NCBI GenBank assembly: GCA_012522275.1
Contig: JAAYKU010000256.1
Span: 2,639 to 66,638 of the forward strand
Direction: 5' to 3'
From: Smithella sp.
Lineage (GTDB): Bacteria; Desulfobacterota; Syntrophia; Syntrophales; Smithellaceae
Length of the DNA: 64,000 bases
In this document: positions 1-64,000 of the stretch, in pieces
Layout: every line of letters starts with the position of its first letter
How positions within the stretch are numbered: the stretch's first letter is position 1
Translations under genes and position numbers: made by a program
Notes under the pieces: generated by a model
Told to the model about the DNA's origin: nothing
What the model saw: only the letters and a program-made list of their open reading frames with translations
Databases searched by the model: none

Positions 1-157
1 TTGACCCTAAGCGCTATTTTCTTGGCTCAGAAGAATCACAAAGAATAAAATGAAATGCCTTTGGTGTGACCAAGACCGGCGTAGATTATTGTCCGGGGTG
101 TTTGTCGGCTCTTGCTGAGGGTCTTGAATCAATAAACTGTATGCATCCGCATGCGGG

Positions 158-207
158 AAAGAAAAAGTCCCTGAGCCGGTTTGAAGATGATCATGACTCA
201 GGGACTT
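158..207 (-). terminator. Rho-independent terminator candidate downstream of the oxidoreductase gene (stem usable in both directions)
   Basis: Inverted repeat AAGTCCCTGAG (165-175) / CTCAGGGACTT (197-207). Read on the minus strand the stem is followed by TTTTTCTTT (plus 158-166). Read on the plus strand a T-run follows at 215-220. Confidence 0.5.
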
Positions 208-326
208 GTTTCAATTTTTTGAAAGGATCTCGTTCGCATCAAAAACCGAAATCCCGGCTGTGGCGAATAACTTACGCATGTTTAAAAGCCCGTGTTTCGA
301 AGATATGCCTGAAGTATTTTCATGAA

Positions 327-1325
327 TCAATCCCAGAGATTCACCACTGTTCTGCCCCTGTGGCTTCCGGCCTTTATTTCTTCCATGGCATGGCTTACGC
401 TTTTTAGCGGAATCTCTTTAGACAGATTTTCCATCCACGGGAACTTCCACTGGCCGGCAATCATATCCCAGGTCTTCTGCCGTCGAGGCATTGGGCAATT
501 TTGTGAGTCAATGCCATAAAGTGTCACGCCACGCAGAATAAACGGGAACACTGTCAGCTTCAGATCCGGCGAGATGACGTTCCCGCAGCAGGTAACGGCG
601 CCATATCCACTGGTTGAGCGGATCGCAGAGCTCAAAGCATCGCCGCCGAGTGTGTCGACGCACTTGTTCCATCGCTCTTTCAGCAGCGGCCGGCCGCTTG
701 TATCGATAAAGTCGGAAGGTTCGATAACATGCTTTGCGCCGATTTTTTTAAGAAATTCGCTTTCATCATTAGGGCTGTTGAGCGCGGTGATACTGTAGCC
801 GGTATGTGAAAGAATGGATACTGCAATGCTGCCCACACCTCCGCTTGCACCCGTCACCAGAATTTCATCCTCAGGATTCATGCCGAATTCCACAAGACGC
901 AGAATCGATAACGCGGCGGTGAATCCGGCCGTTCCGAAAATCATGCTTTCCCGCAGGGACAGGCCGGCCGGTTTGCGCACCACCCATGATGAAGGAACCC
1001 GGATGTATTGCCCCAGCCCGCCGGATGTGTTCATGCCCAGGTCATAGCTGGTTACGATGACTTCATCTCCCGGATTGAAATCTTTCGCGCTGCTTTCTTC
1101 AACAATCCCCGCAGCATCTATGCCGGGGGTGTGAGGATATTTCTTGGTAACGCCGCGGTTTCCGTTTGCAGAGAGCATATCTTTATAGTTAAGCGATGAA
1201 AACAACACTTTGATCAGTACGTCTCCCGCCGGGAGAGCTTCAGTCGATAATTCTTCAATTGCCTGTGTAAACTGGTTTTCGACCGCTTCTCTAACCATCA
1301 GTCCCTTGTAGTTTTTGTTTCCCAT
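327..1325 (-). CDS. Zinc-independent MDR quinone oxidoreductase, YhdH/AcuI (acrylyl-CoA reductase-like) family
   Basis: The translation contains LIKVLFSSLNYKDMLSANGNRGVTKKYPHTPGIDAAGIV and the GASGGVGS nucleotide-binding motif typical of the YhdH/YhfP subfamily. The ORF track starts at 1373, but the ATG at 1325 is preceded by GAGGAGG. Confidence 0.8.
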   Translation of the reverse strand: MGNKNYKGLMVREAVENQFTQAIEELSTEALPAGDVLIKVLFSSLNYKDMLSANGNRGVTKKYPHTPGIDAAGIVEESSAKDFNPGDEVIVTSYDLGMNTSGGLGQYIRVPSSWVVRKPAGLSLRESMIFGTAGFTAALSILRLVEFGMNPEDEILVTGASGGVGSIAVSILSHTGYSITALNSPNDESEFLKKIGAKHVIEPSDFIDTSGRPLLKERWNKCVDTLGGDALSSAIRSTSGYGAVTCCGNVISPDLKLTVFPFILRGVTLYGIDSQNCPMPRRQKTWDMIAGQWKFPWMENLSKEIPLKSVSHAMEEIKAGSHRGRTVVNLWD

Positions 1326-1732
1326 GTTGACCTCCTCGAAATTTACGAAATGATGTTTAATAAATGAACCCACATACGAGTGTTATGCACAGACATCGGA
1401 AAATTAAATCCGTTTGCCTGGGTTGAACCTATCACGCGGATCTATGACGGCCGGATTATCATATTCTTTTCTATTTTCTTCAACCTGATAATCGGATGAA
1501 AAGCCGCAAGTAGGTACGGCGCTCTTATTTACGGACCTTATTTCAGCCCTGATTAACCATTCAACCGGTCTGGCACTGGCCGTATGGGGAAAATTAACAA
1601 GAGGTTACGTTTTGTAACCCCTTTTTTTATCCGGACGGCAGCGGCGATCATGACGGACATTGAGGAGGCAAACGGTATCGATGCTTTTAGAGTTTTTTGC
1701 AAAAGTGGCGACATGGAAACCACAAAACATGG

Positions 1733-1769
1733 CAAGAAAAAAGCCGCCACGCTATGTATGCGAAACGGC
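1733..1769 (-). terminator. Rho-independent terminator of the tRNA operon
   Basis: The minus-strand reading GCCGTTTCGC-atacata-GCGTGGCGGC forms a hairpin (one mismatch, two G:U pairs). It is followed by TTTTTTCTT, about 10 nt downstream of tRNA-Lys. Confidence 0.55.
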
Positions 1770-1777
1770 TTGTGTTT

Positions 1778-1853
1778 TGGTGAGCCCTGTCGGGATCGAA
1801 CCGACAACCTACTGATTAAGAGTCAGTTGCTCTACCAGCTGAGCTAAGGGCCC
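1778..1853 (-). tRNA. tRNA-Lys (anticodon CTT), encoded CCA
   Basis: Hand-folded cloverleaf: acceptor GGGCCCT/AGGGCTC, anticodon stem ACTGA/TCAGT with loop CTCTTAA, T-arm GTCGG-TTCGATC-CCGAC. Length 76 nt. Confidence 0.9.
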
Positions 1854-1910
1854 TTCTTTTATCCGTATGCGCGCCCGGCGCATCGTCTTCAAAGAGCTTT
1901 CTTTTGATAT

Positions 1911-1987
1911 TGGCACGCCCGGTAGGATTCGAACCTACGACCAACAGATTCGAAGTCTGCGACTCTATCCAGCTGAGCTACGGGCGC
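1911..1987 (-). tRNA. tRNA-Arg (anticodon TCG), encoded CCA
   Basis: Acceptor GCGCCCG/CGGGCGT, anticodon stem GCAGA/TCTGT with loop CTTCGAA, T-arm GTAGG-TTCGAAT-CCTAC. Length 77 nt. Confidence 0.9.
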
Positions 1988-2004
1988 GTAACTTTGTTTT
2001 AAAA

Positions 2005-2082
2005 TGGGGTGAGTGAAGGGGCTTGAACCCTCAACCTCCGGGGCCACAACCCGGCACTCTGACCAATTGAGCTACACCCACC
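2005..2082 (-). tRNA. tRNA-His (anticodon GTG) with encoded G-1 and CCA
   Basis: An extra 5' G is opposite C73. Anticodon stem CCGGG/CCCGG with loop TTGTGGC, T-arm GAGGG-TTCAAGC-CCCTT. Length 78 nt. Confidence 0.9.
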
Positions 2083-2092
2083 ATTATCGCCC

Positions 2093-2169
<77 letters not shown>

Positions 2170-2198
2170 AATCTCTACCTGCACCAAAAAGAGAAAGC

Positions 2199-2227
2199 CT
2201 AATATCGCCTCTTCACTTATTTGTCAA
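2199..2227 (-). promoter_or_regulatory. Sigma-70-type promoter candidate for the tRNA operon
   Basis: The minus-strand reading is TTGACA-N17-TATTAG, about 30 nt upstream of the first tRNA (Arg-TCT). Confidence 0.4.
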
Positions 2228-2254
2228 GATTTAGGTTCAACTTCACGTATTTTT

Positions 2255-3988
2255 TTATCTCACGTATCCCGCGATTCCCTCGAAACGGTATCCCTTGCGG
2301 GGTGACGCGGCCCCGCCGGTTTCAGTCGAATAGTAATGCTTGTTTGTCGAGGGATTAAACCAGCGGTATAACTCGCGCGTGTTTGTCAGGCGCGAAGTCG
2401 CAATGTTGCCGATAACCCCTTCATAAATATAGCCGTCGAGCTTCTTGCCTCCCCCTTCACGCTCATGATGATAATAATGGTCGTTATTGCGGGGGCTGTA
2501 CCAGCGATGAAACGCGGTTGTTCCGGCTGTCTGCGGCGGAAACAGGCGAAAAGCGATGCCCTGTTTCACATATCCGTGCTGCACAAGTCTTTTTGATTCC
2601 GCCTGCGGGTCGGACGTAAACAGGTAGTCATTGCTTTTAGTGTACAGATAGATGTCTATGACTTTCGAGGCGACGTCGCTGACAACATCGACATAGACTT
2701 CCGCCACTTTTTTACCCGCGTTTGTTTTAAAAGTGATCTGCTCACCGTAACTTCCTGGATTCAGATATGAGGCATCCACCTTCACATTGACGTAATCAAT
2801 CTCGTTGCTTGTCGTACCGGAGATCGGATAGACGGTAATCCAGCCTTTAGGACCTCTTTTGATTTCCCTGCCGAATATCTTGATGCCTTCCGCCTCGAGT
2901 GTGCCTTCCTTCACGACAATGGACATGCTGTGCGGGCCATCGGCAAGCCCCCGGGCGATGAGCAGTTCTTTTTGCTCGTGTGCGCCCGGGATTGGTTCGG
3001 GCAGGTAGAGCCTCTCTTCGTCCAGATAAAAAGAGCTGTTTCCTTCTTCTGACGATGAAAACAGAAAAAAACTCACTCCCGTTCCCTGAAAGCGAAATTT
3101 AATAGAACTTGCAACTCCCGTGCTGACGGGGTATCCGTTTTTACCCACCCACCTGCCGATCAATTCCATGGAGTCTTTCAGATGTGCAGGAGGGACATAT
3201 CCGCTGCCGTCGCGGACATCCGGGTTGAAAAAGGAGAAATATCTTTCTTTGGGCAGTTCCTTTGTATGTTCAATCGTGCCGGGCTGAGGCAGAAAAACCG
3301 TCCACCTGAGTGTTTCCGTCCCGGGGTTTGTGACTTCGATCCTTTGAGATATCGTTTTACCCGGCATCTGTACGCCTAGATCCAGACGCTGTGGGTTCAG
3401 TGCAATGGAGGGAGGCTCCTGCAAAGACAGAAGACGCAAAGAGATAAAAATAGTTCTCTGACCGCCTGTGGAGGAAAGTTGTATAGGCAGGCGATGGGTA
3501 CCCGGCTTCAGGTTTTTGAAGCAGGTGAGCTGCCGGGCGCCCGCTTCCATTTTAATGAAGGTCCGATAGGTGGAAATCTTCGGCTGTTCCCAGAAATAAT
3601 TTTCGTTATTTCCCCTGGCATATGCTTCCACGCGCAGATAATCGGGCCTTCGCGTCACTTTTCCCTCGATAGCGCCGTCTTCGACCGCCCACCCCTCAGG
3701 ACAAGACGCCTCCCAGTCGATATCTTCAGAAGGCCCCGGTGCTACATTTCTCAGGACAAATTCACCGAAAGTCACTTCGTCTTGTTTTATCGTTCCCAGA
3801 TCGATTTCCCGCGGAGCAATCGACAAAACCGGCCGCTGCCGTAGCTCCGGCGCACTTTGTGCGACTGTTATACGCCCGGCCCCGATTACGGCCGCGGCTG
3901 TATCTGCGCCGGCCGGCTCAAGGGCGTTTGCCGCCGGGATATTCACTAATATCAGTACCGTGATCGCGATAATTACTTTCCGGATCAT
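2255..3988 (-). CDS. Secreted or anchored multidomain protein with three C-terminal DUF5648-like repeats (function unknown)
   Basis: N-terminal signal/anchor MIRKVIIAITVLILVNIPAANA. The C-terminus has three repeats of the form [LF]-[YH]-R-W-[YF]-x-P-x-x-x-x-H-[YF]-Y...G-Y-x-x-E-G (for example ELYRWFNPSTNKHYYSTE...GYRFEGIAGYV). The ATG at 3988 is preceded by GAGGAG; the ORF-track start is 4045. Confidence 0.6.
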   Translation of the reverse strand: MIRKVIIAITVLILVNIPAANALEPAGADTAAAVIGAGRITVAQSAPELRQRPVLSIAPREIDLGTIKQDEVTFGEFVLRNVAPGPSEDIDWEASCPEGWAVEDGAIEGKVTRRPDYLRVEAYARGNNENYFWEQPKISTYRTFIKMEAGARQLTCFKNLKPGTHRLPIQLSSTGGQRTIFISLRLLSLQEPPSIALNPQRLDLGVQMPGKTISQRIEVTNPGTETLRWTVFLPQPGTIEHTKELPKERYFSFFNPDVRDGSGYVPPAHLKDSMELIGRWVGKNGYPVSTGVASSIKFRFQGTGVSFFLFSSSEEGNSSFYLDEERLYLPEPIPGAHEQKELLIARGLADGPHSMSIVVKEGTLEAEGIKIFGREIKRGPKGWITVYPISGTTSNEIDYVNVKVDASYLNPGSYGEQITFKTNAGKKVAEVYVDVVSDVASKVIDIYLYTKSNDYLFTSDPQAESKRLVQHGYVKQGIAFRLFPPQTAGTTAFHRWYSPRNNDHYYHHEREGGGKKLDGYIYEGVIGNIATSRLTNTRELYRWFNPSTNKHYYSTETGGAASPRKGYRFEGIAGYVR

Positions 3989-4149
3989 GTTCTCCTCATT
4001 AAAATTGAGTTGCGGCTTATTAACGCAAAGCTTGATTTTAAGCAATGATTTAAAAAAACTTGACAGATTTAAGGCCCAGGTTGTAACGTGCGGCCGATTT
4101 TACCATTTTCCTTTAAATTAACATTCACAAAAATTTACCGGAATCGCAC

Positions 4150-5289
4150 ATGGGTCATGAGGACTTGAAATATTGGCTGGCACTGAAATCGATTGAGGGG
4201 GCGGGCTCCGGTCTGTTTCAGGAGATTTTGCGCAATTTTCCCTCCCTGTCCGCCGTTTTTGAGGCGCATCCCCGTGCAATCGAGGCGCTGCCCGGAATAA
4301 GAAAAAAAACGGCGGCCGCCATTTCATCCTTCAGCGGCTGGGATAAAATTGACAGGCAGCTCGAAGCGCTCGATAAAGCCGGAATACAGGTCATCACTTT
4401 TATCGATGATCTGTATCCTTCCAATCTTCTCAATATTTACGACAGGCCCCCGCTTCTTTATGTTCTGGGCTCTTTGCAAAAAGACGATGTTCATCTGGCG
4501 GTTGTAGGCTCCAGGCACGCCAGCACCTATGGGAGATACACAACTGAGCGCTTCAGCCGCGAGCTGGCGCACAAAGGGGTTACGATTGTCAGTGGCATGG
4601 CCAGGGGGATCGACACATGCGCACATCGCGGCGCCCTTGGCGCCGGCGGCCGCACCATTGCGGTTTTGGGCAGCGGCCTTGATGTTGTCTATCCGCCGGA
4701 AAATAAAAAATTGTTTACCGCCATTTCACAAAACGGCGCGCTCATCTCTGATTATCCTTTGGGAACCGGGCCCCTTCCCTATCACTTTCCTGCCCGCAAC
4801 CGCATCATCAGCGGCATGTCGTACGGCGTAGTGGTTGTGGAGGCGGGTGAAAAAAGCGGCTCTCTGATTACGGCCAGGCTGGCGCTCGAACAGGGACGCG
4901 AAGTTTTCGCGATTCCCGGCGCAATTGATTCGCCGTCGTCGCGCGGCACTAACAGCCTGATCAAGCAGGGGGCGAAGCTGATTGAAAACGCCGATGACAT
5001 TCTCGAAGAGATTATTCCGCAGCTGGAGCGAAAAACGCTTCAGGCGCAAAAACATACACAGGAATCTCCCCCTGCCGTTGCCGCGAAGGAGAACAAAGCT
5101 CCTGCGCCCTTGTTGAGCCGGGAGGAGCAGGCCATTGTCAAAGCCCTCGAACACGGGAAAGCACATGCAGATGATATCATCTCAAGTTCCGGCCTGCCGG
5201 CCGCGGAGGTGCTGGGCAGACTGATGGCATTGGAATTAAATGAAATTATTGTGCAGCAACCGGGCAAATTTTTTTGTCTGAAAAAATAA
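4150..5289 (+). CDS. dprA: DNA-processing protein DprA/Smf
   Basis: The translation contains the DprA Rossmann core GMARGIDTCAHRGALGAGGRTIAVLGSGLDVVYPPEN...GSLITARLALEQGREVFAIPG. The dprA-topA neighbourhood is conserved. Confidence 0.9.
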   Translation: MGHEDLKYWLALKSIEGAGSGLFQEILRNFPSLSAVFEAHPRAIEALPGIRKKTAAAISSFSGWDKIDRQLEALDKAGIQVITFIDDLYPSNLLNIYDRPPLLYVLGSLQKDDVHLAVVGSRHASTYGRYTTERFSRELAHKGVTIVSGMARGIDTCAHRGALGAGGRTIAVLGSGLDVVYPPENKKLFTAISQNGALISDYPLGTGPLPYHFPARNRIISGMSYGVVVVEAGEKSGSLITARLALEQGREVFAIPGAIDSPSSRGTNSLIKQGAKLIENADDILEEIIPQLERKTLQAQKHTQESPPAVAAKENKAPAPLLSREEQAIVKALEHGKAHADDIISSSGLPAAEVLGRLMALELNEIIVQQPGKFFCLKK

Positions 5290-5346
5290 TACCTTTACAA
5301 AATACTTTCTGAAGTCTATAGGGGCGGCCGATTGTGAGGAGTTGAT

Positions 5347-7680
5347 ATGTCTGATTCATTGATTGTTGTGGAATCTCCAACAAAAGTTAAAACCATAAAA
5401 AAATTGCTCGGCAGGGATTTCAATGTGGTCGCTTCCATGGGTCACGTTAAAGACCTGCCCAAAAAAACGCTGGGTATTGATCTGGAAAAGGATTTCGAAC
5501 CCACTTATCAGGTCATCGACACCAAAAAGAAAACGATCGATGAATTGAAAAAGGCTGCCAAAACCGCCCAAAATATTTACCTGGCTCCCGACCCGGACCG
5601 CGAGGGCGAGGCAATTGCATGGCATATCGCCGAAATTATCGGCGGACGGAATAAGAATATCTATCGTGTTTTGTTCAATGACCTGACCAAAAGCACGGTC
5701 ATAGAGGCGATCAGCAATCCCCTGAAGCTCGATTTCGATAAGTACGAGGCGCAGCAGACCAGACGCATTCTGGATCGTCTGGTCGGCTATCAGATAAGCC
5801 CTGTTTTGTGGGACAAGGTCAAAAGAGGCCTGAGCGCCGGGCGCGTGCAGTCCGTCGCCGTACGGATGATCTGCGACAGAGAGGATGAAATCTCCCGTTT
5901 CGTCCCGGAAGAATACTGGAATCTGAAAGCTCTGTTCGAAGGCAGCCAGCCTCCGTCTTTTGAAGCAAAGCTCATAAAAGTGGACGGGAAAAAAGCCAAA
6001 GTCTCAAACGCCGACGAGGCCGGCCGGCTGACGGCGAAAATAAAAGAGGCAAAATTCCAGGTGGAAAAACTGGAGCGAAAGGAGATCAAACGCTCAGCGC
6101 TGCCGCCCTTCACCACCAGCAAGCTGCAGCAGGAGGCCTCACGGGCGCTGAGATTTTCCGCCAAGAAAACCATGAGCATCGCCCAGAAATTGTATGAGGG
6201 CATCGAGCTGGGAAAAGACGGCTCCGTCGGCCTGATTACCTATATGAGAACGGATTCGTACCGCATCGCAAACGAGGCGCTGCACGCGGTTCGTGACTAT
6301 ATAAAAACCAATTATTCTCCCGAATATCTGCCGCACAGACCGCATGTTTATAAAAACGCGCAAAAAACGCAAGACGCGCATGAGGCCATCCGCCCTTCCC
6401 TGATGGCTTACAGGCCTCAGGATATCAAGGGATTCCTGACGCCCGATCAGTTCAAGCTCTATCAGCTCATCTGGAACCGCTTTGTGGCCAGCCAGATGAA
6501 CCCGGCTGTTTTCGACCAGACGACCATCGATATCACCGGCGCCGGCTGCACTTTCCGTGCGCAGGGACAGGTAATGAAATTCCCCGGTTTCACCGTCGTC
6601 TATACGGAAAGCAAGGAGGAAAAAGAAGACGACAATGAAAACGGCACGGACAAACTGCTGCCGCAACTCAGTCAGCACGAGGCATTGAAGCTTTTGAAAC
6701 TCGACACGCAGCAGAAATTCACCCAGCCGCCGCCGCGCTATTCAGAGGCTTCTCTGGTGCGCGCACTCGAAGAAAACGGTATCGGCCGCCCCAGCACATA
6801 CGCGGCAATTCTCACCACTATCCAGGACCGCGAGTATGTTACCCTGGAAAAGGGAAAATTCTTTCCGACGGAGCTGGGTAAAATGGTCACTGAGCTTCTG
6901 GTGCACAGCTTTCCGAGCATTCTGGATCTGGCCTTTACGGCGGATATGGAAAACAAGCTCGACGCCATCGAAAGCGGGGAAACCAAGCGGGTTCAGACAT
7001 TGAAAGATTTTTATCGGCTGTTCTCGCGTGAGCTGGATAAGGCCAAAGATGAGATGCGCAATGTAAAGACAGAGGAAACACCAACGGATCTTGTCTGCGA
7101 GAAATGCTCCTCTCCGATGGTCATCAGATGGGGAAAAAACGGCCGGTTCTTATGCTGCACCAATTATCCTGAATGCAAAAATACCATGAATTTCACTCAT
7201 GACGAAAACGGGAGGGTAAAGCACGTGGAAGCTCAGACAACAGACATCAAATGCAGTAAATGCGGAAAAAATATGGTTGTCAAAGAGGGGCGCTTCGGAC
7301 AGTTTCTGGCCTGTTCCGGCTATCCTGACTGTAAAAACACGATGAATGCGGCGAAAAATGACAAGGGTGAAATCGTCGCGGATGAGACTCCGGCCACCGA
7401 CGAGGTGTGCGAATTGTGCGGCAAGCCCATGGCCGTCAAAAGGGGTCGCTACGGGCAGTTTCTGGGATGCACCGGTTACCCGGACTGTAGAAATATCAAA
7501 AAAATCGGGAAAGACGGCAAGGCGATAAAGCAGGAGGTCATCTTGTCGGATGAAGTCTGCGAGCTGTGTCAAAAGCCAATGGCCGTCAAGCGTGGCCGCT
7601 ACGGACAGTTTCTGGGATGCACCGGATATCCAAAGTGTAAAAACATCAAAAAGATACCCGGGAAAAAAGACGCGCAATGA
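5347..7680 (+). CDS. topA: DNA topoisomerase I with four C-terminal C4 zinc ribbons
   Basis: TOPRIM N-terminus (LIVVESPTKVKTIKKLLG...DPDREGEA) and active-site region ITYMRTDS. Four CxxC...CxxxxxC ribbons follow, and the last two are near-identical. Confidence 0.95.
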   Translation: MSDSLIVVESPTKVKTIKKLLGRDFNVVASMGHVKDLPKKTLGIDLEKDFEPTYQVIDTKKKTIDELKKAAKTAQNIYLAPDPDREGEAIAWHIAEIIGGRNKNIYRVLFNDLTKSTVIEAISNPLKLDFDKYEAQQTRRILDRLVGYQISPVLWDKVKRGLSAGRVQSVAVRMICDREDEISRFVPEEYWNLKALFEGSQPPSFEAKLIKVDGKKAKVSNADEAGRLTAKIKEAKFQVEKLERKEIKRSALPPFTTSKLQQEASRALRFSAKKTMSIAQKLYEGIELGKDGSVGLITYMRTDSYRIANEALHAVRDYIKTNYSPEYLPHRPHVYKNAQKTQDAHEAIRPSLMAYRPQDIKGFLTPDQFKLYQLIWNRFVASQMNPAVFDQTTIDITGAGCTFRAQGQVMKFPGFTVVYTESKEEKEDDNENGTDKLLPQLSQHEALKLLKLDTQQKFTQPPPRYSEASLVRALEENGIGRPSTYAAILTTIQDREYVTLEKGKFFPTELGKMVTELLVHSFPSILDLAFTADMENKLDAIESGETKRVQTLKDFYRLFSRELDKAKDEMRNVKTEETPTDLVCEKCSSPMVIRWGKNGRFLCCTNYPECKNTMNFTHDENGRVKHVEAQTTDIKCSKCGKNMVVKEGRFGQFLACSGYPDCKNTMNAAKNDKGEIVADETPATDEVCELCGKPMAVKRGRYGQFLGCTGYPDCRNIKKIGKDGKAIKQEVILSDEVCELCQKPMAVKRGRYGQFLGCTGYPKCKNIKKIPGKKDAQ

Positions 7681-9002
7681 CACACACGCCGGTCACGATC
7701 ATCGGCGGAGGGCTGGCCGGCTCAGAGGCGGCCTGGCAGCTTTTAAAACGCGGACACACAGTTCATCTTTATGAAATGAAGCCGCAACGCTTCTCTGCCG
7801 CGCACACATCAGAGAGGCTGGCCGAGCTCGTGTGCAGTAATTCCTTCAAATCCAACGATCCGGAAAGTGCGCCGGGACTTTTAAAAAACGAAATGCGCCG
7901 TCTCGACTCTCTCATTGTTGACGCGGCCGACCGCACGTCTGTTCCGGCGGGAACAGCTCTGGCCGTGGACCGGGCCGAATTTTCGCACCTGGTTGAAAAA
8001 CGCCTGCTCGAACAGGATAGATTCAAGCTGATACGCCTCGAGCTCGGCTCGATCCCCCGGGAAGGTCCTGTCATTGTCGCAACCGGCCCGCTGACTTCCG
8101 ATGCAATGGCGCAATCAATTTCTGCACTTTTGGGCAGCCCCTATCTGTATTTCTATGACGCCATCGCCCCCATCGTGGAGGCGGAATCCATAGATATGGA
8201 TAAAGTTTATCTGGCTTCCCGCTACGATAAAGGCACTGCTGACTATCTGAACTGCCCTCTGACAAAAACCGAATACAAAAGCTTCCGCAGCGAGCTCCTG
8301 GCGGGAGAAAAGGTGACGCCCAGGACGTTTGAAAGCACAAAGCATTTTGAAGGCTGCCTTCCGATCGAAGTTCTGGCGGCCCGTGGCGAGGAGACGCTTG
8401 CCTTCGGCCCCCTCAAACCGGTGGGGCTGGTCAATCCGTACACCAACACTCTGCCGTACGCGGTCGTACAGCTGCGCAGAGAAAACGCATCAGGCACTCT
8501 TTTCAACCTGGTGGGCTTTCAGACCAGACTTACCTGGCCGGAACAAAAACGTATTTTCCGGATGATACCGGGACTGGAAAATGCCGAATTCGCCCGTCTC
8601 GGCAGCATCCATCGCAACACATACATTCACTCCCCCTCGCTTTTATCCACCCTGCTGCACTTGAAGGCATATCCGGAAATTTACTTTGCCGGACAGATCA
8701 CCGGCGTGGAAGGTTATATGGAATCGGCCGCGACCGGCCTTCTGGCGGGACTCGGCGTGTCGTTTTATCTGGAAAATAAAAAATTCATTCCCCCTCCCCC
8801 TTCGACGGCAATGGGAGCATTGGTTCACTACGTCACCTCGCCGGAAGCGGCAAAACACTTTCAGCCCATGAATATCAACTTCGGAATCATTGACCGGCCG
8901 ACAGACAAAAAAGTAAGAAAAAAAGACAGGCATCGCCTGATAGCCGGGCACGCTTGCTCCTCTTTTACCTCATGGCTCGGGTCTCTCGACGCACCCAGGT
9001 AA
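7677..9002 (+). CDS. trmFO: Methylenetetrahydrofolate-tRNA-(uracil54-C5)-methyltransferase TrmFO (Gid)
   Basis: FAD-binding N-terminus VTIIGGGLAGSEAAWQLLKRG. The start overlaps the topA stop (ATGA). topA-trmFO synteny is typical. Confidence 0.9.
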   Translation: MTHTPVTIIGGGLAGSEAAWQLLKRGHTVHLYEMKPQRFSAAHTSERLAELVCSNSFKSNDPESAPGLLKNEMRRLDSLIVDAADRTSVPAGTALAVDRAEFSHLVEKRLLEQDRFKLIRLELGSIPREGPVIVATGPLTSDAMAQSISALLGSPYLYFYDAIAPIVEAESIDMDKVYLASRYDKGTADYLNCPLTKTEYKSFRSELLAGEKVTPRTFESTKHFEGCLPIEVLAARGEETLAFGPLKPVGLVNPYTNTLPYAVVQLRRENASGTLFNLVGFQTRLTWPEQKRIFRMIPGLENAEFARLGSIHRNTYIHSPSLLSTLLHLKAYPEIYFAGQITGVEGYMESAATGLLAGLGVSFYLENKKFIPPPPSTAMGALVHYVTSPEAAKHFQPMNINFGIIDRPTDKKVRKKDRHRLIAGHACSSFTSWLGSLDAPR

Positions 9003-9153
9003 GTTTTGATAAAACACCCTTCTTATCACCTCTGCAGGCGGCGCTGCGTATGTGAAAATTTTCATCTGGCCGGAATCCGGCACGCCGGTTTTGACACTCA
9101 AGCAGGCTGGATACAATCTGTCGGGCAAGTACAAAAGCCGGTGAGAGGAGCTT

Positions 9154-9912
9154 TTATCCCTTCAGCGTCTTGTAATGAGAGTTGACTTTTTCAATATAAG
9201 ACAGTGTTTCACCAGGCAGGCGGTGCGGGTTTTTTTCCAGATTGCCCATGCCCCAGTTATAGGCCGCCAGCGCAGCATTCACATCTCCTTTGTAGCGGTT
9301 CAAAAGCATTTTCAGATACCTGGTGCCGGCCATGATGTTTTCCCTTGGGTCATAGGGGTTTTTGACCCCAAGCTCCCTGGCCGTATCCGGCATAAGCTGC
9401 ATCAGCCCCATTGCGCCCGCAGGCGATGTCGCCGACGGATTGAAGTCGCTTTCCGCCTTGATCACAGATTCAACGAGAGCGGAATCGACATCATGCGCGG
9501 CCGCCGCCTGTTTGATAATTTGAGAAAAATCATTGTGTGTTGCAGCCGGGGAATCTGCCTCAATGGCGGTAGAGCTTTTTGCGACCCCGCCGATGCCGGC
9601 CGCTATTGCCGGCGCACAGCCTGCCGACTGCCGCAATAACGTATAATCCGCCTTGTCCCCCGTGCTGAAAATGCTGTGGAAAAGGCGTGTATTCATCTGG
9701 ATTTGCAAGGCGCGCAAAAGCAGCGTCAACTGCCTTTCGGTCGGCGCCGCGGATGCTGATGATTTAAAAGCATCTTGCCTGGCCGCCAATGTGTCCCGTA
9801 AAACGTCTCCGAAACCGACATTTTCCCGAAGCCGGCCGGCGGAGGCTTCAGGTCCGGGTTCACCTGGAGTTTCAATACGCTGAACAGAGGGAAAATCAGG
9901 AATTATAATCAT
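9154..9912 (-). CDS. Lytic transglycosylase (SLT domain) with no recognisable signal peptide; possible flagellar peptidoglycan-remodelling enzyme
   Basis: The C-terminal SLT core is VIKAESDFNPSATSPAGAMGLMQLMPDTARELG...AYNWGMGN, with the catalytic Glu in the AES motif. The N-terminal 120 aa are hydrophilic with no hydrophobic h-region. GGAG lies 5 nt upstream of the ATG. Confidence 0.8.
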   Translation of the reverse strand: MIIIPDFPSVQRIETPGEPGPEASAGRLRENVGFGDVLRDTLAARQDAFKSSASAAPTERQLTLLLRALQIQMNTRLFHSIFSTGDKADYTLLRQSAGCAPAIAAGIGGVAKSSTAIEADSPAATHNDFSQIIKQAAAAHDVDSALVESVIKAESDFNPSATSPAGAMGLMQLMPDTARELGVKNPYDPRENIMAGTRYLKMLLNRYKGDVNAALAAYNWGMGNLEKNPHRLPGETLSYIEKVNSHYKTLKG

Positions 9913-9944
9913 ACTTTCTCCACCATAATGACAGAGAAATAAGA

Positions 9945-9960
9945 TTCAATTTATATGCCA
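9945..9960 (-). promoter_or_regulatory. Weak sigma-54-like promoter upstream of the SLT gene
   Basis: The minus-strand reading is TGGCAT-ATAAA-TTGAA. The -24 element is perfect and the spacing is correct, but the -12 GC is replaced by GA. Confidence 0.3.
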
Positions 9961-9970
9961 AGCATCTATC

Positions 9971-11455
9971 TTAAATAATTTTTATATAAGCGTCGACAAT
10001 GTCCGGGTCAAACTGTGTGCTTTTGTTGGCAATGAGCTCGGCAATGGCTTCTTCTTTGGGCATGGCGGGTCGGTAGGTACGGTTGTTGGTCATTGCGTCG
10101 AAGGCGTCGACGACGGCCATCACGCGCGCCAGCAGAGGGATCTCTTCCCCTTTCAGCCCCAGCGGATAGCCTTTTCCGTCCCATCGTTCATGGTGACACT
10201 GGACAATTTTCCTTTCATCAGCCAGTAAAGTGATCGGTTTCAAAATGTTTTCACCTATGGTGGGATGATTTTTAATAATCATGCATTCTTCTTCCGTAAG
10301 TTTTCCCTCTTTCAATAAAATACTGTCGGGCACGGCAATCTTGCCTACATCATGAAGAACACTGGCAATTCTGATGCTTTCGATTTCCTTTTGCGTACAG
10401 CCCAGGTTCTCGGCCAGACGGACCGCTTCGTCCGTGACGCGCCGGGAGTGCTCTTCTGTGTAGTGGTCGCGCGCCTGAATGGAAGAAATCAGGGAGCGAA
10501 GCGTATCCATGATGTTTAAATATATGCTTTCATAAAGTATTTTATTTTCCAGGTTTAAAGATGCGCGTTTGGTAAGGCTCAGAATATGGTGCAGGTCCTT
10601 TTTGTTGAAAGCCTCCCGGTTTTTCTTCCTGCGGATACTTAAAATGCCGAGGATGTTATTTCTGATCATCAACGGCGCGCAAATAAGAGATGGAGCCACC
10701 TCGGGGCGGTCATTGGCATTGATGAGCACGGCCTCCCTGCGCTCGACAACTTCGTTGAATATCATTTTCAGCCTGCGTTCCTGTGTGGCATTCTGATAAA
10801 GTCCGGAGGTTTTGCCACTGGTCACTTTATCATGAAATTCATTGTCCTGTTCGTCGAAAAGCATGATGGAGCAGACTTCGCCATCGACCAGCTTCAGGGC
10901 CAGATCGGCTATCTTCTGGAAGATGATTTCATTGTCCATCGGAGATTCTTCAATGGAGTCAAAAATATAGCTCTGTTTGGACAATGTTTCGGTTTTGTCA
11001 TCGAGTTTGAGCTCGGCAAGGATCTTTTCACAGGCCTCGGGCTTAAGAAGTTGCCTCCGACGCAGATGTATGTCAACTTTATACAAAAGATCGTCAATAT
11101 CGAACGGTTTCGTCAAAAAATCGACGGCGCCTTTTTTAATGGCGCTGACAGTCAGATCGGTCGTGGGATTTCCGGTAATCATGATCACGGCAACTGCGGG
11201 ATCGCGCTGTCTTACGGCGTGCAGCAGCTCCATGCCGCTCATGCCGGGCATCATGATGTCGCTGATGATGAGATCGAAGCTGTGGCTGTCGAGGATCCGA
11301 AGAGCCTCTTCCCCGGTTTCGGCTTCCTTTGTCTGATATCGAGGATTTTGTCCGAGTGCTTCGATAATGAGATTGCGGGTTGGCGAATAATCATCCACCA
11401 CCAGTATTTTTTTCGCTTCCTTACTGTGTCTGACTAGCCGGACTGCATGTGGCAC
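9971..11455 (-). CDS. Response regulator with REC-GAF-HD-GYP architecture (putative c-di-GMP phosphodiesterase, RpfG-like)
   Basis: REC domain (ILVVDDYSPT...LIISDIMMPGMSG...). The C-terminal HD-GYP motifs are HDVGKIAVPDSIL and HHERWDGKGYPLGL. A GTG start at 11455 is preceded by GGAG. Confidence 0.85.
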   Translation of the reverse strand: MPHAVRLVRHSKEAKKILVVDDYSPTRNLIIEALGQNPRYQTKEAETGEEALRILDSHSFDLIISDIMMPGMSGMELLHAVRQRDPAVAVIMITGNPTTDLTVSAIKKGAVDFLTKPFDIDDLLYKVDIHLRRRQLLKPEACEKILAELKLDDKTETLSKQSYIFDSIEESPMDNEIIFQKIADLALKLVDGEVCSIMLFDEQDNEFHDKVTSGKTSGLYQNATQERRLKMIFNEVVERREAVLINANDRPEVAPSLICAPLMIRNNILGILSIRRKKNREAFNKKDLHHILSLTKRASLNLENKILYESIYLNIMDTLRSLISSIQARDHYTEEHSRRVTDEAVRLAENLGCTQKEIESIRIASVLHDVGKIAVPDSILLKEGKLTEEECMIIKNHPTIGENILKPITLLADERKIVQCHHERWDGKGYPLGLKGEEIPLLARVMAVVDAFDAMTNNRTYRPAMPKEEAIAELIANKSTQFDPDIVDAYIKII

Positions 11456-11535
11456 TACCGATCTCCGTGATTATTTTAATTATTTATGAAAGAACTGGAA
11501 ATGCACGATTTTCTGGAAAAAAACGTGGAATCGGA

Positions 11536-11751
11536 CTATTGATTTTCATCTTTCAGAATAACATCGCGAAGACTGTAGCTTATTTTCTCCAACTCCTCCG
11601 CTTTGTTGGCTTCTTTCGAAGACAAAGTGACAATGTCCCTGGAACTTCCGGCAGACTCCCCTTCCCTGCGCGCAGGAGTCTGCACCTTGACTCTGCTTTG
11701 CCTGATGTAGGCATTTAAGATATTGTCTACCTGATAAGCAGTAATCGTCAT
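11536..11751 (-). CDS. Small hypothetical protein (~71 aa) with its own sigma-28 promoter, immediately downstream of csrA
   Basis: ORF MTITAYQVDNILNAYIRQSRVKVQTPARREGESAGSSRDIVTLSSKEANKAEELEKISYSLRDVILKDENQ. The ATG at 11751 is preceded by GGGGAAGAAG. The ORF-track start (11811, TTG) lies upstream of the predicted transcription start. I recognise no family. Confidence 0.5.
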   Translation of the reverse strand: MTITAYQVDNILNAYIRQSRVKVQTPARREGESAGSSRDIVTLSSKEANKAEELEKISYSLRDVILKDENQ

Positions 11752-11780
11752 CTTCTTCCCCGAATACCCTTCCATGAGTT

Positions 11781-11807
11781 TTATCGGTAAACGGGGAAAA
11801 AACTTTA
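11781..11807 (-). promoter_or_regulatory. Sigma-28 (FliA) promoter, near-consensus
   Basis: The minus-strand reading is TAAAGTTT-N11-ACCGATAA, against the consensus TAAAGTTT-N11-GCCGATAA (15 of 16 positions match). Confidence 0.75.
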
Positions 11808-11859
11808 GCAAAATGAGTTACAAAATTTAAAAGGGAGAAAATATTAAACTGAATTGATT

Positions 11860-12036
11860 TTATTCAGGAATTTTATTTTCCTCTTCTGGCGGGGAGGCAT
11901 CCTCCCTATGTACCGCCAGCTCGCGGGGCGCCTCCACGCCAACACGGACATATTTGCCTTTGACCTCGAGAATCGTAATTTTTATGTTTTCACCGACAGT
12001 AATGGCCTCTCCACTTTTTCTGGTTAAAATCAGCAT
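11860..12036 (-). CDS. csrA: Carbon storage regulator CsrA (58 aa; absent from the ORF track because it is under 60 aa)
   Basis: Hand translation: [58 protein letters not shown]. This matches the CsrA signature (MLILTRK...I.V......VR.G..AP....V.R.E). It lies directly after flgL, as in many flagellar loci. Confidence 0.9.
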
Positions 12037-12054
12037 TGTTCACCCGTTTCCATT

Positions 12055-12942
12055 TTAAAGATAACTCATTATCGTCATTTCACCGATTTTTGCCGCCATA
12101 CTGTAGGAGGCCTGCATAGCGATCTGCTTCATCAGGAAAGCGGTGATCAGAGACTCCATTTTGGCGTTTTCCACATCGGCAAGCATATTGGTGAGCTCAA
12201 GTTTCAGCTTGTCATGGTTGCTGCGCGTAAGCTCAAGAGAGCTCATTTTTGCCCCGGCTGACGTTTCCGCCTGCAAAACGCGACTCTCCAGGTTCCGCAG
12301 CAGGTCGATCTGTGCATTGATGGCATCCGTGTCGTTTGCCTCAAGCGCCACGCGAAGCGATGTCAGCGTGTCTAAAACATCCGTCCCGCCGAACGCGTCG
12401 GCGCCGGTGATGTTGTGTACAAAGGTATTGCCGTTTCCGACGAGCACCTTGAGCGGATCATCATTGCCCTGATACATGTAGGCGTCTGAGAACGTGTCAA
12501 AAACATAAGGGATGGTGTCCGTACGGGAGCCTGCAAAAATATAACTGTCCCCGTTTTTTGTGTTCATAAGTGTCATGGACTCGTCTATCAGAGATATGAC
12601 CGTCTGGGCCGAGATGGCCATTGTCTCGGGTGAACCCGTTCCCGCCTCTGATATCGCAATAGTGACCGCCTCTGCAATGATTTTTTTTACAGACGACAAT
12701 GCCGATGAGGTGATGGACAAAGCTATCTGAGCATCTGTAATATTGCTGTCGTACTGATTGATGGCATTGAGCGCCGTTCGCGAATCAAGAATTTTATTTG
12801 TGCCCACCGGGTCGTCCGAAGGGCGGTTGATCATTTTTTGTGTTGCGAGCTTTTCCATCAGATCGCTGTATTCACGCTGAATGTTCAGCATATTGGTGGT
12901 CAGCATGCTGAATTTTATATTTTCCGTCACTCTGTGAATCAT
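12055..12942 (-). CDS. flgL: Flagellar hook-filament junction protein FlgL (HAP3)
   Basis: Flagellin-like N-terminus (MIHRVTENIKFSMLTTNMLNIQ...INRPSDDPVGT) and a C-terminal helical segment. It sits after flgK. Confidence 0.85.
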   Translation of the reverse strand: MIHRVTENIKFSMLTTNMLNIQREYSDLMEKLATQKMINRPSDDPVGTNKILDSRTALNAINQYDSNITDAQIALSITSSALSSVKKIIAEAVTIAISEAGTGSPETMAISAQTVISLIDESMTLMNTKNGDSYIFAGSRTDTIPYVFDTFSDAYMYQGNDDPLKVLVGNGNTFVHNITGADAFGGTDVLDTLTSLRVALEANDTDAINAQIDLLRNLESRVLQAETSAGAKMSSLELTRSNHDKLKLELTNMLADVENAKMESLITAFLMKQIAMQASYSMAAKIGEMTIMSYL

Positions 12943-12964
12943 CTCATACGTCCTCTTTTTGTGT

Positions 12965-14356
12965 CTATCTTACCAGATTAAGCAACGTGTCGATCAATTC
13001 ATTGACTGTCGCGGTCATTCTACCTGCCGCTCCATAGGCCATCTGATATTTAATCAGATTCATCATTTCCTCGTCAAGGGATACTCCGGAGAGCTGCTCT
13101 CTTTGTTCAACCTGCTGGTTGTAAATCGTCGTTTCCCTGATCACCGCCTGCTTCGCGTCAACCGCGTCCCGGCCGATTTTCGCGATAAAAGAGTTGAAAT
13201 AACCGTCTATAGTCGTTCCAAGCACAATGTTTATTTCTGTTTTCAGCGTGGTAATGGCAGTGGCTTTGTTTCCATCCGCGTGGCTGCTTTCTGAAGCGGC
13301 GATTTTTCTCGTATCCGTCGATACTGCAATGTTGACGCTCATCGTCGCCGCTGCATTAGCAGCATCATAGATGAAAAACATCTCGCCTTGGATTCCATCC
13401 TGATCATAGCCTGAAGCGTGCAGTGTATTGACGCGATCCATCAGCGCCAGGGCGGTGGCATCGAGCATGCCGATATAGGAAGGAATAATATTATCCCTCA
13501 TTTCCAGGTATCCGCCCAGGCTTCCGCCTTTTATCCGGTCATTGAGCACTTGCGTCGGATTGTTTTCGAATACAACATCGTAAAAATTGTGGTTTGCTGT
13601 GTTTACCTGCACCTGCAGCTGCCAGCTGTTGAAGCCTTCAACCAGCGTTTTGCCCCCGTCGGGCATATAGATATAGATCGAACCATCCGATTTTTCAACG
13701 TAGTTTATATCGATTATCTTGCTGATTTCATTTAAAACCAACCCCCTCTGGTCCCGGACGGCATGGGCGGTCGAGCCTGCGTTTTCCGCACTGACGATTA
13801 GTTCATTGTAGCGGGCGACATCCTGCAAATAGCCGTTGAGTCTAGAAATCTCATCGGCAATACCGTCGTCTGCGTTTAACTGTATATCCACCAGGCTTTG
13901 CACCCGTAGATTGAACAGGCGAGAAAGATTTTCGCCGGTGGAAATGACCATATCTCTTTTTGATTTACTCAGAGGGTCAACAGAGAGGTTTCCCCAGGCA
14001 TTCAGAAAATCGGCAATTGCATCATTTATTCCGCCGCCGGCATTCTCATTGAGAATCGCCTCTATTCTCGAGAGGATGTCTTCCTGAGCGGTAAATTTGG
14101 AAAGGGATGACTGTTGTGAAATCATCTGCGATTCCAAAAACTTATCAAAAATGCGCTCTACATTGGAAATGCGTACGCCTATCTGTTCGCGACCGGACTG
14201 AGGGTCATTGGAGCCTACCGCCTCAAAAAGAGGCCTCAGGCGGGAGTAGCCGGGTGTGTTCACATTGGCGATATTACTGCCTGTGACATTGATTGCCGTC
14301 AGATTGCTCAAAAGCGCCTGTTGCGCCGTATATAAAACTTTTCCGATATCCGCCAT
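12965..14356 (-). CDS. flgK: Flagellar hook-associated protein FlgK (HAP1)
   Basis: N-terminal axial-protein motif LTAINVTGSNIANVNTPGYSR and C-terminal SGVSLDEEMMNLIKYQMAYGAAGRM. Confidence 0.9.
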   Translation of the reverse strand: MADIGKVLYTAQQALLSNLTAINVTGSNIANVNTPGYSRLRPLFEAVGSNDPQSGREQIGVRISNVERIFDKFLESQMISQQSSLSKFTAQEDILSRIEAILNENAGGGINDAIADFLNAWGNLSVDPLSKSKRDMVISTGENLSRLFNLRVQSLVDIQLNADDGIADEISRLNGYLQDVARYNELIVSAENAGSTAHAVRDQRGLVLNEISKIIDINYVEKSDGSIYIYMPDGGKTLVEGFNSWQLQVQVNTANHNFYDVVFENNPTQVLNDRIKGGSLGGYLEMRDNIIPSYIGMLDATALALMDRVNTLHASGYDQDGIQGEMFFIYDAANAAATMSVNIAVSTDTRKIAASESSHADGNKATAITTLKTEINIVLGTTIDGYFNSFIAKIGRDAVDAKQAVIRETTIYNQQVEQREQLSGVSLDEEMMNLIKYQMAYGAAGRMTATVNELIDTLLNLVR

Positions 14357-14359
14357 CTG

Positions 14360-14911
14360 TCAGCCCTCCGTGCTAAGCAGCCTGCCGTTGTTTTGCATGA
14401 TACCGATTTTCCCGTTGCCCAGATAAATTCCCGATCTTTCAAGGAGCGAGGTCAGAAATTCAAGTGATGCTTTAACATTATAGATTGATTTATCTAAAAT
14501 ATAACTGTTTTCTTTATTTATCAATTCAATCTCCGCACTGATCTGAAGAAGATCGTTTCTCAAATTTGCGATGGTCTGTCTTTTTCCGGAGCCGGCATAT
14601 ACGGCAAGTGACGCCAGACTTGCCCCTTCCTCGTTTATATCGAGATTACGGGAGATTTTCTTTAACAAGTTGATGCGCGCCTCCTGTGATATCCGGACTT
14701 TGAGGATGATATTTTCCTTGGCCGCATTGCTTTTGTTGATTTCGGCAAATGCAGACGATTTGACCAGCATGTCTTTTTCGGAGATTAAAAAGCTTTTAAG
14801 CTCCTGATAAACTGACCTTTCACTGGTTAATACGTCTATCAGCGAGTCAAACAATTCATCATTGACGGATTCTTCCAGGTGGTTGCTCAAGTGCATATTA
14901 TGCTCCAACAT
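14360..14911 (-). CDS. flgN: FlgN-like export chaperone for FlgK/FlgL
   Basis: An all-helical ~183-aa protein (LIDVLTSERSVYQELKSFLISEKDMLVK...) lying between flgM and flgK. The ATG at 14911 is preceded by AAGGA. The ORF-track N-terminal extension to 15031 is Pro/Arg-rich and unlikely to be real. Confidence 0.6.
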   Translation of the reverse strand: MLEHNMHLSNHLEESVNDELFDSLIDVLTSERSVYQELKSFLISEKDMLVKSSAFAEINKSNAAKENIILKVRISQEARINLLKKISRNLDINEEGASLASLAVYAGSGKRQTIANLRNDLLQISAEIELINKENSYILDKSIYNVKASLEFLTSLLERSGIYLGNGKIGIMQNNGRLLSTEG

Positions 14912-15056
14912 AGCAATATCCTTATCGGTTGGGGTTGGGGCAAAACGACGTGAGCTGCGAGGCGCGTCGGCGGGCGGGGCCTGAAGTTTCTCAAGCCCCG
15001 TCCGCAGCAGACGCGTTAGAGGGGGAAGCACTAAGGGGAAGACTTAGTTCTGTTCA

Positions 15057-15365
15057 TCAGGCAAACAGATCGATAATTGATTCTCCCACCATTTTGTCGG
15101 CAATCTGCTGTCCGCTCACGTTGTATGTGCCCTTATCTACCTGATCTTTAATCTCGCGAACTTTTTCCTCGCGTACATCAGGCAACTTTGACACTTCAAC
15201 TTTAGCTTTCTGAATATCCCTTGCCATGGTGGAAAGATCAACTTTTTCACTTGGTTTCACGGACGCAGCAGCCGGCTGCCTGTCAGCCGCACCGGCAGCA
15301 TTTTCGCTGCGCTGGTACTGCTGGATATACTGCGCGTTTACGTCTTTAATATCAGACACTTTCAT
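15057..15365 (-). CDS. flgM: Anti-sigma-28 factor FlgM
   Basis: The C-terminal FlgM signature is VREEKVREIKDQVDKGTYNVSGQQIADKMV. A strong RBS (AAGGAGAGG) and a sigma-28 promoter lie upstream. Confidence 0.85.
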   Translation of the reverse strand: MKVSDIKDVNAQYIQQYQRSENAAGAADRQPAAASVKPSEKVDLSTMARDIQKAKVEVSKLPDVREEKVREIKDQVDKGTYNVSGQQIADKMVGESIIDLFA

Positions 15366-15398
15366 GAAAACCTCTCCTTTTGTTGAATCTTACACCAC

Positions 15399-15426
15399 CT
15401 ATCGGCAAAATCAAGATATTACTTTA
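15399..15426 (-). promoter_or_regulatory. Sigma-28 promoter of the flgM-flgN-flgK-flgL-csrA unit
   Basis: The minus-strand reading is TAAAGTAA-N12-GCCGATAG, about 30 nt upstream of the flgM ATG. Confidence 0.65.
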
Positions 15427-15433
15427 ATTTTTT

Positions 15434-15769
15434 TCACCTCCCGGGGGAATTTATTTTGGTGAACTGTTCAAACAACATTTTTTGCAGCCCCAGACCATCG
15501 CCTTCGTTGGAAATATTTTCCGCCAATTTCTGATCTATGATCATCATATAACTGTCCTTGCCGAAGTTCATGCCGGTTTTAGCTTCCGGAACGGTCTTGC
15601 GCATTGACTTGATCAGTTCGTATGTGAAAATTGCCTCAAAGTCGGCACACGCCTTTTTAATTTTTTTGAGCTCCTCAGGAGTGTGCCTGCCGGAGACAGG
15701 AGTCGTTTTCCCTGTCTGCGCCTGCTTTGCAACATTGGGTAAAATCTGCATTGCTTTGATGCTGTCCAT
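15434..15769 (-). CDS. flgJ: Single-domain FlgJ (rod-binding domain only, no muramidase)
   Basis: Rod-binding motif KKACADFEAIFTYELIKSMRKT...MMIIDQKLAENIS. It is 111 aa and follows flgI. Confidence 0.8.
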   Translation of the reverse strand: MDSIKAMQILPNVAKQAQTGKTTPVSGRHTPEELKKIKKACADFEAIFTYELIKSMRKTVPEAKTGMNFGKDSYMMIIDQKLAENISNEGDGLGLQKMLFEQFTKINSPGR

Positions 15770-15779
15770 AAAAGATCCG

Positions 15780-16994
15780 TCAAATAATCTGAATATCGGC
15801 CTGCAGGGCGCCTGCCGCCTTGATGGCCTGCAAAATCGTAATTAAATCGCGCGGAGACACGCCGATGGCATTGAGCGCGCGGACCACTTCGAATATTGTC
15901 ACAGACTGAGGCAACAGCATCAGCTGTCTATCCTTTTCTTCCGAAACGCTCAGTGTCGTTTCCGTCGTTACAACCGTCTGACCGCCCGGCGCCATCATCG
16001 CACCGGCGGGCATTTGCGCACCGGGCTGATCCTCGGCGCGGGGTTCCGGCCCTCGTCTCTGTCCGGGCGCCAGCGGCAGAGGCTGAGACACTTTTGTCTC
16101 TTCTTTGATCTGGATGCTTAAATTTCCGTGGGCAACCGCCACCGTGGAGATGCGTACATTTTCACCCATAACCACCGTGCCTGTTTTTTCGTTCAGGATA
16201 ACCACGGCGGGGCTGTCCACTTCCACGTCAAGGGATTCTATATGGTAAACGAGCTGTGACAAAGAGCCGTCAAAATCATTCTTCGCTTTGACACTCACGG
16301 AAAAGGCGTCTAGCTGCCTGGCCTCGGCAAACGGCAATGAGCTGTTGATGGAGGCGGCCATGCGGGTGGCGGTGGTAAAATCGGGCTGCTGCAGATTGAT
16401 CATTAACGTCTTTTTCGCGTCAAAATCATAGGCTAGTTCCTTTTCCACCGTGGCTCCGCTGGATATTCTGCCGACCGTCGTATGATTTTTGGCCGCACCC
16501 CCGCCCGCGCCGCCGGCGGAATAGCCGCCCAGCGAGATCGGACCTTGCGCTACCGCATATATCTCGCCGTCCGCACCGCGCAAAGCAGTCATCAGCAGCG
16601 TCCCTCCCTGCAGGCTTTTGGCAGAACCTACGGAAGAAACCGCCACGTCGATTTTCGACCCGTTTTTGGCAAAGGGAGGGAGAATACCTGTTACCATGAC
16701 GGCCGCGATATTATCGGCCTTCAAAGCGGACGTCTTGTCTTTCATGGTCAGACCCTGACGGTTCATGATGTTTGCCAGGGAGGCGGCCGTGAAAAGGTTT
16801 TTCGCCAGGTCGTCGCCCGTGCCGGCCAGGCCGACTACCACACCGTAGCCTATGAGCTGGTTGTCGCGGACCCCGCCGATGGTGGCGATATCCTTGATTC
16901 TGGCGGCGAAGCAAATACCGGTCGATAAAAACAGGAGCACAAGCGCCGCAATCAAAGTTTTCATCATTTTTCTTGTCATGTTCATCTCCGTCAT
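15780..16994 (-). CDS. flgI: Flagellar P-ring protein FlgI
   Basis: A signal peptide is followed by RIKDIATIGGVRDNQLIGYGVVVGLAGTGD. The C-terminus is LNAIGVSPRDLITILQAIKAAGALQADIQII. Confidence 0.95.
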   Translation of the reverse strand: MTEMNMTRKMMKTLIAALVLLFLSTGICFAARIKDIATIGGVRDNQLIGYGVVVGLAGTGDDLAKNLFTAASLANIMNRQGLTMKDKTSALKADNIAAVMVTGILPPFAKNGSKIDVAVSSVGSAKSLQGGTLLMTALRGADGEIYAVAQGPISLGGYSAGGAGGGAAKNHTTVGRISSGATVEKELAYDFDAKKTLMINLQQPDFTTATRMAASINSSLPFAEARQLDAFSVSVKAKNDFDGSLSQLVYHIESLDVEVDSPAVVILNEKTGTVVMGENVRISTVAVAHGNLSIQIKEETKVSQPLPLAPGQRRGPEPRAEDQPGAQMPAGAMMAPGGQTVVTTETTLSVSEEKDRQLMLLPQSVTIFEVVRALNAIGVSPRDLITILQAIKAAGALQADIQII

Positions 16995-17003
16995 GTTGCC
17001 GTT

Positions 17004-17699
17004 TTAAAAGGGCCAGACCCAATCTACGATGCGCGTTGCCCAGCCTGGTCTCATTTTGTCGTTGATTACTCCCGTTCCCGTAAAAATTATATGCGCGTCT
17101 GAAATATATTGAGACGCGATGGTGTTTTCCGCGGTGATATCCTGCGGCCTGATGATCCCGCTGATAATCAGATACTGGTCTTCGGCGTTGATCGTCACCT
17201 GCCTGCGCCCCTCGATCATCAGGTCGCCGTTATCCATCACACGAATGACGCGCGCGCTGATTCTGGCCACCAATGTATTGTTGCGGCTTGTGTCTCCCTG
17301 CCCTTTCATGCTGTTGGTGTGTTTGCCGCCAATGGCAATCTCGCCGCCCAGGTTGGCGTTTTTACCGATAATATAATTGTCGAGCCCCAAAAAAGCGTCG
17401 ATATTCGCACTGGTCGAGGCGTTACGGCTGGTGCCGGTGCTTGCCTTGTTGCCGCCCGAGGCCGCTTCCGCAACAAGAATTGTCACGATATCATTAACAT
17501 ACCTCGCCTTTTTATCTGTGAAAATCATGCTTTTGTCGCTTTCGCCGCGCCAGATGGCGCCCGGCGCCGCCTCGGGCGCAGGCTGAAGCGGCACGGCAAC
17601 AACATCCGGCCTTGCAACGGTTTTCGTCTGCCAGCAGCCTGCGGTGATCAACACGGCAAGGGCCGTAAAAATCAAAATGGTCGATTTGTTTATTTTCAT
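17004..17699 (-). CDS. flgH: Flagellar L-ring lipoprotein FlgH
   Basis: Lipobox LITAGC, then [20 protein letters not shown] and [32 protein letters not shown]. Confidence 0.95.
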
Positions 17700-17714
17700 A
17701 AATGCCTCTTTTCC

Positions 17715-18437
17715 TTAAAAATCCACCTGGACCCTGGACGGGCCTACGACCCGCGCGTAAATGATTTTATTGGAATTAAGATTGCGGACTTTGATCACTG
17801 TGTCGTCCGCCCCGTCTTCTTCCGCCAGGCCGTTCATGACTATTCTCATCAGTCCGTTGTCCGCAACGACCTGTACCATCTTTCCTTTTCTGACTGTCTT
17901 GACTTCCCTGAGCATATTGCGCGTAATCTGGGCATGCGGCCTGAGTGATACGGCAATGTTTTTGCCTGTGACCTCATCGACGCAGGAGATGGAATTTGCC
18001 GGGATGCGGCGCACCCATTTCTTCTGCACGGTCACGTCTTCATCCGTTATGATCGAGCTCTTCCCGATGGCCTTGAGACTGACGACAAAGTCGCGCAGCA
18101 CTTCGATGCGCACACGGATCGTTTCCTCCTTCAGGAAAACACCGTTTTTGAAGATGCGCACATTGAATGACGTATCTCCGATATACTCCTCACCCGGCCT
18201 GCCTGTTATCTGCCAGGTCAGACCGCCCGGATCGTTTTCCAATGACGGGATACGCGACAGAAGCTCGATGCGCACACAGTCTTCATGGTGGAGTGAATTT
18301 TCCTCGATGTATTCTTTTAAATGCTGCACAAGCTGATTTTCGTCACTGGGCGCGGCACAGGCGTACACAGCGGCCCGTTCAACGGCCATAAAAACAAGCA
18401 GGAAAACCAGCAGATATTTCAGGCATGCTTTTGTCAT
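17715..18437 (-). CDS. flgA: P-ring assembly chaperone FlgA
   Basis: Signal peptide plus a C-terminal SAF/FlgA domain (RKGKMVQVVADNGLMRIVMNGLAEEDGADDTVIKVRNLNSNKIIYARV). It lies between flgG and flgH. Confidence 0.8.
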   Translation of the reverse strand: MTKACLKYLLVFLLVFMAVERAAVYACAAPSDENQLVQHLKEYIEENSLHHEDCVRIELLSRIPSLENDPGGLTWQITGRPGEEYIGDTSFNVRIFKNGVFLKEETIRVRIEVLRDFVVSLKAIGKSSIITDEDVTVQKKWVRRIPANSISCVDEVTGKNIAVSLRPHAQITRNMLREVKTVRKGKMVQVVADNGLMRIVMNGLAEEDGADDTVIKVRNLNSNKIIYARVVGPSRVQVDF

Positions 18438-18440
18438 CTT

Positions 18441-19226
18441 TTACGACCTCTTCAGACCCGCGATGATACCCAGCATGGAGTCCGCCGTCTGTATTGCTTT
18501 GGAGTTTATTTCATAGGCGCGCTGCCCGACAATCATCCGCACCATTTCATCGATGACATTGACATTGGACATTTCCAGGAAATTCTGCGAGATGGTTCCG
18601 ATGCCGTCCTCGCCGGGGTTGCCGGTAATCGGCTCGCCGGAGGCCTCTGATTTCGCGTAGAGGTTCCTGCCTGTCGCGGTAAGGCCCGCCGGATTGGGAA
18701 AAATCGCCAGCTCCAGCCTGCCGGTGGCCAGGGGGTTTCCCTCCTGATCCGCCGCGGTCCAGGTTCCGCCCGTGTCCACCGTGAAGGAAACTGTTCCCGT
18801 CGGTACGGTTATGTTCGGCAACAGCGGAAGGCCTTCCGAGTTTACAATCAGCCCGTCACGATTGATTTTGAAATTTCCCGCCCGCCCGTAGTAAGTTTCG
18901 CCGTTGTCGTCGAACTGGAAAAAACCGTCTTTTTCGATCGCCCAGTCAAATTGATTGCCGGTTTGCTGATAATCGCCCTGCAGGAACATTCTCTGCGTGG
19001 AAATGGGCTTGACGCCCATGCCGATTTCGATGCCGACGGGCAATTGATTTCCCTGCGAAGTCTCCGCCCCTGATTTGGCATAAATCTGGTACATCAGATC
19101 CTGAAAATCGGCCCGCGATTTCTTGAATCCAACCGTGTTGACGTTTGCCAGGTTGTTGGCCACGATGTCCTGCTCGATCTGCTGCGCCACCATACCGGTG
19201 GCGGCCGTCCACAGTGATCTCATCAT
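18441..19226 (-). CDS. flgG: Distal rod protein FlgG
   Basis: N-terminus MMRSLWTAATGMVAQQ...NNLANVNTVGFKKSR and C-terminus LEMSNVNVIDEMVRMIVGQRAYEINSKAIQTADSML. Confidence 0.95.
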   Translation of the reverse strand: MMRSLWTAATGMVAQQIEQDIVANNLANVNTVGFKKSRADFQDLMYQIYAKSGAETSQGNQLPVGIEIGMGVKPISTQRMFLQGDYQQTGNQFDWAIEKDGFFQFDDNGETYYGRAGNFKINRDGLIVNSEGLPLLPNITVPTGTVSFTVDTGGTWTAADQEGNPLATGRLELAIFPNPAGLTATGRNLYAKSEASGEPITGNPGEDGIGTISQNFLEMSNVNVIDEMVRMIVGQRAYEINSKAIQTADSMLGIIAGLKRS

Positions 19227-19239
19227 AATGTTTGTCCCC

Positions 19240-19953
19240 CTATACTAATTTCCCGATTCTGCTTGTCGAAATCTTGTCCATATCCTGCAGCGTCAAAATA
19301 ATTTTCTGATACGTTTCGAAAGTGCGCTGGATATTGATCATATCCGTCATTTCGCGCACCGCGTTGACGTTGGACATCTCCAGGTAACCACTGTTGACAC
19401 TGAAGCCGGCTGTATTTTTCGGTGCAGCATCTCCACGGTCGATATATCTGCCGTCGGCTGAACGAACCAGCGCCTGCGGGTTGGCAAAGGCCGTCACTTT
19501 GATTTTTCCGACCGGAACTTCGTCCACATAAATCATCCCTTCCTGGTTGATCTTTATTGACTCGCCGTCGATGACGAGCTTGCCTGTATCCCCCAGAACA
19601 TGGTCGCCCTGCGGCGTGACGAGCTCCATGTTCTTGTTGAGCATGAAACTTCCTTCCCGCGTATAGGCTCTTCCCTGCTTTGTTTGAACAGTAAAAAATC
19701 CCTCTCCTTCAATGGCCAGATCAAAGATATTGCCGGTTGTCTGCAATGTCCCCTGAGAAAAATCGATCGCGGATACAGTATGACCCAGCTCAGGAGAGGC
19801 GCCCTGATGTATATTTCTGCCTTTCATGGCATAATACAGGTGTTCCGCCTTGAACCCGGTGGTAGATGAGTTGGCGACATTGTTGGTTACAAAATCAAGC
19901 TCGAGCAGTTTCCTCGCTCCGGCCAGCCCGATATCAGTCACGTCATAACGCAT
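19240..19953 (-). CDS. flgF: Proximal rod protein FlgF
   Basis: Axial-protein N- and C-terminal motifs (NNVANSSTTGFKAE; LEMSNVNAVREMTDMINIQRTFETYQK). The ATG at 19953 is preceded by GGAAAGGAGAGG. The ORF-track extension to 20007 contains the sigma-54 promoter. Confidence 0.9.
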   Translation of the reverse strand: MRYDVTDIGLAGARKLLELDFVTNNVANSSTTGFKAEHLYYAMKGRNIHQGASPELGHTVSAIDFSQGTLQTTGNIFDLAIEGEGFFTVQTKQGRAYTREGSFMLNKNMELVTPQGDHVLGDTGKLVIDGESIKINQEGMIYVDEVPVGKIKVTAFANPQALVRSADGRYIDRGDAAPKNTAGFSVNSGYLEMSNVNAVREMTDMINIQRTFETYQKIILTLQDMDKISTSRIGKLV

Positions 19954-19979
19954 TTGCCTCTCCTTTCCATGAGCTAGTT

Positions 19980-19995
19980 TGCAAGCGATGTGCCA
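19980..19995 (-). promoter_or_regulatory. Sigma-54 promoter of the flgF-flgG-flgA-flgH-flgI-flgJ unit
   Basis: The minus-strand reading TGGCAC-ATCGC-TTGCA is a perfect -24/-12 match, 27 nt upstream of the flgF ATG. Confidence 0.8.
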
Positions 19996-20213
19996 GATAA
20001 CAGGCATGAAGCCGGACCACGGACCGCCGGCGACTTCTTGCGTCTTATCTTATTGATATTACAGATATTATAAAGGCATTTTCGGATAGGATCTTCAAAT
20101 TGGCTCACTTTGCCGGGTCTTTAAAATCCGGTAAGCATCTTTGCCCGTACGGCAATTTTTTACCCCGGGGAATATTTTTCCTCTTTAATGACGCAATGGC
20201 TTTACGGCTATTT

Positions 20214-20504
20214 TTATGAACGCTGATTCTCGTTGAGGGAATAGACAAAGGCGAGTATTTCGGCAACTGCCCGGTAGAGTTCAACCGGAATTTCCGTCCC
20301 CACCTTGAGTTTGCTCAATAACGCGGCAAGCTGCGGGTCGCTTTTAACCGGAATATCGCTTTCCAGGGCAAGCCGGATTATCCTTTCGGCAATTTCCCCG
20401 CGGCCTGAGGCGACAACGGCAGGGGCTGTATTTTTTTCAGCATCGTATTTTACGGCAGCCGCTGTTTTTACCAGCTGCTCAATATTATCTTGCTTCTTTC
20501 TCAT
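20214..20504 (-). CDS. Free-standing FlhB C-terminal (FlhB-CC) homologue, FlhX/YlqH-like
   Basis: The 96-aa protein aligns with the post-NPTH part of this window's own FlhB. AAAVKYDAEKNTAPAVVASGRGEIAERIIRLALESDIPVKSDPQLAALL...ELYRAVAEILAFVY aligns with [49 protein letters not shown]...SLYKAVAEVLAFVY. It has no NPTH motif and no TM segment. Confidence 0.8.
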   Translation of the reverse strand: MRKKQDNIEQLVKTAAAVKYDAEKNTAPAVVASGRGEIAERIIRLALESDIPVKSDPQLAALLSKLKVGTEIPVELYRAVAEILAFVYSLNENQRS

Positions 20505-20513
20505 TTTCCGTCT

Positions 20514-21662
20514 TTAAACAAAATTATTAACAATACCTGACGAACCTAGTAATATTTCATCAATATATTCCATTTTTTTCCGGCTTAGTCCGGTTGCCTT
20601 GAAACAATCGAACCTGTCTACGGCATAGCCGATTGCACACAGGGCGTCTTTGAGTTTTTGCGCTGTCTCACCAATCAGTTGCACACTTTTTTCTGTCTCG
20701 CACTGAATCAGGCAGTTCATCCGGCCTGCCTTGAGCGAGACATCCACCGCAATATGGCCGAGAATGTCCATATCGATAAAAATAACGACGCGACAGAAAG
20801 AAAATTTGTTTTCTCCGCGGGTATTTTTGTCGTCTGGAAATATAAAAATATCCGCCTGACGCAAAACCTGGCCAAGTGCCAGCGGCACCTGCAGATAAAG
20901 TCCGGACTCATTTTGCTGATAGGCAATACTCGCCGCCTGCCGACCCTCTATGCTGCCGAGCGCCCCGGTAACGAAAGATGATAAAGCTGCCAGCCTGGCC
21001 GTCTCCTGCCGGCCTTGTTTCCCCTGCCTTGCCTCTTGCAAAGCTGCTTCCAATTTTAACAAAAGAGCCTTGAGGTTGTCTTTGGGAAGATCTTCAGAAG
21101 GCCTGATGGCTGAACCGGCCGCCGCCGCTGAATCACTTTCCGGTAAAAGGCCGCATCTGGAAAGAAAATCCTTTACGAACATGGAATTGTTTTTTGTACG
21201 GGATGAAAAAATGAGGCCGCCGAAAATCGCCAGCAGAGCATCCGCCTCTTGGGGAGGGAAACCGGGCAGCCCGGTCGTCTTCAGAAGGGATGAAAATTCT
21301 GAAAGTCTTGCCAGGAGCTGCACAAAAGAATCAGGGTTGACGCGCCACTGCAGTAACTGTCCGTTTATTTTAGCTGCCATCTGCTGAGGCGCGGCGTCGA
21401 GCACATTGAACACGATCTGCGGTTGTACGCTTTGCACCCGGACACGGATTTGATCCCCGGCATTGAGCAAAACGGAGCCGGTTGCCCTGAAAGTGGCGTT
21501 TTTGGCGGACATCAGATAGCGGTCGGCGGCAATTTTTTCGATAACGCTGACGGTAATGGTTTCACCCGCCTTAAACTGCGACAGGGGCAGGTTCGTTTTG
21601 GAGGTTACGGAAACTGTTTCCGGCCTGGCGGGCATACCGGGTATTACTGAATTCACTGCCAT
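20514..21662 (-). CDS. FliK-like protein (second copy) with a C-terminal Flg_hook-type domain
   Basis: The C-terminal segment MDILGHIAVDVSLKAGRMNCLIQCETEKSVQLIGETAQKLKDALCAIGYAVDRFDC aligns with the bona fide FliK segment PSLGNLEMDVMVQNGTVRVLLIAENKEVHQTLAANMESLRGSLQNQGLVIERCEV. The N-terminal 250 aa are unrelated. Confidence 0.55.
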   Translation of the reverse strand: MAVNSVIPGMPARPETVSVTSKTNLPLSQFKAGETITVSVIEKIAADRYLMSAKNATFRATGSVLLNAGDQIRVRVQSVQPQIVFNVLDAAPQQMAAKINGQLLQWRVNPDSFVQLLARLSEFSSLLKTTGLPGFPPQEADALLAIFGGLIFSSRTKNNSMFVKDFLSRCGLLPESDSAAAAGSAIRPSEDLPKDNLKALLLKLEAALQEARQGKQGRQETARLAALSSFVTGALGSIEGRQAASIAYQQNESGLYLQVPLALGQVLRQADIFIFPDDKNTRGENKFSFCRVVIFIDMDILGHIAVDVSLKAGRMNCLIQCETEKSVQLIGETAQKLKDALCAIGYAVDRFDCFKATGLSRKKMEYIDEILLGSSGIVNNFV

Positions 21663-22129
21663 CAGGATGTCTCATTTTTTGTCCTGTAGAGGTCGATAAT
21701 CAAGCCTATTTCCGCCTCGGTGAAACCCGTCGCTTCAGCCGCCTGGGCCTGTGAGCATCCTCCTTTGATCATTTCCGCCACGCGGGCGTATTTATCGTCC
21801 ACATTTGATACCAAAGAGAGCTTTTTTTCATCAGAGGCTTCATTTTCTCCATTTTTCTCCAAGAGGGCCTTGACTCTTTTTTCCTTGAGATCGAGTTCGA
21901 GGGCGATTTCCTTGAGGGCAAGACGACTTTTTTCCAGTGCCTCGAGAAAACGGTCGGATGAGGCCTGAGACTCGGCCATAACCGTCTTAAAATCGTTAAT
22001 CATCTCCTTGTGGGACTGGTTCAGGGGGTTTTTCAGATTGGTATTGACACGCCACAGAAGGAAAATAACCGCCAGCAGCAAAACAAGATCGATAATCAGC
22101 TGCAAAATGACGGGGCTGAAGATGTCCAT
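21662..22129 (-). CDS. Membrane-anchored coiled-coil protein with a small C-terminal helix-turn-helix-like module (resembles DUF2802 flagellar-locus proteins)
   Basis: One N-terminal TM segment (ILQLIIDLVLLLAVIFLLW) and a charged coiled-coil middle. The C-terminus is YARVAEMIKGGCSQAQAAEATGFTEAEIGLIIDLY. It is translationally coupled on both sides. Confidence 0.35.
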   Translation of the reverse strand: MDIFSPVILQLIIDLVLLLAVIFLLWRVNTNLKNPLNQSHKEMINDFKTVMAESQASSDRFLEALEKSRLALKEIALELDLKEKRVKALLEKNGENEASDEKKLSLVSNVDDKYARVAEMIKGGCSQAQAAEATGFTEAEIGLIIDLYRTKNETS

Positions 22130-22130
22130 G

Positions 22131-22439
22131 CTATACCTTTATGTTGACATGAGCTCCCTGATCCGGGTCTTCATCCGGATCGTCCGCCGCGGGTGCGCCA
22201 TGAAGAGTCTGCTGCCCGGCGTCGGACTGGCGGTCTTGTCTTTCTTCTTTTCTTCTTAACTTCGTTTTTTGAGCTTCCTCAAACTCTCTGATTTTTTCAC
22301 GCGCCAGCCTGTCTTCTTCAGAAAGCTTCAACTGGAAATATCTCTGCTGCATATCGGCATGCTGCTGCTGGATCTGCTGCACTTTCTCCGTAACGGAAGT
22401 CTGCAAAATCGACGATTGAACATCTATGGCTCTGACCAT
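22131..22439 (-). CDS. Hypothetical 102-aa coiled-coil protein, first gene of the accessory flagellar unit
   Basis: Gln/Glu/Arg-rich helical sequence (KVQQIQQQHADMQQRYFQLKLSEEDRLAREKIREFEEAQKTKLRRKEER) with an acidic Pro-rich tail. No family recognised. Confidence 0.4.
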   Translation of the reverse strand: MVRAIDVQSSILQTSVTEKVQQIQQQHADMQQRYFQLKLSEEDRLAREKIREFEEAQKTKLRRKEERQDRQSDAGQQTLHGAPAADDPDEDPDQGAHVNIKV

Positions 22440-22495
22440 CTTAACCGCCCCGTCTCTTCATGAAATTCCCCCTCTGAAAGAGACTCTCTATCTGA

Positions 22496-22524
22496 TAATC
22501 GTCAATAGTGCAAAATTACTTAAA
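22496..22524 (-). promoter_or_regulatory. Weak sigma-28-like promoter candidate for the 22439-20214 unit
   Basis: The minus-strand reading is TTAAGTAA-N12-GACGATTA (5/8 and 6/8 matches to TAAAGTTT / GCCGATAA). Confidence 0.25.
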
Positions 22525-22543
22525 TTTTAATTAAACCGGCCGC

Positions 22544-23314
22544 TCACCGGCAGGGGATTCTGATTGTAACCGTACTGATTCCATTTTCCCGGTCAAACTC
22601 AACCCGGGCGGAATATTTTTCGAGAATTTCCAGCGCGGCCGAGATGCTTTCGATCCGGTTCGCATCCAGTGTGCCGGATTCCTCGCCACTGTGTTTCATC
22701 AAAACAAAAACATTTTCATCATCATGGCCGGTTGTCAGAGAAAATTCCTTTTTTTCGCTTTTGAGCGCAGCCGCCATGGCAAACCTTATCAGACACCAGA
22801 AACTCAGCGACAACTCGGCCGCATGGCCCTTAAAGTCGGGCACCTCCTTGTCGAAGTCGAGCTTTTTGACGATTTCATGTTTGAAATCCAGATAGAAATC
22901 TGCAAAGCGCATCTCGGCGGCAAGCATCTGTGAAAGGCTGATTCTCTCTTCTTCCTTTGCGGCAAGTGCGTAAAATTTTGTGGACACGTCCCGAAACATC
23001 CCGAAAAAAGATTCGCTCTCGCTGTTTACGGAACGGATATCATTTTTAATTTTCTGTATCTCTTCTAGCAGTGCGCCTGCCGCATCCGGATGCTGTTCGC
23101 TGAGCTTTTTGTTGAGCATATCGATCCTGCGCTCAAGGAGTTTGGAGCGCCCCATGATGCCGTTTAACGGATTTGCAAAATTATGCAAAATACCCGGCAT
23201 CAGCTCCCTGAGGAAGGTTGCGGTGAATTCTTTTTCCAGCAGATGCTGTTGTTTTTTATCTTTTTCCATCCCGGCCTTTGTGCTGATCATCAGCCGCTTT
23301 GCAAGAAAAATCAA
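22544..23314 (-). CDS. Soluble histidine-kinase-like protein with an intact H-box but degenerate ATP-binding boxes (pseudokinase or phosphatase candidate)
   Basis: HisKA-like H-box LHNFANPLNGIMGRSKLL. In the C-terminal HATPase-like fold the N-box Asn, the DxGxG and the GxGxGL positions are not conserved (LIRFAMAAAL; LMKHSGEES; ISAALEILEKYSARVEFDRENGISTVTIRIP). It has no TM or sensor domain. Confidence 0.55.
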   Translation of the reverse strand: MIFLAKRLMISTKAGMEKDKKQQHLLEKEFTATFLRELMPGILHNFANPLNGIMGRSKLLERRIDMLNKKLSEQHPDAAGALLEEIQKIKNDIRSVNSESESFFGMFRDVSTKFYALAAKEEERISLSQMLAAEMRFADFYLDFKHEIVKKLDFDKEVPDFKGHAAELSLSFWCLIRFAMAAALKSEKKEFSLTTGHDDENVFVLMKHSGEESGTLDANRIESISAALEILEKYSARVEFDRENGISTVTIRIPCR

Positions 23315-23321
23315 CTGCCCT

Positions 23322-23972
23322 TCAAATGATCAGATAATTTATAAAATAAACATCCTTGACGCTGCCTTCGCCTAAAATCCCGTCGAGTGCAGAGGTTAAA
23401 TCTTTTTTCAGTTTTTTGCGCTCTTCAAGCGCCCTCAAAGCGACAACACTTCTTGCTCGGGCCGCCTTCAGAATGGCGCTCCGTAAAGCGACATTTTTCT
23501 CCACAAGATCACCTTGCACTCCTGCCGCAACATCAAACGCGATATCGCAAAACAGCACATGCGTGTCTCCCCGCGCGTCTTTTAGGTCGATCATAAAATC
23601 AGTGAAATATACCGTTTCGGTTCTCTCCGGCGCGGCCGCCTGGGGCATCGATACGGACGAATCCTCAAGGGCGGCGCGTTGTTTTACCGGGTCTATTTCT
23701 TGTGTCTGCTGTTGATATTGTGCCGTAATTTGGACGGCCTGCCTTTGGTTTATCGTCCGGCCCACTAAAAACAAGGTTACAGAAACGACAATCACCAAAG
23801 CCACCGCCGCCGACACGCCGACAATGAGCAGCTTGTTTGTCGCCCATCGCCTTATGATTCCGGCCTGTGTCGCCGCGTGAGCATCGTCTGGCGCCTGTGC
23901 GGCGGCAATCGCCTGTTCATCGAGTTCGGGAATGCTTTCCCATAGATCCAGCTTCGCTTTTTTCACTTCCAC
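23322..23972 (-). CDS. FliL-family protein, second paralogue
   Basis: One TM segment, then the FliL core VYFTDFMIDLKDARGDTHVLFCDIAFDV...LRSAILKAARARSV...LKKDLTSALDGILGEGSVKDVYFINYLII. The start is GTG. Confidence 0.7.
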   Translation of the reverse strand: MEVKKAKLDLWESIPELDEQAIAAAQAPDDAHAATQAGIIRRWATNKLLIVGVSAAVALVIVVSVTLFLVGRTINQRQAVQITAQYQQQTQEIDPVKQRAALEDSSVSMPQAAAPERTETVYFTDFMIDLKDARGDTHVLFCDIAFDVAAGVQGDLVEKNVALRSAILKAARARSVVALRALEERKKLKKDLTSALDGILGEGSVKDVYFINYLII

Positions 23973-23981
23973 GGCCTCGCT

Positions 23982-24743
23982 TTACCTGGCAAACTTGACC
24001 ATGCTGCGCAAACGCATGACCGCCTGTGCATGAAGCTGGCAGATACGAGACTCGGTAAGCTCCATCACCCTGCCCGCTTCCTTCATGGTCATTTCTTCAA
24101 AATAATAAAGCGACAAAACGAGTTTTTCTTTAGAAGGCAACTGATCTATCGCCTGCCTCAGTTTGTCCCTGAACTCCATGTCGACCAGCATATTCAGGGG
24201 GTTGCTCTCATTGATTTTCTCCAGCACGTCATTGCGGCTGAACTTCTCGAGATAATCGGGCGGCAGATCTTCTGTGGAAATCAGTGAGACGCACCTGGCC
24301 TCGTCGAGCATCTTGTGATAATCGGCCAGTGAAATGCCCATATGCTGTGCGATTTCCGTTTCTTCAGGCGCTCTGCCAAGCTGTTTTTTCAGCGTGCTTA
24401 TCGCGGCTTCTATTTTATTGTCCTTGCTGCGCGTCGCACGGGGGACCCAGTCTTTGGCCCTTAGTTCATCGAGCACCGCGCCGCGGATACGGAAGCTGGC
24501 GTAGGTTTCAAACTGCACGTTTCTGGATTCGTCGTATTTCTCCAGTGCCGACATCAATCCCATAACCCCGACATTGACCAGGTCTTCCTTGTCTGCCGCA
24601 TCTATGGGAAGCCTGGAGGCCAGCCTGCCGACGATATTCTTCACCAGCGGCGCGTATTTCATGATCAGAGCGTCACGCTCATGTTTACGCGCGGCCTTTG
24701 TTGATGATGTCTTCCCAGAAGAAGTTAATGCTGCCGTTTTCAT
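23982..24743 (-). CDS. fliA: Flagellar sigma factor FliA (sigma-28)
   Basis: Region 2 (YAPLVKNIVGRLASRLP...DLVNVGVMGLMSALEKYD...FETYASFRIRGAVLDELR) and region 4 (LSLYYFEEMTMKEAGRVMELTESRICQLHAQAVMRLR). The start is uncertain: I chose the ATG at 24743 (overlapping the flhG end), while the ORF track extends to 24866. Confidence 0.85.
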   Translation of the reverse strand: MKTAALTSSGKTSSTKAARKHERDALIMKYAPLVKNIVGRLASRLPIDAADKEDLVNVGVMGLMSALEKYDESRNVQFETYASFRIRGAVLDELRAKDWVPRATRSKDNKIEAAISTLKKQLGRAPEETEIAQHMGISLADYHKMLDEARCVSLISTEDLPPDYLEKFSRNDVLEKINESNPLNMLVDMEFRDKLRQAIDQLPSKEKLVLSLYYFEEMTMKEAGRVMELTESRICQLHAQAVMRLRSMVKFAR

Positions 24744-25593
24744 GCTCTTCCACTGTCTCCGAAGAGATTTTTTCCGCGATTTTTTCGAGGCAAACGGCGG
24801 ACGGGCACTTAGGGTATAATTCCGCAAAAGCTTTCTGCTGCCGGACCGCCCCGTTGACTTTTTCATCTAATACGATATAGCCTAAATATTCAATAGTTAA
24901 ATTCAGGAAATGATCCGTCGCACGCGCCAGGCGCGAATATATTTCTTTTCCTTCCGCGGCGCTTTTAACCATGTTGACAATCATGCGGAAACGCTTCTTG
25001 GCGTAGCGCTGGTAGAGGACTTTAATCAGCGCGTAGGCGTCTGTGAGCGAGGTCGGCTCCGGTGTCACCACAACGATGATTTCTTTGGCCGCCATATTGA
25101 AGTACATTACGTTGGAAGAAATTCCGGCGCCTGTGTCGATCAGCATGCAATCAATTTCACCGTTTAGTGTGTTGAGTGCATCGATGAGAGTCAGCTTTTG
25201 TCCGCGTGAAAGGTCGGTCAACTCGGGAAGCCCCGATGCCGAGGGCAAAATTCTGATGCCCCCTGGTCCTTCCACAAGTGTTTCCGTGACCGTTTTTTCA
25301 CCATTGAGCACATGCGACAAATTATAGCGGGGATTTATTCCCAGAATAACGTCGATGTTGGCCAGTCCCGCATCCGCGTCGAGCACCAGTATTTTTTTGT
25401 GTCGCCTGGCCAGCAGATACGCCAGGTTGGCCGCGATGTTTGTTTTCCCGACGCCCCCTTTGCCGCTGGTTATGGAAAGCACCCGCACCTCGCGCGGCCG
25501 CGCGCTGTCGTGCATTGCACGCTTCGGAATTTTTTGCACAAGGTCCTCTTTTCTTTTTATTTCCCGCAACATTGCCGCCTGATCCACCTTCAT
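24685..25593 (-). CDS. flhG: MinD/ParA-type ATPase FlhG (FleN/YlxH)
   Basis: Deviant Walker A ITSGKGGVGKTNIAANLA. It lies between flhF and fliA. Confidence 0.9.
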   Translation of the reverse strand: MKVDQAAMLREIKRKEDLVQKIPKRAMHDSARPREVRVLSITSGKGGVGKTNIAANLAYLLARRHKKILVLDADAGLANIDVILGINPRYNLSHVLNGEKTVTETLVEGPGGIRILPSASGLPELTDLSRGQKLTLIDALNTLNGEIDCMLIDTGAGISSNVMYFNMAAKEIIVVVTPEPTSLTDAYALIKVLYQRYAKKRFRMIVNMVKSAAEGKEIYSRLARATDHFLNLTIEYLGYIVLDEKVNGAVRQQKAFAELYPKCPSAVCLEKIAEKISSETVEEHENGSINFFWEDIINKGRA

Positions 25594-25614
25594 TTCACTC
25601 CTTGCATTGACCGG

Positions 25615-26802
25615 TTATGTCGGCCGTTTGTCTGTATGCGACATGGTGACACCCAGCATCAGAGACGCCATCATCTCCGGTGTTGCCTCTTCGATATCCT
25701 GAGGGACATTCTGCCCGCAGGTAACATACCGGACCGGTTTTTTTGCCCTGGCGATCATATCGTAGAGCATGCCGCATCGTCCGGACTCGTCCACTTTGGT
25801 CACAATTAGATTATCTATGTCCAGATGCTCATAGCCTCTGAAAATATTTGTCAGATAATCCTCGCGACCGGTCGCGTTGAGCAGCAGATTTTTTTCTATG
25901 CCATGATCCGGCAAAACCTGCTGGAACTGGCTTAAATATCCGTCATCATGCCGGGCGCGGCCGGGTGTATCTACAAAAATAACATCCTTGTCGGCAAAAA
26001 CTTCCAGCGCTTTGGCGAACGACTCTTTCGTGGAGGCGCTCTCCAGAGGAATCCCCATGATCCTCGCGTAGGCGCCAAGCTGCTCGGCCGCCGCAATACG
26101 GAAATTATCCACCGTGACAAGTCCGATCTTTTTTCTGTTCATAATGGAATAGCGTGCAGCCAGTTTTGCCAGCGTCGTCGTTTTGCCTACACCGGGCGGT
26201 CCGATAAACATTCTGACCCTCTTTTGCTCAACGTTTTTTTCCTGCTCCGCCAGCGTCTTGCCGATGCACTTCGCGGCGACGGACACGGCCTGTGCCTCAC
26301 TTACCAAAGCGCCCTCCTCTTGCGCCGCGCGGTTGACCTCATCGACAATGCGACAGGCGCCGGCGCGTGAAAAGCCGCTTCCCAGGAGCTTCAGATAGAG
26401 TTTCGAGCTGACATCCTGGGGCATCCTTCCTTTGCTCATACCCAGAACATCGAAAAACAAGTTGATGGTTTCGCGTACTTCCGCCAATTCTCCCGCCAGC
26501 GAATTTTGTCTCTGACCAGCCAGAAGCGAGTTTTTTAAATCCTGAAATTCGCGGCGGATAAGCGCCAGCGCATCTGTCTGGTCAGTTTCAATAAGGCCGC
26601 CCGGCCGCACCGTTTTGGATGTTTTGGGGGTATATTCAAAAGGCTGCGTATGCTCATCGCGCGCCGCCATAACCTCGAACATATCGCGTACTCCCTTTTT
26701 GATTTTACGGGTGGAAAGCACAATAGCGTCGGGCCCCAGGTCTTTTTTGATCCTGTTCATGGCCTCCAGTATTGAAGTGACTTCATAGCGCTTTACTTGC
26801 AT
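25615..26802 (-). CDS. flhF: SRP-type GTPase FlhF
   Basis: G motifs GPPGVGKTTT, DTPGR and TKVDE. The ATG at 26802 comes right after the flhA stop; the ORF-track start of 26877 would overlap flhA. Confidence 0.9.
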   Translation of the reverse strand: MQVKRYEVTSILEAMNRIKKDLGPDAIVLSTRKIKKGVRDMFEVMAARDEHTQPFEYTPKTSKTVRPGGLIETDQTDALALIRREFQDLKNSLLAGQRQNSLAGELAEVRETINLFFDVLGMSKGRMPQDVSSKLYLKLLGSGFSRAGACRIVDEVNRAAQEEGALVSEAQAVSVAAKCIGKTLAEQEKNVEQKRVRMFIGPPGVGKTTTLAKLAARYSIMNRKKIGLVTVDNFRIAAAEQLGAYARIMGIPLESASTKESFAKALEVFADKDVIFVDTPGRARHDDGYLSQFQQVLPDHGIEKNLLLNATGREDYLTNIFRGYEHLDIDNLIVTKVDESGRCGMLYDMIARAKKPVRYVTCGQNVPQDIEEATPEMMASLMLGVTMSHTDKRPT

Positions 26803-26806
26803 AGAG

Positions 26807-28888
26807 TTATTCCACCATCCCCAGAGATTTGACGTTCGCTTCGCGCGATATTTCATTGTGGGCCAGAATGACCACATTGGGTAAAAGCTTTTCCAGAATT
26901 TTGCGGAAATGAATCCTTGTATTCGGCGAGCAAAGAACTATGGGCTGCAGGCCGCCGGCTGTGAATGTGGCTACCATTTTCTGCAGGCTCGCCACCATCT
27001 TCTTGACGATATTCGGGTCAGGTGAAACAAAAGACTCATACTCGGTATGAGAAATGGAGCGGCTGATCTTATCCTCGATATCCGGGGACATGATCATTAC
27101 CGTGATGTTTCCTTCACTGTCCTGATACTGGCGTGTGATGGCGCGTCCCAGCGACTGCCTGACATAGCCGGTCAGTATATCGGCGTTTTTCGTCATTGGC
27201 ACATACTCACCCAGGGTTTCTATAATGGCCAAAAGATCACGGATGGAAATCCGCTCGCGCAACAGGCGCTGCAAGACACGGTGCAGAATATTGAGGGGCA
27301 CAATCTTGGGGACGAGTTCCTTGACTACACGCGGGTAAAGCTGCTCGAGATTGTCCACCAGCGACTGTACTTCCTGCCTGCCGAGCAGTTCGTCGGCGTA
27401 TGTTTTGGCAAGCTCCGTCAAATGGGTTGTCATCACAGTGGCCGGGTCAACCACCACGTGGCCCTTGGCCATAATCGCGTCTTTTTCACTGTCGGTCACC
27501 CATACGGCGGGAAGGCCGAAAGCAGGCTCTTTTGTGGCAACGCCTTTAATGGAGACGTCTTTGTCGTCTGCGGAAATGACCAGATGATATCCCATCATGA
27601 CGGAGCCGCGGGCGATTTCAACCCCTTTGAGCATCACCGTGTATTCGTCCGGCTTGAGCTTCAGATTGTCCCTGATATGAATCGCCGGCATGATGAAACC
27701 CATTTCCGAAGCAAGCTGGCGGCGCAGCGCCTTGATCCGCACGAGCAGTTCTCCCCCTTGGGCCGCGTCCACCAGTGGGATGAGCGTATAGCCGACTTCG
27801 AGCCCCAGAGCATCGAGCGGTGCGACAATATCGACCGCCTCCGCAGGCGCCGCTTCTTCCGCTTCCATCTGTTCGTCTGCAACCTTTTTGCGGGCAATAC
27901 TTTGCACCACCCGGTAGGCGACAAACCCGACGAGCGCGGCAACCAGTATAAAAGAGATCTTGGGCATGCCCGGAATCAGGGCAAACACAAACAGCATGAT
28001 AGCGGCTGTGGCAATCGCCCTGGGCTGGGTGAAAACCTGTGATTTCACCTCATCGCCCAGCTCGGTTGTTGTGGATGTCCTGGTAACCAGAATACCCGCC
28101 GCTGTCGACACGATCAGCGCCGGCACCTGCGTCACCAGACCGTCACCGACCGTCAACAAAGTGTAGTTTCTGGCCGCTTCCACCACCGGCATGCCTTTTT
28201 GCAAAACGCCGATAATCAAACCGCCGATAATATTGATCAGCACGATGAGTATGCCGGCAATCGCGTCGCCGCGGACAAACTTCGAGGCGCCGTCCATTGC
28301 TCCGTAAAAATTCGCCTCCTGCTCGATCTCGGCGCGCCTGCGCCTGGCATCATTGTCTGAAATCAGTCCCGCGTTGAGGTCCGCGTCGATGCTCATCTGC
28401 TTACCGGGCATGGCATCGAGAGTGAAACGCGCCGACACTTCCGCAACACGCGTCGCACCTTTCGTGATAACAATGAAGTTGATGAGCACCAGAACGAGAA
28501 AAACCACCATGCCGACGACATAATTACCGCCGACGACAAAAGTTCCGAAAGACTGGATCACCTGGCCGGCGGCCGATGTCCCCTCATTTCCGTGCAGCAG
28601 GATAAGCCGCGTCGAGGCGACGTTGAGCGCGAGCCGCAAAAGCGTCACCAAAAGCAGAACGGATGGAAACACGGAAAACTGCAGCGGCTTTAAAACATAC
28701 ATCGACATCAGCAGGATTATGATGGAAATGGCAATGCTGAAGGAAAGCAGAACGTCGAGCAGAAAGGTCGGAATCGGCAGGATCATGACCATGAGGATAG
28801 CGATGACGCCCATCGCGATCATTGCCGAGCTCGAACGTGCCGACTCTAAAAAAGCGTTTCCGCCTGCGCTTACCTGTGGTTCAGCCAT
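26807..28888 (-). CDS. flhA: Flagellar export gate protein FlhA
   Basis: 693 aa with a polytopic N-terminal domain, the FHIPEP region (FVRGDAIAGILIVLINIIGGL) and a large cytoplasmic C-domain. Confidence 0.95.
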   Translation of the reverse strand: MAEPQVSAGGNAFLESARSSSAMIAMGVIAILMVMILPIPTFLLDVLLSFSIAISIIILLMSMYVLKPLQFSVFPSVLLLVTLLRLALNVASTRLILLHGNEGTSAAGQVIQSFGTFVVGGNYVVGMVVFLVLVLINFIVITKGATRVAEVSARFTLDAMPGKQMSIDADLNAGLISDNDARRRRAEIEQEANFYGAMDGASKFVRGDAIAGILIVLINIIGGLIIGVLQKGMPVVEAARNYTLLTVGDGLVTQVPALIVSTAAGILVTRTSTTTELGDEVKSQVFTQPRAIATAAIMLFVFALIPGMPKISFILVAALVGFVAYRVVQSIARKKVADEQMEAEEAAPAEAVDIVAPLDALGLEVGYTLIPLVDAAQGGELLVRIKALRRQLASEMGFIMPAIHIRDNLKLKPDEYTVMLKGVEIARGSVMMGYHLVISADDKDVSIKGVATKEPAFGLPAVWVTDSEKDAIMAKGHVVVDPATVMTTHLTELAKTYADELLGRQEVQSLVDNLEQLYPRVVKELVPKIVPLNILHRVLQRLLRERISIRDLLAIIETLGEYVPMTKNADILTGYVRQSLGRAITRQYQDSEGNITVMIMSPDIEDKISRSISHTEYESFVSPDPNIVKKMVASLQKMVATFTAGGLQPIVLCSPNTRIHFRKILEKLLPNVVILAHNEISREANVKSLGMVE

Positions 28889-28893
28889 GAAAT

Positions 28894-29967
28894 TTATCCG
28901 AAGATCTTAACCCTTTTCTGTTCATATACAAACGCCAGAACTTCCGCCACCGCCTTGTATAGAGATTCCGGCACCATCGCGTTCACTTTAACTATTTTAT
29001 ACAATACCTGTGCCAATGGCTTGTCCTCAATGATGGGCACATCATTTTCCGCGGCAATGTTTCTTATCTTTTCGGCTATGAAATCCGCCCCCTTGGCTAC
29101 TACGACCGGCGCCGCCATTTTATCCGGTGAATATTTAATGGCGACGGCTAGGTGTGTCGGGTTGGTGATGACCACATCCGCCTTGGGCACTTCGGCCATC
29201 ATGCGCCGGTGGGCCATTTCCCTTTGAATCCGTCTGATTCTGGCTTTAATCAGGGGGTCTCCTTCCGTATTTTTGAATTCATCCTTTATCTCCTGCTTGG
29301 TCATCCGCAGGCTCTTTTCGTATTCCCAGCGCTGATAGGCGTAATCGAGCGCCGCCAGGAAAACCAGCACGACCGTCATCGCCAGCAGTATTTTAAAGCA
29401 GATACCTCCCATGTAAGCGAAAGTTCCCCAAGTCGGCTGATCCACCAGTAACGACAAATTGCCGAATTCCCGGCTGATAATCAGATAGGCGACTGAGCTG
29501 ATGACACAGACCTTCAAAACTCCCTTGAGCAGCTCGGCAAGCGACCGGACGGAAAAAAGTCTTTTGAACCCTTTGGCCGGGCTGATTTTTTCGATCTTCG
29601 GCTGGAGGCTTTCGCTGGAAAACAAAAAACCGAACTGAAGGACATTGCCGAGTACCGCAGCGATCAAAACGGCAATAATCAACGGAAAAAGAATGCCGAA
29701 ACCTTTGAAAATGCATCCAGTCAGAATCCTGCCGGCGCTGTCCGCGGTTAAATCCGCGCCGCCGGCCCGCCGCAGCACCCAAGCCATTAAATCGAGTGTT
29801 TTTGCAAGCATTCCCGGCCCGCCGAAGTAAAAGAAAATAAGCCCGGCAACCAGTATGCTGACCGACACAACTTCCTGCGAGCGTGCGATCTGGCCTTTTT
29901 CACGCGCCTCTTCCCGCCGCTTCGATGTTGCCTGTTCAGTTCGTTCCTGATCGTCGTTTTCTGCCAT
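28894..29967 (-). CDS. flhB: Flagellar export switch protein FlhB
   Basis: Four TM segments and the NPTH autocleavage site (VVITNPTHLAVAIKY). Confidence 0.95.
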   Translation of the reverse strand: MAENDDQERTEQATSKRREEAREKGQIARSQEVVSVSILVAGLIFFYFGGPGMLAKTLDLMAWVLRRAGGADLTADSAGRILTGCIFKGFGILFPLIIAVLIAAVLGNVLQFGFLFSSESLQPKIEKISPAKGFKRLFSVRSLAELLKGVLKVCVISSVAYLIISREFGNLSLLVDQPTWGTFAYMGGICFKILLAMTVVLVFLAALDYAYQRWEYEKSLRMTKQEIKDEFKNTEGDPLIKARIRRIQREMAHRRMMAEVPKADVVITNPTHLAVAIKYSPDKMAAPVVVAKGADFIAEKIRNIAAENDVPIIEDKPLAQVLYKIVKVNAMVPESLYKAVAEVLAFVYEQKRVKIFG

Positions 29968-30062
29968 CTTCTTTTCTCTCTAATCCTTCGGTGTTTGGAT
30001 GTTTGACACCTGCGTCAATATTCAGGCCGGTCCGGTTTTTTTCCACACGCCTGAAATTGTGC

Positions 30063-30842
30063 TTACATCAGGCGTAAAACACTGATCAGCTTGCCTTCCA
30101 GGTTGTTGAAGATCGCCTGGGTCATGCGCACAAACAGCGGCGAGGTCAGGCCTATGAATATCAGCCCCATGGATATCTGCAAAGGAAAGCCCACAATGAA
30201 AATATTCATCTGCGGCACGGTACGCGCCACAACGCCCAAGGCGACATTGGTAAAGATCATGACCGCCATCAAAGGCGCTGCTATTTTCAGAGCGATGACA
30301 AACATCTCTTTTGATGTGACAAAAAGCAGTTGCATCAGGTTCGGGGAAAAATGAAAGTTCAGTACGGCAACAAACTGATAGCTCTGAATGATGGCCTGGA
30401 AAAAAAGATGATGCGCATCGACGGTAATGAAAAGCAACATGGCGATGAGATATTTGAGCTGAGTGATAATGGAGACCATCTGCGCGCTCATGGGGTCGAT
30501 CACATTGGCTACGGCAAATCCCATCTGAAAGCCGATAATATCACCGGCAATTTGAATGGCGGCAAAGACAAGGCGCGCGGTAAAGCCGATGGTGAGGCCG
30601 ATGAGCACTTCGCCCGTTATCAAAATGATCAACTCGAGGATGTGGTAATTTTTTATTGAAGGTATCTGGTTGACAACCAATGGAAAGATAACCACGCTGA
30701 TGATGACGGCAAGGCCTGCTTTTATCCGTGCGGGAACACTGTTTTCAGACAGAACCGGAATGACCACGACAATCGCACTGACGCGTACAAGCACCAGAAT
30801 AAAAGATTCGAGATGATCCGCGGATAAAAAAGGCACTGTCAT
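30063..30842 (-). CDS. fliR: Flagellar export apparatus protein FliR
   Basis: 259-aa polytopic membrane protein in the fliPQR order. Confidence 0.9.
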   Translation of the reverse strand: MTVPFLSADHLESFILVLVRVSAIVVVIPVLSENSVPARIKAGLAVIISVVIFPLVVNQIPSIKNYHILELIILITGEVLIGLTIGFTARLVFAAIQIAGDIIGFQMGFAVANVIDPMSAQMVSIITQLKYLIAMLLFITVDAHHLFFQAIIQSYQFVAVLNFHFSPNLMQLLFVTSKEMFVIALKIAAPLMAVMIFTNVALGVVARTVPQMNIFIVGFPLQISMGLIFIGLTSPLFVRMTQAIFNNLEGKLISVLRLM

Positions 30843-30891
30843 TTATCTGTTCTCCCGGTTTGCCGCTTATCATCCGGCCACCCGTATTATG

Positions 30892-31167
30892 TCACTTAAC
30901 GTAAATGGGGATGCTGGTGTACAACCTATGTGTGAAATTTATCAGCAGCCCCATAATCCACGGCAGGGCCACCACCAGCGTGATTAAAACCCCGACGATT
31001 TTCGGTACGAAAACCAGGGTCATTTCCTGTATCTGTGTAACGGCCTGAAACAGGCTGATGAGCACGCCGATAATCAGGCCGACGATCAGCATCGGCGCGG
31101 CAACCAGCAGGGTGGTCTTGATTGTTTCGGCCATCAGCCCCATAACCACGTCGGGCGTCATTTTCAT
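30892..31167 (-). CDS. fliQ: Flagellar export apparatus protein FliQ
   Basis: 91-aa protein with two TM segments (LLVAAPMLIVGLIIGVLISLFQAVTQIQEMTLVFVPKI). Confidence 0.9.
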   Translation of the reverse strand: MKMTPDVVMGLMAETIKTTLLVAAPMLIVGLIIGVLISLFQAVTQIQEMTLVFVPKIVGVLITLVVALPWIMGLLINFTHRLYTSIPIYVK

Positions 31168-31176
31168 TCTCCTCGT

Positions 31177-31950
31177 CTAATGAAAGCTCTTCACTAAAGA
31201 ACCGACAATCAGGTGCCAGCCATCCACCAGGACAAAAAGCAACAGTTTGAACGGAAGGCTCACCATGATCGGCGGCAACATCATCATACCCATCGACAAA
31301 AGGACACTGGCCACCACCATATCCAGAATCAGAAAAGGCAGATAAATCATAAAACCTATCTGAAAGGCGGTTTTCAGCTCACTGATGACAAAGGCCGGCA
31401 CCAGACTCGAAAGTGAAACATCGTCCGGCGTGGCCGGCTGCCCGTCACCGGATATTTTAATAAAAAGCGCCAGATCCTTTTCCCTCACCTGCCTGAGCAT
31501 GAATTCTTTCACCGGCACGACAGCCCTGGTCATCGCCGTTTCTCCGGAAATCTGCTCTTCGTAATATGGTTTGAGAGCTTCGGTATTCACCCGGCTGATT
31601 ACCGGCGACATGATGAAAAAAGTAAGAAACAGGGCCAGGCCCACAATCACTTGATTGGGGGGCATCTGCTGCGTTCCCATGGCGTTTCGCACCAGCGACA
31701 GCACAATCACCACCCTGGTAAACGATGTGACCATCAGCAGGATGGCCGGCGCCAGCGTCAGAATCGTCAGTAAAATGACCAGTTGAATCAGAGACTGAAT
31801 TTTTTCCGGTTCGGTCGTTCCTCCGCTGAGTGTCAGATTGACATTGGGAAGCGAGAAAGGCTCCGCGGCGACGGCCGCCCCCGCAAGAACAAGGACCGGA
31901 AAGATCAAAACGGCCGTAACCAGTAAAATGATGCCTGTGTGCCTTTTCAT
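31177..31950 (-). CDS. fliP: Flagellar export apparatus protein FliP
   Basis: Signal peptide plus conserved FTRVVIVLSLVRNAMGTQQMPPNQV and GFMIYLPFLILDMVVASVLLSMGMMMLPP. Confidence 0.95.
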   Translation of the reverse strand: MKRHTGIILLVTAVLIFPVLVLAGAAVAAEPFSLPNVNLTLSGGTTEPEKIQSLIQLVILLTILTLAPAILLMVTSFTRVVIVLSLVRNAMGTQQMPPNQVIVGLALFLTFFIMSPVISRVNTEALKPYYEEQISGETAMTRAVVPVKEFMLRQVREKDLALFIKISGDGQPATPDDVSLSSLVPAFVISELKTAFQIGFMIYLPFLILDMVVASVLLSMGMMMLPPIMVSLPFKLLLFVLVDGWHLIVGSLVKSFH

Positions 31951-32345
31951 TTTCCGGACCCGTCTATTTTTCTTTTTGCCGAAAAACCGGCCAGGCTCAG
32001 CAGTTTTGATATTTTGTCGCCGGAAAAAGACGCCTTGTACCCGGACTGCCTTGCTTTTATTTTCTCCGCAAACACAGGGTCGTCGATATGGGCAAGGGTG
32101 GTCATTTGCTGGCCGGAAATACCGACCACGATAAGCTGATCCATGACCTCGACAAGCATGATGCTGGATTTAGGCCCCAGGTATTTAGAATAGACAATGT
32201 TGATCAAATCCTGATCGGTCGCGGAAGGGGCCGGCCGCTGCATGAAGTTTTTTACAAAGTACATGACCCCGATCATCAAGCCCAGGACAACCGCGAGCGC
32301 GAAGATCATTTTCAGAAATGAGGACAGCAGTGAAATATTTTCCAT
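31947..32345 (-). CDS. fliO: FliO/FliZ-type protein
   Basis: Single N-terminal TM segment (FALAVVLGLMIGVMYFV), 132 aa. It lies between fliN and fliP and overlaps the fliP start by 4 nt. Confidence 0.65.
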   Translation of the reverse strand: MENISLLSSFLKMIFALAVVLGLMIGVMYFVKNFMQRPAPSATDQDLINIVYSKYLGPKSSIMLVEVMDQLIVVGISGQQMTTLAHIDDPVFAEKIKARQSGYKASFSGDKISKLLSLAGFSAKRKIDGSGK

Positions 32346-32358
32346 GTTTTTAACTCAT

Positions 32359-32817
32359 TCATCCCAGCTTGTTGACCCTCTCGGCAGGCGATACAATATC
32401 GGTGAGGCGCACGCCGAATTTTTCATTGACCACCACCACCTCGCCGCGCGCGATGAGGCGTTGATTCACGAAAATATCCATCGGCTCCCCCGCCAGCTTG
32501 GAAAGCTCCAGCACGGAGCCTTGCCCCAGTTGCAGAAGCTCACTGATAAGCATCTTGCTTCTGCCCAGCTCTGCCGTGAGCGTCAGCGGAATGTCCATGA
32601 TGAAGTCGATGTTGATATTGGGCCTGCCATCAGGTTTGGCTTTTTGAAGCTCTTCAAATTGGACATTGGATATTTCCGTTTTCTGTTCCACCGGATGTGA
32701 GGAGCGCTCCATTTCATCTTGCACGTCGTCCCAGCCGATATTATCGTCTGATGCGGACACATCCTCTTTCGCCATTCCCGCGTTTTTCATCAATTCATCT
32801 ATTTCATTCTGTTCCAT
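32359..32817 (-). CDS. fliN: C-ring protein FliN
   Basis: C-terminal SpoA domain: PLTLTAELGRSKMLISELLQLGQGSVLELSKLAGEPMDIFVNQRLIARGEVVVVNEKFGVRLTDI. Confidence 0.9.
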   Translation of the reverse strand: MEQNEIDELMKNAGMAKEDVSASDDNIGWDDVQDEMERSSHPVEQKTEISNVQFEELQKAKPDGRPNINIDFIMDIPLTLTAELGRSKMLISELLQLGQGSVLELSKLAGEPMDIFVNQRLIARGEVVVVNEKFGVRLTDIVSPAERVNKLG

Positions 32818-33805
32818 ATTCTACATCCTCTTTTTCCGTTAATATCTGTGATATCTGGACCGCTTTGTTGCCCTTGAATATTCCGGGATGGCCTTTGTAT
32901 TTCGGAATTCCCTCAACATAGATATCCAGCGGATCGGAAGCATAGTGGTCCAGCTGGATAACATCGCCTTTTTTCAGGTGGGCAATATCCTTGCCCAAAA
33001 TTGAAACCCTTCCCAACTCCACCATCATATCGACTTTTGATTCTATAAGGCCCGCTTTGAAGCGGTTGTTCCAGGCCCGATCCACTTCGAGCTGTTCGCT
33101 TTGAAAGCCCGCCGCCAGCTTTTCCTTGACCGGTTCGAGCATGGCATACGGGATGCAAATGGAGATGACCCCCGAGGTGTATTCGACTTCCACCTCGAAA
33201 TTCATGACCACCACGACATCCGTGGGGGGGACAATCTGCGCGAACTGGGGATTGACCTCCGCCCTCTGATAGCTGATGGTGAGATCGATCAAAGGTTTCC
33301 AGCATTTTTCCAGGTCGGCAAGAGCGCTTAAGACAATTTTCTTGATCAGATTGTTTTCTATGGCGGTGAATTCCCGCCCCTCGATTTTAAATACCTCCGT
33401 ACCCGTACCGCCGAAAATGATATCCACCAGCGTGAAAATAACTTTGGATTCCACTACAAAAATAGCGGTGCCGCGCATGGGGTCCATGCGGAACAGATGA
33501 AGACTGGTAGGCACAGGCAGAGTTTTGAGAAACTCGCCGAATTTGATCATGTCGGCCGACACGGCGGTAATGGAGATGACTTTGCGCAAAATGGAAGAAA
33601 GTGTCGTGCGGAAAGTGCGGGCGTATTTCTCGTTGGTCATCTCCAGCGTGGGCATCCGGCCGCGGATAATCCTGTCCTGACTTGTCAGGTCGTAGGGCAT
33701 GATTGCGCCCGGTTCGTGATATACCTCTACCTCAGTTTCAATATCGCCGCCGGAAATCCCGCGAAGCAGGGCATCGACTTCTTCTTGTGAAAGTATGTTC
33801 GCCAT
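32804..33805 (-). CDS. fliM: C-ring switch protein FliM
   Basis: N-terminal CheY-P-binding motif LSQEEVDALL, with the FliM middle and C-terminal SpoA-like domains. Confidence 0.95.
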   Translation of the reverse strand: MANILSQEEVDALLRGISGGDIETEVEVYHEPGAIMPYDLTSQDRIIRGRMPTLEMTNEKYARTFRTTLSSILRKVISITAVSADMIKFGEFLKTLPVPTSLHLFRMDPMRGTAIFVVESKVIFTLVDIIFGGTGTEVFKIEGREFTAIENNLIKKIVLSALADLEKCWKPLIDLTISYQRAEVNPQFAQIVPPTDVVVVMNFEVEVEYTSGVISICIPYAMLEPVKEKLAAGFQSEQLEVDRAWNNRFKAGLIESKVDMMVELGRVSILGKDIAHLKKGDVIQLDHYASDPLDIYVEGIPKYKGHPGIFKGNKAVQISQILTEKEDVEYGTE

Positions 33806-33831
33806 GAAATTTAGCCTTATCTCCGGCAGTT

Positions 33832-34374
33832 TTATTGAATGACAAATTCAGTGAAGTACACTTTATTCACTCTGCCTTTATTATGATCAAGAATCATGTT
33901 CAGTCTGGTGGCAATCTCATCGCGCAGTCTCTGTTTGCCCAGCGGGTCGATCATCTCGCGATAGGTTTTTGAAGTCAGCAAATCCAGAATCGTATCACGC
34001 AGCATCGGGTTTAAACGTCTTAATTCATCGACTGTCCTCTGCTCGGAAAGCTCCACCTGCATGGTGACTTTCAGATACCTCTCTGTTTCGTTGTCCAGCA
34101 GATTGACAATGAAAGGTTCCATCGGGAAAAAAACAATAGTTTTGGGCTGCTCGACGGCGGCGGGCTTGACCTCGGCGCTTTGGGGGTTTGGCTTTAAAAA
34201 GAAGAAGTAGGCGCCGGCCGCCCCTCCCGCGATCAAAAACAAAAAGACAATCAGAATGATAATGAGCGGCAGTTTAGACTTTTTTGTGCCTGCCTGCTGC
34301 TGCTGCCCGTTTTCATTTTCATCGTCCGACACGTTTTGCCCCGTGTCTATTTCTCTTTTATCATCGGCTGCCAT
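33832..34374 (-). CDS. fliL: Basal-body-associated protein FliL
   Basis: One TM segment and the FliL core (FFPMEPFIVNLLDNETERYLKVTMQVEL...RLNPMLRDTILDLL...VNKVYFTEFVIQ). I chose the ATG at 34374; the ORF-track start is 34392. Confidence 0.85.
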   Translation of the reverse strand: MAADDKREIDTGQNVSDDENENGQQQQAGTKKSKLPLIIILIVFLFLIAGGAAGAYFFFLKPNPQSAEVKPAAVEQPKTIVFFPMEPFIVNLLDNETERYLKVTMQVELSEQRTVDELRRLNPMLRDTILDLLTSKTYREMIDPLGKQRLRDEIATRLNMILDHNKGRVNKVYFTEFVIQ

Positions 34375-34414
34375 AAACGTCACCACCCCCAAAGTTTCAT
34401 TTAATCAGTTTGAT

Positions 34415-34430
34415 AGCAAAGAACATACCA
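34415..34430 (-). promoter_or_regulatory. Sigma-54 promoter of the fliL-fliMNOPQR-flhBA-flhFG-fliA unit
   Basis: The minus-strand reading is TGGTAT-GTTCT-TTGCT, 41 nt upstream of the fliL ATG. Confidence 0.7.
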
Positions 34431-34540
34431 CTGGCGTATTTTTTTATCACCGTCATTTGACTGTTATTTCAAGGCATTATAAACATGTTCACCTGGGATG
34501 ATTATAAAAGACCGGATGAACTTTCTTTTTTTGACGAAAT

Positions 34541-34554
34541 GTCAAATAATTGAC
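34541..34554. promoter_or_regulatory. GTCA-N6-TGAC palindrome (candidate enhancer-binding-protein site) upstream of the fliL promoter
   Basis: GTCAAATAATTGAC is a perfect palindrome centred ~118 nt upstream of the -24 element. An overlapping TGACGAAATGTCA is also present. Confidence 0.45.
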
Positions 34555-34590
34555 AAGGTGGAAGGGGTGACGATACAGAAAAGTTTGTGG

Positions 34591-34633
34591 AAAAACTGTC
34601 GGGCGATGCCGGCCTGAGCCGGCGCCGTCCGAC
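34591..34633 (-). terminator. Rho-independent terminator after flgE
   Basis: The minus-strand reading GTCGGACGGCGCCGGC-TCAG-GCCGGCATCGCCCGAC forms a GC-rich hairpin followed by TTTTT. Confidence 0.6.
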
Positions 34634-34640
34634 GTGGTCG

Positions 34641-35852
34641 TTATTGCTTGATGTTCATCAGCACCTGCATGAGTGTGTCCTCCGTTGTGATCACCTTAGC
34701 GTTGGCCTGATACGCTTTTTGCGCAGTGATCATGCGGATAAATTCCGTGGCGATATCCGTGTTGGACATCTCGAGCGTATTGGGAGTCAGCGTTCCCATA
34801 CCGGACGCTCCGGGAATGTTGCGCACGGATGAACCGGACATGACCGTTTCTCCAAAGAGGTTTGAACCCAGCTTATTGAGCGCCCAGGGGTTGGGGAAAG
34901 AAGCCAGTATGATCTGCGCCAGCTCGGCTGTCTGACCGTTGGTGAAAAATCCGCTGATCACCCCTTCCGTATCAATGGCCAGCGACTTTAAGTTACCGGA
35001 GGCATATCCGTCCGCTGTGGTGGCCCGAATTACCGACGCAGATGCGTACTGCGTGATTCCCAATGCCTGCTGACTGGTCAAATCCCAGATGACCGGATCG
35101 AATACGGCCCCCGTAGTCAGAGGCGGCATCGTAATTTCGACATCGGAGGGTGAAAGCATCGCTCCGCTGCTGTCGAAGGCAAACACCACCGGATCCGGGT
35201 CAGTTGACGCTACGTCATTTCCGTCCAGAGAAAAAGTAACACTCCATTCATTGACGTTCGTCTTCGTAAACAGAGACTCAAAGGTATGCACCGCACCCAA
35301 CGAATCGTAGATGGACTGGGTTGTGGTGTAGGTGGAGCCGACAGCGCTTTGAGAATTGAGGTTGGCCCCCAGCGAATAGCTCGTGGTCATTTGCGGCTCC
35401 GACTGCAGACCGGTCAGTATAATGTTTCCCAGTGCACTCAATGTGCCGTCATCCTGGACCATCTGCCCCTGGAGAAAATAGCCGTTGATGTCCACGAGCA
35501 CACCCGTCTCGTTGAGATGGAAAGCACCGGCTCTGGTGTAATAAGTCGCCCCCTCCAGGTCATTGACCATGAAGAATCCGTCCCCGTCAATGGCGGCATC
35601 CGTGGCGTTTCCCGTCGTTTCGAACGAGCCGGGGGCAAAAGAGGTCTGAACCTCCGCTACCGCCACGCCGCGTCCGACCTGCAGCGTTCCGGATGACCCG
35701 CCGGAAATACTCGAGCTCAATACGTCCGCGAAAAAAGTCATGTCTCCTTTAAAACCCAGCGTGTTGACGTTAGCCAGATTGTTGGCCACAACGTCAAGCT
35801 GTTTTGCGCTGGCATTCAATCCTGATATTCCCGCCCATAGTGCACTGCCCAT
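34641..35852 (-). CDS. flgE: Flagellar hook protein FlgE
   Basis: N-terminus MGSALWAGISGLNASAKQLDVVANNLANVNTLGFK and C-terminus LEMSNTDIATEFIRMITAQKAYQANAKVITTEDTLMQ. Confidence 0.95.
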   Translation of the reverse strand: MGSALWAGISGLNASAKQLDVVANNLANVNTLGFKGDMTFFADVLSSSISGGSSGTLQVGRGVAVAEVQTSFAPGSFETTGNATDAAIDGDGFFMVNDLEGATYYTRAGAFHLNETGVLVDINGYFLQGQMVQDDGTLSALGNIILTGLQSEPQMTTSYSLGANLNSQSAVGSTYTTTQSIYDSLGAVHTFESLFTKTNVNEWSVTFSLDGNDVASTDPDPVVFAFDSSGAMLSPSDVEITMPPLTTGAVFDPVIWDLTSQQALGITQYASASVIRATTADGYASGNLKSLAIDTEGVISGFFTNGQTAELAQIILASFPNPWALNKLGSNLFGETVMSGSSVRNIPGASGMGTLTPNTLEMSNTDIATEFIRMITAQKAYQANAKVITTEDTLMQVLMNIKQ

Positions 35853-35880
35853 AACATTCCTCCTGTATTACAAATTTAAG

Positions 35881-36537
35881 TTAAGAATCTGTTTTAGTTA
35901 TTGAAACGACATTGGAAAATGCCACTTCCGCTCCATTGATTGTCAGATAGGGGATTGAGTTTTTGAAAGACACGCCGGAAATCGTTCCGGAAATCATTTT
36001 TTCAGGATTCACGGCCTGCCCTCTGCTGTCAAATGCGTTAACTTCAAAGGTATAGTTTCCCGGAGACTGCGAAGTGGAATTCCACATTACACTTTGCAGT
36101 CCGGTTTTCTGTGAACCTATGTTGATGCTGTCCACCAGCATGCCGCTTGCGTTGTAAACCTTGACGGTGCCGCTTTGAATATCCGCCGGCAGGCGATAGG
36201 ATATTTTCGTGACGGAACCGCTGACCGTTAAGGCATCACCTTTAGCCATTGCCTCGTTTCCGATCAGGTTCGCCATTTGCGCGTTGCTGAACTGGTTCAG
36301 ATAAACAGGCATTGCGCTCATCGTCTCATTGAGATTGCTCAGTTGTTCGAGTGAACTAAACTGCGCCAACTGGGCGACAAACGCGGTTCCATCCATTGGG
36401 TTTAGTGGATCCTGATTCTGCAGCTGTGCAATCAGCATTTTAAGAAACGCGTCCTTGCCCAGTGTATTGTCCACCCTTTTTGCCGCACTGTTACCGGAAT
36501 AGCCGGCAGCCGTTGTATCTTGTATTCCTGTCATCAT
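35881..36537 (-). CDS. flgD: Hook capping/assembly protein FlgD
   Basis: N-terminal motif LGKDAFLKMLIAQLQNQDPLNPMD with a FlgD Ig-like C-terminal half. Confidence 0.9.
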   Translation of the reverse strand: MMTGIQDTTAAGYSGNSAAKRVDNTLGKDAFLKMLIAQLQNQDPLNPMDGTAFVAQLAQFSSLEQLSNLNETMSAMPVYLNQFSNAQMANLIGNEAMAKGDALTVSGSVTKISYRLPADIQSGTVKVYNASGMLVDSINIGSQKTGLQSVMWNSTSQSPGNYTFEVNAFDSRGQAVNPEKMISGTISGVSFKNSIPYLTINGAEVAFSNVVSITKTDS

Positions 36538-36548
36538 GCTTTTCTCCT

Positions 36549-38279
36549 TTATACAAATAAACTTATCTTCCCCGCATCCGGTACGGGCATGTTTCTATTC
36601 CGGACGATAAATGAACTGTCTTGACCTGCCCCGTTCCCACTTGCGCTCTTTACTCCCCCGTGCTGAGCGCCTGAGTGCTCATGATAAAACGCCTGCTGCT
36701 GGCTGAAGCCCTGTGCATGCTGTTCATGTCGGTCTTGCATCATGACCTCGCAGCGTTCAATGACCAGCCCCTGGTTTTGCAAAGACCCTCTGAGCGATTC
36801 CATGTTAGCCGCGAGTGTCTGATGAACTTCTTTGTTTTCCGCGATCAGTAAAACCCGGACAGTTCCGTTTTGCACCATGACATCCATTTCCAGGTTGCCC
36901 AGCGAAGGCGGCGCAAGCGTGATTTTTACCCGCCCGCTTTCGTTGCCGGCAACTTCAATGAACCTGGCGGCGATGCGCTCGATTAATTGAGCCGGGGAAA
37001 TGTTTTCCTGCAGTATCTTTTGCGTCGGTGCAATTGTAGCCGTTACATTTGTCTGCTGAGTGTCTGTTCTTTCCTGCAGGGGAGCTTTGTCGGTAACAGA
37101 CGTTTTGCCTTTATTGCCGGGAAGAGTAACCTCACCGCCCGGCTTATCATGAGCATACTGCCTTTGCGGGTCGCTGATTTCAAAGACGGCTTTTTTCTCT
37201 GTCTGATGCATCGCCTCCGCCTTTGCGGATCCATACTTTATTTTCTCCGTGTCACTTTCTTCTTCCCGCCCTGCATGGAAGTGCATTGGGTGTGCCTCAG
37301 GCGATGCGGGCAGATCGTGTATGCGGAAACTATGGACCGCCCTGCCTTCTTGTGCAGTTTGTCTTTCATGAACGCTGCCGAAAGGGTGCTTCCCCGTTTC
37401 CTCAACAGAGGAGGTTGAGCGTTTACTTATTTCGTCTGACGGTATTTTTTGAGCCGGGGCGCCCTGGTTTTCTTTTTGTAGTGATGCAGTTTTCTCCATC
37501 ACATCACTTTCAATAGCTTTTTGAGTAAAGAACAGGGACTCTGAAGTTGTGTCAATTCCCAAACGGCCTTCATGCCCGCTCCGTCGTGTGTCGCCGGTTT
37601 TCACAAAATCACTTCGATGAAGCGGCTCTTTTACAAATTCCGGTTGAGTATCTTCGTCCGCAGCCGCAGCGTGCAGCCGCACCTCAGTGCCTTTTTCCGC
37701 GGCGCTTTCACCCGGCCGGTTGTTAAAAAGCTGCCACCCCTTTTGCTCTTCCCGCATCGCGTCGGCATTTACAGACGGCATATCCGCCGGGCGGCCGCCG
37801 GATGCAAGCTTTCCGGGTCTTTGTGTAAAGATATGTTCATTTTTCAAATCCCCCGTGCGGCTGTCCGTATTCTGATTAAAAACAGCTGCATCGTCTGATT
37901 CTTTCACAGGGCTGTCAGAGGTGCTGCCTTCAAGGATACGGTGGAGGTACCCGGCCGGCACGCACACGACTGATGACGCTACGGATGGAGCATGGTGCTC
38001 CTGTTTCTCTTTCATTTCATCTTTGAAAAAAGTGATGGGCTCTTCTCTGGACTGATCAAAATAGTCCGCAGCATCCTGCCCGGTCGGCCCAGGAAGCGTA
38101 CCAATATTGTGCCTGAACGCCTCAGCCAGTACACCCTCGAAATTACAGGACGGGAGCTCACCGTCGCCTTTGGTAAAATCGCAGCCCGGTTGCGCGCCGC
38201 ACAGCTCAGACAGCCACGGCAGTTCGTCCGCACCTGAGGGCAAGAGCATCCCGTTTATCAATCCTGTAGAAATTTCCAT
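36549..38279 (-). CDS. fliK: Hook-length control protein FliK
   Basis: Long low-complexity N-terminal and central region, then a C-terminal Flg_hook domain (GRVKITLAPPSLGNLEMDVMVQNGTVRVLLIAENKEVHQTLAANMESLRGSLQNQGL). It lies upstream of flgD-flgE. Confidence 0.8.
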   Translation of the reverse strand: MEISTGLINGMLLPSGADELPWLSELCGAQPGCDFTKGDGELPSCNFEGVLAEAFRHNIGTLPGPTGQDAADYFDQSREEPITFFKDEMKEKQEHHAPSVASSVVCVPAGYLHRILEGSTSDSPVKESDDAAVFNQNTDSRTGDLKNEHIFTQRPGKLASGGRPADMPSVNADAMREEQKGWQLFNNRPGESAAEKGTEVRLHAAAADEDTQPEFVKEPLHRSDFVKTGDTRRSGHEGRLGIDTTSESLFFTQKAIESDVMEKTASLQKENQGAPAQKIPSDEISKRSTSSVEETGKHPFGSVHERQTAQEGRAVHSFRIHDLPASPEAHPMHFHAGREEESDTEKIKYGSAKAEAMHQTEKKAVFEISDPQRQYAHDKPGGEVTLPGNKGKTSVTDKAPLQERTDTQQTNVTATIAPTQKILQENISPAQLIERIAARFIEVAGNESGRVKITLAPPSLGNLEMDVMVQNGTVRVLLIAENKEVHQTLAANMESLRGSLQNQGLVIERCEVMMQDRHEQHAQGFSQQQAFYHEHSGAQHGGVKSASGNGAGQDSSFIVRNRNMPVPDAGKISLFV

Positions 38280-38311
38280 GCACGCCTCTGCGTAATTTTA
38301 ATATGCTCTAG

Positions 38312-38327
38312 AGCAAGGGACGTGCCA
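38312..38327 (-). promoter_or_regulatory. Sigma-54 promoter of fliK-flgD-flgE
   Basis: The minus-strand reading TGGCAC-GTCCC-TTGCT is a perfect match, 33 nt upstream of the fliK ATG. Confidence 0.8.
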
Positions 38328-38380
38328 ATGACGCCAGACAGTTTATATCTCAATAATATTACATATATAGCTATATCACC

Positions 38381-38410
38381 ATTTTGCCGCAGCCTCTGCG
38401 GCGGGAAAAT
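38381..38410. repeat. Inverted repeat upstream of the fliK promoter (possible activator site or hairpin)
   Basis: ATTTT-GCCGCAG-cct-CTGCGGC-ggg-AAAAT, 55-80 nt upstream of the -24 element. Confidence 0.3.
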
Positions 38411-38493
38411 AGTTCCCGCTTTATAAGGTAAAATTTTTCCGGTATGGGAGGGGGTAATGGCTGCACAGTTCAGATAATACGGCTGCAGCCGGG

Positions 38494-38528
38494 CAAGAAA
38501 AAGACGGCCCTGGAGCCGTCTTTTTTTT
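38494..38528 (-). terminator. Bidirectional Rho-independent terminator ending the flgB...fliJ-motE-like unit
   Basis: Stem GACGGC (38503-08) / GCCGTC (38515-20). It is followed by TTTTTTTT on the plus strand and by TTTTTCTT on the minus strand. Confidence 0.65.
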
Positions 38529-38608
38529 CAAATGTTTTTCGGATATGTGACGAGGTTCGTGAATGACATGGGTGCGCGCCCGCTCTGCCGCCTGCGGCGT
38601 TCGAGGCG

Positions 38609-39247
38609 CTATTCGCTTTTAAAACCTCCCGCCTTGGTGATCTCTTTGGTTATCTCCACCGCCTTGGCCGGTGTGAGATAGGCCCACAGGGCGCCGGCCT
38701 TGTCTTTTTTCATATTCATGGTGATACCGGCCGCTGTTTTGGTGTCGAGCTTTTCCATCATGGGACCGGCTTTCGCCGGAGGCGTGCTTTCATAGACTTT
38801 GGCCATTTCTTTAAATCTTTTGATATTATCCTCGCGCACTTTGTCGAGCTCGGCGGCAAGCCTGTCCTCCTGCGCTTTTAAGATGGTCATCTTTTCGACT
38901 ATTTCTCTGCGCAGCGATAAAAGCCTCTCCTCTTCGGCGCGCAAAAGGTTTTCACGCTCGTCGAGTTCCGTCTTTTTTGACGCGAGCGCCGTAGCCAGAT
39001 CTCTTTGCTCGGCGAGAATGTCCCTAAGAGCGTCTTTCGGTGGCACGGGCAATTCGTCGGCGGCCTGGGCCTCCTGAGTCTGTGCCGCCTGCGTGTCGGG
39101 TGCTTGAGACTGCGCCTGCGCCGGCCTGACGATGGATGCGCCGGAGGTAAAAATATCGCCCTTCCCGAATATTCCGGAGACGGCCGCTACTTTCACCACA
39201 ATGAAAACAGCCACCAGTATCTGTACAGTGATGATTATTTTTTTCAT
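38609..39247 (-). CDS. Membrane-anchored flagellar-locus protein with an MgtE_N/MotE-like C-terminal domain (YlxF position)
   Basis: N-terminal TM segment, a coiled coil, and the C-terminus YESTPPAKAGPMMEKLDTKTAAGITMNMKKDKAGALWAYLTPAKAVEITKEI. It lies between fliJ and fliK. Confidence 0.5.
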   Translation of the reverse strand: MKKIIITVQILVAVFIVVKVAAVSGIFGKGDIFTSGASIVRPAQAQSQAPDTQAAQTQEAQAADELPVPPKDALRDILAEQRDLATALASKKTELDERENLLRAEEERLLSLRREIVEKMTILKAQEDRLAAELDKVREDNIKRFKEMAKVYESTPPAKAGPMMEKLDTKTAAGITMNMKKDKAGALWAYLTPAKAVEITKEITKAGGFKSE

Positions 39248-39684
39248 TTCACTCTCCTGCCGAATTTCAGAACGGACATCTCATCTGAATTTTTCTGCTC
39301 GGTTTCATTGAAGTCTTTAATGTAGTCCTGTTCGTGCCTGTCCTTCAAGTTTTCCATTACTTTTCTGTTTTTGACCGCTTCGACCAGGTATTTTCTCTTT
39401 TCCTCCACCGCTTCGCCGGTCTGCCGGATTACCTCTTCTTGCTGTTTTTCTCTTTCATGCAGATGCTCCACATAAGCGAGGATGGAGGCGATATCATCCG
39501 CTTTTATTGTCGCGCTGCGCATATTGCGCAAATCGGCAACTCTGCTCTCCCTTTCACTGACAAGCGCCTCCAGTAATGCCTTTTGCTCGTCGAGCTTACG
39601 CTTGAGTTCCGAAAATTCATTGAGAATTTTTTCCTCAATGTTCAGACGGTAATCGAGCACGGACTGGAGCTTGAATTTGAACAT
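39244..39684 (-). CDS. fliJ: Flagellar export chaperone/stalk protein FliJ
   Basis: 146-aa coiled coil starting MFKFKLQSVLDYR, immediately after fliI. Confidence 0.8.
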   Translation of the reverse strand: MFKFKLQSVLDYRLNIEEKILNEFSELKRKLDEQKALLEALVSERESRVADLRNMRSATIKADDIASILAYVEHLHEREKQQEEVIRQTGEAVEEKRKYLVEAVKNRKVMENLKDRHEQDYIKDFNETEQKNSDEMSVLKFGRRVK

Positions 39685-39689
39685 GGCCC

Positions 39690-41015
39690 TTATTCGTCAA
39701 ACAATGCCAGCAACTGTTGTTTTGCCTGCGTGAAATCAATTTTCTCGCCGATATCCTGGCGCAGATACTCATTGACCTTGTCCACCATTCTGATGGCGTA
39801 ATCTATCGAAGGGTTGGACCCTTTTACGTAGGCGCCGATATTGATGATATCTTCCGCTTTTTTATGTGTGGCAAGGATGTTCATCAGGTCGTTGGCCTTT
39901 GTCTTATGCTGCGCATCAACAATATCGATCATCACGCGGCTGATGCTTTGCAAAATGTCTATGGCCGGATAATGATTTTTGTTCGCCAGCGCACGCGACA
40001 GCGATATATGGCCGTCGAGAATGGAGCGCGCCGCGTCGGATATCGGCTCGTTGAAATCATCCCCCTCCACCAGAATTGTGTACAAGCCGGTGATGCTGCC
40101 CACCCCTTCGACGATGCCCGATCTTTCCAGAAGCTTCGGCAGTAGGCTGAATACCGACGGTGTATAGCCTTTTGTTGTCGGCGGCTCGCCCACGGAAAGC
40201 CCTACCTCCCTTTGCGCCATCGCGAAGCGCGTGAGAGAATCGACCATTAAAAGTACGTCATTCCCCTGGTCGCGAAAATACTCCGACACGGCCGTGGCCA
40301 CGTATGCAGCCCTCATGCGGATCAGCGGATGCATATCCGATGCTGCGACGACAACCACAGACCTGGCCAGCCCCTCTTCACCAAGATTTTTTTCCAGAAA
40401 CTCCCGCACTTCCCTGCCGCGTTCACCGATGAGCCCGATGACATTGACATCGGCCTTTGTATTGCGCGCAATCATGCCCATCAGAACGCTTTTGCCCACG
40501 CCGGAACCGGCGAAAATACCCATCCGCTGCCCCTTGCCGCAGGTAAGAAGACCGTTTAAGGCGCGGATACCCAGATCCATGGGGGCCTCGATCCTGCCGC
40601 GGTCGAGAGGGTTGATCGGTTCGGCATAAATCGGGTATTCATCTTCCAAATAGATCGGCCCCTTGTTGTCGATGGGATTTCCCAGGCCGTTGATCACCCG
40701 CCCCAGAAGCCCTTTGCCTACACCGATGCCGGCCTTGTGCCCCATGGAAATGATTTTACACCCGGGCCCCAGCCCCTGGATGCTCTCCAGCGGCATCAGC
40801 AGAACCCGGCCGTTTTTGAAACCGACTACTTCCGCTTCCACCGGCACATCGCTTTTTACCGGCACGATGCCACAGACTTCTCCAATCGACGCGGCCGGGC
40901 CGTTTCCCTGCACCATCAGACCGATTATTTCCGTAACTTTGCCATTGACGCAGATCGGATTTATGCGCTTCAAAATGGCCTCGTAGCGTGACAGATTGAC
41001 GGCCGCTTCACTCAT
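39690..41015 (-). CDS. fliI: Flagellum-specific ATPase FliI
   Basis: Walker A GSGVGKS and Walker B LLMVDSLTR, with F1-beta-like architecture. Confidence 0.95.
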   Translation of the reverse strand: MSEAAVNLSRYEAILKRINPICVNGKVTEIIGLMVQGNGPAASIGEVCGIVPVKSDVPVEAEVVGFKNGRVLLMPLESIQGLGPGCKIISMGHKAGIGVGKGLLGRVINGLGNPIDNKGPIYLEDEYPIYAEPINPLDRGRIEAPMDLGIRALNGLLTCGKGQRMGIFAGSGVGKSVLMGMIARNTKADVNVIGLIGERGREVREFLEKNLGEEGLARSVVVVAASDMHPLIRMRAAYVATAVSEYFRDQGNDVLLMVDSLTRFAMAQREVGLSVGEPPTTKGYTPSVFSLLPKLLERSGIVEGVGSITGLYTILVEGDDFNEPISDAARSILDGHISLSRALANKNHYPAIDILQSISRVMIDIVDAQHKTKANDLMNILATHKKAEDIINIGAYVKGSNPSIDYAIRMVDKVNEYLRQDIGEKIDFTQAKQQLLALFDE

Positions 41016-41032
41016 CTTGCATCCTTTCCGAG

Positions 41033-41713
41033 CTACTGCTTCGTCGGCAGCATAGCCGCCTTGATTTCCTTGAGCTGGGTTTCCAGTCGGGCATCAACCT
41101 CCCCGAACATGGTTTCCACAACGACACCGCCTCTTTGCACGGAGGAGTCCTCCTCGAAGACCAAATTACGTATGCCGTCAAAGGACTGAAGAAAATCTTT
41201 TTTGACTTCCATCATATAACGAAAATCCTGCGGGTGAAGGTGGACTTTTATTCCTTCCGTGTCATTGATGTTTTTCAAAGCTCCCTGGAGAACACCTGCC
41301 ATGACATCTTTACGGGTAGCCACCTCCTGCAGAAGAATTTTTTCAGCAATAGCAAAGGCGAGCTGCACCATCTGCTGTTCACCCTTTTCCAGGATATCTT
41401 TTTTTATCTGAGGTATTGTTTTTGCCACGGCGGAGAGCACTTCCAGTTTCGCCGCAATATCTCTGCTTTGTGCTTTGAGTCCGTCGGCATGGCCTTTTTG
41501 ATAAGCATCCTGTTCACGCTTGTTGATCTGACTCTGAGTGAGTTGAATCACTTTTTCGCCGGCGGCCTTGCTGTCGTCCGCAGCTCTTCCGGGAGCCCGT
41601 CCGGCTCGGCCTGCAGCCGGCGGAGCTTTTCCGGCGACACCGGAAAGAGGCACGCTCTTTCCCGAGTCTATAATCTGCCCCGCCTTGATCACATTTCTTT
41701 TATACGAATCCAT
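41033..41713 (-). CDS. fliH: Flagellar assembly protein FliH
   Basis: FliH/YscL-type C-terminal half (QMVQLAFAIAEKILLQE...IKVHLHPQDFRYM...GGVVVETMFGEVDARLETQL). The start is set at ATG 41713 (MDSYK), overlapping the fliG end. The ORF-track start of 41902 would lie deep inside fliG. Confidence 0.8.
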   Translation of the reverse strand: MDSYKRNVIKAGQIIDSGKSVPLSGVAGKAPPAAGRAGRAPGRAADDSKAAGEKVIQLTQSQINKREQDAYQKGHADGLKAQSRDIAAKLEVLSAVAKTIPQIKKDILEKGEQQMVQLAFAIAEKILLQEVATRKDVMAGVLQGALKNINDTEGIKVHLHPQDFRYMMEVKKDFLQSFDGIRNLVFEEDSSVQRGGVVVETMFGEVDARLETQLKEIKAAMLPTKQ

Positions 41714-42692
41714 CCTTCTCATCACCACGCAAAATGACGATTCTGCCTTCCGACTCGAGTCTTTTCGTTGTATCGACAATCTTTCTCTGACTTGCTTCCA
41801 CTTCTGAAATCCGAATCGGCGGCATAAGGGAAATTTCTTCCCTGAGCATCTCCGCGCCGCGTCTGGACATGTTTTTGTAGATTTTCTCGCGCTGGCCCTC
41901 ATCGACCATTTTCAGCGCACGGGCGAGGTCCTCCGCACTGACATCCTTCATCAGCTCCTGCAGAGACTTGTCGTCGAGCTTGAGGACATCGTCGAAGCTG
42001 AACATGAAATTGCGGATCTGCGCGGCAAGCTCCGGATCCGAGTCTTCCAGTGAGGTCATAATACCGCTTTCCGTCGCGCGGTTCATCCGGTTGAGAATAT
42101 CCGCCATAACCTGGACACCGCCCATCTGCAGATCAGTGGAGTTCCCGGTGATGAGCTCCTTTTCCAGCGTTTTGGCCACTTCCTCGATAAACTCGCGCGG
42201 TACGCTTTTGAGCGTGGCCATTCTCTTGGTGATTTCATACTGTATCGCCGGTGAAAAATGTTCCAGTACTTCCGCCGCCTTTTCCGGCTTGAGATGAACG
42301 AGAATCAGAGCAATGGTCTGAGGATGCTCCGTGCGGGTGAATTCCGCCAGTACTTTGGAGTCGATTTCATGCAGCCGGTCGATAATCGGGTTGTCAAACG
42401 CTGCAACTCCGACCTCATTGATAATCGTCTCCGCATCTTTTTCGCCCAGCGCCTTGACCATCAATGATTTCGGCGCTCCGTCGCGAACGACGATCGTGCC
42501 GCCTTTTTCTTTGGCCATCGTGCAAAATTCAGCGGCTACGGAATTTACCGTCTCTGCAGGAATATTCGACACGCGGCCCATTTCTCTTCCCAGACGCCTG
42601 ATTTCCGACGCCGTCAGATTTTTCATCACCGCGGCCGCGAGATCCTCATCCAGCGATAAAAGCAGTATCGCGGCTTTTTCTTCCCCGGTCAT
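41700..42692 (-). CDS. fliG: Rotor/switch protein FliG
   Basis: MTGEEKAAILLLSLDEDLAAAVMKNL at the N-terminus, and a C-terminal torque-helix region RGAEMLREEI... Confidence 0.95.
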   Translation of the reverse strand: MTGEEKAAILLLSLDEDLAAAVMKNLTASEIRRLGREMGRVSNIPAETVNSVAAEFCTMAKEKGGTIVVRDGAPKSLMVKALGEKDAETIINEVGVAAFDNPIIDRLHEIDSKVLAEFTRTEHPQTIALILVHLKPEKAAEVLEHFSPAIQYEITKRMATLKSVPREFIEEVAKTLEKELITGNSTDLQMGGVQVMADILNRMNRATESGIMTSLEDSDPELAAQIRNFMFSFDDVLKLDDKSLQELMKDVSAEDLARALKMVDEGQREKIYKNMSRRGAEMLREEISLMPPIRISEVEASQRKIVDTTKRLESEGRIVILRGDEKDGFV

Positions 42693-42733
42693 TGCTACCT
42701 CAATCCTTAAAAATGATTTTATGCCCCCGCCGC

Positions 42734-44272
42734 TTACTTGATCCAGTTTCTCAGTATATCGGCAAACTGCTTGGCATCCGCTTTGGCCAGTTCTTTGGCG
42801 ATCTCGGTGTCGCTCATCCGGCGCTGGGCCTCAGCCTGACGAAGCGCATCCACGGCCGCCTGCGCGGCATAGTCGGCCGGCGCGACTCCCGCAGGAGCGC
42901 TCTGCCGGACCGGGCCGGGCCTTACACCGGAGGCCACGCTTTTGAGCAGGGGACGAAGAACAAATATCACAATAAAACCGATAAGTGCAAAAATGCCTAT
43001 ATATTTCAGTACAGGAGAAAAGGTTTCAATGTTTTCCTTTAAAGAAGCGGGCTCCGCCTCTTCCACACCGGCTTTCCTGAAAGGCATATTGGTAACCACA
43101 ACCTGGTCGCCCCTTTGCAAGTTGATACCGGCCGATTTTTTCACCAGATCCTCCAGGGCTTCAATCTCGTTTTTGGCCAGCGCCTCATAGACTTCTTCGT
43201 TTTTTTCATTCTTCTTGTATCTACCGTCCACCAGCACGGCAATCGAGAGTTTTTTCGTCTCTCCGACCGGCATGACGGTTTTGCTGACTACCTTGTTGAT
43301 TTCGTAATTGATAATTTCGTCAATTCTTTCTTTTTTGGGATTGTCCGAAACTGCGCCGGCGGCGCTGACCGCGTTTTCCACTTCAGAATTTTTCTGCGTG
43401 CTTCTGACCACCTGTGCTTCCGGATCGTAGCTCTCTTCTGTCTTTTCCATGACACGGAAATCCAGCTCCGCCGTAACACGAACGGCCGCCTTTCCCTGAC
43501 CGACAACATTTTCCAGCATGGTCTGAATGCGCGCCGCCAAATCTTTTTCCATATTTCTCTGAAAGTCGATCTGCTGTGCGGTCAGCTTCGAGAGTTTGCC
43601 TTCGCTTTGCCTGCTGGAAAGGATCGTCCCACGTGAATCCACCACCATGACATCCTCCGGGTTCATCCCTTCGATGGAGCTGGCCACCAGATTGACGATG
43701 CCTTCGATCTGTGCGGGGCGCAGACTTTTTCCGGATTTCAGCCGCAGCGTTACGGACGCGGTTGCCTTTTTCTGCTGCTCGGTAAAAAGAGAATCCTTGG
43801 GAAGCGCGATATGCACACGGCTGGACTGAATTTCATCAAGCCCGTTTATTGTCCGGGCCAACTCGCCTTGCAGGGCACGGCGATAGTTGAGCTGTTGCTC
43901 GAACTCTGTCGCCCCCAGCGTCTTGTTGTCAAATATCTCAAACCCCACGCCGCCTCCCTGTGGCAGGCCCGCGGCGGCAAGCTCCAGGCGCAGCTCGGAT
44001 ACCTTGTCTGAAGGCACGGAAACAGCAGTGCCGGATGCGGAAAGCTTGTAGGAGATTTTCCTTTCATTCAGTTTACCGATAATGTTGCCCGCGTCTTCCT
44101 GGGAAAGATTGGAAAATAAAACGCGGTATTCCGCCTGGGTCGTCAAATACACCAGAAGAAAGATGCTCGCCGCCGTCAGAAGCAAAACGAAGATGACGGA
44201 TATTTTTTTGCCGGAGCTGAGCGCCTCAAAACCGCCCCAGAGCTTGTTGAAGTACTGTATGATCGAATCCAT
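42734..44272 (-). CDS. fliF: MS-ring protein FliF
   Basis: 512 aa with an N-terminal TM segment, the YscJ/FliF ring-building motifs and a C-terminal TM segment. Confidence 0.95.
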   Translation of the reverse strand: MDSIIQYFNKLWGGFEALSSGKKISVIFVLLLTAASIFLLVYLTTQAEYRVLFSNLSQEDAGNIIGKLNERKISYKLSASGTAVSVPSDKVSELRLELAAAGLPQGGGVGFEIFDNKTLGATEFEQQLNYRRALQGELARTINGLDEIQSSRVHIALPKDSLFTEQQKKATASVTLRLKSGKSLRPAQIEGIVNLVASSIEGMNPEDVMVVDSRGTILSSRQSEGKLSKLTAQQIDFQRNMEKDLAARIQTMLENVVGQGKAAVRVTAELDFRVMEKTEESYDPEAQVVRSTQKNSEVENAVSAAGAVSDNPKKERIDEIINYEINKVVSKTVMPVGETKKLSIAVLVDGRYKKNEKNEEVYEALAKNEIEALEDLVKKSAGINLQRGDQVVVTNMPFRKAGVEEAEPASLKENIETFSPVLKYIGIFALIGFIVIFVLRPLLKSVASGVRPGPVRQSAPAGVAPADYAAQAAVDALRQAEAQRRMSDTEIAKELAKADAKQFADILRNWIK

Positions 44273-44297
44273 TAATTTATCCCGTCAAAAGGGGTTG

Positions 44298-44615
44298 CTA
44301 CACCTGCATGCGCATGACTTCCTGATAGGCATCAAGAATCTTGTTGCGCACCTGCATCATTACCTGAAAGGAAATTCCCGCCTTTTCCAGGGCGATCATC
44401 GCCTCATGGATGGAGCCCGCGTCTTCGAGCTGGACATTGGCAATGGCTTTGTCCGCATCGTTTTGCAGGCTGTTGATGTCCATAATGGTGTTTTTGAGCA
44501 CGCTGCCGAAAGAAACCCCGCCGGGCGCTTTGTCCCCTTCGGCTTTTTGCGGCTCTATAGCGCCCAGCGGTTTTAGCCTTTCAATGGAGCTTCGTACCAT
44601 CAAGTCGTCCGTCAT
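44298..44615 (-). CDS. fliE: Hook-basal body complex protein FliE
   Basis: 105 aa; the C-terminus HEAMIALEKAGISFQVMMQVRNKILDAYQEVMRMQV is typical FliE. Confidence 0.9.
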   Translation of the reverse strand: MTDDLMVRSSIERLKPLGAIEPQKAEGDKAPGGVSFGSVLKNTIMDINSLQNDADKAIANVQLEDAGSIHEAMIALEKAGISFQVMMQVRNKILDAYQEVMRMQV

Positions 44616-44641
44616 ATCTTTGACTCCTTACCTGTTTGAGG

Positions 44642-45067
44642 TTATTTGCCTATGTCGATCGCCTTGAGCGCCATGTTTTTGATGGCGTCAAATGCCGTGG
44701 CGTTTGCCTCGTAAGCACGCGAGGCGGTAATCAGCTCGGTCATCTCGAGCATCAGGTTGACGTTGGGCATGGTCACAAAACCGTCTGCATCCGCATCCGG
44801 GTGTGACGGGTCGAAAACCTTTTTAAAATCGTCAGTTGCCTCGGCCACCTGCCCGACCTTGACCGCGTTGACCGCGTCTTTGAGCTGGCGGTCGAACCCT
44901 GTTTTCAGCGGGTCGGCCGCAAATGAAATCACTTTTCTTTTATAGGGGCCGCCTTCGGGCGTACTTGTTGTGGAGGCATTGGCGATATTGCCGGTGATGA
45001 CGTCCATTTTTTTGCGCTGCGCCGCCAGCCCGCTTCCCGTAATTTTAAAAGCCGTAAAAAAATCCAT
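44642..45067 (-). CDS. flgC: Proximal rod protein FlgC
   Basis: MDFFTAFKITGSGLAAQRKKMDVITGNIANASTT at the N-terminus and MLEMTELITASRAYEANATAFDAIKNMALKA at the C-terminus. Confidence 0.95.
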   Translation of the reverse strand: MDFFTAFKITGSGLAAQRKKMDVITGNIANASTTSTPEGGPYKRKVISFAADPLKTGFDRQLKDAVNAVKVGQVAEATDDFKKVFDPSHPDADADGFVTMPNVNLMLEMTELITASRAYEANATAFDAIKNMALKAIDIGK

Positions 45068-45447
45068 TATTTCGCCTCATCGAGCACATTGCGGATAGCC
45101 TTGAATTTACGTGAGATTATTTCCGCGGTTAAATTATACATTAAATGATTCTCCGACAGATTGGCCATTTCCGTATCGAGATCCACCTTTTCATCCGATG
45201 TCACTTTTTTGAAGTCGTTTCTGGAAATTTCGTCCGGCGCATTGGGAAAATGTTTCTCGTCGGTTCTGGTCAGATTGACTCTGATGTCCATCGCCTTTTT
45301 CAGGTCATCTTTGAAAACATAATCCGCGGCCTTGTAGCCTGGCGTGTCTAAGTTGGCAATATTAGAGGATATAACCTTGTTGCGCTCGGACCGGTAATCC
45401 ATCATCGTGGCCAGCAGGTTAAATGTCTTTCCGAATAACGGCTCCAT
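45067..45447 (-). CDS. flgB: Proximal rod protein FlgB
   Basis: YRSERNKVISSNIANLDTPGYKA. The ATG at 45447 is preceded by AAGGAGAGG and lies downstream of the sigma-54 promoter. The ORF-track start of 45465 sits only 7 nt from the -12 element. Confidence 0.9.
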   Translation of the reverse strand: MEPLFGKTFNLLATMMDYRSERNKVISSNIANLDTPGYKAADYVFKDDLKKAMDIRVNLTRTDEKHFPNAPDEISRNDFKKVTSDEKVDLDTEMANLSENHLMYNLTAEIISRKFKAIRNVLDEAK

Positions 45448-45471
45448 ATCCTCTCCTTTAGCCATTTAACT

Positions 45472-45487
45472 AGCAAATCATGTACCA
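45472..45487 (-). promoter_or_regulatory. Sigma-54 promoter of the flgB-flgC-fliE-fliF-fliG-fliH-fliI-fliJ unit
   Basis: The minus-strand reading is TGGTAC-ATGAT-TTGCT. It is embedded in an 11-bp perfect inverted repeat (45472-45496). Confidence 0.7.
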
Positions 45488-45498
45488 TGATTTGCTTT

Positions 45499-46908
45499 TC
45501 AGTCGTCGGCCTCCCCGTCTTTGACCCCATATTCATTCAATTTATTACGCATGGTGCGCACGCTGATGCCTAAAATCCGGGAGGCTTTTGTTTTATTCCA
45601 GTTGACTTTATCGAGGGTGCTGAAAATCATTCTCTTTTCCATTTCCTGAAGTGTATTTTCACCATCCACGTCAATTTCCTGGCGCAGTTGTGGAAACTGT
45701 CGTTCGTCGGCTTTATGCGCCGGCCCCTGCCCTTTTATAGCATCCATCAGCAGGTCGGAAGGCTCGATCTGTCCGTTTTTACAAATCAGCACCGCCCTTT
45801 CGATGATATTTTCGAGCTCGCGGACATTTCCCGGCCAGTTATGAGCGTGGAGCACGGCCTTTGCCTGCCGGCTGAGCGCCGGCGCCTCTTTTTCGTTCAC
45901 CTCGCTGTATTTTCTTATGAAATGATCAGCCAGGAGAAAAATATCTTCGCCTCTTTCGCGCAGGGGCGGAACTTTGACCGGTATGACGTTGAGACGGTAG
46001 TAAAGATCGCTGCGGAAAGTTTTCTGCTCGATGCGCTCGAGCAGATTTGCGTTGGTGGTCGCGATAATGCGGACATCGACGGGAACAGGCATTTTACCGC
46101 CCAGACGGTCCACTTCGGACTCCTGGATTACACGCAGGAGCTTGGCCTGCAGTTGGATATCCATCTCCGATATTTCATCGAGCAGAAGCGTACCTCCGTC
46201 GGCAAGCTCAAACTTGCCTGTTTTTTTGACGGCCGCGCCGGTGAATGCTCCCTTTTCATAGCCGAACATTTCACTTTCCAGAAGCGAAGCGGGAATTGCC
46301 GCACAGTTGACCGCAACAAAGGGCATCCGGCTGCGGCCACTGTGACGGTACACAAAACGGGCGAATAATTCTTTCCCCGTGCCGCTGTCTCCCTCGATAA
46401 GGACGCTTGATTTGCTGCCCGCCACGGTTTTCAGCATTTCAAGCAGGTCGATTATTTTCTGATCCTGCGTGATGATTTCACGCCCGGGATAGGCTTCTTC
46501 TTCACTATCGGTATGCCTGTCGTCCGATTTGGGCCGGGCACCGGCGGCCAGTACGTTTTTGACGGCAAATTCCAGGTCATCGAGCGAAAAGGGTTTCATG
46601 ATGAATTCGGAAGCGCCTTCTTTCATCGCCTCCACCGCCGTGCTGACCGTGCCGTAGGCGGTGATCAGAATGACGGGCGTTTCAGGAGAGATCCGCTTGA
46701 CGCCTTTCAAAACGTCCATGCCACTCATCTTCGGCATGCGCATGTCCGTGACCACCCCGGCGAAGCGGCCGTTTTTGAATCTGGCCAGCGCGTCGGCCCC
46801 GTTTTCCGCCATTTCCACCTCATAGCCGCAACCGGTCAGTGACTCATAAAGAGCCATGCGCATGGAGGAATCGTCATCGACGATGAGCAGTCTTTCCACA
46901 TCCGGCAT
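45499..46908 (-). CDS. Sigma-54-dependent response regulator (REC-AAA+-HTH), FlrC/FleR/FlgR-like
   Basis: REC domain with the phospho-acceptor context VVTDMRMPKMSG, Walker A GDSGTGKE, the sigma-54 contact loop GAFTGA and a C-terminal Fis-type HTH. It lies directly upstream of flgB. Confidence 0.85.
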   Translation of the reverse strand: MPDVERLLIVDDDSSMRMALYESLTGCGYEVEMAENGADALARFKNGRFAGVVTDMRMPKMSGMDVLKGVKRISPETPVILITAYGTVSTAVEAMKEGASEFIMKPFSLDDLEFAVKNVLAAGARPKSDDRHTDSEEEAYPGREIITQDQKIIDLLEMLKTVAGSKSSVLIEGDSGTGKELFARFVYRHSGRSRMPFVAVNCAAIPASLLESEMFGYEKGAFTGAAVKKTGKFELADGGTLLLDEISEMDIQLQAKLLRVIQESEVDRLGGKMPVPVDVRIIATTNANLLERIEQKTFRSDLYYRLNVIPVKVPPLRERGEDIFLLADHFIRKYSEVNEKEAPALSRQAKAVLHAHNWPGNVRELENIIERAVLICKNGQIEPSDLLMDAIKGQGPAHKADERQFPQLRQEIDVDGENTLQEMEKRMIFSTLDKVNWNKTKASRILGISVRTMRNKLNEYGVKDGEADD

Positions 46909-46923
46909 TTAAGATGATCTCCT

Positions 46924-48162
46924 TTAAAGTTGAGCGTCCTGCACGACAGGCAGACTGATGCTGACCACCATGCCTCCTTGAGGTGCATTGTCCACCGTGA
47001 TCAGGCCGTTGTGCTCGCTGACGATGTTGTGGACAATGGCCAGCCCCAGACCGGAGCCGTTTTCTTTCGTGCTGAAGAAGGGGTCGAAAATTCTGGACCT
47101 GTCCGCCGCCGGGATGCCCGGTCCCGCATCCTGGAAAATTATTTCCGCCATCCGTACCCGGGGCTCGAGGGGACTTTCCGGCGCGAGACGGGTCATGATG
47201 CTAATCTCGCCTCCTTCCGGCATGGCCTGTTGCGCATTGAGAATGACATTGAGAAATATCTGCTTGATCATCTCCGCATCGGCCATGATCAAAATATCGC
47301 TTGTGTCCATATAAACGGAAATTTCGATCCCCGCCTGCTCGATAATCTGCTCGGAAAACTCGATGACCTCCGTGAGCACCTGATGGAGCCCGATGACTTT
47401 CATCTGAGGCAGGGGCCTGCGTGTAAATAAAAGCAGGTTGGAAATTTTATTGTCCACATTTTTCACGGATGAAATAATCCGGCCGGCCCGTTCTCGGTTC
47501 TTGTCATCAGCAAGATTTTTTAAAAGCAGCGAAGCATAAAGCTCGATGCTGCCCAGAGGATTGCGCACCTCGTGGGCGATGTTGGCCGCCATCTCTCCCA
47601 TCGCTGCGAATTTTTCCGTGCGTTTGGCCATCTCTTCGAGCTTTTCAATCTGTGTGACGTCGCGAATGACCAGAACATGGCCGATCAGCTCCGCGGCCGG
47701 TGATTTGAAGGGCGAACAGAACACCTCGAGCGTGCGTCCGGCGGTCTTTACCTTGCTTCCCGCCTCCGCACCGAAACATTGCGCCGGATCCGCCCCGATC
47801 CCGCCCCCGGCCGCCGGGGATTCGAACAAGACACTGAAGTGTCTGCCGGCCGCCTGTGCCTGCCGGATGCCGGTGAGGGTTTCCGCACAGGTATTGAGGG
47901 TCTGGATTTTCCCTTCAATATCGGTAACAATCACGCCGTTGATCAGGCTTTCGAGAATATTGTGCAGGTAATTTCTGGTGCGCTCTTTTTCTTCAACACT
48001 TGCCGAAAGCTCCTCGTTTTTGCTTTCCAGCTCGCGATTCAAAAGGGCGAAGCGCTCTTCGAGCCTCGCATAGGCGCGCTGCAGCTCGGTGGTGGCCTTG
48101 TTGAAGCTTTCCAAAGACTCTACGAGCTGTGCTAAATCCTGCATGTTTTTTTTCGTATTCAT
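46924..48162 (-). CDS. Cytoplasmic PAS histidine kinase, FlrB/FleS/FlgS-like
   Basis: No TM segments. It has a coiled coil, a PAS-like segment, the H-box AHEVRNPLGSI and a complete N/G1/G2 HATPase (FQDAGPGIP...GSGLGLAIV). The ATG at 48162 lies 1 nt after the upstream stop. Confidence 0.85.
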   Translation of the reverse strand: MNTKKNMQDLAQLVESLESFNKATTELQRAYARLEERFALLNRELESKNEELSASVEEKERTRNYLHNILESLINGVIVTDIEGKIQTLNTCAETLTGIRQAQAAGRHFSVLFESPAAGGGIGADPAQCFGAEAGSKVKTAGRTLEVFCSPFKSPAAELIGHVLVIRDVTQIEKLEEMAKRTEKFAAMGEMAANIAHEVRNPLGSIELYASLLLKNLADDKNRERAGRIISSVKNVDNKISNLLLFTRRPLPQMKVIGLHQVLTEVIEFSEQIIEQAGIEISVYMDTSDILIMADAEMIKQIFLNVILNAQQAMPEGGEISIMTRLAPESPLEPRVRMAEIIFQDAGPGIPAADRSRIFDPFFSTKENGSGLGLAIVHNIVSEHNGLITVDNAPQGGMVVSISLPVVQDAQL

Positions 48163-48163
48163 T

Positions 48164-50893
48164 TCAGGGCTTGACCATGTCGCCATATGTGTTCCACCAC
48201 TTGAAATCGGAGATGTAAAAATCTACCAGATTCGACCAGAATCCCTCCGTACCCGCATCCGCTTTCACCTGGGCGAAGACACCCTCGGCCTGCTCATCCC
48301 TGTTCATCTTCAGATAAACTATGCCGGTGAGGAACTGGGGCCAGATTTTCAACTCCGTTTTTGTGTCTATCGCGGCCTGCGCCTTTTTATACATCTCCAG
48401 GCTGACCGGCAGATTGTTTTTCCCGAGGTATAAATCGCCTATCTGCCCATAGGCCTGTGCCGCCATCACCTGAGCGGGCTTTTCCGGCTTGAGATGCCTT
48501 ACCGCCGTCAGATATTTCTGCAGCGCCTGGTCGCTTTTCTTCTGTTCGCTCAGTGACTGCGCATAGTTCATGTAGCTTTCGCCCGGATTGGGCAGATCAT
48601 GGCCTGAACGCAAAGCCGCGTCATAATTGACGACGGCCTGATCATAGAGCTTGCGCCTGTAGGCAATCTCCGCCAGGTTTTTATGAACGGCCGCCAAAAG
48701 AGGTCCTTTTCGCACAGACGTTTTTGCCGCCAGCGAGTTGAGTATCTGTGCAGCATCATCATATCTGTTGTGGATGAGCAGCCCCTCCGCGACAGACAGT
48801 GTGGTCTTGTCGATCAGCGCCTCGTTTTCGGCTACCTTCAGATACCGGTTGAGGATATTCAAATAATCGCTCATCAGCCCGAGCTCCCTGAGACTGACGG
48901 CTATTTTATTGACCTGGTCGTATTCGCCGGCCTGAAGCTCCACCGCTCCATAGGACTTGAAATAAACATATGCGACCGCCAGATAATCTCCCTGGGCAAA
49001 GTAATCTTCGATCAACTGGGCCGAGGCGGTTTTCAGCCCCCTGGCTGCCTGAGCGACCATTTCACTTTCCGGATGCAAACTAAGAAACTCGAGATATACA
49101 TCGGCTGCCTTCCTCAATTCGTCTTTTTTCACCAGCGCCGACGCCTTTCCGAGCATGGCCAGTTGGGCCGTTTCATCATTGGCGTATTTCATAATGAGTG
49201 TGTCATATGTATCCATCGGATCACGGTAGTATTCGATATTGTTCAAAAAGCGAACCACTTTTAGTCCGGGACGCTCAACTCCGATGTCTGCCATGGCCAG
49301 CATGCTTTTTTTCGCCTCATCTGTTTGCGGGTATTTGTCTATGATGTGGTTGTAAACGGCCAGTGAGGCCCGGTGCCGGCCTGCATCGCGGTATGCACCT
49401 GCCAGCCGTACTAAAATCTCACCTATCTTTTTATCATCGGGATACAGATTCGCATAGCTGGAAAGGGCTTCGGCCGCCTCATCGAAGCGCCGCAACGATC
49501 TTTTGTGCTCAACGTAATCCAGCATGATTTCCTCAGGGACATCCGTCCAGTCCGGCCATTTGGCCCGTGCGTCGCGAAACCAGACCTCCGCATTGGCTGA
49601 CTGCCTGGATTTATAAAATGAATGGGCAATGAGATAAAATGATTTTTTTCCGTTTACTCTGCCGCGGTATTTCATCAGATATTTGATGAACCCTTCGGCC
49701 GCTTTCTTATATTTGCCGTCAAGATAATACATCTGACCGATTTTGTAGTATGCCTCGGGAGTATAAGGTCCCTCCGGATATTTTGAGACCAGCATCCGGT
49801 ACTGAGTCACGGCTTCCGGGTAATACCGGAGATGTTCATAGGTTTTGGCCAGGCGGTAATAAGTCAGATTGTTTTCTTTGTAACGCTCGGGAAAACTCTG
49901 GAGAGTGTTTTTATAAAACTCGGCCGCGATGAGCAGATTCTGCTTCTGTCCGGCAAGTCCCAGATGGTAGTGACAGTCGGCCATATGCCGCAGCGCCCTT
50001 TGCCCCCATACTTTTTCCGTGTCGTCGCGGCTGATGAATTCCTTGAAAGTGACCAGTGCCTGCTCATATTTTTTTTCTTTAAGCAGTGCGACAGCCCTGT
50101 TGTAGATTTCCGAATCCGAGGGCGGCTCCGTCACCAGCGTATCTTCAGGCGCGGTGAATTCTTCCGTATCCGCAAGCTCCACATCAAAGGATGCGGGTGG
50201 ATTGGGCATCAGTTTTTCGTCGCCCATGATAAGCGCCTTGAAAGCTTCCCTGCTTTTTTCCTTCTCCTTATCAGATACAGAAGGAGGGTTTCGCGGGGGT
50301 TTTTCAGATTTTTTGGGAGGTTCTTTTTTAGCCGTCGTCCGCGCCTGTACCTCCGCGATGGCAAAACCCTGTTCCACCGCTTCGTGTTCTGTTAAAAAGG
50401 CGACTCTGTCCGTCTTTTTAACCTTATCATATCCGCTCATCCCCGGCATATAGTAGAGCTTCGATGACTTGTCTCCGACAATCGCGACCGTCGACCAGGG
50501 TGAGTCCACCTCTTCTTTAGTTTTTTTCTGCGTGCGCGCACCGGCGGGCAATGGTTGTGTCTCATCGAGATGACGCACAAAAACAGCGTCGATCTCGTGT
50601 TTGTTCTTCATGATCTCGCCTGCCGCGAAAGCTTCCTCTCTGGTTTCATATTTCCCCGCATATACCCTGTACCATTTCCCCTTTGAGGGAACATCGGTCA
50701 GACGTACAAACCCGTCATACCCACGCGAGCGCAGTTTTTCGAGCCCGGCTTGCGCTTCAGATTGAGTTTTGTAAGAGGCGTAATGAATTGAGTAAATTTT
50801 CGTGGCAGCCTGTGCATGCCAGCAGCACGTCATAATCAGCGGCAGCACAATAAGGCAAACACGCATGCTGATTGTTTTGTCGAACAAATTCAT
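48164..50893 (-). CDS. Exported SPOR-domain plus TPR-repeat protein (~909 aa)
   Basis: Signal peptide (MRVCLIVLPLIMTCCWHAQA) and a SPOR-like domain (IHYASYKTQSEAQAGLEKLRSRGYDGFVRLTD...WYRVYAGKYETREEA). About 600 aa of TPR-like repeats follow. The start is set at ATG 50893, downstream of the sigma-54 promoter; the ORF-track start is 50926. Confidence 0.65.
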   Translation of the reverse strand: MNLFDKTISMRVCLIVLPLIMTCCWHAQAATKIYSIHYASYKTQSEAQAGLEKLRSRGYDGFVRLTDVPSKGKWYRVYAGKYETREEAFAAGEIMKNKHEIDAVFVRHLDETQPLPAGARTQKKTKEEVDSPWSTVAIVGDKSSKLYYMPGMSGYDKVKKTDRVAFLTEHEAVEQGFAIAEVQARTTAKKEPPKKSEKPPRNPPSVSDKEKEKSREAFKALIMGDEKLMPNPPASFDVELADTEEFTAPEDTLVTEPPSDSEIYNRAVALLKEKKYEQALVTFKEFISRDDTEKVWGQRALRHMADCHYHLGLAGQKQNLLIAAEFYKNTLQSFPERYKENNLTYYRLAKTYEHLRYYPEAVTQYRMLVSKYPEGPYTPEAYYKIGQMYYLDGKYKKAAEGFIKYLMKYRGRVNGKKSFYLIAHSFYKSRQSANAEVWFRDARAKWPDWTDVPEEIMLDYVEHKRSLRRFDEAAEALSSYANLYPDDKKIGEILVRLAGAYRDAGRHRASLAVYNHIIDKYPQTDEAKKSMLAMADIGVERPGLKVVRFLNNIEYYRDPMDTYDTLIMKYANDETAQLAMLGKASALVKKDELRKAADVYLEFLSLHPESEMVAQAARGLKTASAQLIEDYFAQGDYLAVAYVYFKSYGAVELQAGEYDQVNKIAVSLRELGLMSDYLNILNRYLKVAENEALIDKTTLSVAEGLLIHNRYDDAAQILNSLAAKTSVRKGPLLAAVHKNLAEIAYRRKLYDQAVVNYDAALRSGHDLPNPGESYMNYAQSLSEQKKSDQALQKYLTAVRHLKPEKPAQVMAAQAYGQIGDLYLGKNNLPVSLEMYKKAQAAIDTKTELKIWPQFLTGIVYLKMNRDEQAEGVFAQVKADAGTEGFWSNLVDFYISDFKWWNTYGDMVKP

Positions 50894-50928
50894 TTTTTTC
50901 ACCAGCCGGACCATTCCGTCTTCCAAAT

Positions 50929-50944
50929 AGCAAATTGCATACCA
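50929..50944 (-). promoter_or_regulatory. Sigma-54 promoter of the SPOR/TPR-kinase-regulator unit
   Basis: The minus-strand reading is TGGTAT-GCAAT-TTGCT. Confidence 0.7.
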
Positions 50945-51039
50945 TTTGATTTTCCCGGTATTTCCTGCGGCAAATGCGCCCTGATGTGACTTGCGTCATA
51001 CTGTTGCCGTGCTTTTTCTGTCAAAGCGTCATCTTTTTT

Positions 51040-51053
51040 GTCAAGATATTGAC
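51040..51053. promoter_or_regulatory. GTCA-N6-TGAC palindrome between two divergent sigma-54 promoters
   Basis: GTCAAGATATTGAC lies 96 nt from the -24 element of the 50929-50944 promoter and 83 nt from that of the 51136-51151 promoter. Confidence 0.45.
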
Positions 51054-51135
51054 GATTCGGTCGATTTATCTTTTTGAGGACGCAGACAAGGGGCATGGAA
51101 CCCATGCCGGCAGCGTTTTTGGTTTATGCCGGCCA

Positions 51136-51151
51136 TGGCATCTACCTTGCA
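51136..51151 (+). promoter_or_regulatory. Sigma-54 promoter of pilZ-motA-motB
   Basis: The plus-strand reading is TGGCAT-CTACC-TTGCA. It lies inside the ORF-track N-terminal extension of the PilZ ORF. Confidence 0.75.
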
Positions 51152-51185
51152 TTACTTTGCTGGAAATATTTTATGGAAACCGCTG

Positions 51186-51725
51186 ATGACAACTATAATG
51201 ACTGAAGAGACCGAAAACAAAAGAGAGTATTCGCGCGTAGATACCTGCATTCCCCTTGAATACAACCTTGTCCGGTATGAGCATAAAGAAACAATGCGCG
51301 CTCGTGTCGCCGGGCAGTCGGTACTGGCGGAATTCAAGAATCTGCCCAATCCTGACGATCAGCTTATCGCGCAGTGGCTTCAAAGTATCAATACGAAATT
51401 GAATGAGATTATCCGCCTGATGACGCTGCACCATGACGGGTTTAACTGTCTGAACATGGCCAAAGTCAATATCAGCGGAGGAGGCATGAGCCTCAACACT
51501 GGAAAATCATTCGTGGTGGGTGACATTCTGGAAATCAAGGTCATGCTCGGCATTCAGATGCCTGTCGCACTTTTTTTATACGGTGAGGTCATCGATACGG
51601 GCATCTTTCATTCTGAATATGACACATCCGTCGAATTCATCAACATGGACGATTTTATCAGAGATGAAATTATCCGCTTCGTTTTTGAGACGGAAAGAGA
51701 AATCCTGAGGGAAAAAAGGAGGTAG
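51186..51725 (+). CDS. PilZ-domain protein (candidate c-di-GMP receptor) co-transcribed with motAB
   Basis: RxxxR motif (KREYSRV) and [DN]xSxxG motif (NISGGG), separated by an unusually long ~78-aa insert. A C-terminal beta-rich PilZ-like segment follows. The start at 51186 or 51198 lies downstream of the promoter. Confidence 0.7.
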   Translation: MTTIMTEETENKREYSRVDTCIPLEYNLVRYEHKETMRARVAGQSVLAEFKNLPNPDDQLIAQWLQSINTKLNEIIRLMTLHHDGFNCLNMAKVNISGGGMSLNTGKSFVVGDILEIKVMLGIQMPVALFLYGEVIDTGIFHSEYDTSVEFINMDDFIRDEIIRFVFETEREILREKRR

Positions 51726-51737
51726 GCTCCGCGCGTC

Positions 51738-52598
51738 ATGATTGTTATTATCGGCTTTGTCATCGTCAGCGCCGCCGTGATCGGCGGGTATCTCCTGGAA
51801 GGCGGCAATCTGTCCGTCATCTTTCAGCCTGTGGAGATCCTCATTATCGGCGGGGCGGCCCTCGGCGGATTCATTATTGCCTCCCCCATGAAGGTTATCA
51901 AGGCCACCGGCAGCTCCATTGCGCGCATCTTCACCAACAAGCCTTACACCAAACAGGATTACATGGAAGCGCTGATCATGATCAACGGTATATTTTATAA
52001 AATCCGGCAGCAGGGGCTGGTTTCCATCGAATCAGATGTTGATGCGCCCGAACAAAGTCCCCTGTTTTCAAAATTCCCCAATATACTGAAAAACCATGCG
52101 GCCATCACGCTCATCACCGATACATTACGCACCGTGATGACCACAACAATCGCTCCTCATGAACTGGAAGCCCTCATCGATCAGGAGCTCGAAGCACTCC
52201 ATGACGAAGCTGTAGCGCCCGCCCACAGCGTAAACACGGTTGCGGACGCTCTGCCGGGACTGGGTATTGTCGCGGCGGTTATGGGTGTTGTGCTGACGAT
52301 GGGCAAAATAAAGGAGCCGCCGGAAGTTCTCGGCGCCAGCATCGGCGCGGCGCTTGTCGGGACTTTTACCGGCGTTTTGCTGTGCTATGGTTATGTGGGA
52401 CCGATGGGTAAAAATATGGAGTTCATCGCCAACGAGGACCAGAAATTTCTCAATGTGATTAAAGTGGCGCTGCTGGCCTTCATCGGCGGCGGGGCCGCCC
52501 CTAAAGTGGCTGTTGAATTTGGAAGGCGCGTCGTGCCGGTGGAGGCCAAACCTACTTTCCTGGAAATGGAAGATGCTCTCAGGACGGCCAAAAGGTAG
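51738..52598 (+). CDS. motA: Flagellar stator protein MotA
   Basis: 286 aa, four TM segments, conserved C-terminal TM3/4 region (LPGLGIVAAVMGVVLTMG...ALVGTFTGVLLCYG). Confidence 0.9.
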   Translation: MIVIIGFVIVSAAVIGGYLLEGGNLSVIFQPVEILIIGGAALGGFIIASPMKVIKATGSSIARIFTNKPYTKQDYMEALIMINGIFYKIRQQGLVSIESDVDAPEQSPLFSKFPNILKNHAAITLITDTLRTVMTTTIAPHELEALIDQELEALHDEAVAPAHSVNTVADALPGLGIVAAVMGVVLTMGKIKEPPEVLGASIGAALVGTFTGVLLCYGYVGPMGKNMEFIANEDQKFLNVIKVALLAFIGGGAAPKVAVEFGRRVVPVEAKPTFLEMEDALRTAKR

Positions 52599-52635
52599 CG
52601 CTGCTGATTGTGCTGCATGAGGAATATTTTGAATT

Positions 52636-53466
52636 ATGGAAGAACGACACCAGCAGATCATCATTAAAAAGGTAAAAAAGAAGAGCTCCGGCGGTGCTCA
52701 CGGAGGCTCCTGGAAGGTGGCCTACGCGGATTTTGTCACCGCCATGATGGCTTTTTTTCTCTTGCTGTGGCTTTTGAGCATGGTCTCTGAGGAGAAAAGG
52801 GCCGCCTTATCCGAGTATTTTCGCCATTACAGTATCTTTCAGGAAACAGGATCATCCGCCATCACTTCAAAAGATGCGCGGACAACCGACCCTCATTTTC
52901 TGAGCGAAACGGGCACACCGACGATGAAAACGCCGGCGGGCAGTATGCGTGGCAAAGGCTACATTGAATACGGAGCAAAAAAACCCAAAAAAAATATAAC
53001 GGTCGAGGACGAAGAGCCGGTGAAAAAAATTCTGGCGGCTATCGACGACAAAATGGCGGGCGTGCGTGATCAGGTGCTCGTTGACGTCATCGAAGACGGC
53101 ATACGTATACAGGTCATCGATACGGAAGGCTTCATGATGTTTCCATCCGGCTCGTCTGTTCCGACACAAAAAGCTAGAGAAGTGCTAAAGCTAGTGGCTG
53201 ATAACATTAAAGATATTCCGGGAAAGATCGTTGTGGAGGGGCATACCGACTCCGCCCCGTTCAAAAAAGAGCAAATCACCAACTGGGAGCTTTCCACGGA
53301 TCGCGCTTCCGCCGCGCGCCGCCTACTGGAAGAATTCGGTACGGATCCGGCACGAATCGGCCGTGTCGTGGGCTACGCGGACCAGGAGCCTCTGCTCCCG
53401 CTTGACCCCTTTGACCATCGCAACCGCCGAATCAGTATTATCGTGCTGCAAACAAAGGACATCTGA
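52636..53466 (+). CDS. motB: Flagellar stator protein MotB (OmpA-like C-terminus)
   Basis: The N-terminal plug/TM region has the conserved Asp (WKVAYADFVTAMMAFFLLLWLL). The C-terminal OmpA-like domain is VVEGHTDSAPF...NWELSTDRASAARRLL. Confidence 0.9.
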   Translation: MEERHQQIIIKKVKKKSSGGAHGGSWKVAYADFVTAMMAFFLLLWLLSMVSEEKRAALSEYFRHYSIFQETGSSAITSKDARTTDPHFLSETGTPTMKTPAGSMRGKGYIEYGAKKPKKNITVEDEEPVKKILAAIDDKMAGVRDQVLVDVIEDGIRIQVIDTEGFMMFPSGSSVPTQKAREVLKLVADNIKDIPGKIVVEGHTDSAPFKKEQITNWELSTDRASAARRLLEEFGTDPARIGRVVGYADQEPLLPLDPFDHRNRRISIIVLQTKDI

Positions 53467-53509
53467 AACACGGCCGATTGCCCGCCGCCGTTTACAGTCC
53501 GTTATTGTT

Positions 53510-53971
53510 TTAATCGGCCAGGCAGACGTCAACAACAAACGAACCGTCATCGATCTCAAAAGGGATGATCAGGCTCGGCCCCCCCATGACATGCGCGATG
53601 GAATGGTTTTTGCCGGAAACAACTGTCGGTATGGCGGCCTGAATGTAAAATCCGTCCGCTTCCAGATTTTTTCTGGCAACACCCGAAATCATGTTGGTGA
53701 TCTCTCCGACAGCATCCTTGATGTCGCTGTCCATGCTTTTAATGTTTTCGCCCAGCATATTGGAAACAATTTTGATAATGGCAGGTTCGCTGAAGCTCAC
53801 GGCCAGCGATCCGGTTGCCGACCCGGTCAGGCCGATAATGCCGGAAATATCTCCTTTGGCCAGGCTGTCCATCTTTAAATATGGCTTTCCTGCCCGCGGC
53901 TCGACAAAGGCCATAGTTTTTAAGACACTGATCGTACCTTCCAGAAATGGATTGATAAATTTAACGTTCAT
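53510..53971 (-). CDS. cheX: CheX-family CheY-P phosphatase
   Basis: MNVKFINPFLEGTISVLKTMA...DISGIIGLTGSATGSLAVSF... is typical CheX. It lies downstream of cheY. Confidence 0.8.
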   Translation of the reverse strand: MNVKFINPFLEGTISVLKTMAFVEPRAGKPYLKMDSLAKGDISGIIGLTGSATGSLAVSFSEPAIIKIVSNMLGENIKSMDSDIKDAVGEITNMISGVARKNLEADGFYIQAAIPTVVSGKNHSIAHVMGGPSLIIPFEIDDGSFVVDVCLAD

Positions 53972-54008
53972 AATCCGCCTTTCAGGGTTATCCCTTTTAA
54001 TAATTATT

Positions 54009-54398
54009 TTATTTATTAATGCCTTCCATAATTTTTTTAATTTTTTCGTTTAACACTTCGGCTGTAAATGGCTTGACAATATAGTTATTGACGCCGGCTT
54101 TTACCGCCGCGACGACGTTATCCTGGAGGGCTTCGGCCGTGACCATCAGAAAAGGTGTCTTGGCCAAATCCGAATCGGCGCGCACCGCCTTGAGCAATTC
54201 CAGACCGGTCATGTTCGGCATGTTCCAGTCGGATACAATCACATCAATTTTCTGTGCCTTTAATGCCTTGAGAGCCATGACTCCGTCTTCCGCCTCCACA
54301 ATATCCTCATAGCCAACCTGTTTTAAAAGATTGCGGATGACTTTTCTCATCGTGGCAAAATCGTCTACAATCAGAACCTTGATGTTTTTCTCGTTCAT
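54009..54398 (-). CDS. cheY: Chemotaxis response regulator CheY
   Basis: 129-aa single REC domain: VLIVDDFATMRK...VIVSDWNMPNMTGLELLK...PFLMVTAEA...YIVKPF. Confidence 0.9.
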   Translation of the reverse strand: MNEKNIKVLIVDDFATMRKVIRNLLKQVGYEDIVEAEDGVMALKALKAQKIDVIVSDWNMPNMTGLELLKAVRADSDLAKTPFLMVTAEALQDNVVAAVKAGVNNYIVKPFTAEVLNEKIKKIMEGINK

Positions 54399-54449
54399 AA
54401 TACAAATCCTCGCCTTATTATTTTATTCTTCCCTGAAACAAAACCCATC

Positions 54450-57751
<3,302 letters not shown>

Positions 57752-58213
57752 TTACTTCCCTTCAGTGTAAAAACTCATGGATACGCCAAGAGACATACCG
57801 TCGGAATCGAACAGCAGATTCACATTTCCGGGGCTTTCCATGCCGAACCGGCCGGCTTTTTTCTCGTAAGCGGGAATCGACAGGTCAAACACCTTGCCGG
57901 CATCGAGCTTGTGGACGAAACTGCCGGCAATCATATTGAGCGCTTCCTTGGCGCAGTCCTCCCTGGTTTTATCCGTTATTTCATTTGTTTCCAGGCCCAG
58001 CATGTTTTCCACCATGGAGTTGGCAATTCCTGTCGACAGGTACGCCCGGAGGTTCCCTTTGACCGGTCCGGAAAACTCGATTGACGCGGCCAGGTCGTAT
58101 TTCATCTCCTCATCGCATGGTTCCAGAAAAACGAAAAACATTTTCTCGAACACGTCAAAAATCGAATTCATCAGCATCTCTTGTATCTTCTTCGTATTGC
58201 CCATCGCTTCCAA
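57752..58213 (-). CDS. Second CheX/CheC-like protein
   Basis: MLMNSIFDVFEKMFFVFLEP...AASIEFSGPVKGNLRAYLS has a CheX-like topology. The start is uncertain (58213, 58177 or 58171), and every option overlaps the upstream cheY-like gene. Confidence 0.6.
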   Translation of the reverse strand: MEAMGNTKKIQEMLMNSIFDVFEKMFFVFLEPCDEEMKYDLAASIEFSGPVKGNLRAYLSTGIANSMVENMLGLETNEITDKTREDCAKEALNMIAGSFVHKLDAGKVFDLSIPAYEKKAGRFGMESPGNVNLLFDSDGMSLGVSMSFYTEGK

Positions 58214-58586
58214 CTCCTATTACTTCGTAAAGAACCCTTTTAATTTCCTCCGGCAGAAAAGGTTTTTTGATAAACCCTTTCGCCCCGCGGTCAAACGCTT
58301 CCTGCATCCGCTGCTCCGAAGCTTCCGTAGTAATCATAATCACAGGAATTTCTTTGAGAGTTTCATTCTCTTTCAGTAGATCCAGAAACTCCAGCCCGTT
58401 GACCTCCGGCATATTGATATCGGAAATAATCACATCCACCCACTGGTCGGAAAGCAGCTCCATTGCCTCCCTGCCGTTTCCGGCCTCAAGACAGCTATCC
58501 ATTTTGAAACCGGAAAGACCGATCACTTTTTTGATAACCGCCCTCATGGCATTGGAATCATCCACAATCAGCACGTTAAATGACAT
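58155..58586 (-). CDS. CheY-like single-domain response regulator with an acidic tail
   Basis: VLIVDDSNAMR...VIISDINMPEVNGLEFL...PVIMITTEA...FIKKPF, followed by an acidic C-terminal tail EEDTRDADEFDF. Confidence 0.85.
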   Translation of the reverse strand: MSFNVLIVDDSNAMRAVIKKVIGLSGFKMDSCLEAGNGREAMELLSDQWVDVIISDINMPEVNGLEFLDLLKENETLKEIPVIMITTEASEQRMQEAFDRGAKGFIKKPFLPEEIKRVLYEVIGVGSDGQYEEDTRDADEFDF

Positions 58587-58610
58587 AAGGCTACCTTCCT
58601 TTTAGTAAAA

Positions 58611-59462
58611 CTAAATGATGTTGACCAGGTCGCGCGCACTTTTGAGGTCGTCGGACAACATCACCATGCTTCTTTCCAGGTCCCTCATCTTTAGATTGAA
58701 TTTTTTCAAAAGTTGGCTCACCGCGCGCTGCGCGAGGCCCTCCACGGAACTGCCGATTCCCATCATCAAGCATGCCTCATCCGCCATATAAACGATCCAG
58801 GGCATGATTTTATCTTCTTTTTCAAGAAGATCCGGTCGGTGGTGATATGAAATCGCGTCGCGTATTTCAACCGGGAAGTTCCAGTGTTCCGCTATTTTTC
58901 CACCGAGGTCGGCATGATTGATGCCCAAAATGGTTTCTTCCGCCTCCAGAAAAGACATGCCGTTTTCATAGACCAGTGTTGTGATCTTTTTGAGCTCATC
59001 GCGCACAAATTCCCCCATGATGATTTTCCCGACATCGTGCAAAAGAGCGGCCGTATAAAGAGTGGAGTCTTCGCTGCCGGTGATCTGTTTGGACAGAATC
59101 TGCGACATCAGGCCCACCGCAACGGAATGCTCCCACAAGTCCAGAGCCTAGTCAAAATAGCCGGATGCACCTTTTTTATAAAATTTGGAAACTCCCGCCG
59201 TCTGTATCGCCCGCAGAAGGTTTTTCTGCCCCAGGTACATAACGGCATCATTGATCGAGCTGATCTTGTGCTGCGCGCCGAAATAAGCGGAGTTGGCCAT
59301 TTTCAGAATATTTGCCGTGATGGAGGGGTCATATTTAATGACGTTGGCCACCTGCATGACGGAATAGTCCGGCCTGTTGAGCAGTTGCGCAACCTTGTTG
59401 CCGGTCGCGGGAAACGCCGGAATCGTCTCAATGGATTTAAGGATACGCTTAATTGCTTTCAT
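58611..59462 (-). pseudogene. HDOD-domain gene interrupted by a single in-frame TAG (59148-59150)
   Basis: The two ORF-track ORFs (59148..59462 and 58611..59138) are in the same frame. The junction reads ...KKGASGYFD-TAG-ALDLWEHSVAVG... The break falls in the middle of one HDOD domain: the N-half has DPSITANILKMANSAYFG and the C-half has LWEHS...AALLHDVGK. Confidence 0.7.
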
Positions 59463-59941
59463 AGCTCTTTCATTTCACCTCCCGAGCTGCGGACAAAGGT
59501 TTTGCCCGTAGCCATTTCCAGGCGCACAGTCCGGTTGTGGTTCGCGCCCGTGTCCTCACTGGCGAGCATCACGTTGTTCTTCCAGAATATCTTTCTCATG
59601 GCCATGATGTTTTTCTGGCCGATACGAAAAAAATTCGTGTCATCCAGAATACTCGCTCCGCCTGCCGCCTTGACGATCATCCTTTTTTTCTCCGCACCCA
59701 GACGATAGCAGGCCTTGAATAAGGTGGGAATGCCTGTATCGGCAAACATCGCCGGGTTGTCTTTCGCCTTTTTTTCGTCCAGCGTGGAATCCGGAAGCAT
59801 ATAATGCAGCAGCCCTCCCACTTTGGCTACAGGGTCGTAGACGGAAATTCCGATACAGGACCCCAGTGCGTATGTAATAATCACATCGTCCGATGCGTTG
59901 CTGATCTTTATATCCGATATTCCTACAATCAAATCGCACAT
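59459..59941 (-). CDS. cheD: Chemoreceptor glutamine deamidase CheD
   Basis: ITYALGSCIGISVYDPVAKVGGLLHYMLP contains the catalytic Cys/His context. It is 160 aa and its stop overlaps the HDOD start. Confidence 0.9.
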   Translation of the reverse strand: MCDLIVGISDIKISNASDDVIITYALGSCIGISVYDPVAKVGGLLHYMLPDSTLDEKKAKDNPAMFADTGIPTLFKACYRLGAEKKRMIVKAAGGASILDDTNFFRIGQKNIMAMRKIFWKNNVMLASEDTGANHNRTVRLEMATGKTFVRSSGGEMKEL

Positions 59942-59944
59942 AAT

Positions 59945-60772
59945 CTATTTCACGTAAACGCTCGGTTCAACATATCCGAATTGATGTTTAAGGCCGGTCA
60001 GACTTTCAGAGTGACCGACGAAAAAATATCCACCGCTTTTCAATGAATCGTAAAACTTGTTGACAAGCGCGCCTTGAGTTTTCTTGTCAAAATAAATCAT
60101 CACATTACGGCAGAAAATAATGTCAAACTCATTATGGAAACGAAATTGGTCCATAAGATTGAAGCGCCTGAAGGTAACCGTCTGCTTCAATTCATTTTTC
60201 ACGCGGACAAGGCCGGCTGATTTTCCCGTTCCCTTCTGGAAATACTTCCTTAAGACGGGTGGAGGGACGCCTTTCGTTTTTTCATCCGGGTAAATGCCCG
60301 CCTGAGCCGTGTTCAGAACCTTTGTCGATATATCTGTTGCCAGTATCTCAACCCGCAGCGGATGATTCCTGACTGCTTCGAGAAACGTCATCGCCAGCGA
60401 GTAGGGCTCTTCTCCGGTTGAACAGCCTGCCGACCAGATCCTGAAACTTCCCCCGCCCCTTCCGAGTTTTTCCAAAACCGTGTGAATGATATGTGTAAGC
60501 CTTGCAAAATGTGCTTCCTCACGAAAAAAAAAGGTCAGATTGGTGGAAATCGAGTCGATCATCGAAATCAGTTCATCTGTTCCCTCCTGCGTGGTGACAT
60601 GATTGTAGTACTCGGTAAATGATTTATACCCGCCTGCCCGCAGTCGCTTGCTGAGCCTCGCCTTGACGAGCTCTTTTTTACCTTCATGCAGGTAAATTCC
60701 GCATTGTTCATATACAAGCCGACTGATTTTTTCAAAATCGCTGTTTTTTAATTCGTAACCGCTTATCGCCAT
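59945..60772 (-). CDS. cheR: Chemotaxis methyltransferase CheR
   Basis: N-terminal helical domain plus a SAM-binding fold (FRIWSAGCSTGEEPYSLAM...FDIIFCRNVMIYFD). Confidence 0.9.
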   Translation of the reverse strand: MAISGYELKNSDFEKISRLVYEQCGIYLHEGKKELVKARLSKRLRAGGYKSFTEYYNHVTTQEGTDELISMIDSISTNLTFFFREEAHFARLTHIIHTVLEKLGRGGGSFRIWSAGCSTGEEPYSLAMTFLEAVRNHPLRVEILATDISTKVLNTAQAGIYPDEKTKGVPPPVLRKYFQKGTGKSAGLVRVKNELKQTVTFRRFNLMDQFRFHNEFDIIFCRNVMIYFDKKTQGALVNKFYDSLKSGGYFFVGHSESLTGLKHQFGYVEPSVYVK

Positions 60773-60836
60773 GTATCCGTATCTTTCGCCTGTACAATAA
60801 TTTTTAGAAGCAGCCGGTGATCATCAAAATTAAAAG

Positions 60837-60852
60837 AGCAATCCATATGCCA
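60837..60852 (-). promoter_or_regulatory. Sigma-54 promoter of the che operon
   Basis: The minus-strand reading is TGGCAT-ATGGA-TTGCT, 65 nt upstream of the cheR ATG. Confidence 0.7.
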
Positions 60853-60941
60853 CAGGCGGTATTCTTTTCCCAATGCCGGGCGACGGGTATTTTGAACAAC
60901 CGCGCGCCATTCAACACGCGGAGGGCGGCAACTTACCTATC

Positions 60942-60968
60942 TATTCGGCTGAAATATGAAATACTTAA
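60942..60968 (-). promoter_or_regulatory. Sigma-28-like promoter candidate upstream of the che operon
   Basis: The minus-strand reading is TTAAGTAT-N11-GCCGAATA (6/8 and 6/8 matches to TAAAGTTT / GCCGATAA). Confidence 0.4.
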
Positions 60969-60997
60969 GAATAAGCAGTATTTTTGTAAAAATCCGC

Positions 60998-61011
60998 GTC
61001 AGTTTTATGAC
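60998..61011. promoter_or_regulatory. GTCA-N6-TGAC palindrome in the cheR / sigma-54-activator divergent region
   Basis: GTCAGTTTTATGAC lies 146 nt upstream of the che -24 element and 140 nt upstream of the activator ATG. Confidence 0.4.
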
Positions 61012-61150
61012 AAGCCGGCCAATTCCACCTGTCAGGCGTTTGTTTTTTGACGCTTTTAACCTTTTTCATATTGTATTTTATCAATGTTTCATCTATATAA
61101 TCCATGCTCGTACAGCACAGAGCATCATCGACCTATCATCAGGATTTCAA

Positions 61151-62542
61151 ATGAAAAAAGGTAATATTTTAATTGCGGAAGACAACGAGCTCAACAGAGA
61201 AAACCTCAAGGAAATACTCATTGAAGAAGGTTATGAGGTCAACGCCGTCCATGACGGCCGCCGGGCAATGGAGGCTTTTACGGCCGACAGATACGATCTG
61301 GTCATCACCGACTTGCGCATGCCCAATGTTGACGGCTTTGAACTCCTCAAATTCATTAAAGAAGCCGGAAGCGACAATCTGGTGATTATTATCACCGGGC
61401 ACGGCACCGTCCATTCCGCCGTATCCGCCATGAAAATGGGAGCTTTTGATTTTATAACGAAACCCATCAAAGACGACCTGGTCAAGCTATCCGTCAGCCG
61501 TGCGATGAATTTCGCGAATCTCCGTGATGAAAACGTAATTTTAAAGGAACACCTCAAAGATAAAGAGGGCTTTCATGATATGATCGGTTACAGCGATTGC
61601 ATGAAAAAAGTCTTCGAGACAATCGACAAGGTTTCCGCATCCGACAGCACGATCCTGATTACAGGCGAAAGCGGCACAGGCAAAGAGCTTGTCGCACGCG
61701 CCATCCATTTCAAAAGCGAGCGGCGCGATCAGCCCATGATACCGGTCAACTGCGGCGCCATTCCGGAAGATCTCCTGGAAAGCGAGCTTTTCGGCCATGA
61801 AAGAGGGGCTTTCACCGGCGCCATCCGCAACCGGATGGGGCGCTTTGAACTGGCTCAGGGAGGCACGATTTTTCTTGACGAAATAGGCGACATGAGCCCC
61901 GCCCTGCAGGTAAAAGTACTGCGCGTCATCCAGGAGCGGCAGTTCGAGCGCATCGGCGGCGTAAAAACGATCAACGCGGATGTCCGCATTATCGCCGCCA
62001 CCAATCAGGACCTGGAAAAGGCGGTTGAGGAAAAACAATTCCGCGAGGACCTCTTCTACCGCATAAACGTGATTCCTGTAAACCTGCCCCCGCTTAGGGA
62101 ACGTGGTTCAGACATAGCCATTCTGGCCAGACACTTTTTAATGACTTTCAATAAACTTAAAAAGAAAAACATCGAGCAAATCGCCCCGGAAGCCGTCAAC
62201 TACCTGATGCGCTACAGCTGGCCGGGCAATGTGCGGGAGCTGCAAAACCTGATGGAAATGCTTGTGGTCATGAAAGAGGAGGGCTCCATCATCGAAGATG
62301 ACCTGCCGGCAAAAATCCGCAACTCATCCGAAGACCGGATAACCGAGGAATCAGTGTTTCTCCCCGAGGAGGGAATCGACTTCAACAAGCATATCATCCG
62401 GATGGAAAAAGACCTTCTGCTTAAAGCGCTTAAAATGAGCGGCGGCGTCAAAAACCGCGCCGCAAAACTTCTCAACCTGAACCGTACCACGCTTGTGGAG
62501 AAACTAAAGCGCCTCGACATCAAAGACGGATGGATAGATTAG
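61151..62542 (+). CDS. Sigma-54-dependent response regulator (REC-AAA+-Fis HTH), NtrC family; candidate upper-tier flagellar/che regulator
   Basis: REC domain with LVITDLRMPNVDG, Walker A GESGTGKE, the GAFTGA loop and a C-terminal HTH (AAKLLNLNRTTLVEKLKRL). The ATG at 61151 is preceded by AGGA. The ORF-track start of 60956 adds an implausible N-terminus. Confidence 0.85.
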   Translation: MKKGNILIAEDNELNRENLKEILIEEGYEVNAVHDGRRAMEAFTADRYDLVITDLRMPNVDGFELLKFIKEAGSDNLVIIITGHGTVHSAVSAMKMGAFDFITKPIKDDLVKLSVSRAMNFANLRDENVILKEHLKDKEGFHDMIGYSDCMKKVFETIDKVSASDSTILITGESGTGKELVARAIHFKSERRDQPMIPVNCGAIPEDLLESELFGHERGAFTGAIRNRMGRFELAQGGTIFLDEIGDMSPALQVKVLRVIQERQFERIGGVKTINADVRIIAATNQDLEKAVEEKQFREDLFYRINVIPVNLPPLRERGSDIAILARHFLMTFNKLKKKNIEQIAPEAVNYLMRYSWPGNVRELQNLMEMLVVMKEEGSIIEDDLPAKIRNSSEDRITEESVFLPEEGIDFNKHIIRMEKDLLLKALKMSGGVKNRAAKLLNLNRTTLVEKLKRLDIKDGWID

Positions 62543-62622
62543 TCCCGTACGCTCCCACTTTCCAAGACATTAACGCATACCGGCAATCTGTGCCCGTTTC
62601 CGTTGTGGTTTCTGGTTTTTTT

Positions 62623-64000
62623 CTAGACCTTGTCGTAGTGCGAAAAAATCATGGAAAAGACGGCTCGTCCCTGCGTGGCCGAGCGCAAATCGGTGGAATA
62701 GCCAAACAGGGCTTTGAGCGGAACTTTGGCTTTGACTTCGGAGACAGGACCTCTGGGGTTGACGGACTGAATTTCTCCACGACGTGAATTGATATCGCCG
62801 ATGACATCGCCGGTGAATTCTCCGGGCGTGATAATGTCCACAATCATTATCGGCTCCAGCGTAACCGGGTCTGCAGCCTTGAAGCCATCCCGAAAAGCGG
62901 CGGATGCGGCAATCTTGTAGCCCTGCTCTGATGAGTCACCCTCACGGAAAGCCCCTCCCGTGACTTTGATCGCAACGTCCGTCACCGGATAGCCGGCGAG
63001 CTGCCCGCTCATCATGGCCTCACGGATTCCCTCTTCTATTGATTCATGAAACTCGACTGGAATGTTTTCTGGGTCAACGGTTATCACAATGTTATTGCCG
63101 GAACCGCGCCTGCCCGGCCAGAGCTCGAGTTTAACCTGGCCAAAATGTTTCTTTTCACCCAGCTCCTTATCGAACACACCTTCCGACACGACACTCTTTT
63201 GAATTGTTTCGCGGTACACAACACGGGGACGGCCTACATTTACCTGCGTGTTGAATTCCCGTCTCAAACGGTCGACAATTATCTCCAGGTGGAGCTCGCC
63301 CATTCCGGAAATCACCATCTGCGCCGTTTCATCCTCGTATTTGACTTTCAGCGTCGGGTCCTCGTCGGTGAGCTTGGCCAGAGCCAGAGAAAGCTTTTCC
63401 TGATCGGCGGTGGTTTTCGCCTCTATCGCTTCGCTGATGACCGGCTCATAGAACTCCATCTGTTCAAGAATAATCGGATGGGCCTCGTCACAGAGGGTAT
63501 CACCCGTGGATGTTTCCTTCAGCCCCAGCACTGCCACCAGTTCGCCGGCCGAGGCTTTTTCAATCCGCTCGCGCTTGCTGGAATGCATCCGTAACAGCCT
63601 GGCAATCTTTTCTTTCTTCTTTTTGCTGGAATTGTATACTTCTCCGCCCGCGTTAATCTGTCCGGAATAGATGCGCAGGTAAGTCAGCTTCCTTCCTTCA
63701 TCGAGCTGAACTTTAAAGGCCAGGGCGGCAAGAGGCTCCTTGTCGGAGCTGCGGCGGATCTCCTCTTTTTTTGTTTTCGGATCAATGCCTTTTACTGGAG
63801 GGATATCTTCCGGCGAAGGCAGGTAGTTTACCACAGCGTCCAAAACAGGCTGAATGCCTTTATTTCTCAATGCACTTCCGCACAGTACGGGTACTGTTTT
63901 AAGAGAGATGGTTGCATTTCTCAGAGCTTCACATATTTCCGTGTCCGTTATTGGTCCGCCCCCCAGATATTTTTCCGCCATTGCATCATCTAGATCCGCC
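62623..64000 (-). CDS. fusA: Elongation factor G (EF-G family), 5'-truncated by the window edge
   Basis: The translation covers the G' subdomain through domain V (VPVLCGSALRNKGIQPVLDAVVNYLPSP...GMGELHLEI...GRAVFSMIFSHYDKV). The reading frame stays open to position 64000. Confidence 0.85.
   Translation of the reverse strand, partial: ADLDDAMAEKYLGGGPITDTEICEALRNATISLKTVPVLCGSALRNKGIQPVLDAVVNYLPSPEDIPPVKGIDPKTKKEEIRRSSDKEPLAALAFKVQLDEGRKLTYLRIYSGQINAGGEVYNSSKKKKEKIARLLRMHSSKRERIEKASAGELVAVLGLKETSTGDTLCDEAHPIILEQMEFYEPVISEAIEAKTTADQEKLSLALAKLTDEDPTLKVKYEDETAQMVISGMGELHLEIIVDRLRREFNTQVNVGRPRVVYRETIQKSVVSEGVFDKELGEKKHFGQVKLELWPGRRGSGNNIVITVDPENIPVEFHESIEEGIREAMMSGQLAGYPVTDVAIKVTGGAFREGDSSEQGYKIAASAAFRDGFKAADPVTLEPIMIVDIITPGEFTGDVIGDINSRRGEIQSVNPRGPVSEVKAKVPLKALFGYSTDLRSATQGRAVFSMIFSHYDKV

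Follow-up and report, generated by a model that had tools for sequence, protein, structure and literature searches.

What gene follows csrA at the end of this flagellar operon of Smithella, and does its product act on CsrA? In the window (the whole 64-kb stretch of DNA analyzed here), a 58-codon csrA closes a flgM-flgN-flgK-flgL unit and is followed by an open reading frame of 71 codons, which we call ORF71 (Table 1). A sequence-only reading of the window had described this arrangement, had found no FliW, the protein antagonist of CsrA, and had proposed ORF71 as a candidate late flagellar factor and possible CsrA partner at the usual fliW position. The coordinates agree with the Pfam and NCBIfam matches for the csrA-terminated unit, and all of our searches for FliW in the window were negative. 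These comprised a Pfam scan of about 36 window proteins, tblastn with a Desulfobacterota FliW, and a search of all six translated frames with a hidden Markov model (HMM) of 77 FliW proteins (best E 1.4). The same HMM found no FliW over 80 loci carrying ORF71-like short forms, each taken with 10 kb of flank. The position is also as described, because fliW lies directly after csrA in L089, a syntenic Syntrophales cluster with flgL-csrA-fliW. Rfam identified four tRNAs only in the window, and near the locus neither a CsrB-like RNA nor any other.

Table 1. Genes and predicted promoters of the ORF71 locus and of the flagellar genes discussed, in window coordinates.
Feature	Coordinates	Strand	Evidence and remarks
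SLT-domain lytic transglycosylase	9154..9912	-	follows HD-GYP gene
REC-GAF-HD-GYP response regulator	9971..11455	-	Pfam Response_reg 3.4e-29, HD_5 2.3e-41, GAF
ORF71 (71 aa)	11536..11751	-	ATG 11751, stop 11536; GGGGAAG ribosome-binding site
sigma-28 (FliA)-type promoter (predicted)	11781..11807	-	-35 TAAAGTTT 11807-11800; 11-nt spacer; -10 ACCGATAA 11788-11781
csrA (58 aa)	11860..12036	-	Pfam CsrA E 1.5e-20; NCBIfam PRK01712 73.0 bits (cutoff 73)
flgL	12055-12942	-	Pfam Flagellin_N for operon; synteny in relatives
flgK	12965-14356	-	upstream late operon, 12055..15365 (Pfam, synteny)
flgN	14360-15031	-	Pfam FlgN; synteny in relatives
flgM	15057-15365	-	Pfam FlgM; synteny in relatives
second sigma-28-type site (predicted)	15399..15426	-	TAAAGTAA-N12-GCCGATAG; 34 nt upstream of flgM; 18.5 bits, family-derived matrix
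fliA-like sigma factor	23982..24866	-	sigma-70 regions 2, 3, 4; downstream of flhF/flhG-like ORFs
PilZ-domain protein	51126-51725	+	directly upstream of motA; Pfam scan
motA	51738-52598	+	after PilZ gene
motB	52636-53466	+	after motA; PilZ-motA-motB block 51126..53466

ORF71 is a real and conserved gene and, judging from the sequence upstream of it, a late flagellar one. Homologues were found in at least 80 genomes of Smithellaceae, Syntrophales, and Desulfobacterales, including 50 close homologues of equal length. They begin at the same MTI[TS] residues in the alignment, keep their start and stop positions (64 to 73 aa), and share 12 invariant residues down to 44% identity. The ratio dN/dS was 0.10 to 0.17, with synonymous sites near saturation. 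The selection and the homologues together uphold the earlier description of a real, experimentally uncharacterized ORF, whose NCBI record (NLN39960.1) reads "hypothetical protein". No Pfam family matched ORF71. Its AF2 monomer model (pLDDT 61.6) forms a helix over residues 5-21, with the rest modelled at low confidence, and we predict a mostly disordered protein.

The predicted promoter of ORF71 differs by a single mismatch from TAAAGTTT-N11-GCCGATAA (15/16) and lies exactly 52 nt past the csrA stop codon and 29 nt before the ATG, with a predicted transcription start near 11774. It is the sole match with at most one mismatch in the 64 kb; with up to three mismatches allowed, shuffled sequence gave a mean of 0.56 matches. 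A sigma-28 motif scoring at least 13/16 was present upstream of ORF71 homologues at 76 of 79 loci, 27 to 88 nt from the start codon (median about 35), and random 120-nt windows from the same loci reached that score in about 0 to 2% of cases (4.5% at most, for one locus). The 68 distinct sites of the family have an invariant core, T-AAGTT ... CCGAT. A weight matrix derived from these family sites scored the ORF71 site at 26.3 bits, the best in the window, and only this site and that of flgM, a textbook target of sigma-28, exceeded 15 bits. The fliA-like factor is expected to read both promoters. Conservation across homologues thus bears out both the near-consensus sigma-28 site after csrA and the idea of a dedicated late-class promoter, the latter as a prediction. 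Other signals at the locus were weaker. The 3' side of csrA has just a weak hairpin, so read-through from the flgM operon into ORF71 is possible, and the gap between ORF71 and the next gene contains a weak sigma-70-like site. We also considered control of the ORF71 leader by CsrA through GGA motifs and rejected it; the motifs are present in the window but are not conserved in the ribosome-binding-site regions of relatives.

The constant partner gene of ORF71 is the downstream REC-GAF-HD-GYP regulator, not csrA. An ORF with REC and HD-GYP domains lies 3' of ORF71, on the same strand and at a gap of no more than 184 nt, in 65 of the 72 readable loci. The pair occurs in three contexts: after flgL-csrA, after fliL-x-DUF2802, and divergent from flagellar sigma-54 activators. 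One homologue that scores above the cutoff of the family model discussed below (P0136) has downstream genes for a REC protein and for a REC-GAF-HD-GYP protein, and four (L012, L026, L063, and P0049) have no regulator downstream. The 80 nt that separate ORF71 from the regulator contain no predicted terminator, and the two genes are probably co-transcribed. About 35 related loci also have the lytic transglycosylase gene after the pair.

The catalytic motifs of the regulator are intact. Its translation contains HHERWDGKGYP, LHDVGK, and the receiver aspartate in ISDIMMPG. The best solved relative was 4mcw (E 1.7e-44), a chain whose deposited name is "metal dependent phosphohydrolase" and whose match spans the GAF and HD-GYP regions; 4r8z, a "cyclic di-GMP phosphodiesterase" by its deposited name, was matched at E 1.5e-29. 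The phospho-acceptor aspartate, the HD and HHExxDGxGYP motifs, and the similarity to solved chains are those of an HD-GYP response regulator. We predict that the enzyme is a c-di-GMP phosphodiesterase, although some solved HD-GYP enzymes cleave cGAMP instead (5z7c).

The sequence-only reading could not assign ORF71 to FlgM, FlaG, FliS, FliT, or FliW; profile comparison did assign it to a family. NCBIfam NF041863, the "DVU0524 family FlgM-associated protein", is a model of a 64-residue N-terminal domain. ORF71 matched it over profile positions 1-57 of 64 with 23.2 bits (E 6.6e-5), below the curated cutoff of 40. Aligned with canonical DVU0524 members, ORF71 reached an hhalign probability of 98.8% (E 5e-17, 65 columns). 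The searches were reciprocal: an HMM of the canonical N-domain matched ORF71 (E 9e-12), an ORF71 HMM matched a long form (6e-9), and the profile of the ORF71 clade retrieved proteins scoring 44 to 81 bits on NF041863. On these matches, ORF71 is a distant, short, and divergent member of the family that consists of the N-domain only. Neither family profile found a sequence in the PDB below E 0.1, and our literature search found no papers on the DVU0524 or FlgM-associated family.

The resemblance extends to motifs and gene order. ORF71 shares with the family the motif M-x-I-[ST]-x-Y-Q-[VI]-x-N-[VI]-[LI]-x-x-Y and, after a variable linker, D-x-V-x-[LI]-S ... EK[IV]. Genes for the long forms (about 140 aa) are preceded by a sigma-28 motif in 74 of 80 loci, and the placement of the motif about 20 to 40 nt before the start, a trait outside the NCBI definition, is common to both forms. 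In both forms the gene also opens a two-gene unit whose second gene encodes a regulator. The identity of that second gene differs. For the long forms, flgM is the next gene downstream in 73 of 76 readable loci, whereas ORF71 precedes the REC-GAF-HD-GYP gene and thus lacks the contextual trait of the family; the flgM of the window is 3.3 kb upstream and is preceded by a flgJ-like gene. ORF71 is also half as long (71 aa) and lacks the FlaG-like C-terminal domain of the long forms. Each locus has one member of the family only.

On balance we lean towards reading ORF71 as the leading gene in a conserved sigma-28 late-flagellar operon of two genes that lowers c-di-GMP after completion of the hook-basal body. 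In the FlgM/FliA checkpoint, completion of this structure leads to export of FlgM. Here, export of FlgM from the completed hook-basal body would allow FliA to fire the promoter upstream of ORF71, and one transcript would carry ORF71 and the regulator. The regulator would then hydrolyze c-di-GMP and free the finished flagellum from c-di-GMP effectors, of which the PilZ protein encoded beside motAB is one candidate at the motor. ORF71 would act as a small, mostly disordered regulatory partner. Co-transcription of the pair, its timing, the physical interaction between the two proteins, and the direction of regulation are our inferences. The DVU0524 N-domain may accordingly be a small binding module that ties the next-encoded regulator to the state of flagellar assembly, with FlgM as that regulator for the long forms and the HD-GYP protein for ORF71. 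Since FlgM is unrelated to the HD-GYP regulator, the common N-domain may instead bind something else.

A similar logic is found in E. coli and Salmonella, where the class III gene pdeH (yhjH) encodes a c-di-GMP phosphodiesterase by which the YcgR motor brake is kept off. The gene was reportedly found to be FliA-dependent by Pesavento and colleagues in 2008. The functions of PdeH and of YcgR are set out elsewhere (PMC9303241). Both systems would place an enzyme that degrades c-di-GMP (by prediction in Smithella) under a sigma-28 promoter in the flagellar regulon, and the window has a PilZ gene next to motAB. However, the Smithella enzyme is of the HD-GYP and not the EAL type, its REC and GAF sensor domains suggest that phosphorylation and a ligand also gate it, and a small conserved protein is encoded upstream of it, a partner that pdeH lacks. 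If our reading is correct, the locus links late gene expression by sigma-28 with the turnover of c-di-GMP in syntrophic Desulfobacterota (Smithella, Syntrophales), in parallel to FliA-pdeH-YcgR of E. coli but with an HD-GYP response regulator and a dedicated small partner. It would also give a testable role in the flagellar hierarchy to a wholly unstudied small-protein family that is named in NCBIfam.

A possible but less likely explanation is that ORF71 is an autonomous late factor acting on the sigma-28/FlgM checkpoint or at the export gate, as FlgM or FlaG do, and that the regulator merely shares its transcript and makes no contact with it. The position of the 64-residue domain before flgM in most long-form loci suggests that its conserved surface probably binds a partner shared by both forms, and the single family member per locus and the few short forms that have no regulator are consistent with this explanation. 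So is the predicted disorder of ORF71, since FlgM is known as a disordered protein. ORF71 further resembles FlgM in its small size, its predicted dependence on sigma-28, its motif order (..YQ.., linker, V-[DT]-L-S), and the location of its long-form relatives immediately upstream of flgM. ORF71 nevertheless lacks the C-terminal sigma-28-binding helices, and a bona fide flgM is present separately. As a FlgM homologue, ORF71 was rejected: it had no match to Pfam FlgM (PF04316) at E <= 1, and despite the similar motif order, hhalign against a local FlgM alignment gave 0.3%.

The likeness to FlaG concerns the long forms, and ORF71 itself had no match to Pfam FlaG (PF03646). The C-terminal alpha-beta3-alpha domain of the long forms is weakly FlaG-like (Pfam FlaG E 2.2e-4), and its top Foldseek match was FlaG of H. 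pylori (6jsx), at an E of 0.15 that is below significance. Genes for FlaG and for the long forms are both late flagellar. On the other hand, the true FlaG of L089 has no counterpart of the family N-domain and aligns in the C-terminal part only. FlaG limits filament length. [quoted passage not shown] The window encodes FlhA at 26807-28888. What weighs against this explanation is that the ORF71-regulator pair has stayed intact through at least three independent relocations within flagellar clusters, which exceeds the need of promoter sharing. In addition, the FlaG signals fall below significance, ORF71 is without any FlaG-like domain, and its N-terminus is highly conserved and predicted to be helical, unlike typical export signals.

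A bolder version of the operon reading, which we regard as improbable, would make ORF71 a FlgM-like checkpoint for a second messenger. Either as a late export substrate that is disordered or as an export-gate ligand, ORF71 would bind and inhibit (or activate) the HD-GYP phosphodiesterase, so that c-di-GMP would directly read the export state. The DVU0524 N-domain would then be a portable "assembly-state" adaptor, joined to FlgM or to a c-di-GMP enzyme depending on the lineage.

We consider it very unlikely that ORF71 has taken the place of FliW in this lineage as a protein that antagonizes or partners CsrA. The idea draws on the location of ORF71 as the next gene after csrA, where the flgKL operon ends and exactly where L089 has fliW, on the lack of FliW in the window and in the 80 flanked short-form loci, and on the short CsrA of Smithella (described below), which would need some other form of control. 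The sequence-only reading had asked whether ORF71 always adjoins csrA and anti-correlates with fliW, and neither pattern was found. Only about 16 of the 80 loci, in the closest relatives, have csrA adjoining ORF71, and about 60 have ORF71 with no csrA nearby; in some Smithella loci ORF71 follows flgL with no csrA between them. The L089 contig encodes both csrA-fliW and, 10 kb away, an ORF71 homologue (MTITSYQVDSVIRAYTKQYK...) with a sigma-28 motif, and long-form relatives occur beside csrA-fliW. Adjacency of csrA and ORF71 is explained by loss or relocation of the segment that lies between them in L089 and runs from fliW to the TPR genes. The proteins also differ: ORF71 has no similarity or profile match to FliW (PF02623), is half its size, and is predicted to be helical or disordered, whereas FliW is a beta-barrel. 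The partnership proposed with CsrA is therefore not retained, as the neighbor that stays with ORF71 is the HD-GYP regulator gene and csrA is mostly not adjacent.

Hardly credible is a reading of ORF71 as a chance ORF or a leader (upstream ORF) that tunes expression of the HD-GYP gene and has no function as a protein, to which its shortness, its place 5' of the regulator gene, the missing Pfam match, and the low-confidence model might point, but which conflicts with the amino acid conservation and dN/dS given above, the homology to a domain found in 140-aa proteins from other phyla-level lineages, the ribosome-binding site of its own, and a gap to the regulator of usually 60 to 180 nt, too far for simple translational coupling. 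At some loci ORF71 and the regulator gene have an apparent overlap of 4 to 8 nt, which is a product of choosing the longest ORF and carries no weight for such coupling.

A separate observation concerns CsrA itself. Aligned with the CsrA proteins of L089 and of a second locus, L082 (78 to 80 aa), and with E. coli CsrA, the Smithella protein lacks the C-terminal alpha-helix and tail of FliW-linked CsrAs. The CsrA residues that contact FliW are located in the C-terminal helix (PMC7829508). The lineage in which we found no fliW (the window and the 80 short-form loci) and which appears to have lost that gene also has a minimal CsrA that has lost the FliW-binding helix.

On the minus strand of the window, the genes read 5' to 3' flgA, flgH, flgI, a flgJ-like gene, flgM, flgN, flgK, flgL, csrA, a 71-codon ORF (ORF71), a response regulator gene with REC, GAF and HD-GYP domains (a predicted c-di-GMP phosphodiesterase, hereafter the regulator) and an SLT lytic transglycosylase gene. 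The sequence-only reading had described the csrA gene, the sigma-28 motif, the ORF and their layout accurately in every detail. Its proposal of an uncharacterised late flagellar gene stood, given the conserved gene and sigma-28 motif; its suggestion that the product is a CsrA partner did not, and the product, which it had left unassigned, does have a family.

Coordinates of the genes, sites and comparison loci discussed in the text (window positions unless a homologous locus, L, is named)
Feature	Location	Strand	Remarks
tRNA genes	1781-2169	-	cluster of four
SLT lytic transglycosylase	9912-9154	-	3' of the HD-GYP gene
REC-GAF-HD-GYP response regulator	11455-9971	-	494 aa
Sigma-70-like site	11473-11501	-	TTTCCA-17-TAAAAT, 9/12
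ORF71	11751-11536	-	71 codons; GenBank NLN39960.1 "hypothetical protein [Smithella sp.]" (exact window protein)
Sigma-28 motif 5' of ORF71	11807-11781	-	TAAAGTTT-N11-ACCGATAA
csrA	11860-12036	-	58 aa; GenBank NLN39961.1 "carbon storage regulator" (exact window protein)
flgL	12055-12942	-
flgK	12965-14356	-
flgN	14360-15031	-
flgM	15057-15365	-
Sigma-28 motif 5' of flgM	15399-15426	-	TAAAGTAA-N12-GCCGATAG
flgJ-like	15434-15769	-	rod-binding domain only
FliL-like, HisKA-like and DUF2802/DUF6115 trio	21662-23972	-
fliA-like sigma gene	23982-24866
PilZ-domain protein	51126-53466	+	span includes motA and motB; PilZ gene directly 5' of them
Pair context 1	window and relatives		after flgL-csrA
Pair context 2	L081		after fliH-fliI-fliL-x-DUF2802
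Pair context 3	L085		divergent from flagellar sigma-54 activator / kinase / flgB-flgC-fliE-fliF block
Same trio in L081	L081 5707-7627		ORF71-regulator pair directly after
Short-form copies in L077	L077 9497-9700; 9962-10204	-; +	divergent
Long-form examples	L082 6001-6441; L091-L170		directly 5' of flgM
csrA-fliW region in L089	L089 9768-20504

Conservation marks ORF71 as a genuine gene, and its predicted sigma-28 promoter is conserved too. Searching proteins recovered 50 homologues, nearly all of 64-73 aa, and a genome scan located 80 loci, from Smithellaceae, from other Syntrophales and from some MAGs of Desulfobacterales. The homologues share the same MTI[TS] start and keep 12 invariant residues even at identities as low as 44%. 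Compared with its nearest relatives, ORF71 has a dN/dS of 0.10-0.17, synonymous sites being almost saturated. One locus (L077) carries two divergent short-form copies and is the only one with more than one family member.

The sigma-28 motif lies 52 nt past the csrA stop and 29 nt ahead of the ORF71 ATG, which is preceded by GGGGAAG. Nowhere else in the 64-kb window does the consensus match with one mismatch or none; shuffled sequence gave 0.56 matches even when three mismatches were allowed. In 76 of 79 homologous loci, the 120 nt ahead of the start contain a match of at least 13/16, mostly at a distance of 27-45 nt, in support of the promoter proposed from the sequence; an equal score occurred in ~0-2% of trials with random 120-nt windows of the same loci (maximum 4.5%, at one locus). 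A weight matrix built from 68 distinct sites of the ORF71 loci (invariant core T-AAGTT...CCGAT) gave just two strong matches in the window, the ORF71 site at 26.3 bits and a site 34 nt upstream of flgM at 18.5 bits. Because flgM is a classical sigma-28 target, the second match serves as an internal positive control, and it suggests that flgM-flgN-flgK-flgL-csrA is probably also under a late-class promoter.

Mapping of neighbours in the 80 loci points to the downstream HD-GYP regulator gene, and not csrA, as the constant conserved partner of ORF71. Of the 72 loci that extend far enough downstream, 65 have a same-strand ORF with a receiver domain and HHExxDGxGYP that begins within 184 nt 3' of ORF71; frameshifted copies of the regulator gene account for several of the seven exceptions. 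In contrast, csrA precedes ORF71 only in ~16 of the closest Smithellaceae relatives; in other Smithella loci flgL (or flgN) leads to ORF71 with csrA absent between (L007, L009, L012, L026 and L029 for flgL), and the remaining ~50 loci have neither flgL nor csrA nearby. Since the ORF71-regulator pair occurs in three different places within flagellar clusters, it moves as a unit that retains its promoter. In the window, the gap between the pair has no predicted terminator; a weak sigma-70-like site there suggests that the regulator gene may have an additional promoter of its own. The regulator has an intact HD motif, GYP motif and receiver Asp, and the closest solved chain to its GAF and HD-GYP part is 4mcw (E 1.7e-44). 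Genes for three proteins, one FliL-like, one of ~256 aa that weakly matches HisKA and one of the DUF2802/DUF6115 type, form a trio conserved between the window and L081, and L087 has a similar 241-aa HisKA-like protein near a family member. The ~256-aa protein may be a phosphodonor for the regulator.

No Pfam match was found for ORF71. It matched NCBIfam NF041863, "DVU0524 family FlgM-associated protein", at 23.2 bits (E 6.6e-5), below the 40-bit cutoff. Among 1.8 billion representative proteins, a profile built on the ORF71 clade gave 99 matches, the weak tail of which scored 44-81 bits on NF041863. Profile-profile comparison of the clade with this NF041863-scoring group (98.8% probability, E 5e-17, 65 columns) and reciprocal detection by the HMMs of both groups establish the relationship, so the ORF is assignable to a family after all. 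That family is already named yet unstudied; our literature search found no paper on it. Metagenomes supplied 80 canonical loci. Most of the family members there have 124-158 aa (median ~140, with three ORFs of 87-99 aa), flgM lies directly 3' in 73 of 76 readable loci, mostly within 24 nt, and a sigma-28 motif of at least 13/16 stands 18-35 nt upstream of the start in 74 of 80. By these comparisons, ORF71 is an N-domain-only variant whose partner has switched from flgM to the HD-GYP regulator. One profile match (P0136, 76 aa), which at 43.9 bits passes the NF041863 cutoff, precedes two genes, one for a REC protein and one for a REC-GAF-HD-GYP protein, and the HD-GYP link therefore extends beyond one clade.

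Our preferred reading is that ORF71 serves the co-encoded regulator as a regulatory partner. The model has one confident N-terminal helix (residues 5-21); the low-confidence remainder is probably disordered, which would suit a protein that folds on binding. FlgM is exported after hook completion, releasing sigma-28, and pdeH is FliA-dependent. Motor output in E. coli is governed by a phosphodiesterase, PdeH, together with YcgR, a PilZ protein (PMC9303241). By our reading, the ORF71-regulator operon would belong to the late class and bring c-di-GMP down when the flagellum has become functional, with the regulator additionally gated by phosphorylation (REC) and ligand (GAF). By analogy, the PilZ protein encoded beside motAB may act at the stator as a YcgR-like c-di-GMP effector, which would fit a sigma-28-driven phosphodiesterase. 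The main rival is that ORF71 acts autonomously at the level of sigma-28, FlgM or the export gate, as the long forms are tightly linked to flgM and carry a FlaG-like domain. Their C-terminal half is a predicted alpha-beta3-alpha domain with a weak Pfam match to FlaG (E 2.2e-4), H. pylori FlaG as top Foldseek rank (6jsx, E 0.15) and, by hhalign, a local alignment with a genuine FlaG, none of these signals being significant alone; C. jejuni FlaG is exported and competes at FlhA (PMC11536152). As a regulator partner, ORF71 would be a small portable domain that couples c-di-GMP turnover to the sigma-28 checkpoint, a clean connection that lends itself to testing.

The absence of FliW from the window, noted in the sequence-only reading, was confirmed by Pfam among the ~36 window proteins (flagellar, chemotaxis and housekeeping families were found instead), by tblastn with Desulfobacterota FliW, and by an HMM from 77 FliW proteins run on six-frame translations of the window and all fetched loci, which matched only two positive-control loci (best window E 1.4). 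In the Syntrophales contig L089, which shares the flgA-H-I-J-flgM-flgN-flgK-flgL-csrA order, the gene after csrA (78 aa) is fliW (167 aa), in the place that ORF71 takes in the window; convergent flaG-fliT-fliS-fliD-fliC-fliC come next, and then glycosyltransferase and TPR genes. A 73-aa ORF71 homologue starting MTITSYQVDSVIRAYTKQYK and preceded by TCAAGTTT-N11-GCCGATAG lies another 10 kb along the contig, so that a single genome holds both the short form and csrA-fliW, contrary to the expected anti-correlation. The corresponding region of the sister contig L090 runs on into an HD-GYP regulator. Because of this coexistence, the long forms adjoining csrA-fliW (L082; 10 of 80 canonical loci) and the seldom adjacent csrA, we rejected ORF71 as a FliW substitute. 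The csrA-ORF71 adjacency in Smithella is most simply explained, from the gene orders, by loss or relocation of a stretch of ~10 kb that runs from fliW to the TPR genes, in accord with Pfam scans of the window proteins, which found no flagellin, fliD, fliS or flaG genes.

The "csrA without fliW" part of the sequence-only reading does reflect something real. Smithellaceae CsrAs (L001-L027 and the window) are 58-60 aa and end right past VHR(Q/E)E in a Pro/Glu-rich tail; the C-terminal alpha-helix and extension that L089 and L082 (80 aa) retain in their FliW-linked CsrAs are missing. This helix holds the FliW-contact residues, V51/I52 and N55/N56, of C. jejuni and Geobacillus CsrA (PMC7829508). 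Smithella thus presents a lineage with a helix-less CsrA and, in the window and loci searched, no FliW; no CsrB-like RNA was found in the window. The separate SLT lytic transglycosylase may be a flagellum-specific peptidoglycan hydrolase, and such a gene also follows the HD-GYP gene in ~35 related loci.

Follow-up and report, generated by a model that had tools for sequence, protein, structure and literature searches.

Export by the flagellar gate changes from hook to filament proteins through a specificity switch formed by FliK and FlhB: FliK ejects the FlhB CCD, which keeps the gate in its early mode and is lost when the sigma-28 genes turn on, and in Salmonella early secretion is blocked when the CCD is lost. 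Switching requires the last five residues of FliK (VDIFA in E. coli) as well as residues 301–350 of its C-domain, and early substrates dock into an FlhB pocket comprising A286, P287, A341 and L344. Free-standing copies of FlhB-CC have also been described: FlhX of Helicobacter pylori (HP1575), YlqH and the members of TIGR00789 are proteins of about 90–100 aa that contain FlhB-CC alone, with neither a membrane domain nor an NPTH site. The H. pylori flhX gene is not known to lie beside a FliK-like gene. In Pseudomonas putida KT2440, a T3S4/Flg_hook gene is found immediately upstream of a FlhB-CC-only gene; this fliK2-flhX pair (PP_4328-PP_4329) is FliA-dependent and is present in addition to the canonical fliK and flhB. 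In the P. putida paper, fliK2 is called uncharacterised, and our literature search found no report of a fliK2 deletion phenotype; a further flhX-fliK pair has been noted in Nitratiruptor. As for the function of FlhX, the H. pylori protein is reported to partly replace FlhB-CC (Wand 2006 and Smith 2009, as cited in the P. putida paper).

Here we analysed a 64,000-nucleotide stretch of a Smithella sp. contig (hereafter the window), in which the list of open reading frames resolves a minus-strand block running from 22439 to 20214 into four genes, g1 to g4 (Table 1). Reading the junctions directly from the sequence gave a 1-nt gap between g1 and g2 (TAG-c-ATG), a 1-nt overlap between g2 and g3 (TGATG) and a 9-nt gap between g3 and g4 (TAA-agacggaaa-ATG), exactly as an earlier note on this DNA had described both the frames and their spacing, and the same geometry was seen in 13 orthologous loci. 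The placement of the unit between fliA and flgF also holds, although it does not adjoin fliA: a FliL paralogue and a HisKA-like gene intervene. No terminator was found downstream of g4, where the sole hairpin (20141-20155) carries its T-run on the opposite strand. The four genes form one operon, which, judging from the sequence, encodes soluble second copies of both proteins of the hook-to-filament export-specificity switch.

Table 1. Positions of the four genes, neighbouring and counterpart genes and predicted promoters in the window.
Feature	Position	Strand	Size or description
g1	22131..22439	-	102 aa
g2	21662..22129	-	155 aa
g3 (FliK2-like)	20514..21662	-	382 aa
g4 (FlhX)	20214..20504	-	96 aa
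FliL paralogue	23322-23972		between fliA and the unit
HisKA-like gene	22544-23314		between fliA and the unit
Canonical FlhB	28894..29967	-	full-length counterpart of g4; with NPTH
Canonical FliK	36549..38279	-	576 aa; counterpart of g3; Flg_hook E=4e-16; tail KISLFV-COOH
Sigma-28 (FliA)-type promoter, TAAGTAAT-N11-GACGAT	22498..22522	-	motif prediction; about 60 nt upstream of g1
Sigma-54-type promoter, TGGCAC-N5-TTGC	19981..19995	-	upstream of probable flgF start; downstream end of the unit
Second exact sigma-54 site	38313-38327		upstream of fliK

The predicted sigma-28-type site upstream of g1 was the only conserved block in an intergenic alignment of 14 loci and is resembled by the promoter-like site of flgM in the window (15400-15426). 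Textbook TAAAG-N14/15-GCCGATAA sites were found at the same place in seven distant loci and also upstream of FliK2 in the metagenome locus L018, which carries a P. putida-like pair with a consensus sigma-28 site, convergent with cheW and with no g1 beside it. At the downstream end of the unit, the true start of flgF is probably M19 (19953), downstream of the sigma-54 site, and sigma-54 sites also precede flgB and fliL as well as fliK; by these motifs, the unit would be set apart from the early genes, and g3, with its sigma-28-type promoter, would differ from FliK, whose promoter is predicted to be of the sigma-54 type. The unit seems to be controlled late, by sigma-28, in all lineages examined, with read-through from the upstream fliA as an alternative that may apply in place of its own promoter. 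Control by sigma-28 would mean that the products are made only once the hook-basal body has been completed and FlgM has exited, i.e. later than the action of FliK on FlhB.

The protein encoded by g4 matched the final portion of the 335-position Bac_export_2 profile (261-335; E=1e-20) and shares 51% identity over 75 aa with residues 274-348 of the FlhB in the window, with one gap. When aligned to this FlhB and to that of Salmonella, g4 begins just at the position of NPTH and itself lacks the site; the NPTH columns were variable across 25 FlhX sequences. No hydrophobic segment was detected in g4, the best 19-residue mean Kyte-Doolittle value being 1.3, and g4 is therefore FlhB-CC only, without NPTH or a membrane domain, as had been claimed from the sequence and as is the case for FlhX, YlqH and TIGR00789. 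The best-scoring model was in fact TIGR00789 (flhB_rel), although at 100.1 bits g4 falls under its curated NCBIfam cut-off of 117.35. Among the pocket residues (Salmonella FlhB numbering), A286 is present in 23/25 sequences and P287, A341 and L344 are present in all 25; FlhX retains the hydrophobic pocket of FlhB for early (rod/hook-type) substrates.

In case of g3, the earlier assignment of a FliK-type C-terminal domain is borne out by its homologues and by its predicted structure. The protein's own match to Flg_hook (PF02120; E=8e-6, 26.0 bits) falls short of the gathering score of 29.8; of 24 close homologues, 22 are annotated with PF02120, and the C-terminal region could be aligned with the domain of the canonical FliK by BLASTP (E=0.001). 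A Foldseek search with the whole g3 model returned the T3S4 domain of PscP (5cuk) as the sole meaningful match (probability 1.0, TMt 0.57, E=0.037), with a superposition at rmsd 3.1 over 76 columns and a model pLDDT of about 80 in the T3S4 region; comparison of the g1 and g3 profiles with PDB sequences gave nothing useful. From its N-terminus, which is disordered, the g3 protein continues through a beta-barrel (about 30-88) and a helical region (110-238) to the T3S4 domain (254-371) and the tail IVNNFV-COOH. It shares the C-terminal T3S4 fold and the FliK-type terminal pentapeptide with the switch proteins FliK, YscP, PscP and HpaC, whilst in the AF2 prediction a folded beta-barrel and helical domain (pLDDT 65-80) replace the disordered ruler of FliK-type proteins: a fold is predicted for the N-terminal two thirds, with no FliK-like disordered N-terminal ruler. 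FliK2 can be likened to Xanthomonas HpaC, a T3S4 protein reported to bind HrcU-C, in that it has a T3S4 domain and seems not to serve as a ruler. The g3 family consists of 2499 clusters at E<=1e-3, mostly full-length and of about 380 aa, and in some members (492-599 aa) the N-terminal beta-barrel occurs two or three times in tandem.

No Pfam, NCBIfam or PDB match was obtained for g1. It is a helical protein (residues 2-73 form a helix with a pLDDT of about 90 in the AF2 model) that continues into an acidic disordered linker and ends in HVNIKV-COOH, a FliK-type pentapeptide. This tail motif is present in 23/23 members of the g1 family; wherever a locus extends far enough, g1 immediately precedes either FliK2 or g2-FliK2. 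Within the window, only g1, FliK2, FliK and FlgM of the 42 flagellar proteins end in such a pentapeptide; among 140 representatives of the FliK2 family, 130 have V/L/I at position -5 and 125 have N/D at position -4. Since FlgM of this lineage bears the same tail, the motif may serve generally in gate recognition or export and not be specific to the CCD. One idea on the g1 terminus, that its C-terminal strand could take the place of the absent FlhB-CN beta-1 strand, was not supported: a comparison of the g1 and FlhB-C profiles found nothing (probability 0.3), and when g1 was modelled with AF2 as a fusion to FlhX, its tail stayed disordered and undocked, this being a weak test with the g1 half lacking an alignment. 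The undocked tail also counts, weakly, against an interaction of g1 with FlhX.

The remaining gene, g2, encodes a protein whose N-terminal transmembrane segment (residues 7-25; Kyte-Doolittle mean, 3.08) is followed by a putatively coiled region and, at the C-terminus, by a helix-turn-helix domain resembling DUF2802/DUF6115; charged heptad-like sequence is abundant in residues 60-95. All 14 family members match DUF2802 (best E=3.4e-7) and 13 of the 14 match DUF6115, in each case below the Pfam gathering score, with the g2 of the window reaching 19.5 bits against a gathering score of 33.5 for DUF2802. The description of g2 as a DUF2802-like membrane protein is hence sound, whilst its listing as an uncharacterised protein is not: the DUF2802 protein is FipA/FlrD (FlhF-interacting polarity factor), a characterised partner of FlhF in Vibrio, Pseudomonas and Shewanella that exhibits the same arrangement of N-terminal transmembrane segment, coiled region and C-terminal DUF2802-like domain. 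In VpFipA, residues G110, E126 and L129 mediate FlhF binding, and the invariant G124, E140 and L143 of g2 are found at the same 16- and 3-residue spacing, a correspondence made by spacing and not by alignment. Co-occurrence with flhF and flhG is also shared, both genes being located 3-5 kb upstream of the unit in the window as well as at all loci with sufficient upstream sequence. Differences lie in the Desulfobacterota host, in the sub-threshold Pfam scores, which leave g2 equally close to DUF6115, and in the location of the gene inside the fliK2-flhX operon as opposed to the end of the flhA-che operon. The g2 profile gave nothing useful against PDB sequences, and its matches to designed repeat proteins look spurious.

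Synteny of the unit was observed in 14 genome loci, all Smithellaceae, with the genome scan and the word-indexed homologue searches, even with a profile, reaching close relatives only; a metagenome scan using a three-sequence alignment extended this range. In all 12 of the more distant metagenome loci that continue past FliK2, FlhX is found directly downstream, and the same holds for every locus of sufficient length, one gamma/beta-like locus among them. Many related loci (L019-L022, L026, L027 and L029) have the module without the DUF2802 gene: co-occurrence beyond this genome was hence confirmed, but not uniformly as four genes, and the evolutionary core is g1-FliK2-FlhX, with the FipA-like gene optional. 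The order of this core, its overlaps and the shared promoter persist across lineages in which FliK2 is just 25-30% identical. Plasmid FlhX candidates identified by tblastn were mostly full-length FlhB or SctU and were rejected, and on an Indioceanicola chromid a small FlhX lies between fliP and fliG, where a nearby 492-aa frame had no Pfam match and no pair could be claimed.

The pairing with a FliK-like protein, which the earlier note took to be uncharacterised, is thus not new: it has already been named fliK2-flhX in P. putida and is conserved across Pseudomonas, the window FliK2 being a candidate counterpart of PP_4328 by domain content and gene order. In P. putida, the DUF2802 gene (PP_4331) is nearby but belongs to a separate operon that is convergent with fliK2-flhX, whereas in the window the pair is co-directional and translationally coupled with g1 and the FipA-like gene between fliA and flgF. 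What our analysis adds is the conserved sigma-28-type promoter, the g1-FliK2-FlhX core, the shared terminal pentapeptide and the early-substrate pocket of FlhX.

Our working interpretation, which we advance tentatively and would place a little short of probable, is that the operon products handle a free FlhB-CCD surrogate after the switch. By the mechanism we infer, the operon would be expressed from its sigma-28 (FliA) promoter once the hook-basal body is done and FlgM is out of the cell, and FlhX would serve as a detachable CCD surrogate that sits on FlhB after ejection of the resident CCD or, alternatively, would capture early substrates and FliK in the cytoplasm. Binding of FliK2 and g1 to FlhX, by way of the T3S4 domain and the tail, would determine if and at what time FlhX does so, with g1 as a long helix that presents its terminal pentapeptide on a flexible acidic tether. 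The g2 protein, added in this lineage, would probably anchor either the products or FlhF at the flagellar pole, and g1, FliK2 and FlhX might jointly tune or stabilise the export state of the gates after hook completion. Distinctly improbable, to our mind, is a further-reaching proposal in which g1-FliK2-FlhX would be a cytoplasmic replica of FliK and the FlhB CCD that makes the "irreversible" switch adjustable, with FlhX as replacement CCD after ejection, FliK2 and g1 competing for or gating its docking on FlhB, and the pentapeptide of FliK, FliK2, g1 and FlgM as a general CCD-engaging signal; if true, the cell could re-arm single export gates, lock them or time them out.

The suggestion that the pair is a spare or decoy copy of the switch is a plausible fit to the sequence evidence. 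As a pure spare part, FlhX would be a backup CCD that re-docks on FlhB-CN and restores early export for repair or restart of rod and hook, with FliK2 as the dedicated ruler or switch that ejects it: the support for export that H. pylori FlhX is reported to provide when FlhB-CC is deleted, the block of early secretion on CCD loss in Salmonella, the retained FlhX pocket and the retained T3S4 domain and tail of FliK2 all favour this. We nevertheless consider it unlikely, since sigma-28 timing would bring in FlhX when early export should be over, the N-terminal half of FliK2, with its predicted beta-barrel and helices, does not resemble a disordered ruler that is secreted, and g1 is left without a role. 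As a cytoplasmic decoy, FlhX, FliK2 and g1 would sequester, after the switch, free FliK and any early substrates still present, so that late gates are not clogged and new gates at another pole are not flipped prematurely; the predicted late expression and the conservation of the substrate pocket in a soluble protein agree with this, as does the presence of FlhF/FlhG in the carriers, which therefore probably build new polar flagella in every cycle. This would leave unexplained the co-encoding and translational coupling of the decoy with a T3S4 protein and a tail-bearing one, and we regard it as quite unlikely.

Little credence is also given to the view that there is no single functional system, with g2 acting only with FlhF in polar placement, FliK2/FlhX and g1 being separate, and their packing reflecting a compact flagellar cluster. 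The loci that lack g2 and the different, convergent operon of the P. putida DUF2802 gene speak for such a separation, against which stand the persistence of the g1-FliK2-FlhX order, overlaps and shared promoter at such low FliK2 identity and the location of g2, where present, inside the unit with its TGATG overlap onto g3. Highly improbable is a genuine second ruler of hook or rod length for an alternative structure, with FlhX as its private receptor: the tandem beta-barrels of some FliK2 members do recall the length variation of rulers, but the window contains no additional set of hook, rod or export-gate genes, and the late timing and the predicted folding of the N-terminal region of FliK2 also argue against it.

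The FliK2-FlhX locus thus raises the question of the role of a free-standing FlhB-CC copy, which many bacteria encode beside a second FliK-like protein. The apparent late sigma-28 control, the constant pentapeptide-bearing partner g1 and the early-substrate pocket of FlhX provide three handles on this question, and these predict binding partners and phenotypes that are testable in tractable carriers such as Pseudomonas putida. Should the products act on gate occupancy, the export switch would be tunable and not simply one-way.

The four ORFs lie exactly where the earlier note had placed them, with junctions that read TAG-c-ATG, TGATG and TAA-agacggaaa-ATG, and belong to an extensive minus-strand cluster of flagellar genes in the window, which runs flgB-C, fliE-F-G-H-I-J, fliK, flgD-E, fliL-M-N-O?-P-Q-R, flhB-A-F-G and fliA, followed by a FliL paralogue, a HisKA-like protein, g1-g4, flgF-G-A-H-I-J and flgM-N-K-L. 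The nearest genomic relatives of the window are all MAGs of Smithella, Smithellaceae or Syntrophaceae, and in 14 Smithellaceae loci the stretch from flhB to flgA is syntenic, four genes and junction geometry included, with identities to the window proteins of 34-64% (g3, FliK2), 58-76% (g4, FlhX), 46-83% (g1) and 51-68% (g2, FipA-like). The co-occurrence of all four genes outside the window genome extends to two of the more distant metagenome loci, L024 and L030, both ordered g1-g2-FliK2-FlhX and the latter also exhibiting the FliL paralogue and the HisKA-like gene. Within a distant set of 13 metagenome loci, whose FliK2 is 25-30% identical to that of the window, all 12 that reach that far have FlhX as the next gene after FliK2, and g1 lies immediately upstream of FliK2, without g2, in seven; the order in loci L026, L027 and L029 is fliA-g1-FliK2-FlhX-flgF. 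On a JGI contig of gamma/beta-like order (L018; flhF-flhG-fliA-cheY-cheZ-cheA-motAB-cheW), the genes for FliK2 (381 aa) and a divergent FlhX (95 aa) have a 4-nt overlap, and the pair is convergent with cheW. These gene orders indicate that the core of the unit is g1-FliK2-FlhX in this clade and FliK2-FlhX more widely, with the FipA-like gene as an optional insert. A free-standing FlhX (108 aa, Bac_export_2 E=3e-15) was also encountered between fliP and fliG of the alphaproteobacterium Indioceanicola profundi, with no recognisable T3S4 gene next to it, and pairing with FliK2 is therefore not universal.

Coordinates of the unit, its canonical counterparts and associated features (window positions unless another locus is named)
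Feature	Coordinates	Strand	Remark
g1	22131-22439	-	
g2 (FipA-like)	21662-22129	-	
g3 (FliK2)	20514-21662	-	
g4 (FlhX)	20214-20504	-	
FlhB	28894-29967	-	canonical
FliK	36549-38279	-	canonical
FliL	33832-34392	-	canonical, upstream of fliM
FliL paralogue	23322-23972	-	216 aa, directly after fliA
HisKA-like gene	22544-23314	-	between FliL paralogue and g1
MgtE_N-like protein	38609-39247	-	212 aa, between fliJ and fliK
GAF/HD-GYP-type regulator	9971-11455	-	cluster edge
SLT lytic transglycosylase	9154-9912	-	cluster edge
flgM	15057-15365	-	
flgM upstream site	15400-15426		
flgF, listed ORF	19240-20007	-	
Sigma-54 site, exact	19981-19995	-	TGGCAC-N5-TTGC, upstream of flgF
Sigma-54 site, exact	38313-38327	-	TGGCAC-N5-TTGC, upstream of fliK
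Sigma-54 site, relaxed	45473-45487	-	flgB
Sigma-54 site, relaxed	34416-34430	-	fliL
Sigma-54-type sites	50930-50944, 60838-60852	-	ahead of two other genes
Sigma-54 activator	45499-46908		adjoining flgB
PAS histidine kinase	46924-48186		adjoining flgB
FlhX, L017	4953-5279		I. profundi chromid NZ_CP030127.1
FliK2 with tandem repeats, P0015	7593-9392		locus L008
FliK2 with tandem repeats	4324-5889		locus L029
FliK2 with tandem repeats, P0145, P0146, P0147, P0177			

The match of FlhX (96 aa) to Bac_export_2 is confined to the final 75 profile positions (E=1e-20), and the best NCBIfam model, TIGR00789 flhB_rel, scores 100 bits, short of its cut-off of 117. With residues 274-348 of the window FlhB the protein shares 51% identity; it starts about ten residues ahead of the NPTH point of FlhB and has no NPTH of its own, and the NPTH columns are random across 25 FlhX sequences. 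Early substrates dock on a hydrophobic pocket of the FlhB CCD that is formed, in Salmonella FlhB, by A286, P287, A341 and L344 (PMC9307174); of the same 25 FlhX sequences, 23, 25, 25 and 25, respectively, keep the equivalent residues.

FliK2 (382 aa) gave a sub-threshold Flg_hook match (E=8e-6); of 24 close homologues, 22 are recorded with PF02120, and residues 291-350 align to the Flg_hook region of canonical FliK (576 aa). Its AF2 model (mean pLDDT 62; C-domain about 80) matches the T3S4 domain of PscP (5cuk) with a probability of 1.0 and a TMt of 0.57, and the N-terminal two thirds, instead of being a disordered ruler, are predicted to form a small beta-barrel and a helical domain. When 1.84 billion representatives were searched with a profile, 2499 clusters were returned (506 at E<=1e-10), most of them full-length proteins of about 380 aa, and FliK2 thus represents a distinct, widespread family; the few clusters with names are annotated FliK and come from Syntrophobacterales, Syntrophaceae or 'Deltaproteobacteria'. 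In some members (490-600 aa) the N-terminal beta-barrel, or the segment after it, is present as two or three tandem copies, which recalls how type III rulers vary in length through repeats.

Switching requires the last five residues of FliK (PMC10965912), which in a 2026 model engage and eject the FlhB CCD (PMC13344023); the E. coli protein ends in GVDIFA. Of 140 FliK2 family representatives, 130 have V/L/I at position -5, 125 have N/D at -4 and 134 end in A/V/I, with VDLFA, LDVKA and VDVRA as typical endings. All 23 g1 sequences end in a comparable manner ([HYF...]-[IV]-[DN]-[IV]-[KTQR]-[VAG]; e.g. HINIKV, HIDIKA, IIDIRV), following roughly 40 residues without conservation. Among the 279 ORFs of 80 aa or more in the window, 5 end in a strict form of the motif, and a relaxed form is found, among 42 window flagellar proteins, only in g1, FliK2, FliK (KISLFV) and FlgM (SIIDLFA), the FlgM tail being kept in 13 loci. 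The presence of the tail in FlgM may mean that it is a general recognition signal for the export gate or the FlhB CCD.

For the remainder of g1 (102 aa), no family was found in Pfam, NCBIfam or PDB; AF2 predicts a single helix over residues 2-73 (pLDDT about 90) and then an acidic disordered stretch. Docking of the g1 tail on FlhX was not recovered in an AF2 fusion-model test, itself a weak test. The second gene product (155 aa) exhibits an N-terminal TM helix and a C-terminal helix-turn-helix-like domain that matches DUF2802 in 14/14 and DUF6115 in 13/14 family members, all under the Pfam cut-off. DUF2802 corresponds to FipA/FlrD, and the invariant G124, E140 and L143 of g2 are spaced as G110, E126 and L129 of Vibrio FipA, of which G110 and L129 are required for FlhF binding (PMC11620751).

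The sole conserved block upstream of g1, in 14 loci, is TTAAGTAAT-N11-(T)GACGAT, which resembles the site upstream of the window flgM (TAAAGTAAT...GCCGATA); a textbook sigma-28 site (TAAAG-N14/15-GCCGATAA) occupies the same position in seven distant loci, and a similar one precedes FliK2 in L018. Scanning for the sigma-54-type -24/-12 pattern TGGYAY-N5-TTGC identified sites ahead of flgF, fliK, flgB, fliL and two further genes (table), and the one at flgF falls inside the first 18 codons of the listed ORF. Given this position, flgF probably starts at M19 (ATG 19953, preceded by a good ribosome-binding site, GGAAAGGAGAGG), making the listed ORF 18 codons too long. Together, the sigma-28-type motifs upstream of the unit and the sigma-54 sites at other flagellar genes make it look like a late sigma-28 operon between sigma-54 early operons, a prediction in agreement with fliK2-flhX of P. 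putida, for which FliA dependence has been shown by experiment. The arrangement suggests that sigma-54 precedes sigma-28 in the hierarchy, as in Vibrio and Pseudomonas; a sigma-54 activator and a PAS histidine kinase both adjoin flgB.

Several neighbours also deserve comment. The second FliL paralogue is the more divergent of the two. The HisKA-like gene, found in every Smithellaceae locus and in L030 but not in L026, L027 or L029, encodes a conserved product of about 240-255 aa, whose start is probably an ATG some 16 codons into the listed TTG ORF; it gave only a weak HisKA match (H-box-like HNFANPLNGI), with no HATPase_c match and no TM segment, and may be a degenerate kinase-like regulator. 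Between fliJ and fliK, where some clusters have an FlbB/FliG-like accessory gene, lies a protein with a weak MgtE_N-like domain. At the cluster edge, the response regulator with GAF and HD-GYP-type (HD_5) domains could provide a c-di-GMP link, and the SLT transglycosylase could be a FlgJ-type muramidase partner, because the window flgJ has the rod-binding domain only. FlgM orthologues from L001-L012, L027 and L030 end in GES(I/V/L)(I/V/L)D(L/I)FA, with a terminal pentapeptide of the same type as that of FliK (E. coli VDIFA); FlgM of Salmonella and Bacillus is not known to have this tail.

The interpretation in the earlier note is partly supported. Its domain calls (FlhB-CC-only g4, FliK-type T3S4 g3, DUF2802-like g2) and the co-occurrence of the genes are borne out, but its view of an unrecognised pairing with two further unknown proteins is not: the pair is named fliK2-flhX and conserved across Pseudomonas, an flhX-fliK pair has been noted in Nitratiruptor, and the DUF2802 of the g2-like proteins is that of the known FipA/FlrD. 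FlhX itself is an already known though poorly understood FlhB-CC-only protein, reported for H. pylori to be a partial stand-in for FlhB-CC. The unit thus combines known but functionally uncharacterised parts in a new arrangement and is not a new kind of system. New here are a constant partner, g1, that bears a FliK-type tail, the optional nature of the FipA-like gene, the sigma-28 motif conserved across lineages and the pocket conserved in FlhX. We infer that after hook completion three products would be made together: FlhX as a free CCD surrogate retaining the early-substrate pocket, FliK2 as a non-ruler T3S4 protein carrying the switching tail, and g1 as a tethered copy of the tail alone. 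In the simplest reading, FliK2 and g1 would bind FlhX and decide between its occupancy of FlhB and its binding of early substrates and FliK in the cytoplasm. For the export gates, the outcome could be re-arming, locking or a decoy role, which the earlier note had proposed alongside that of a spare copy. Together, the new elements provide a testable case of moderate interest for flagellar specialists.
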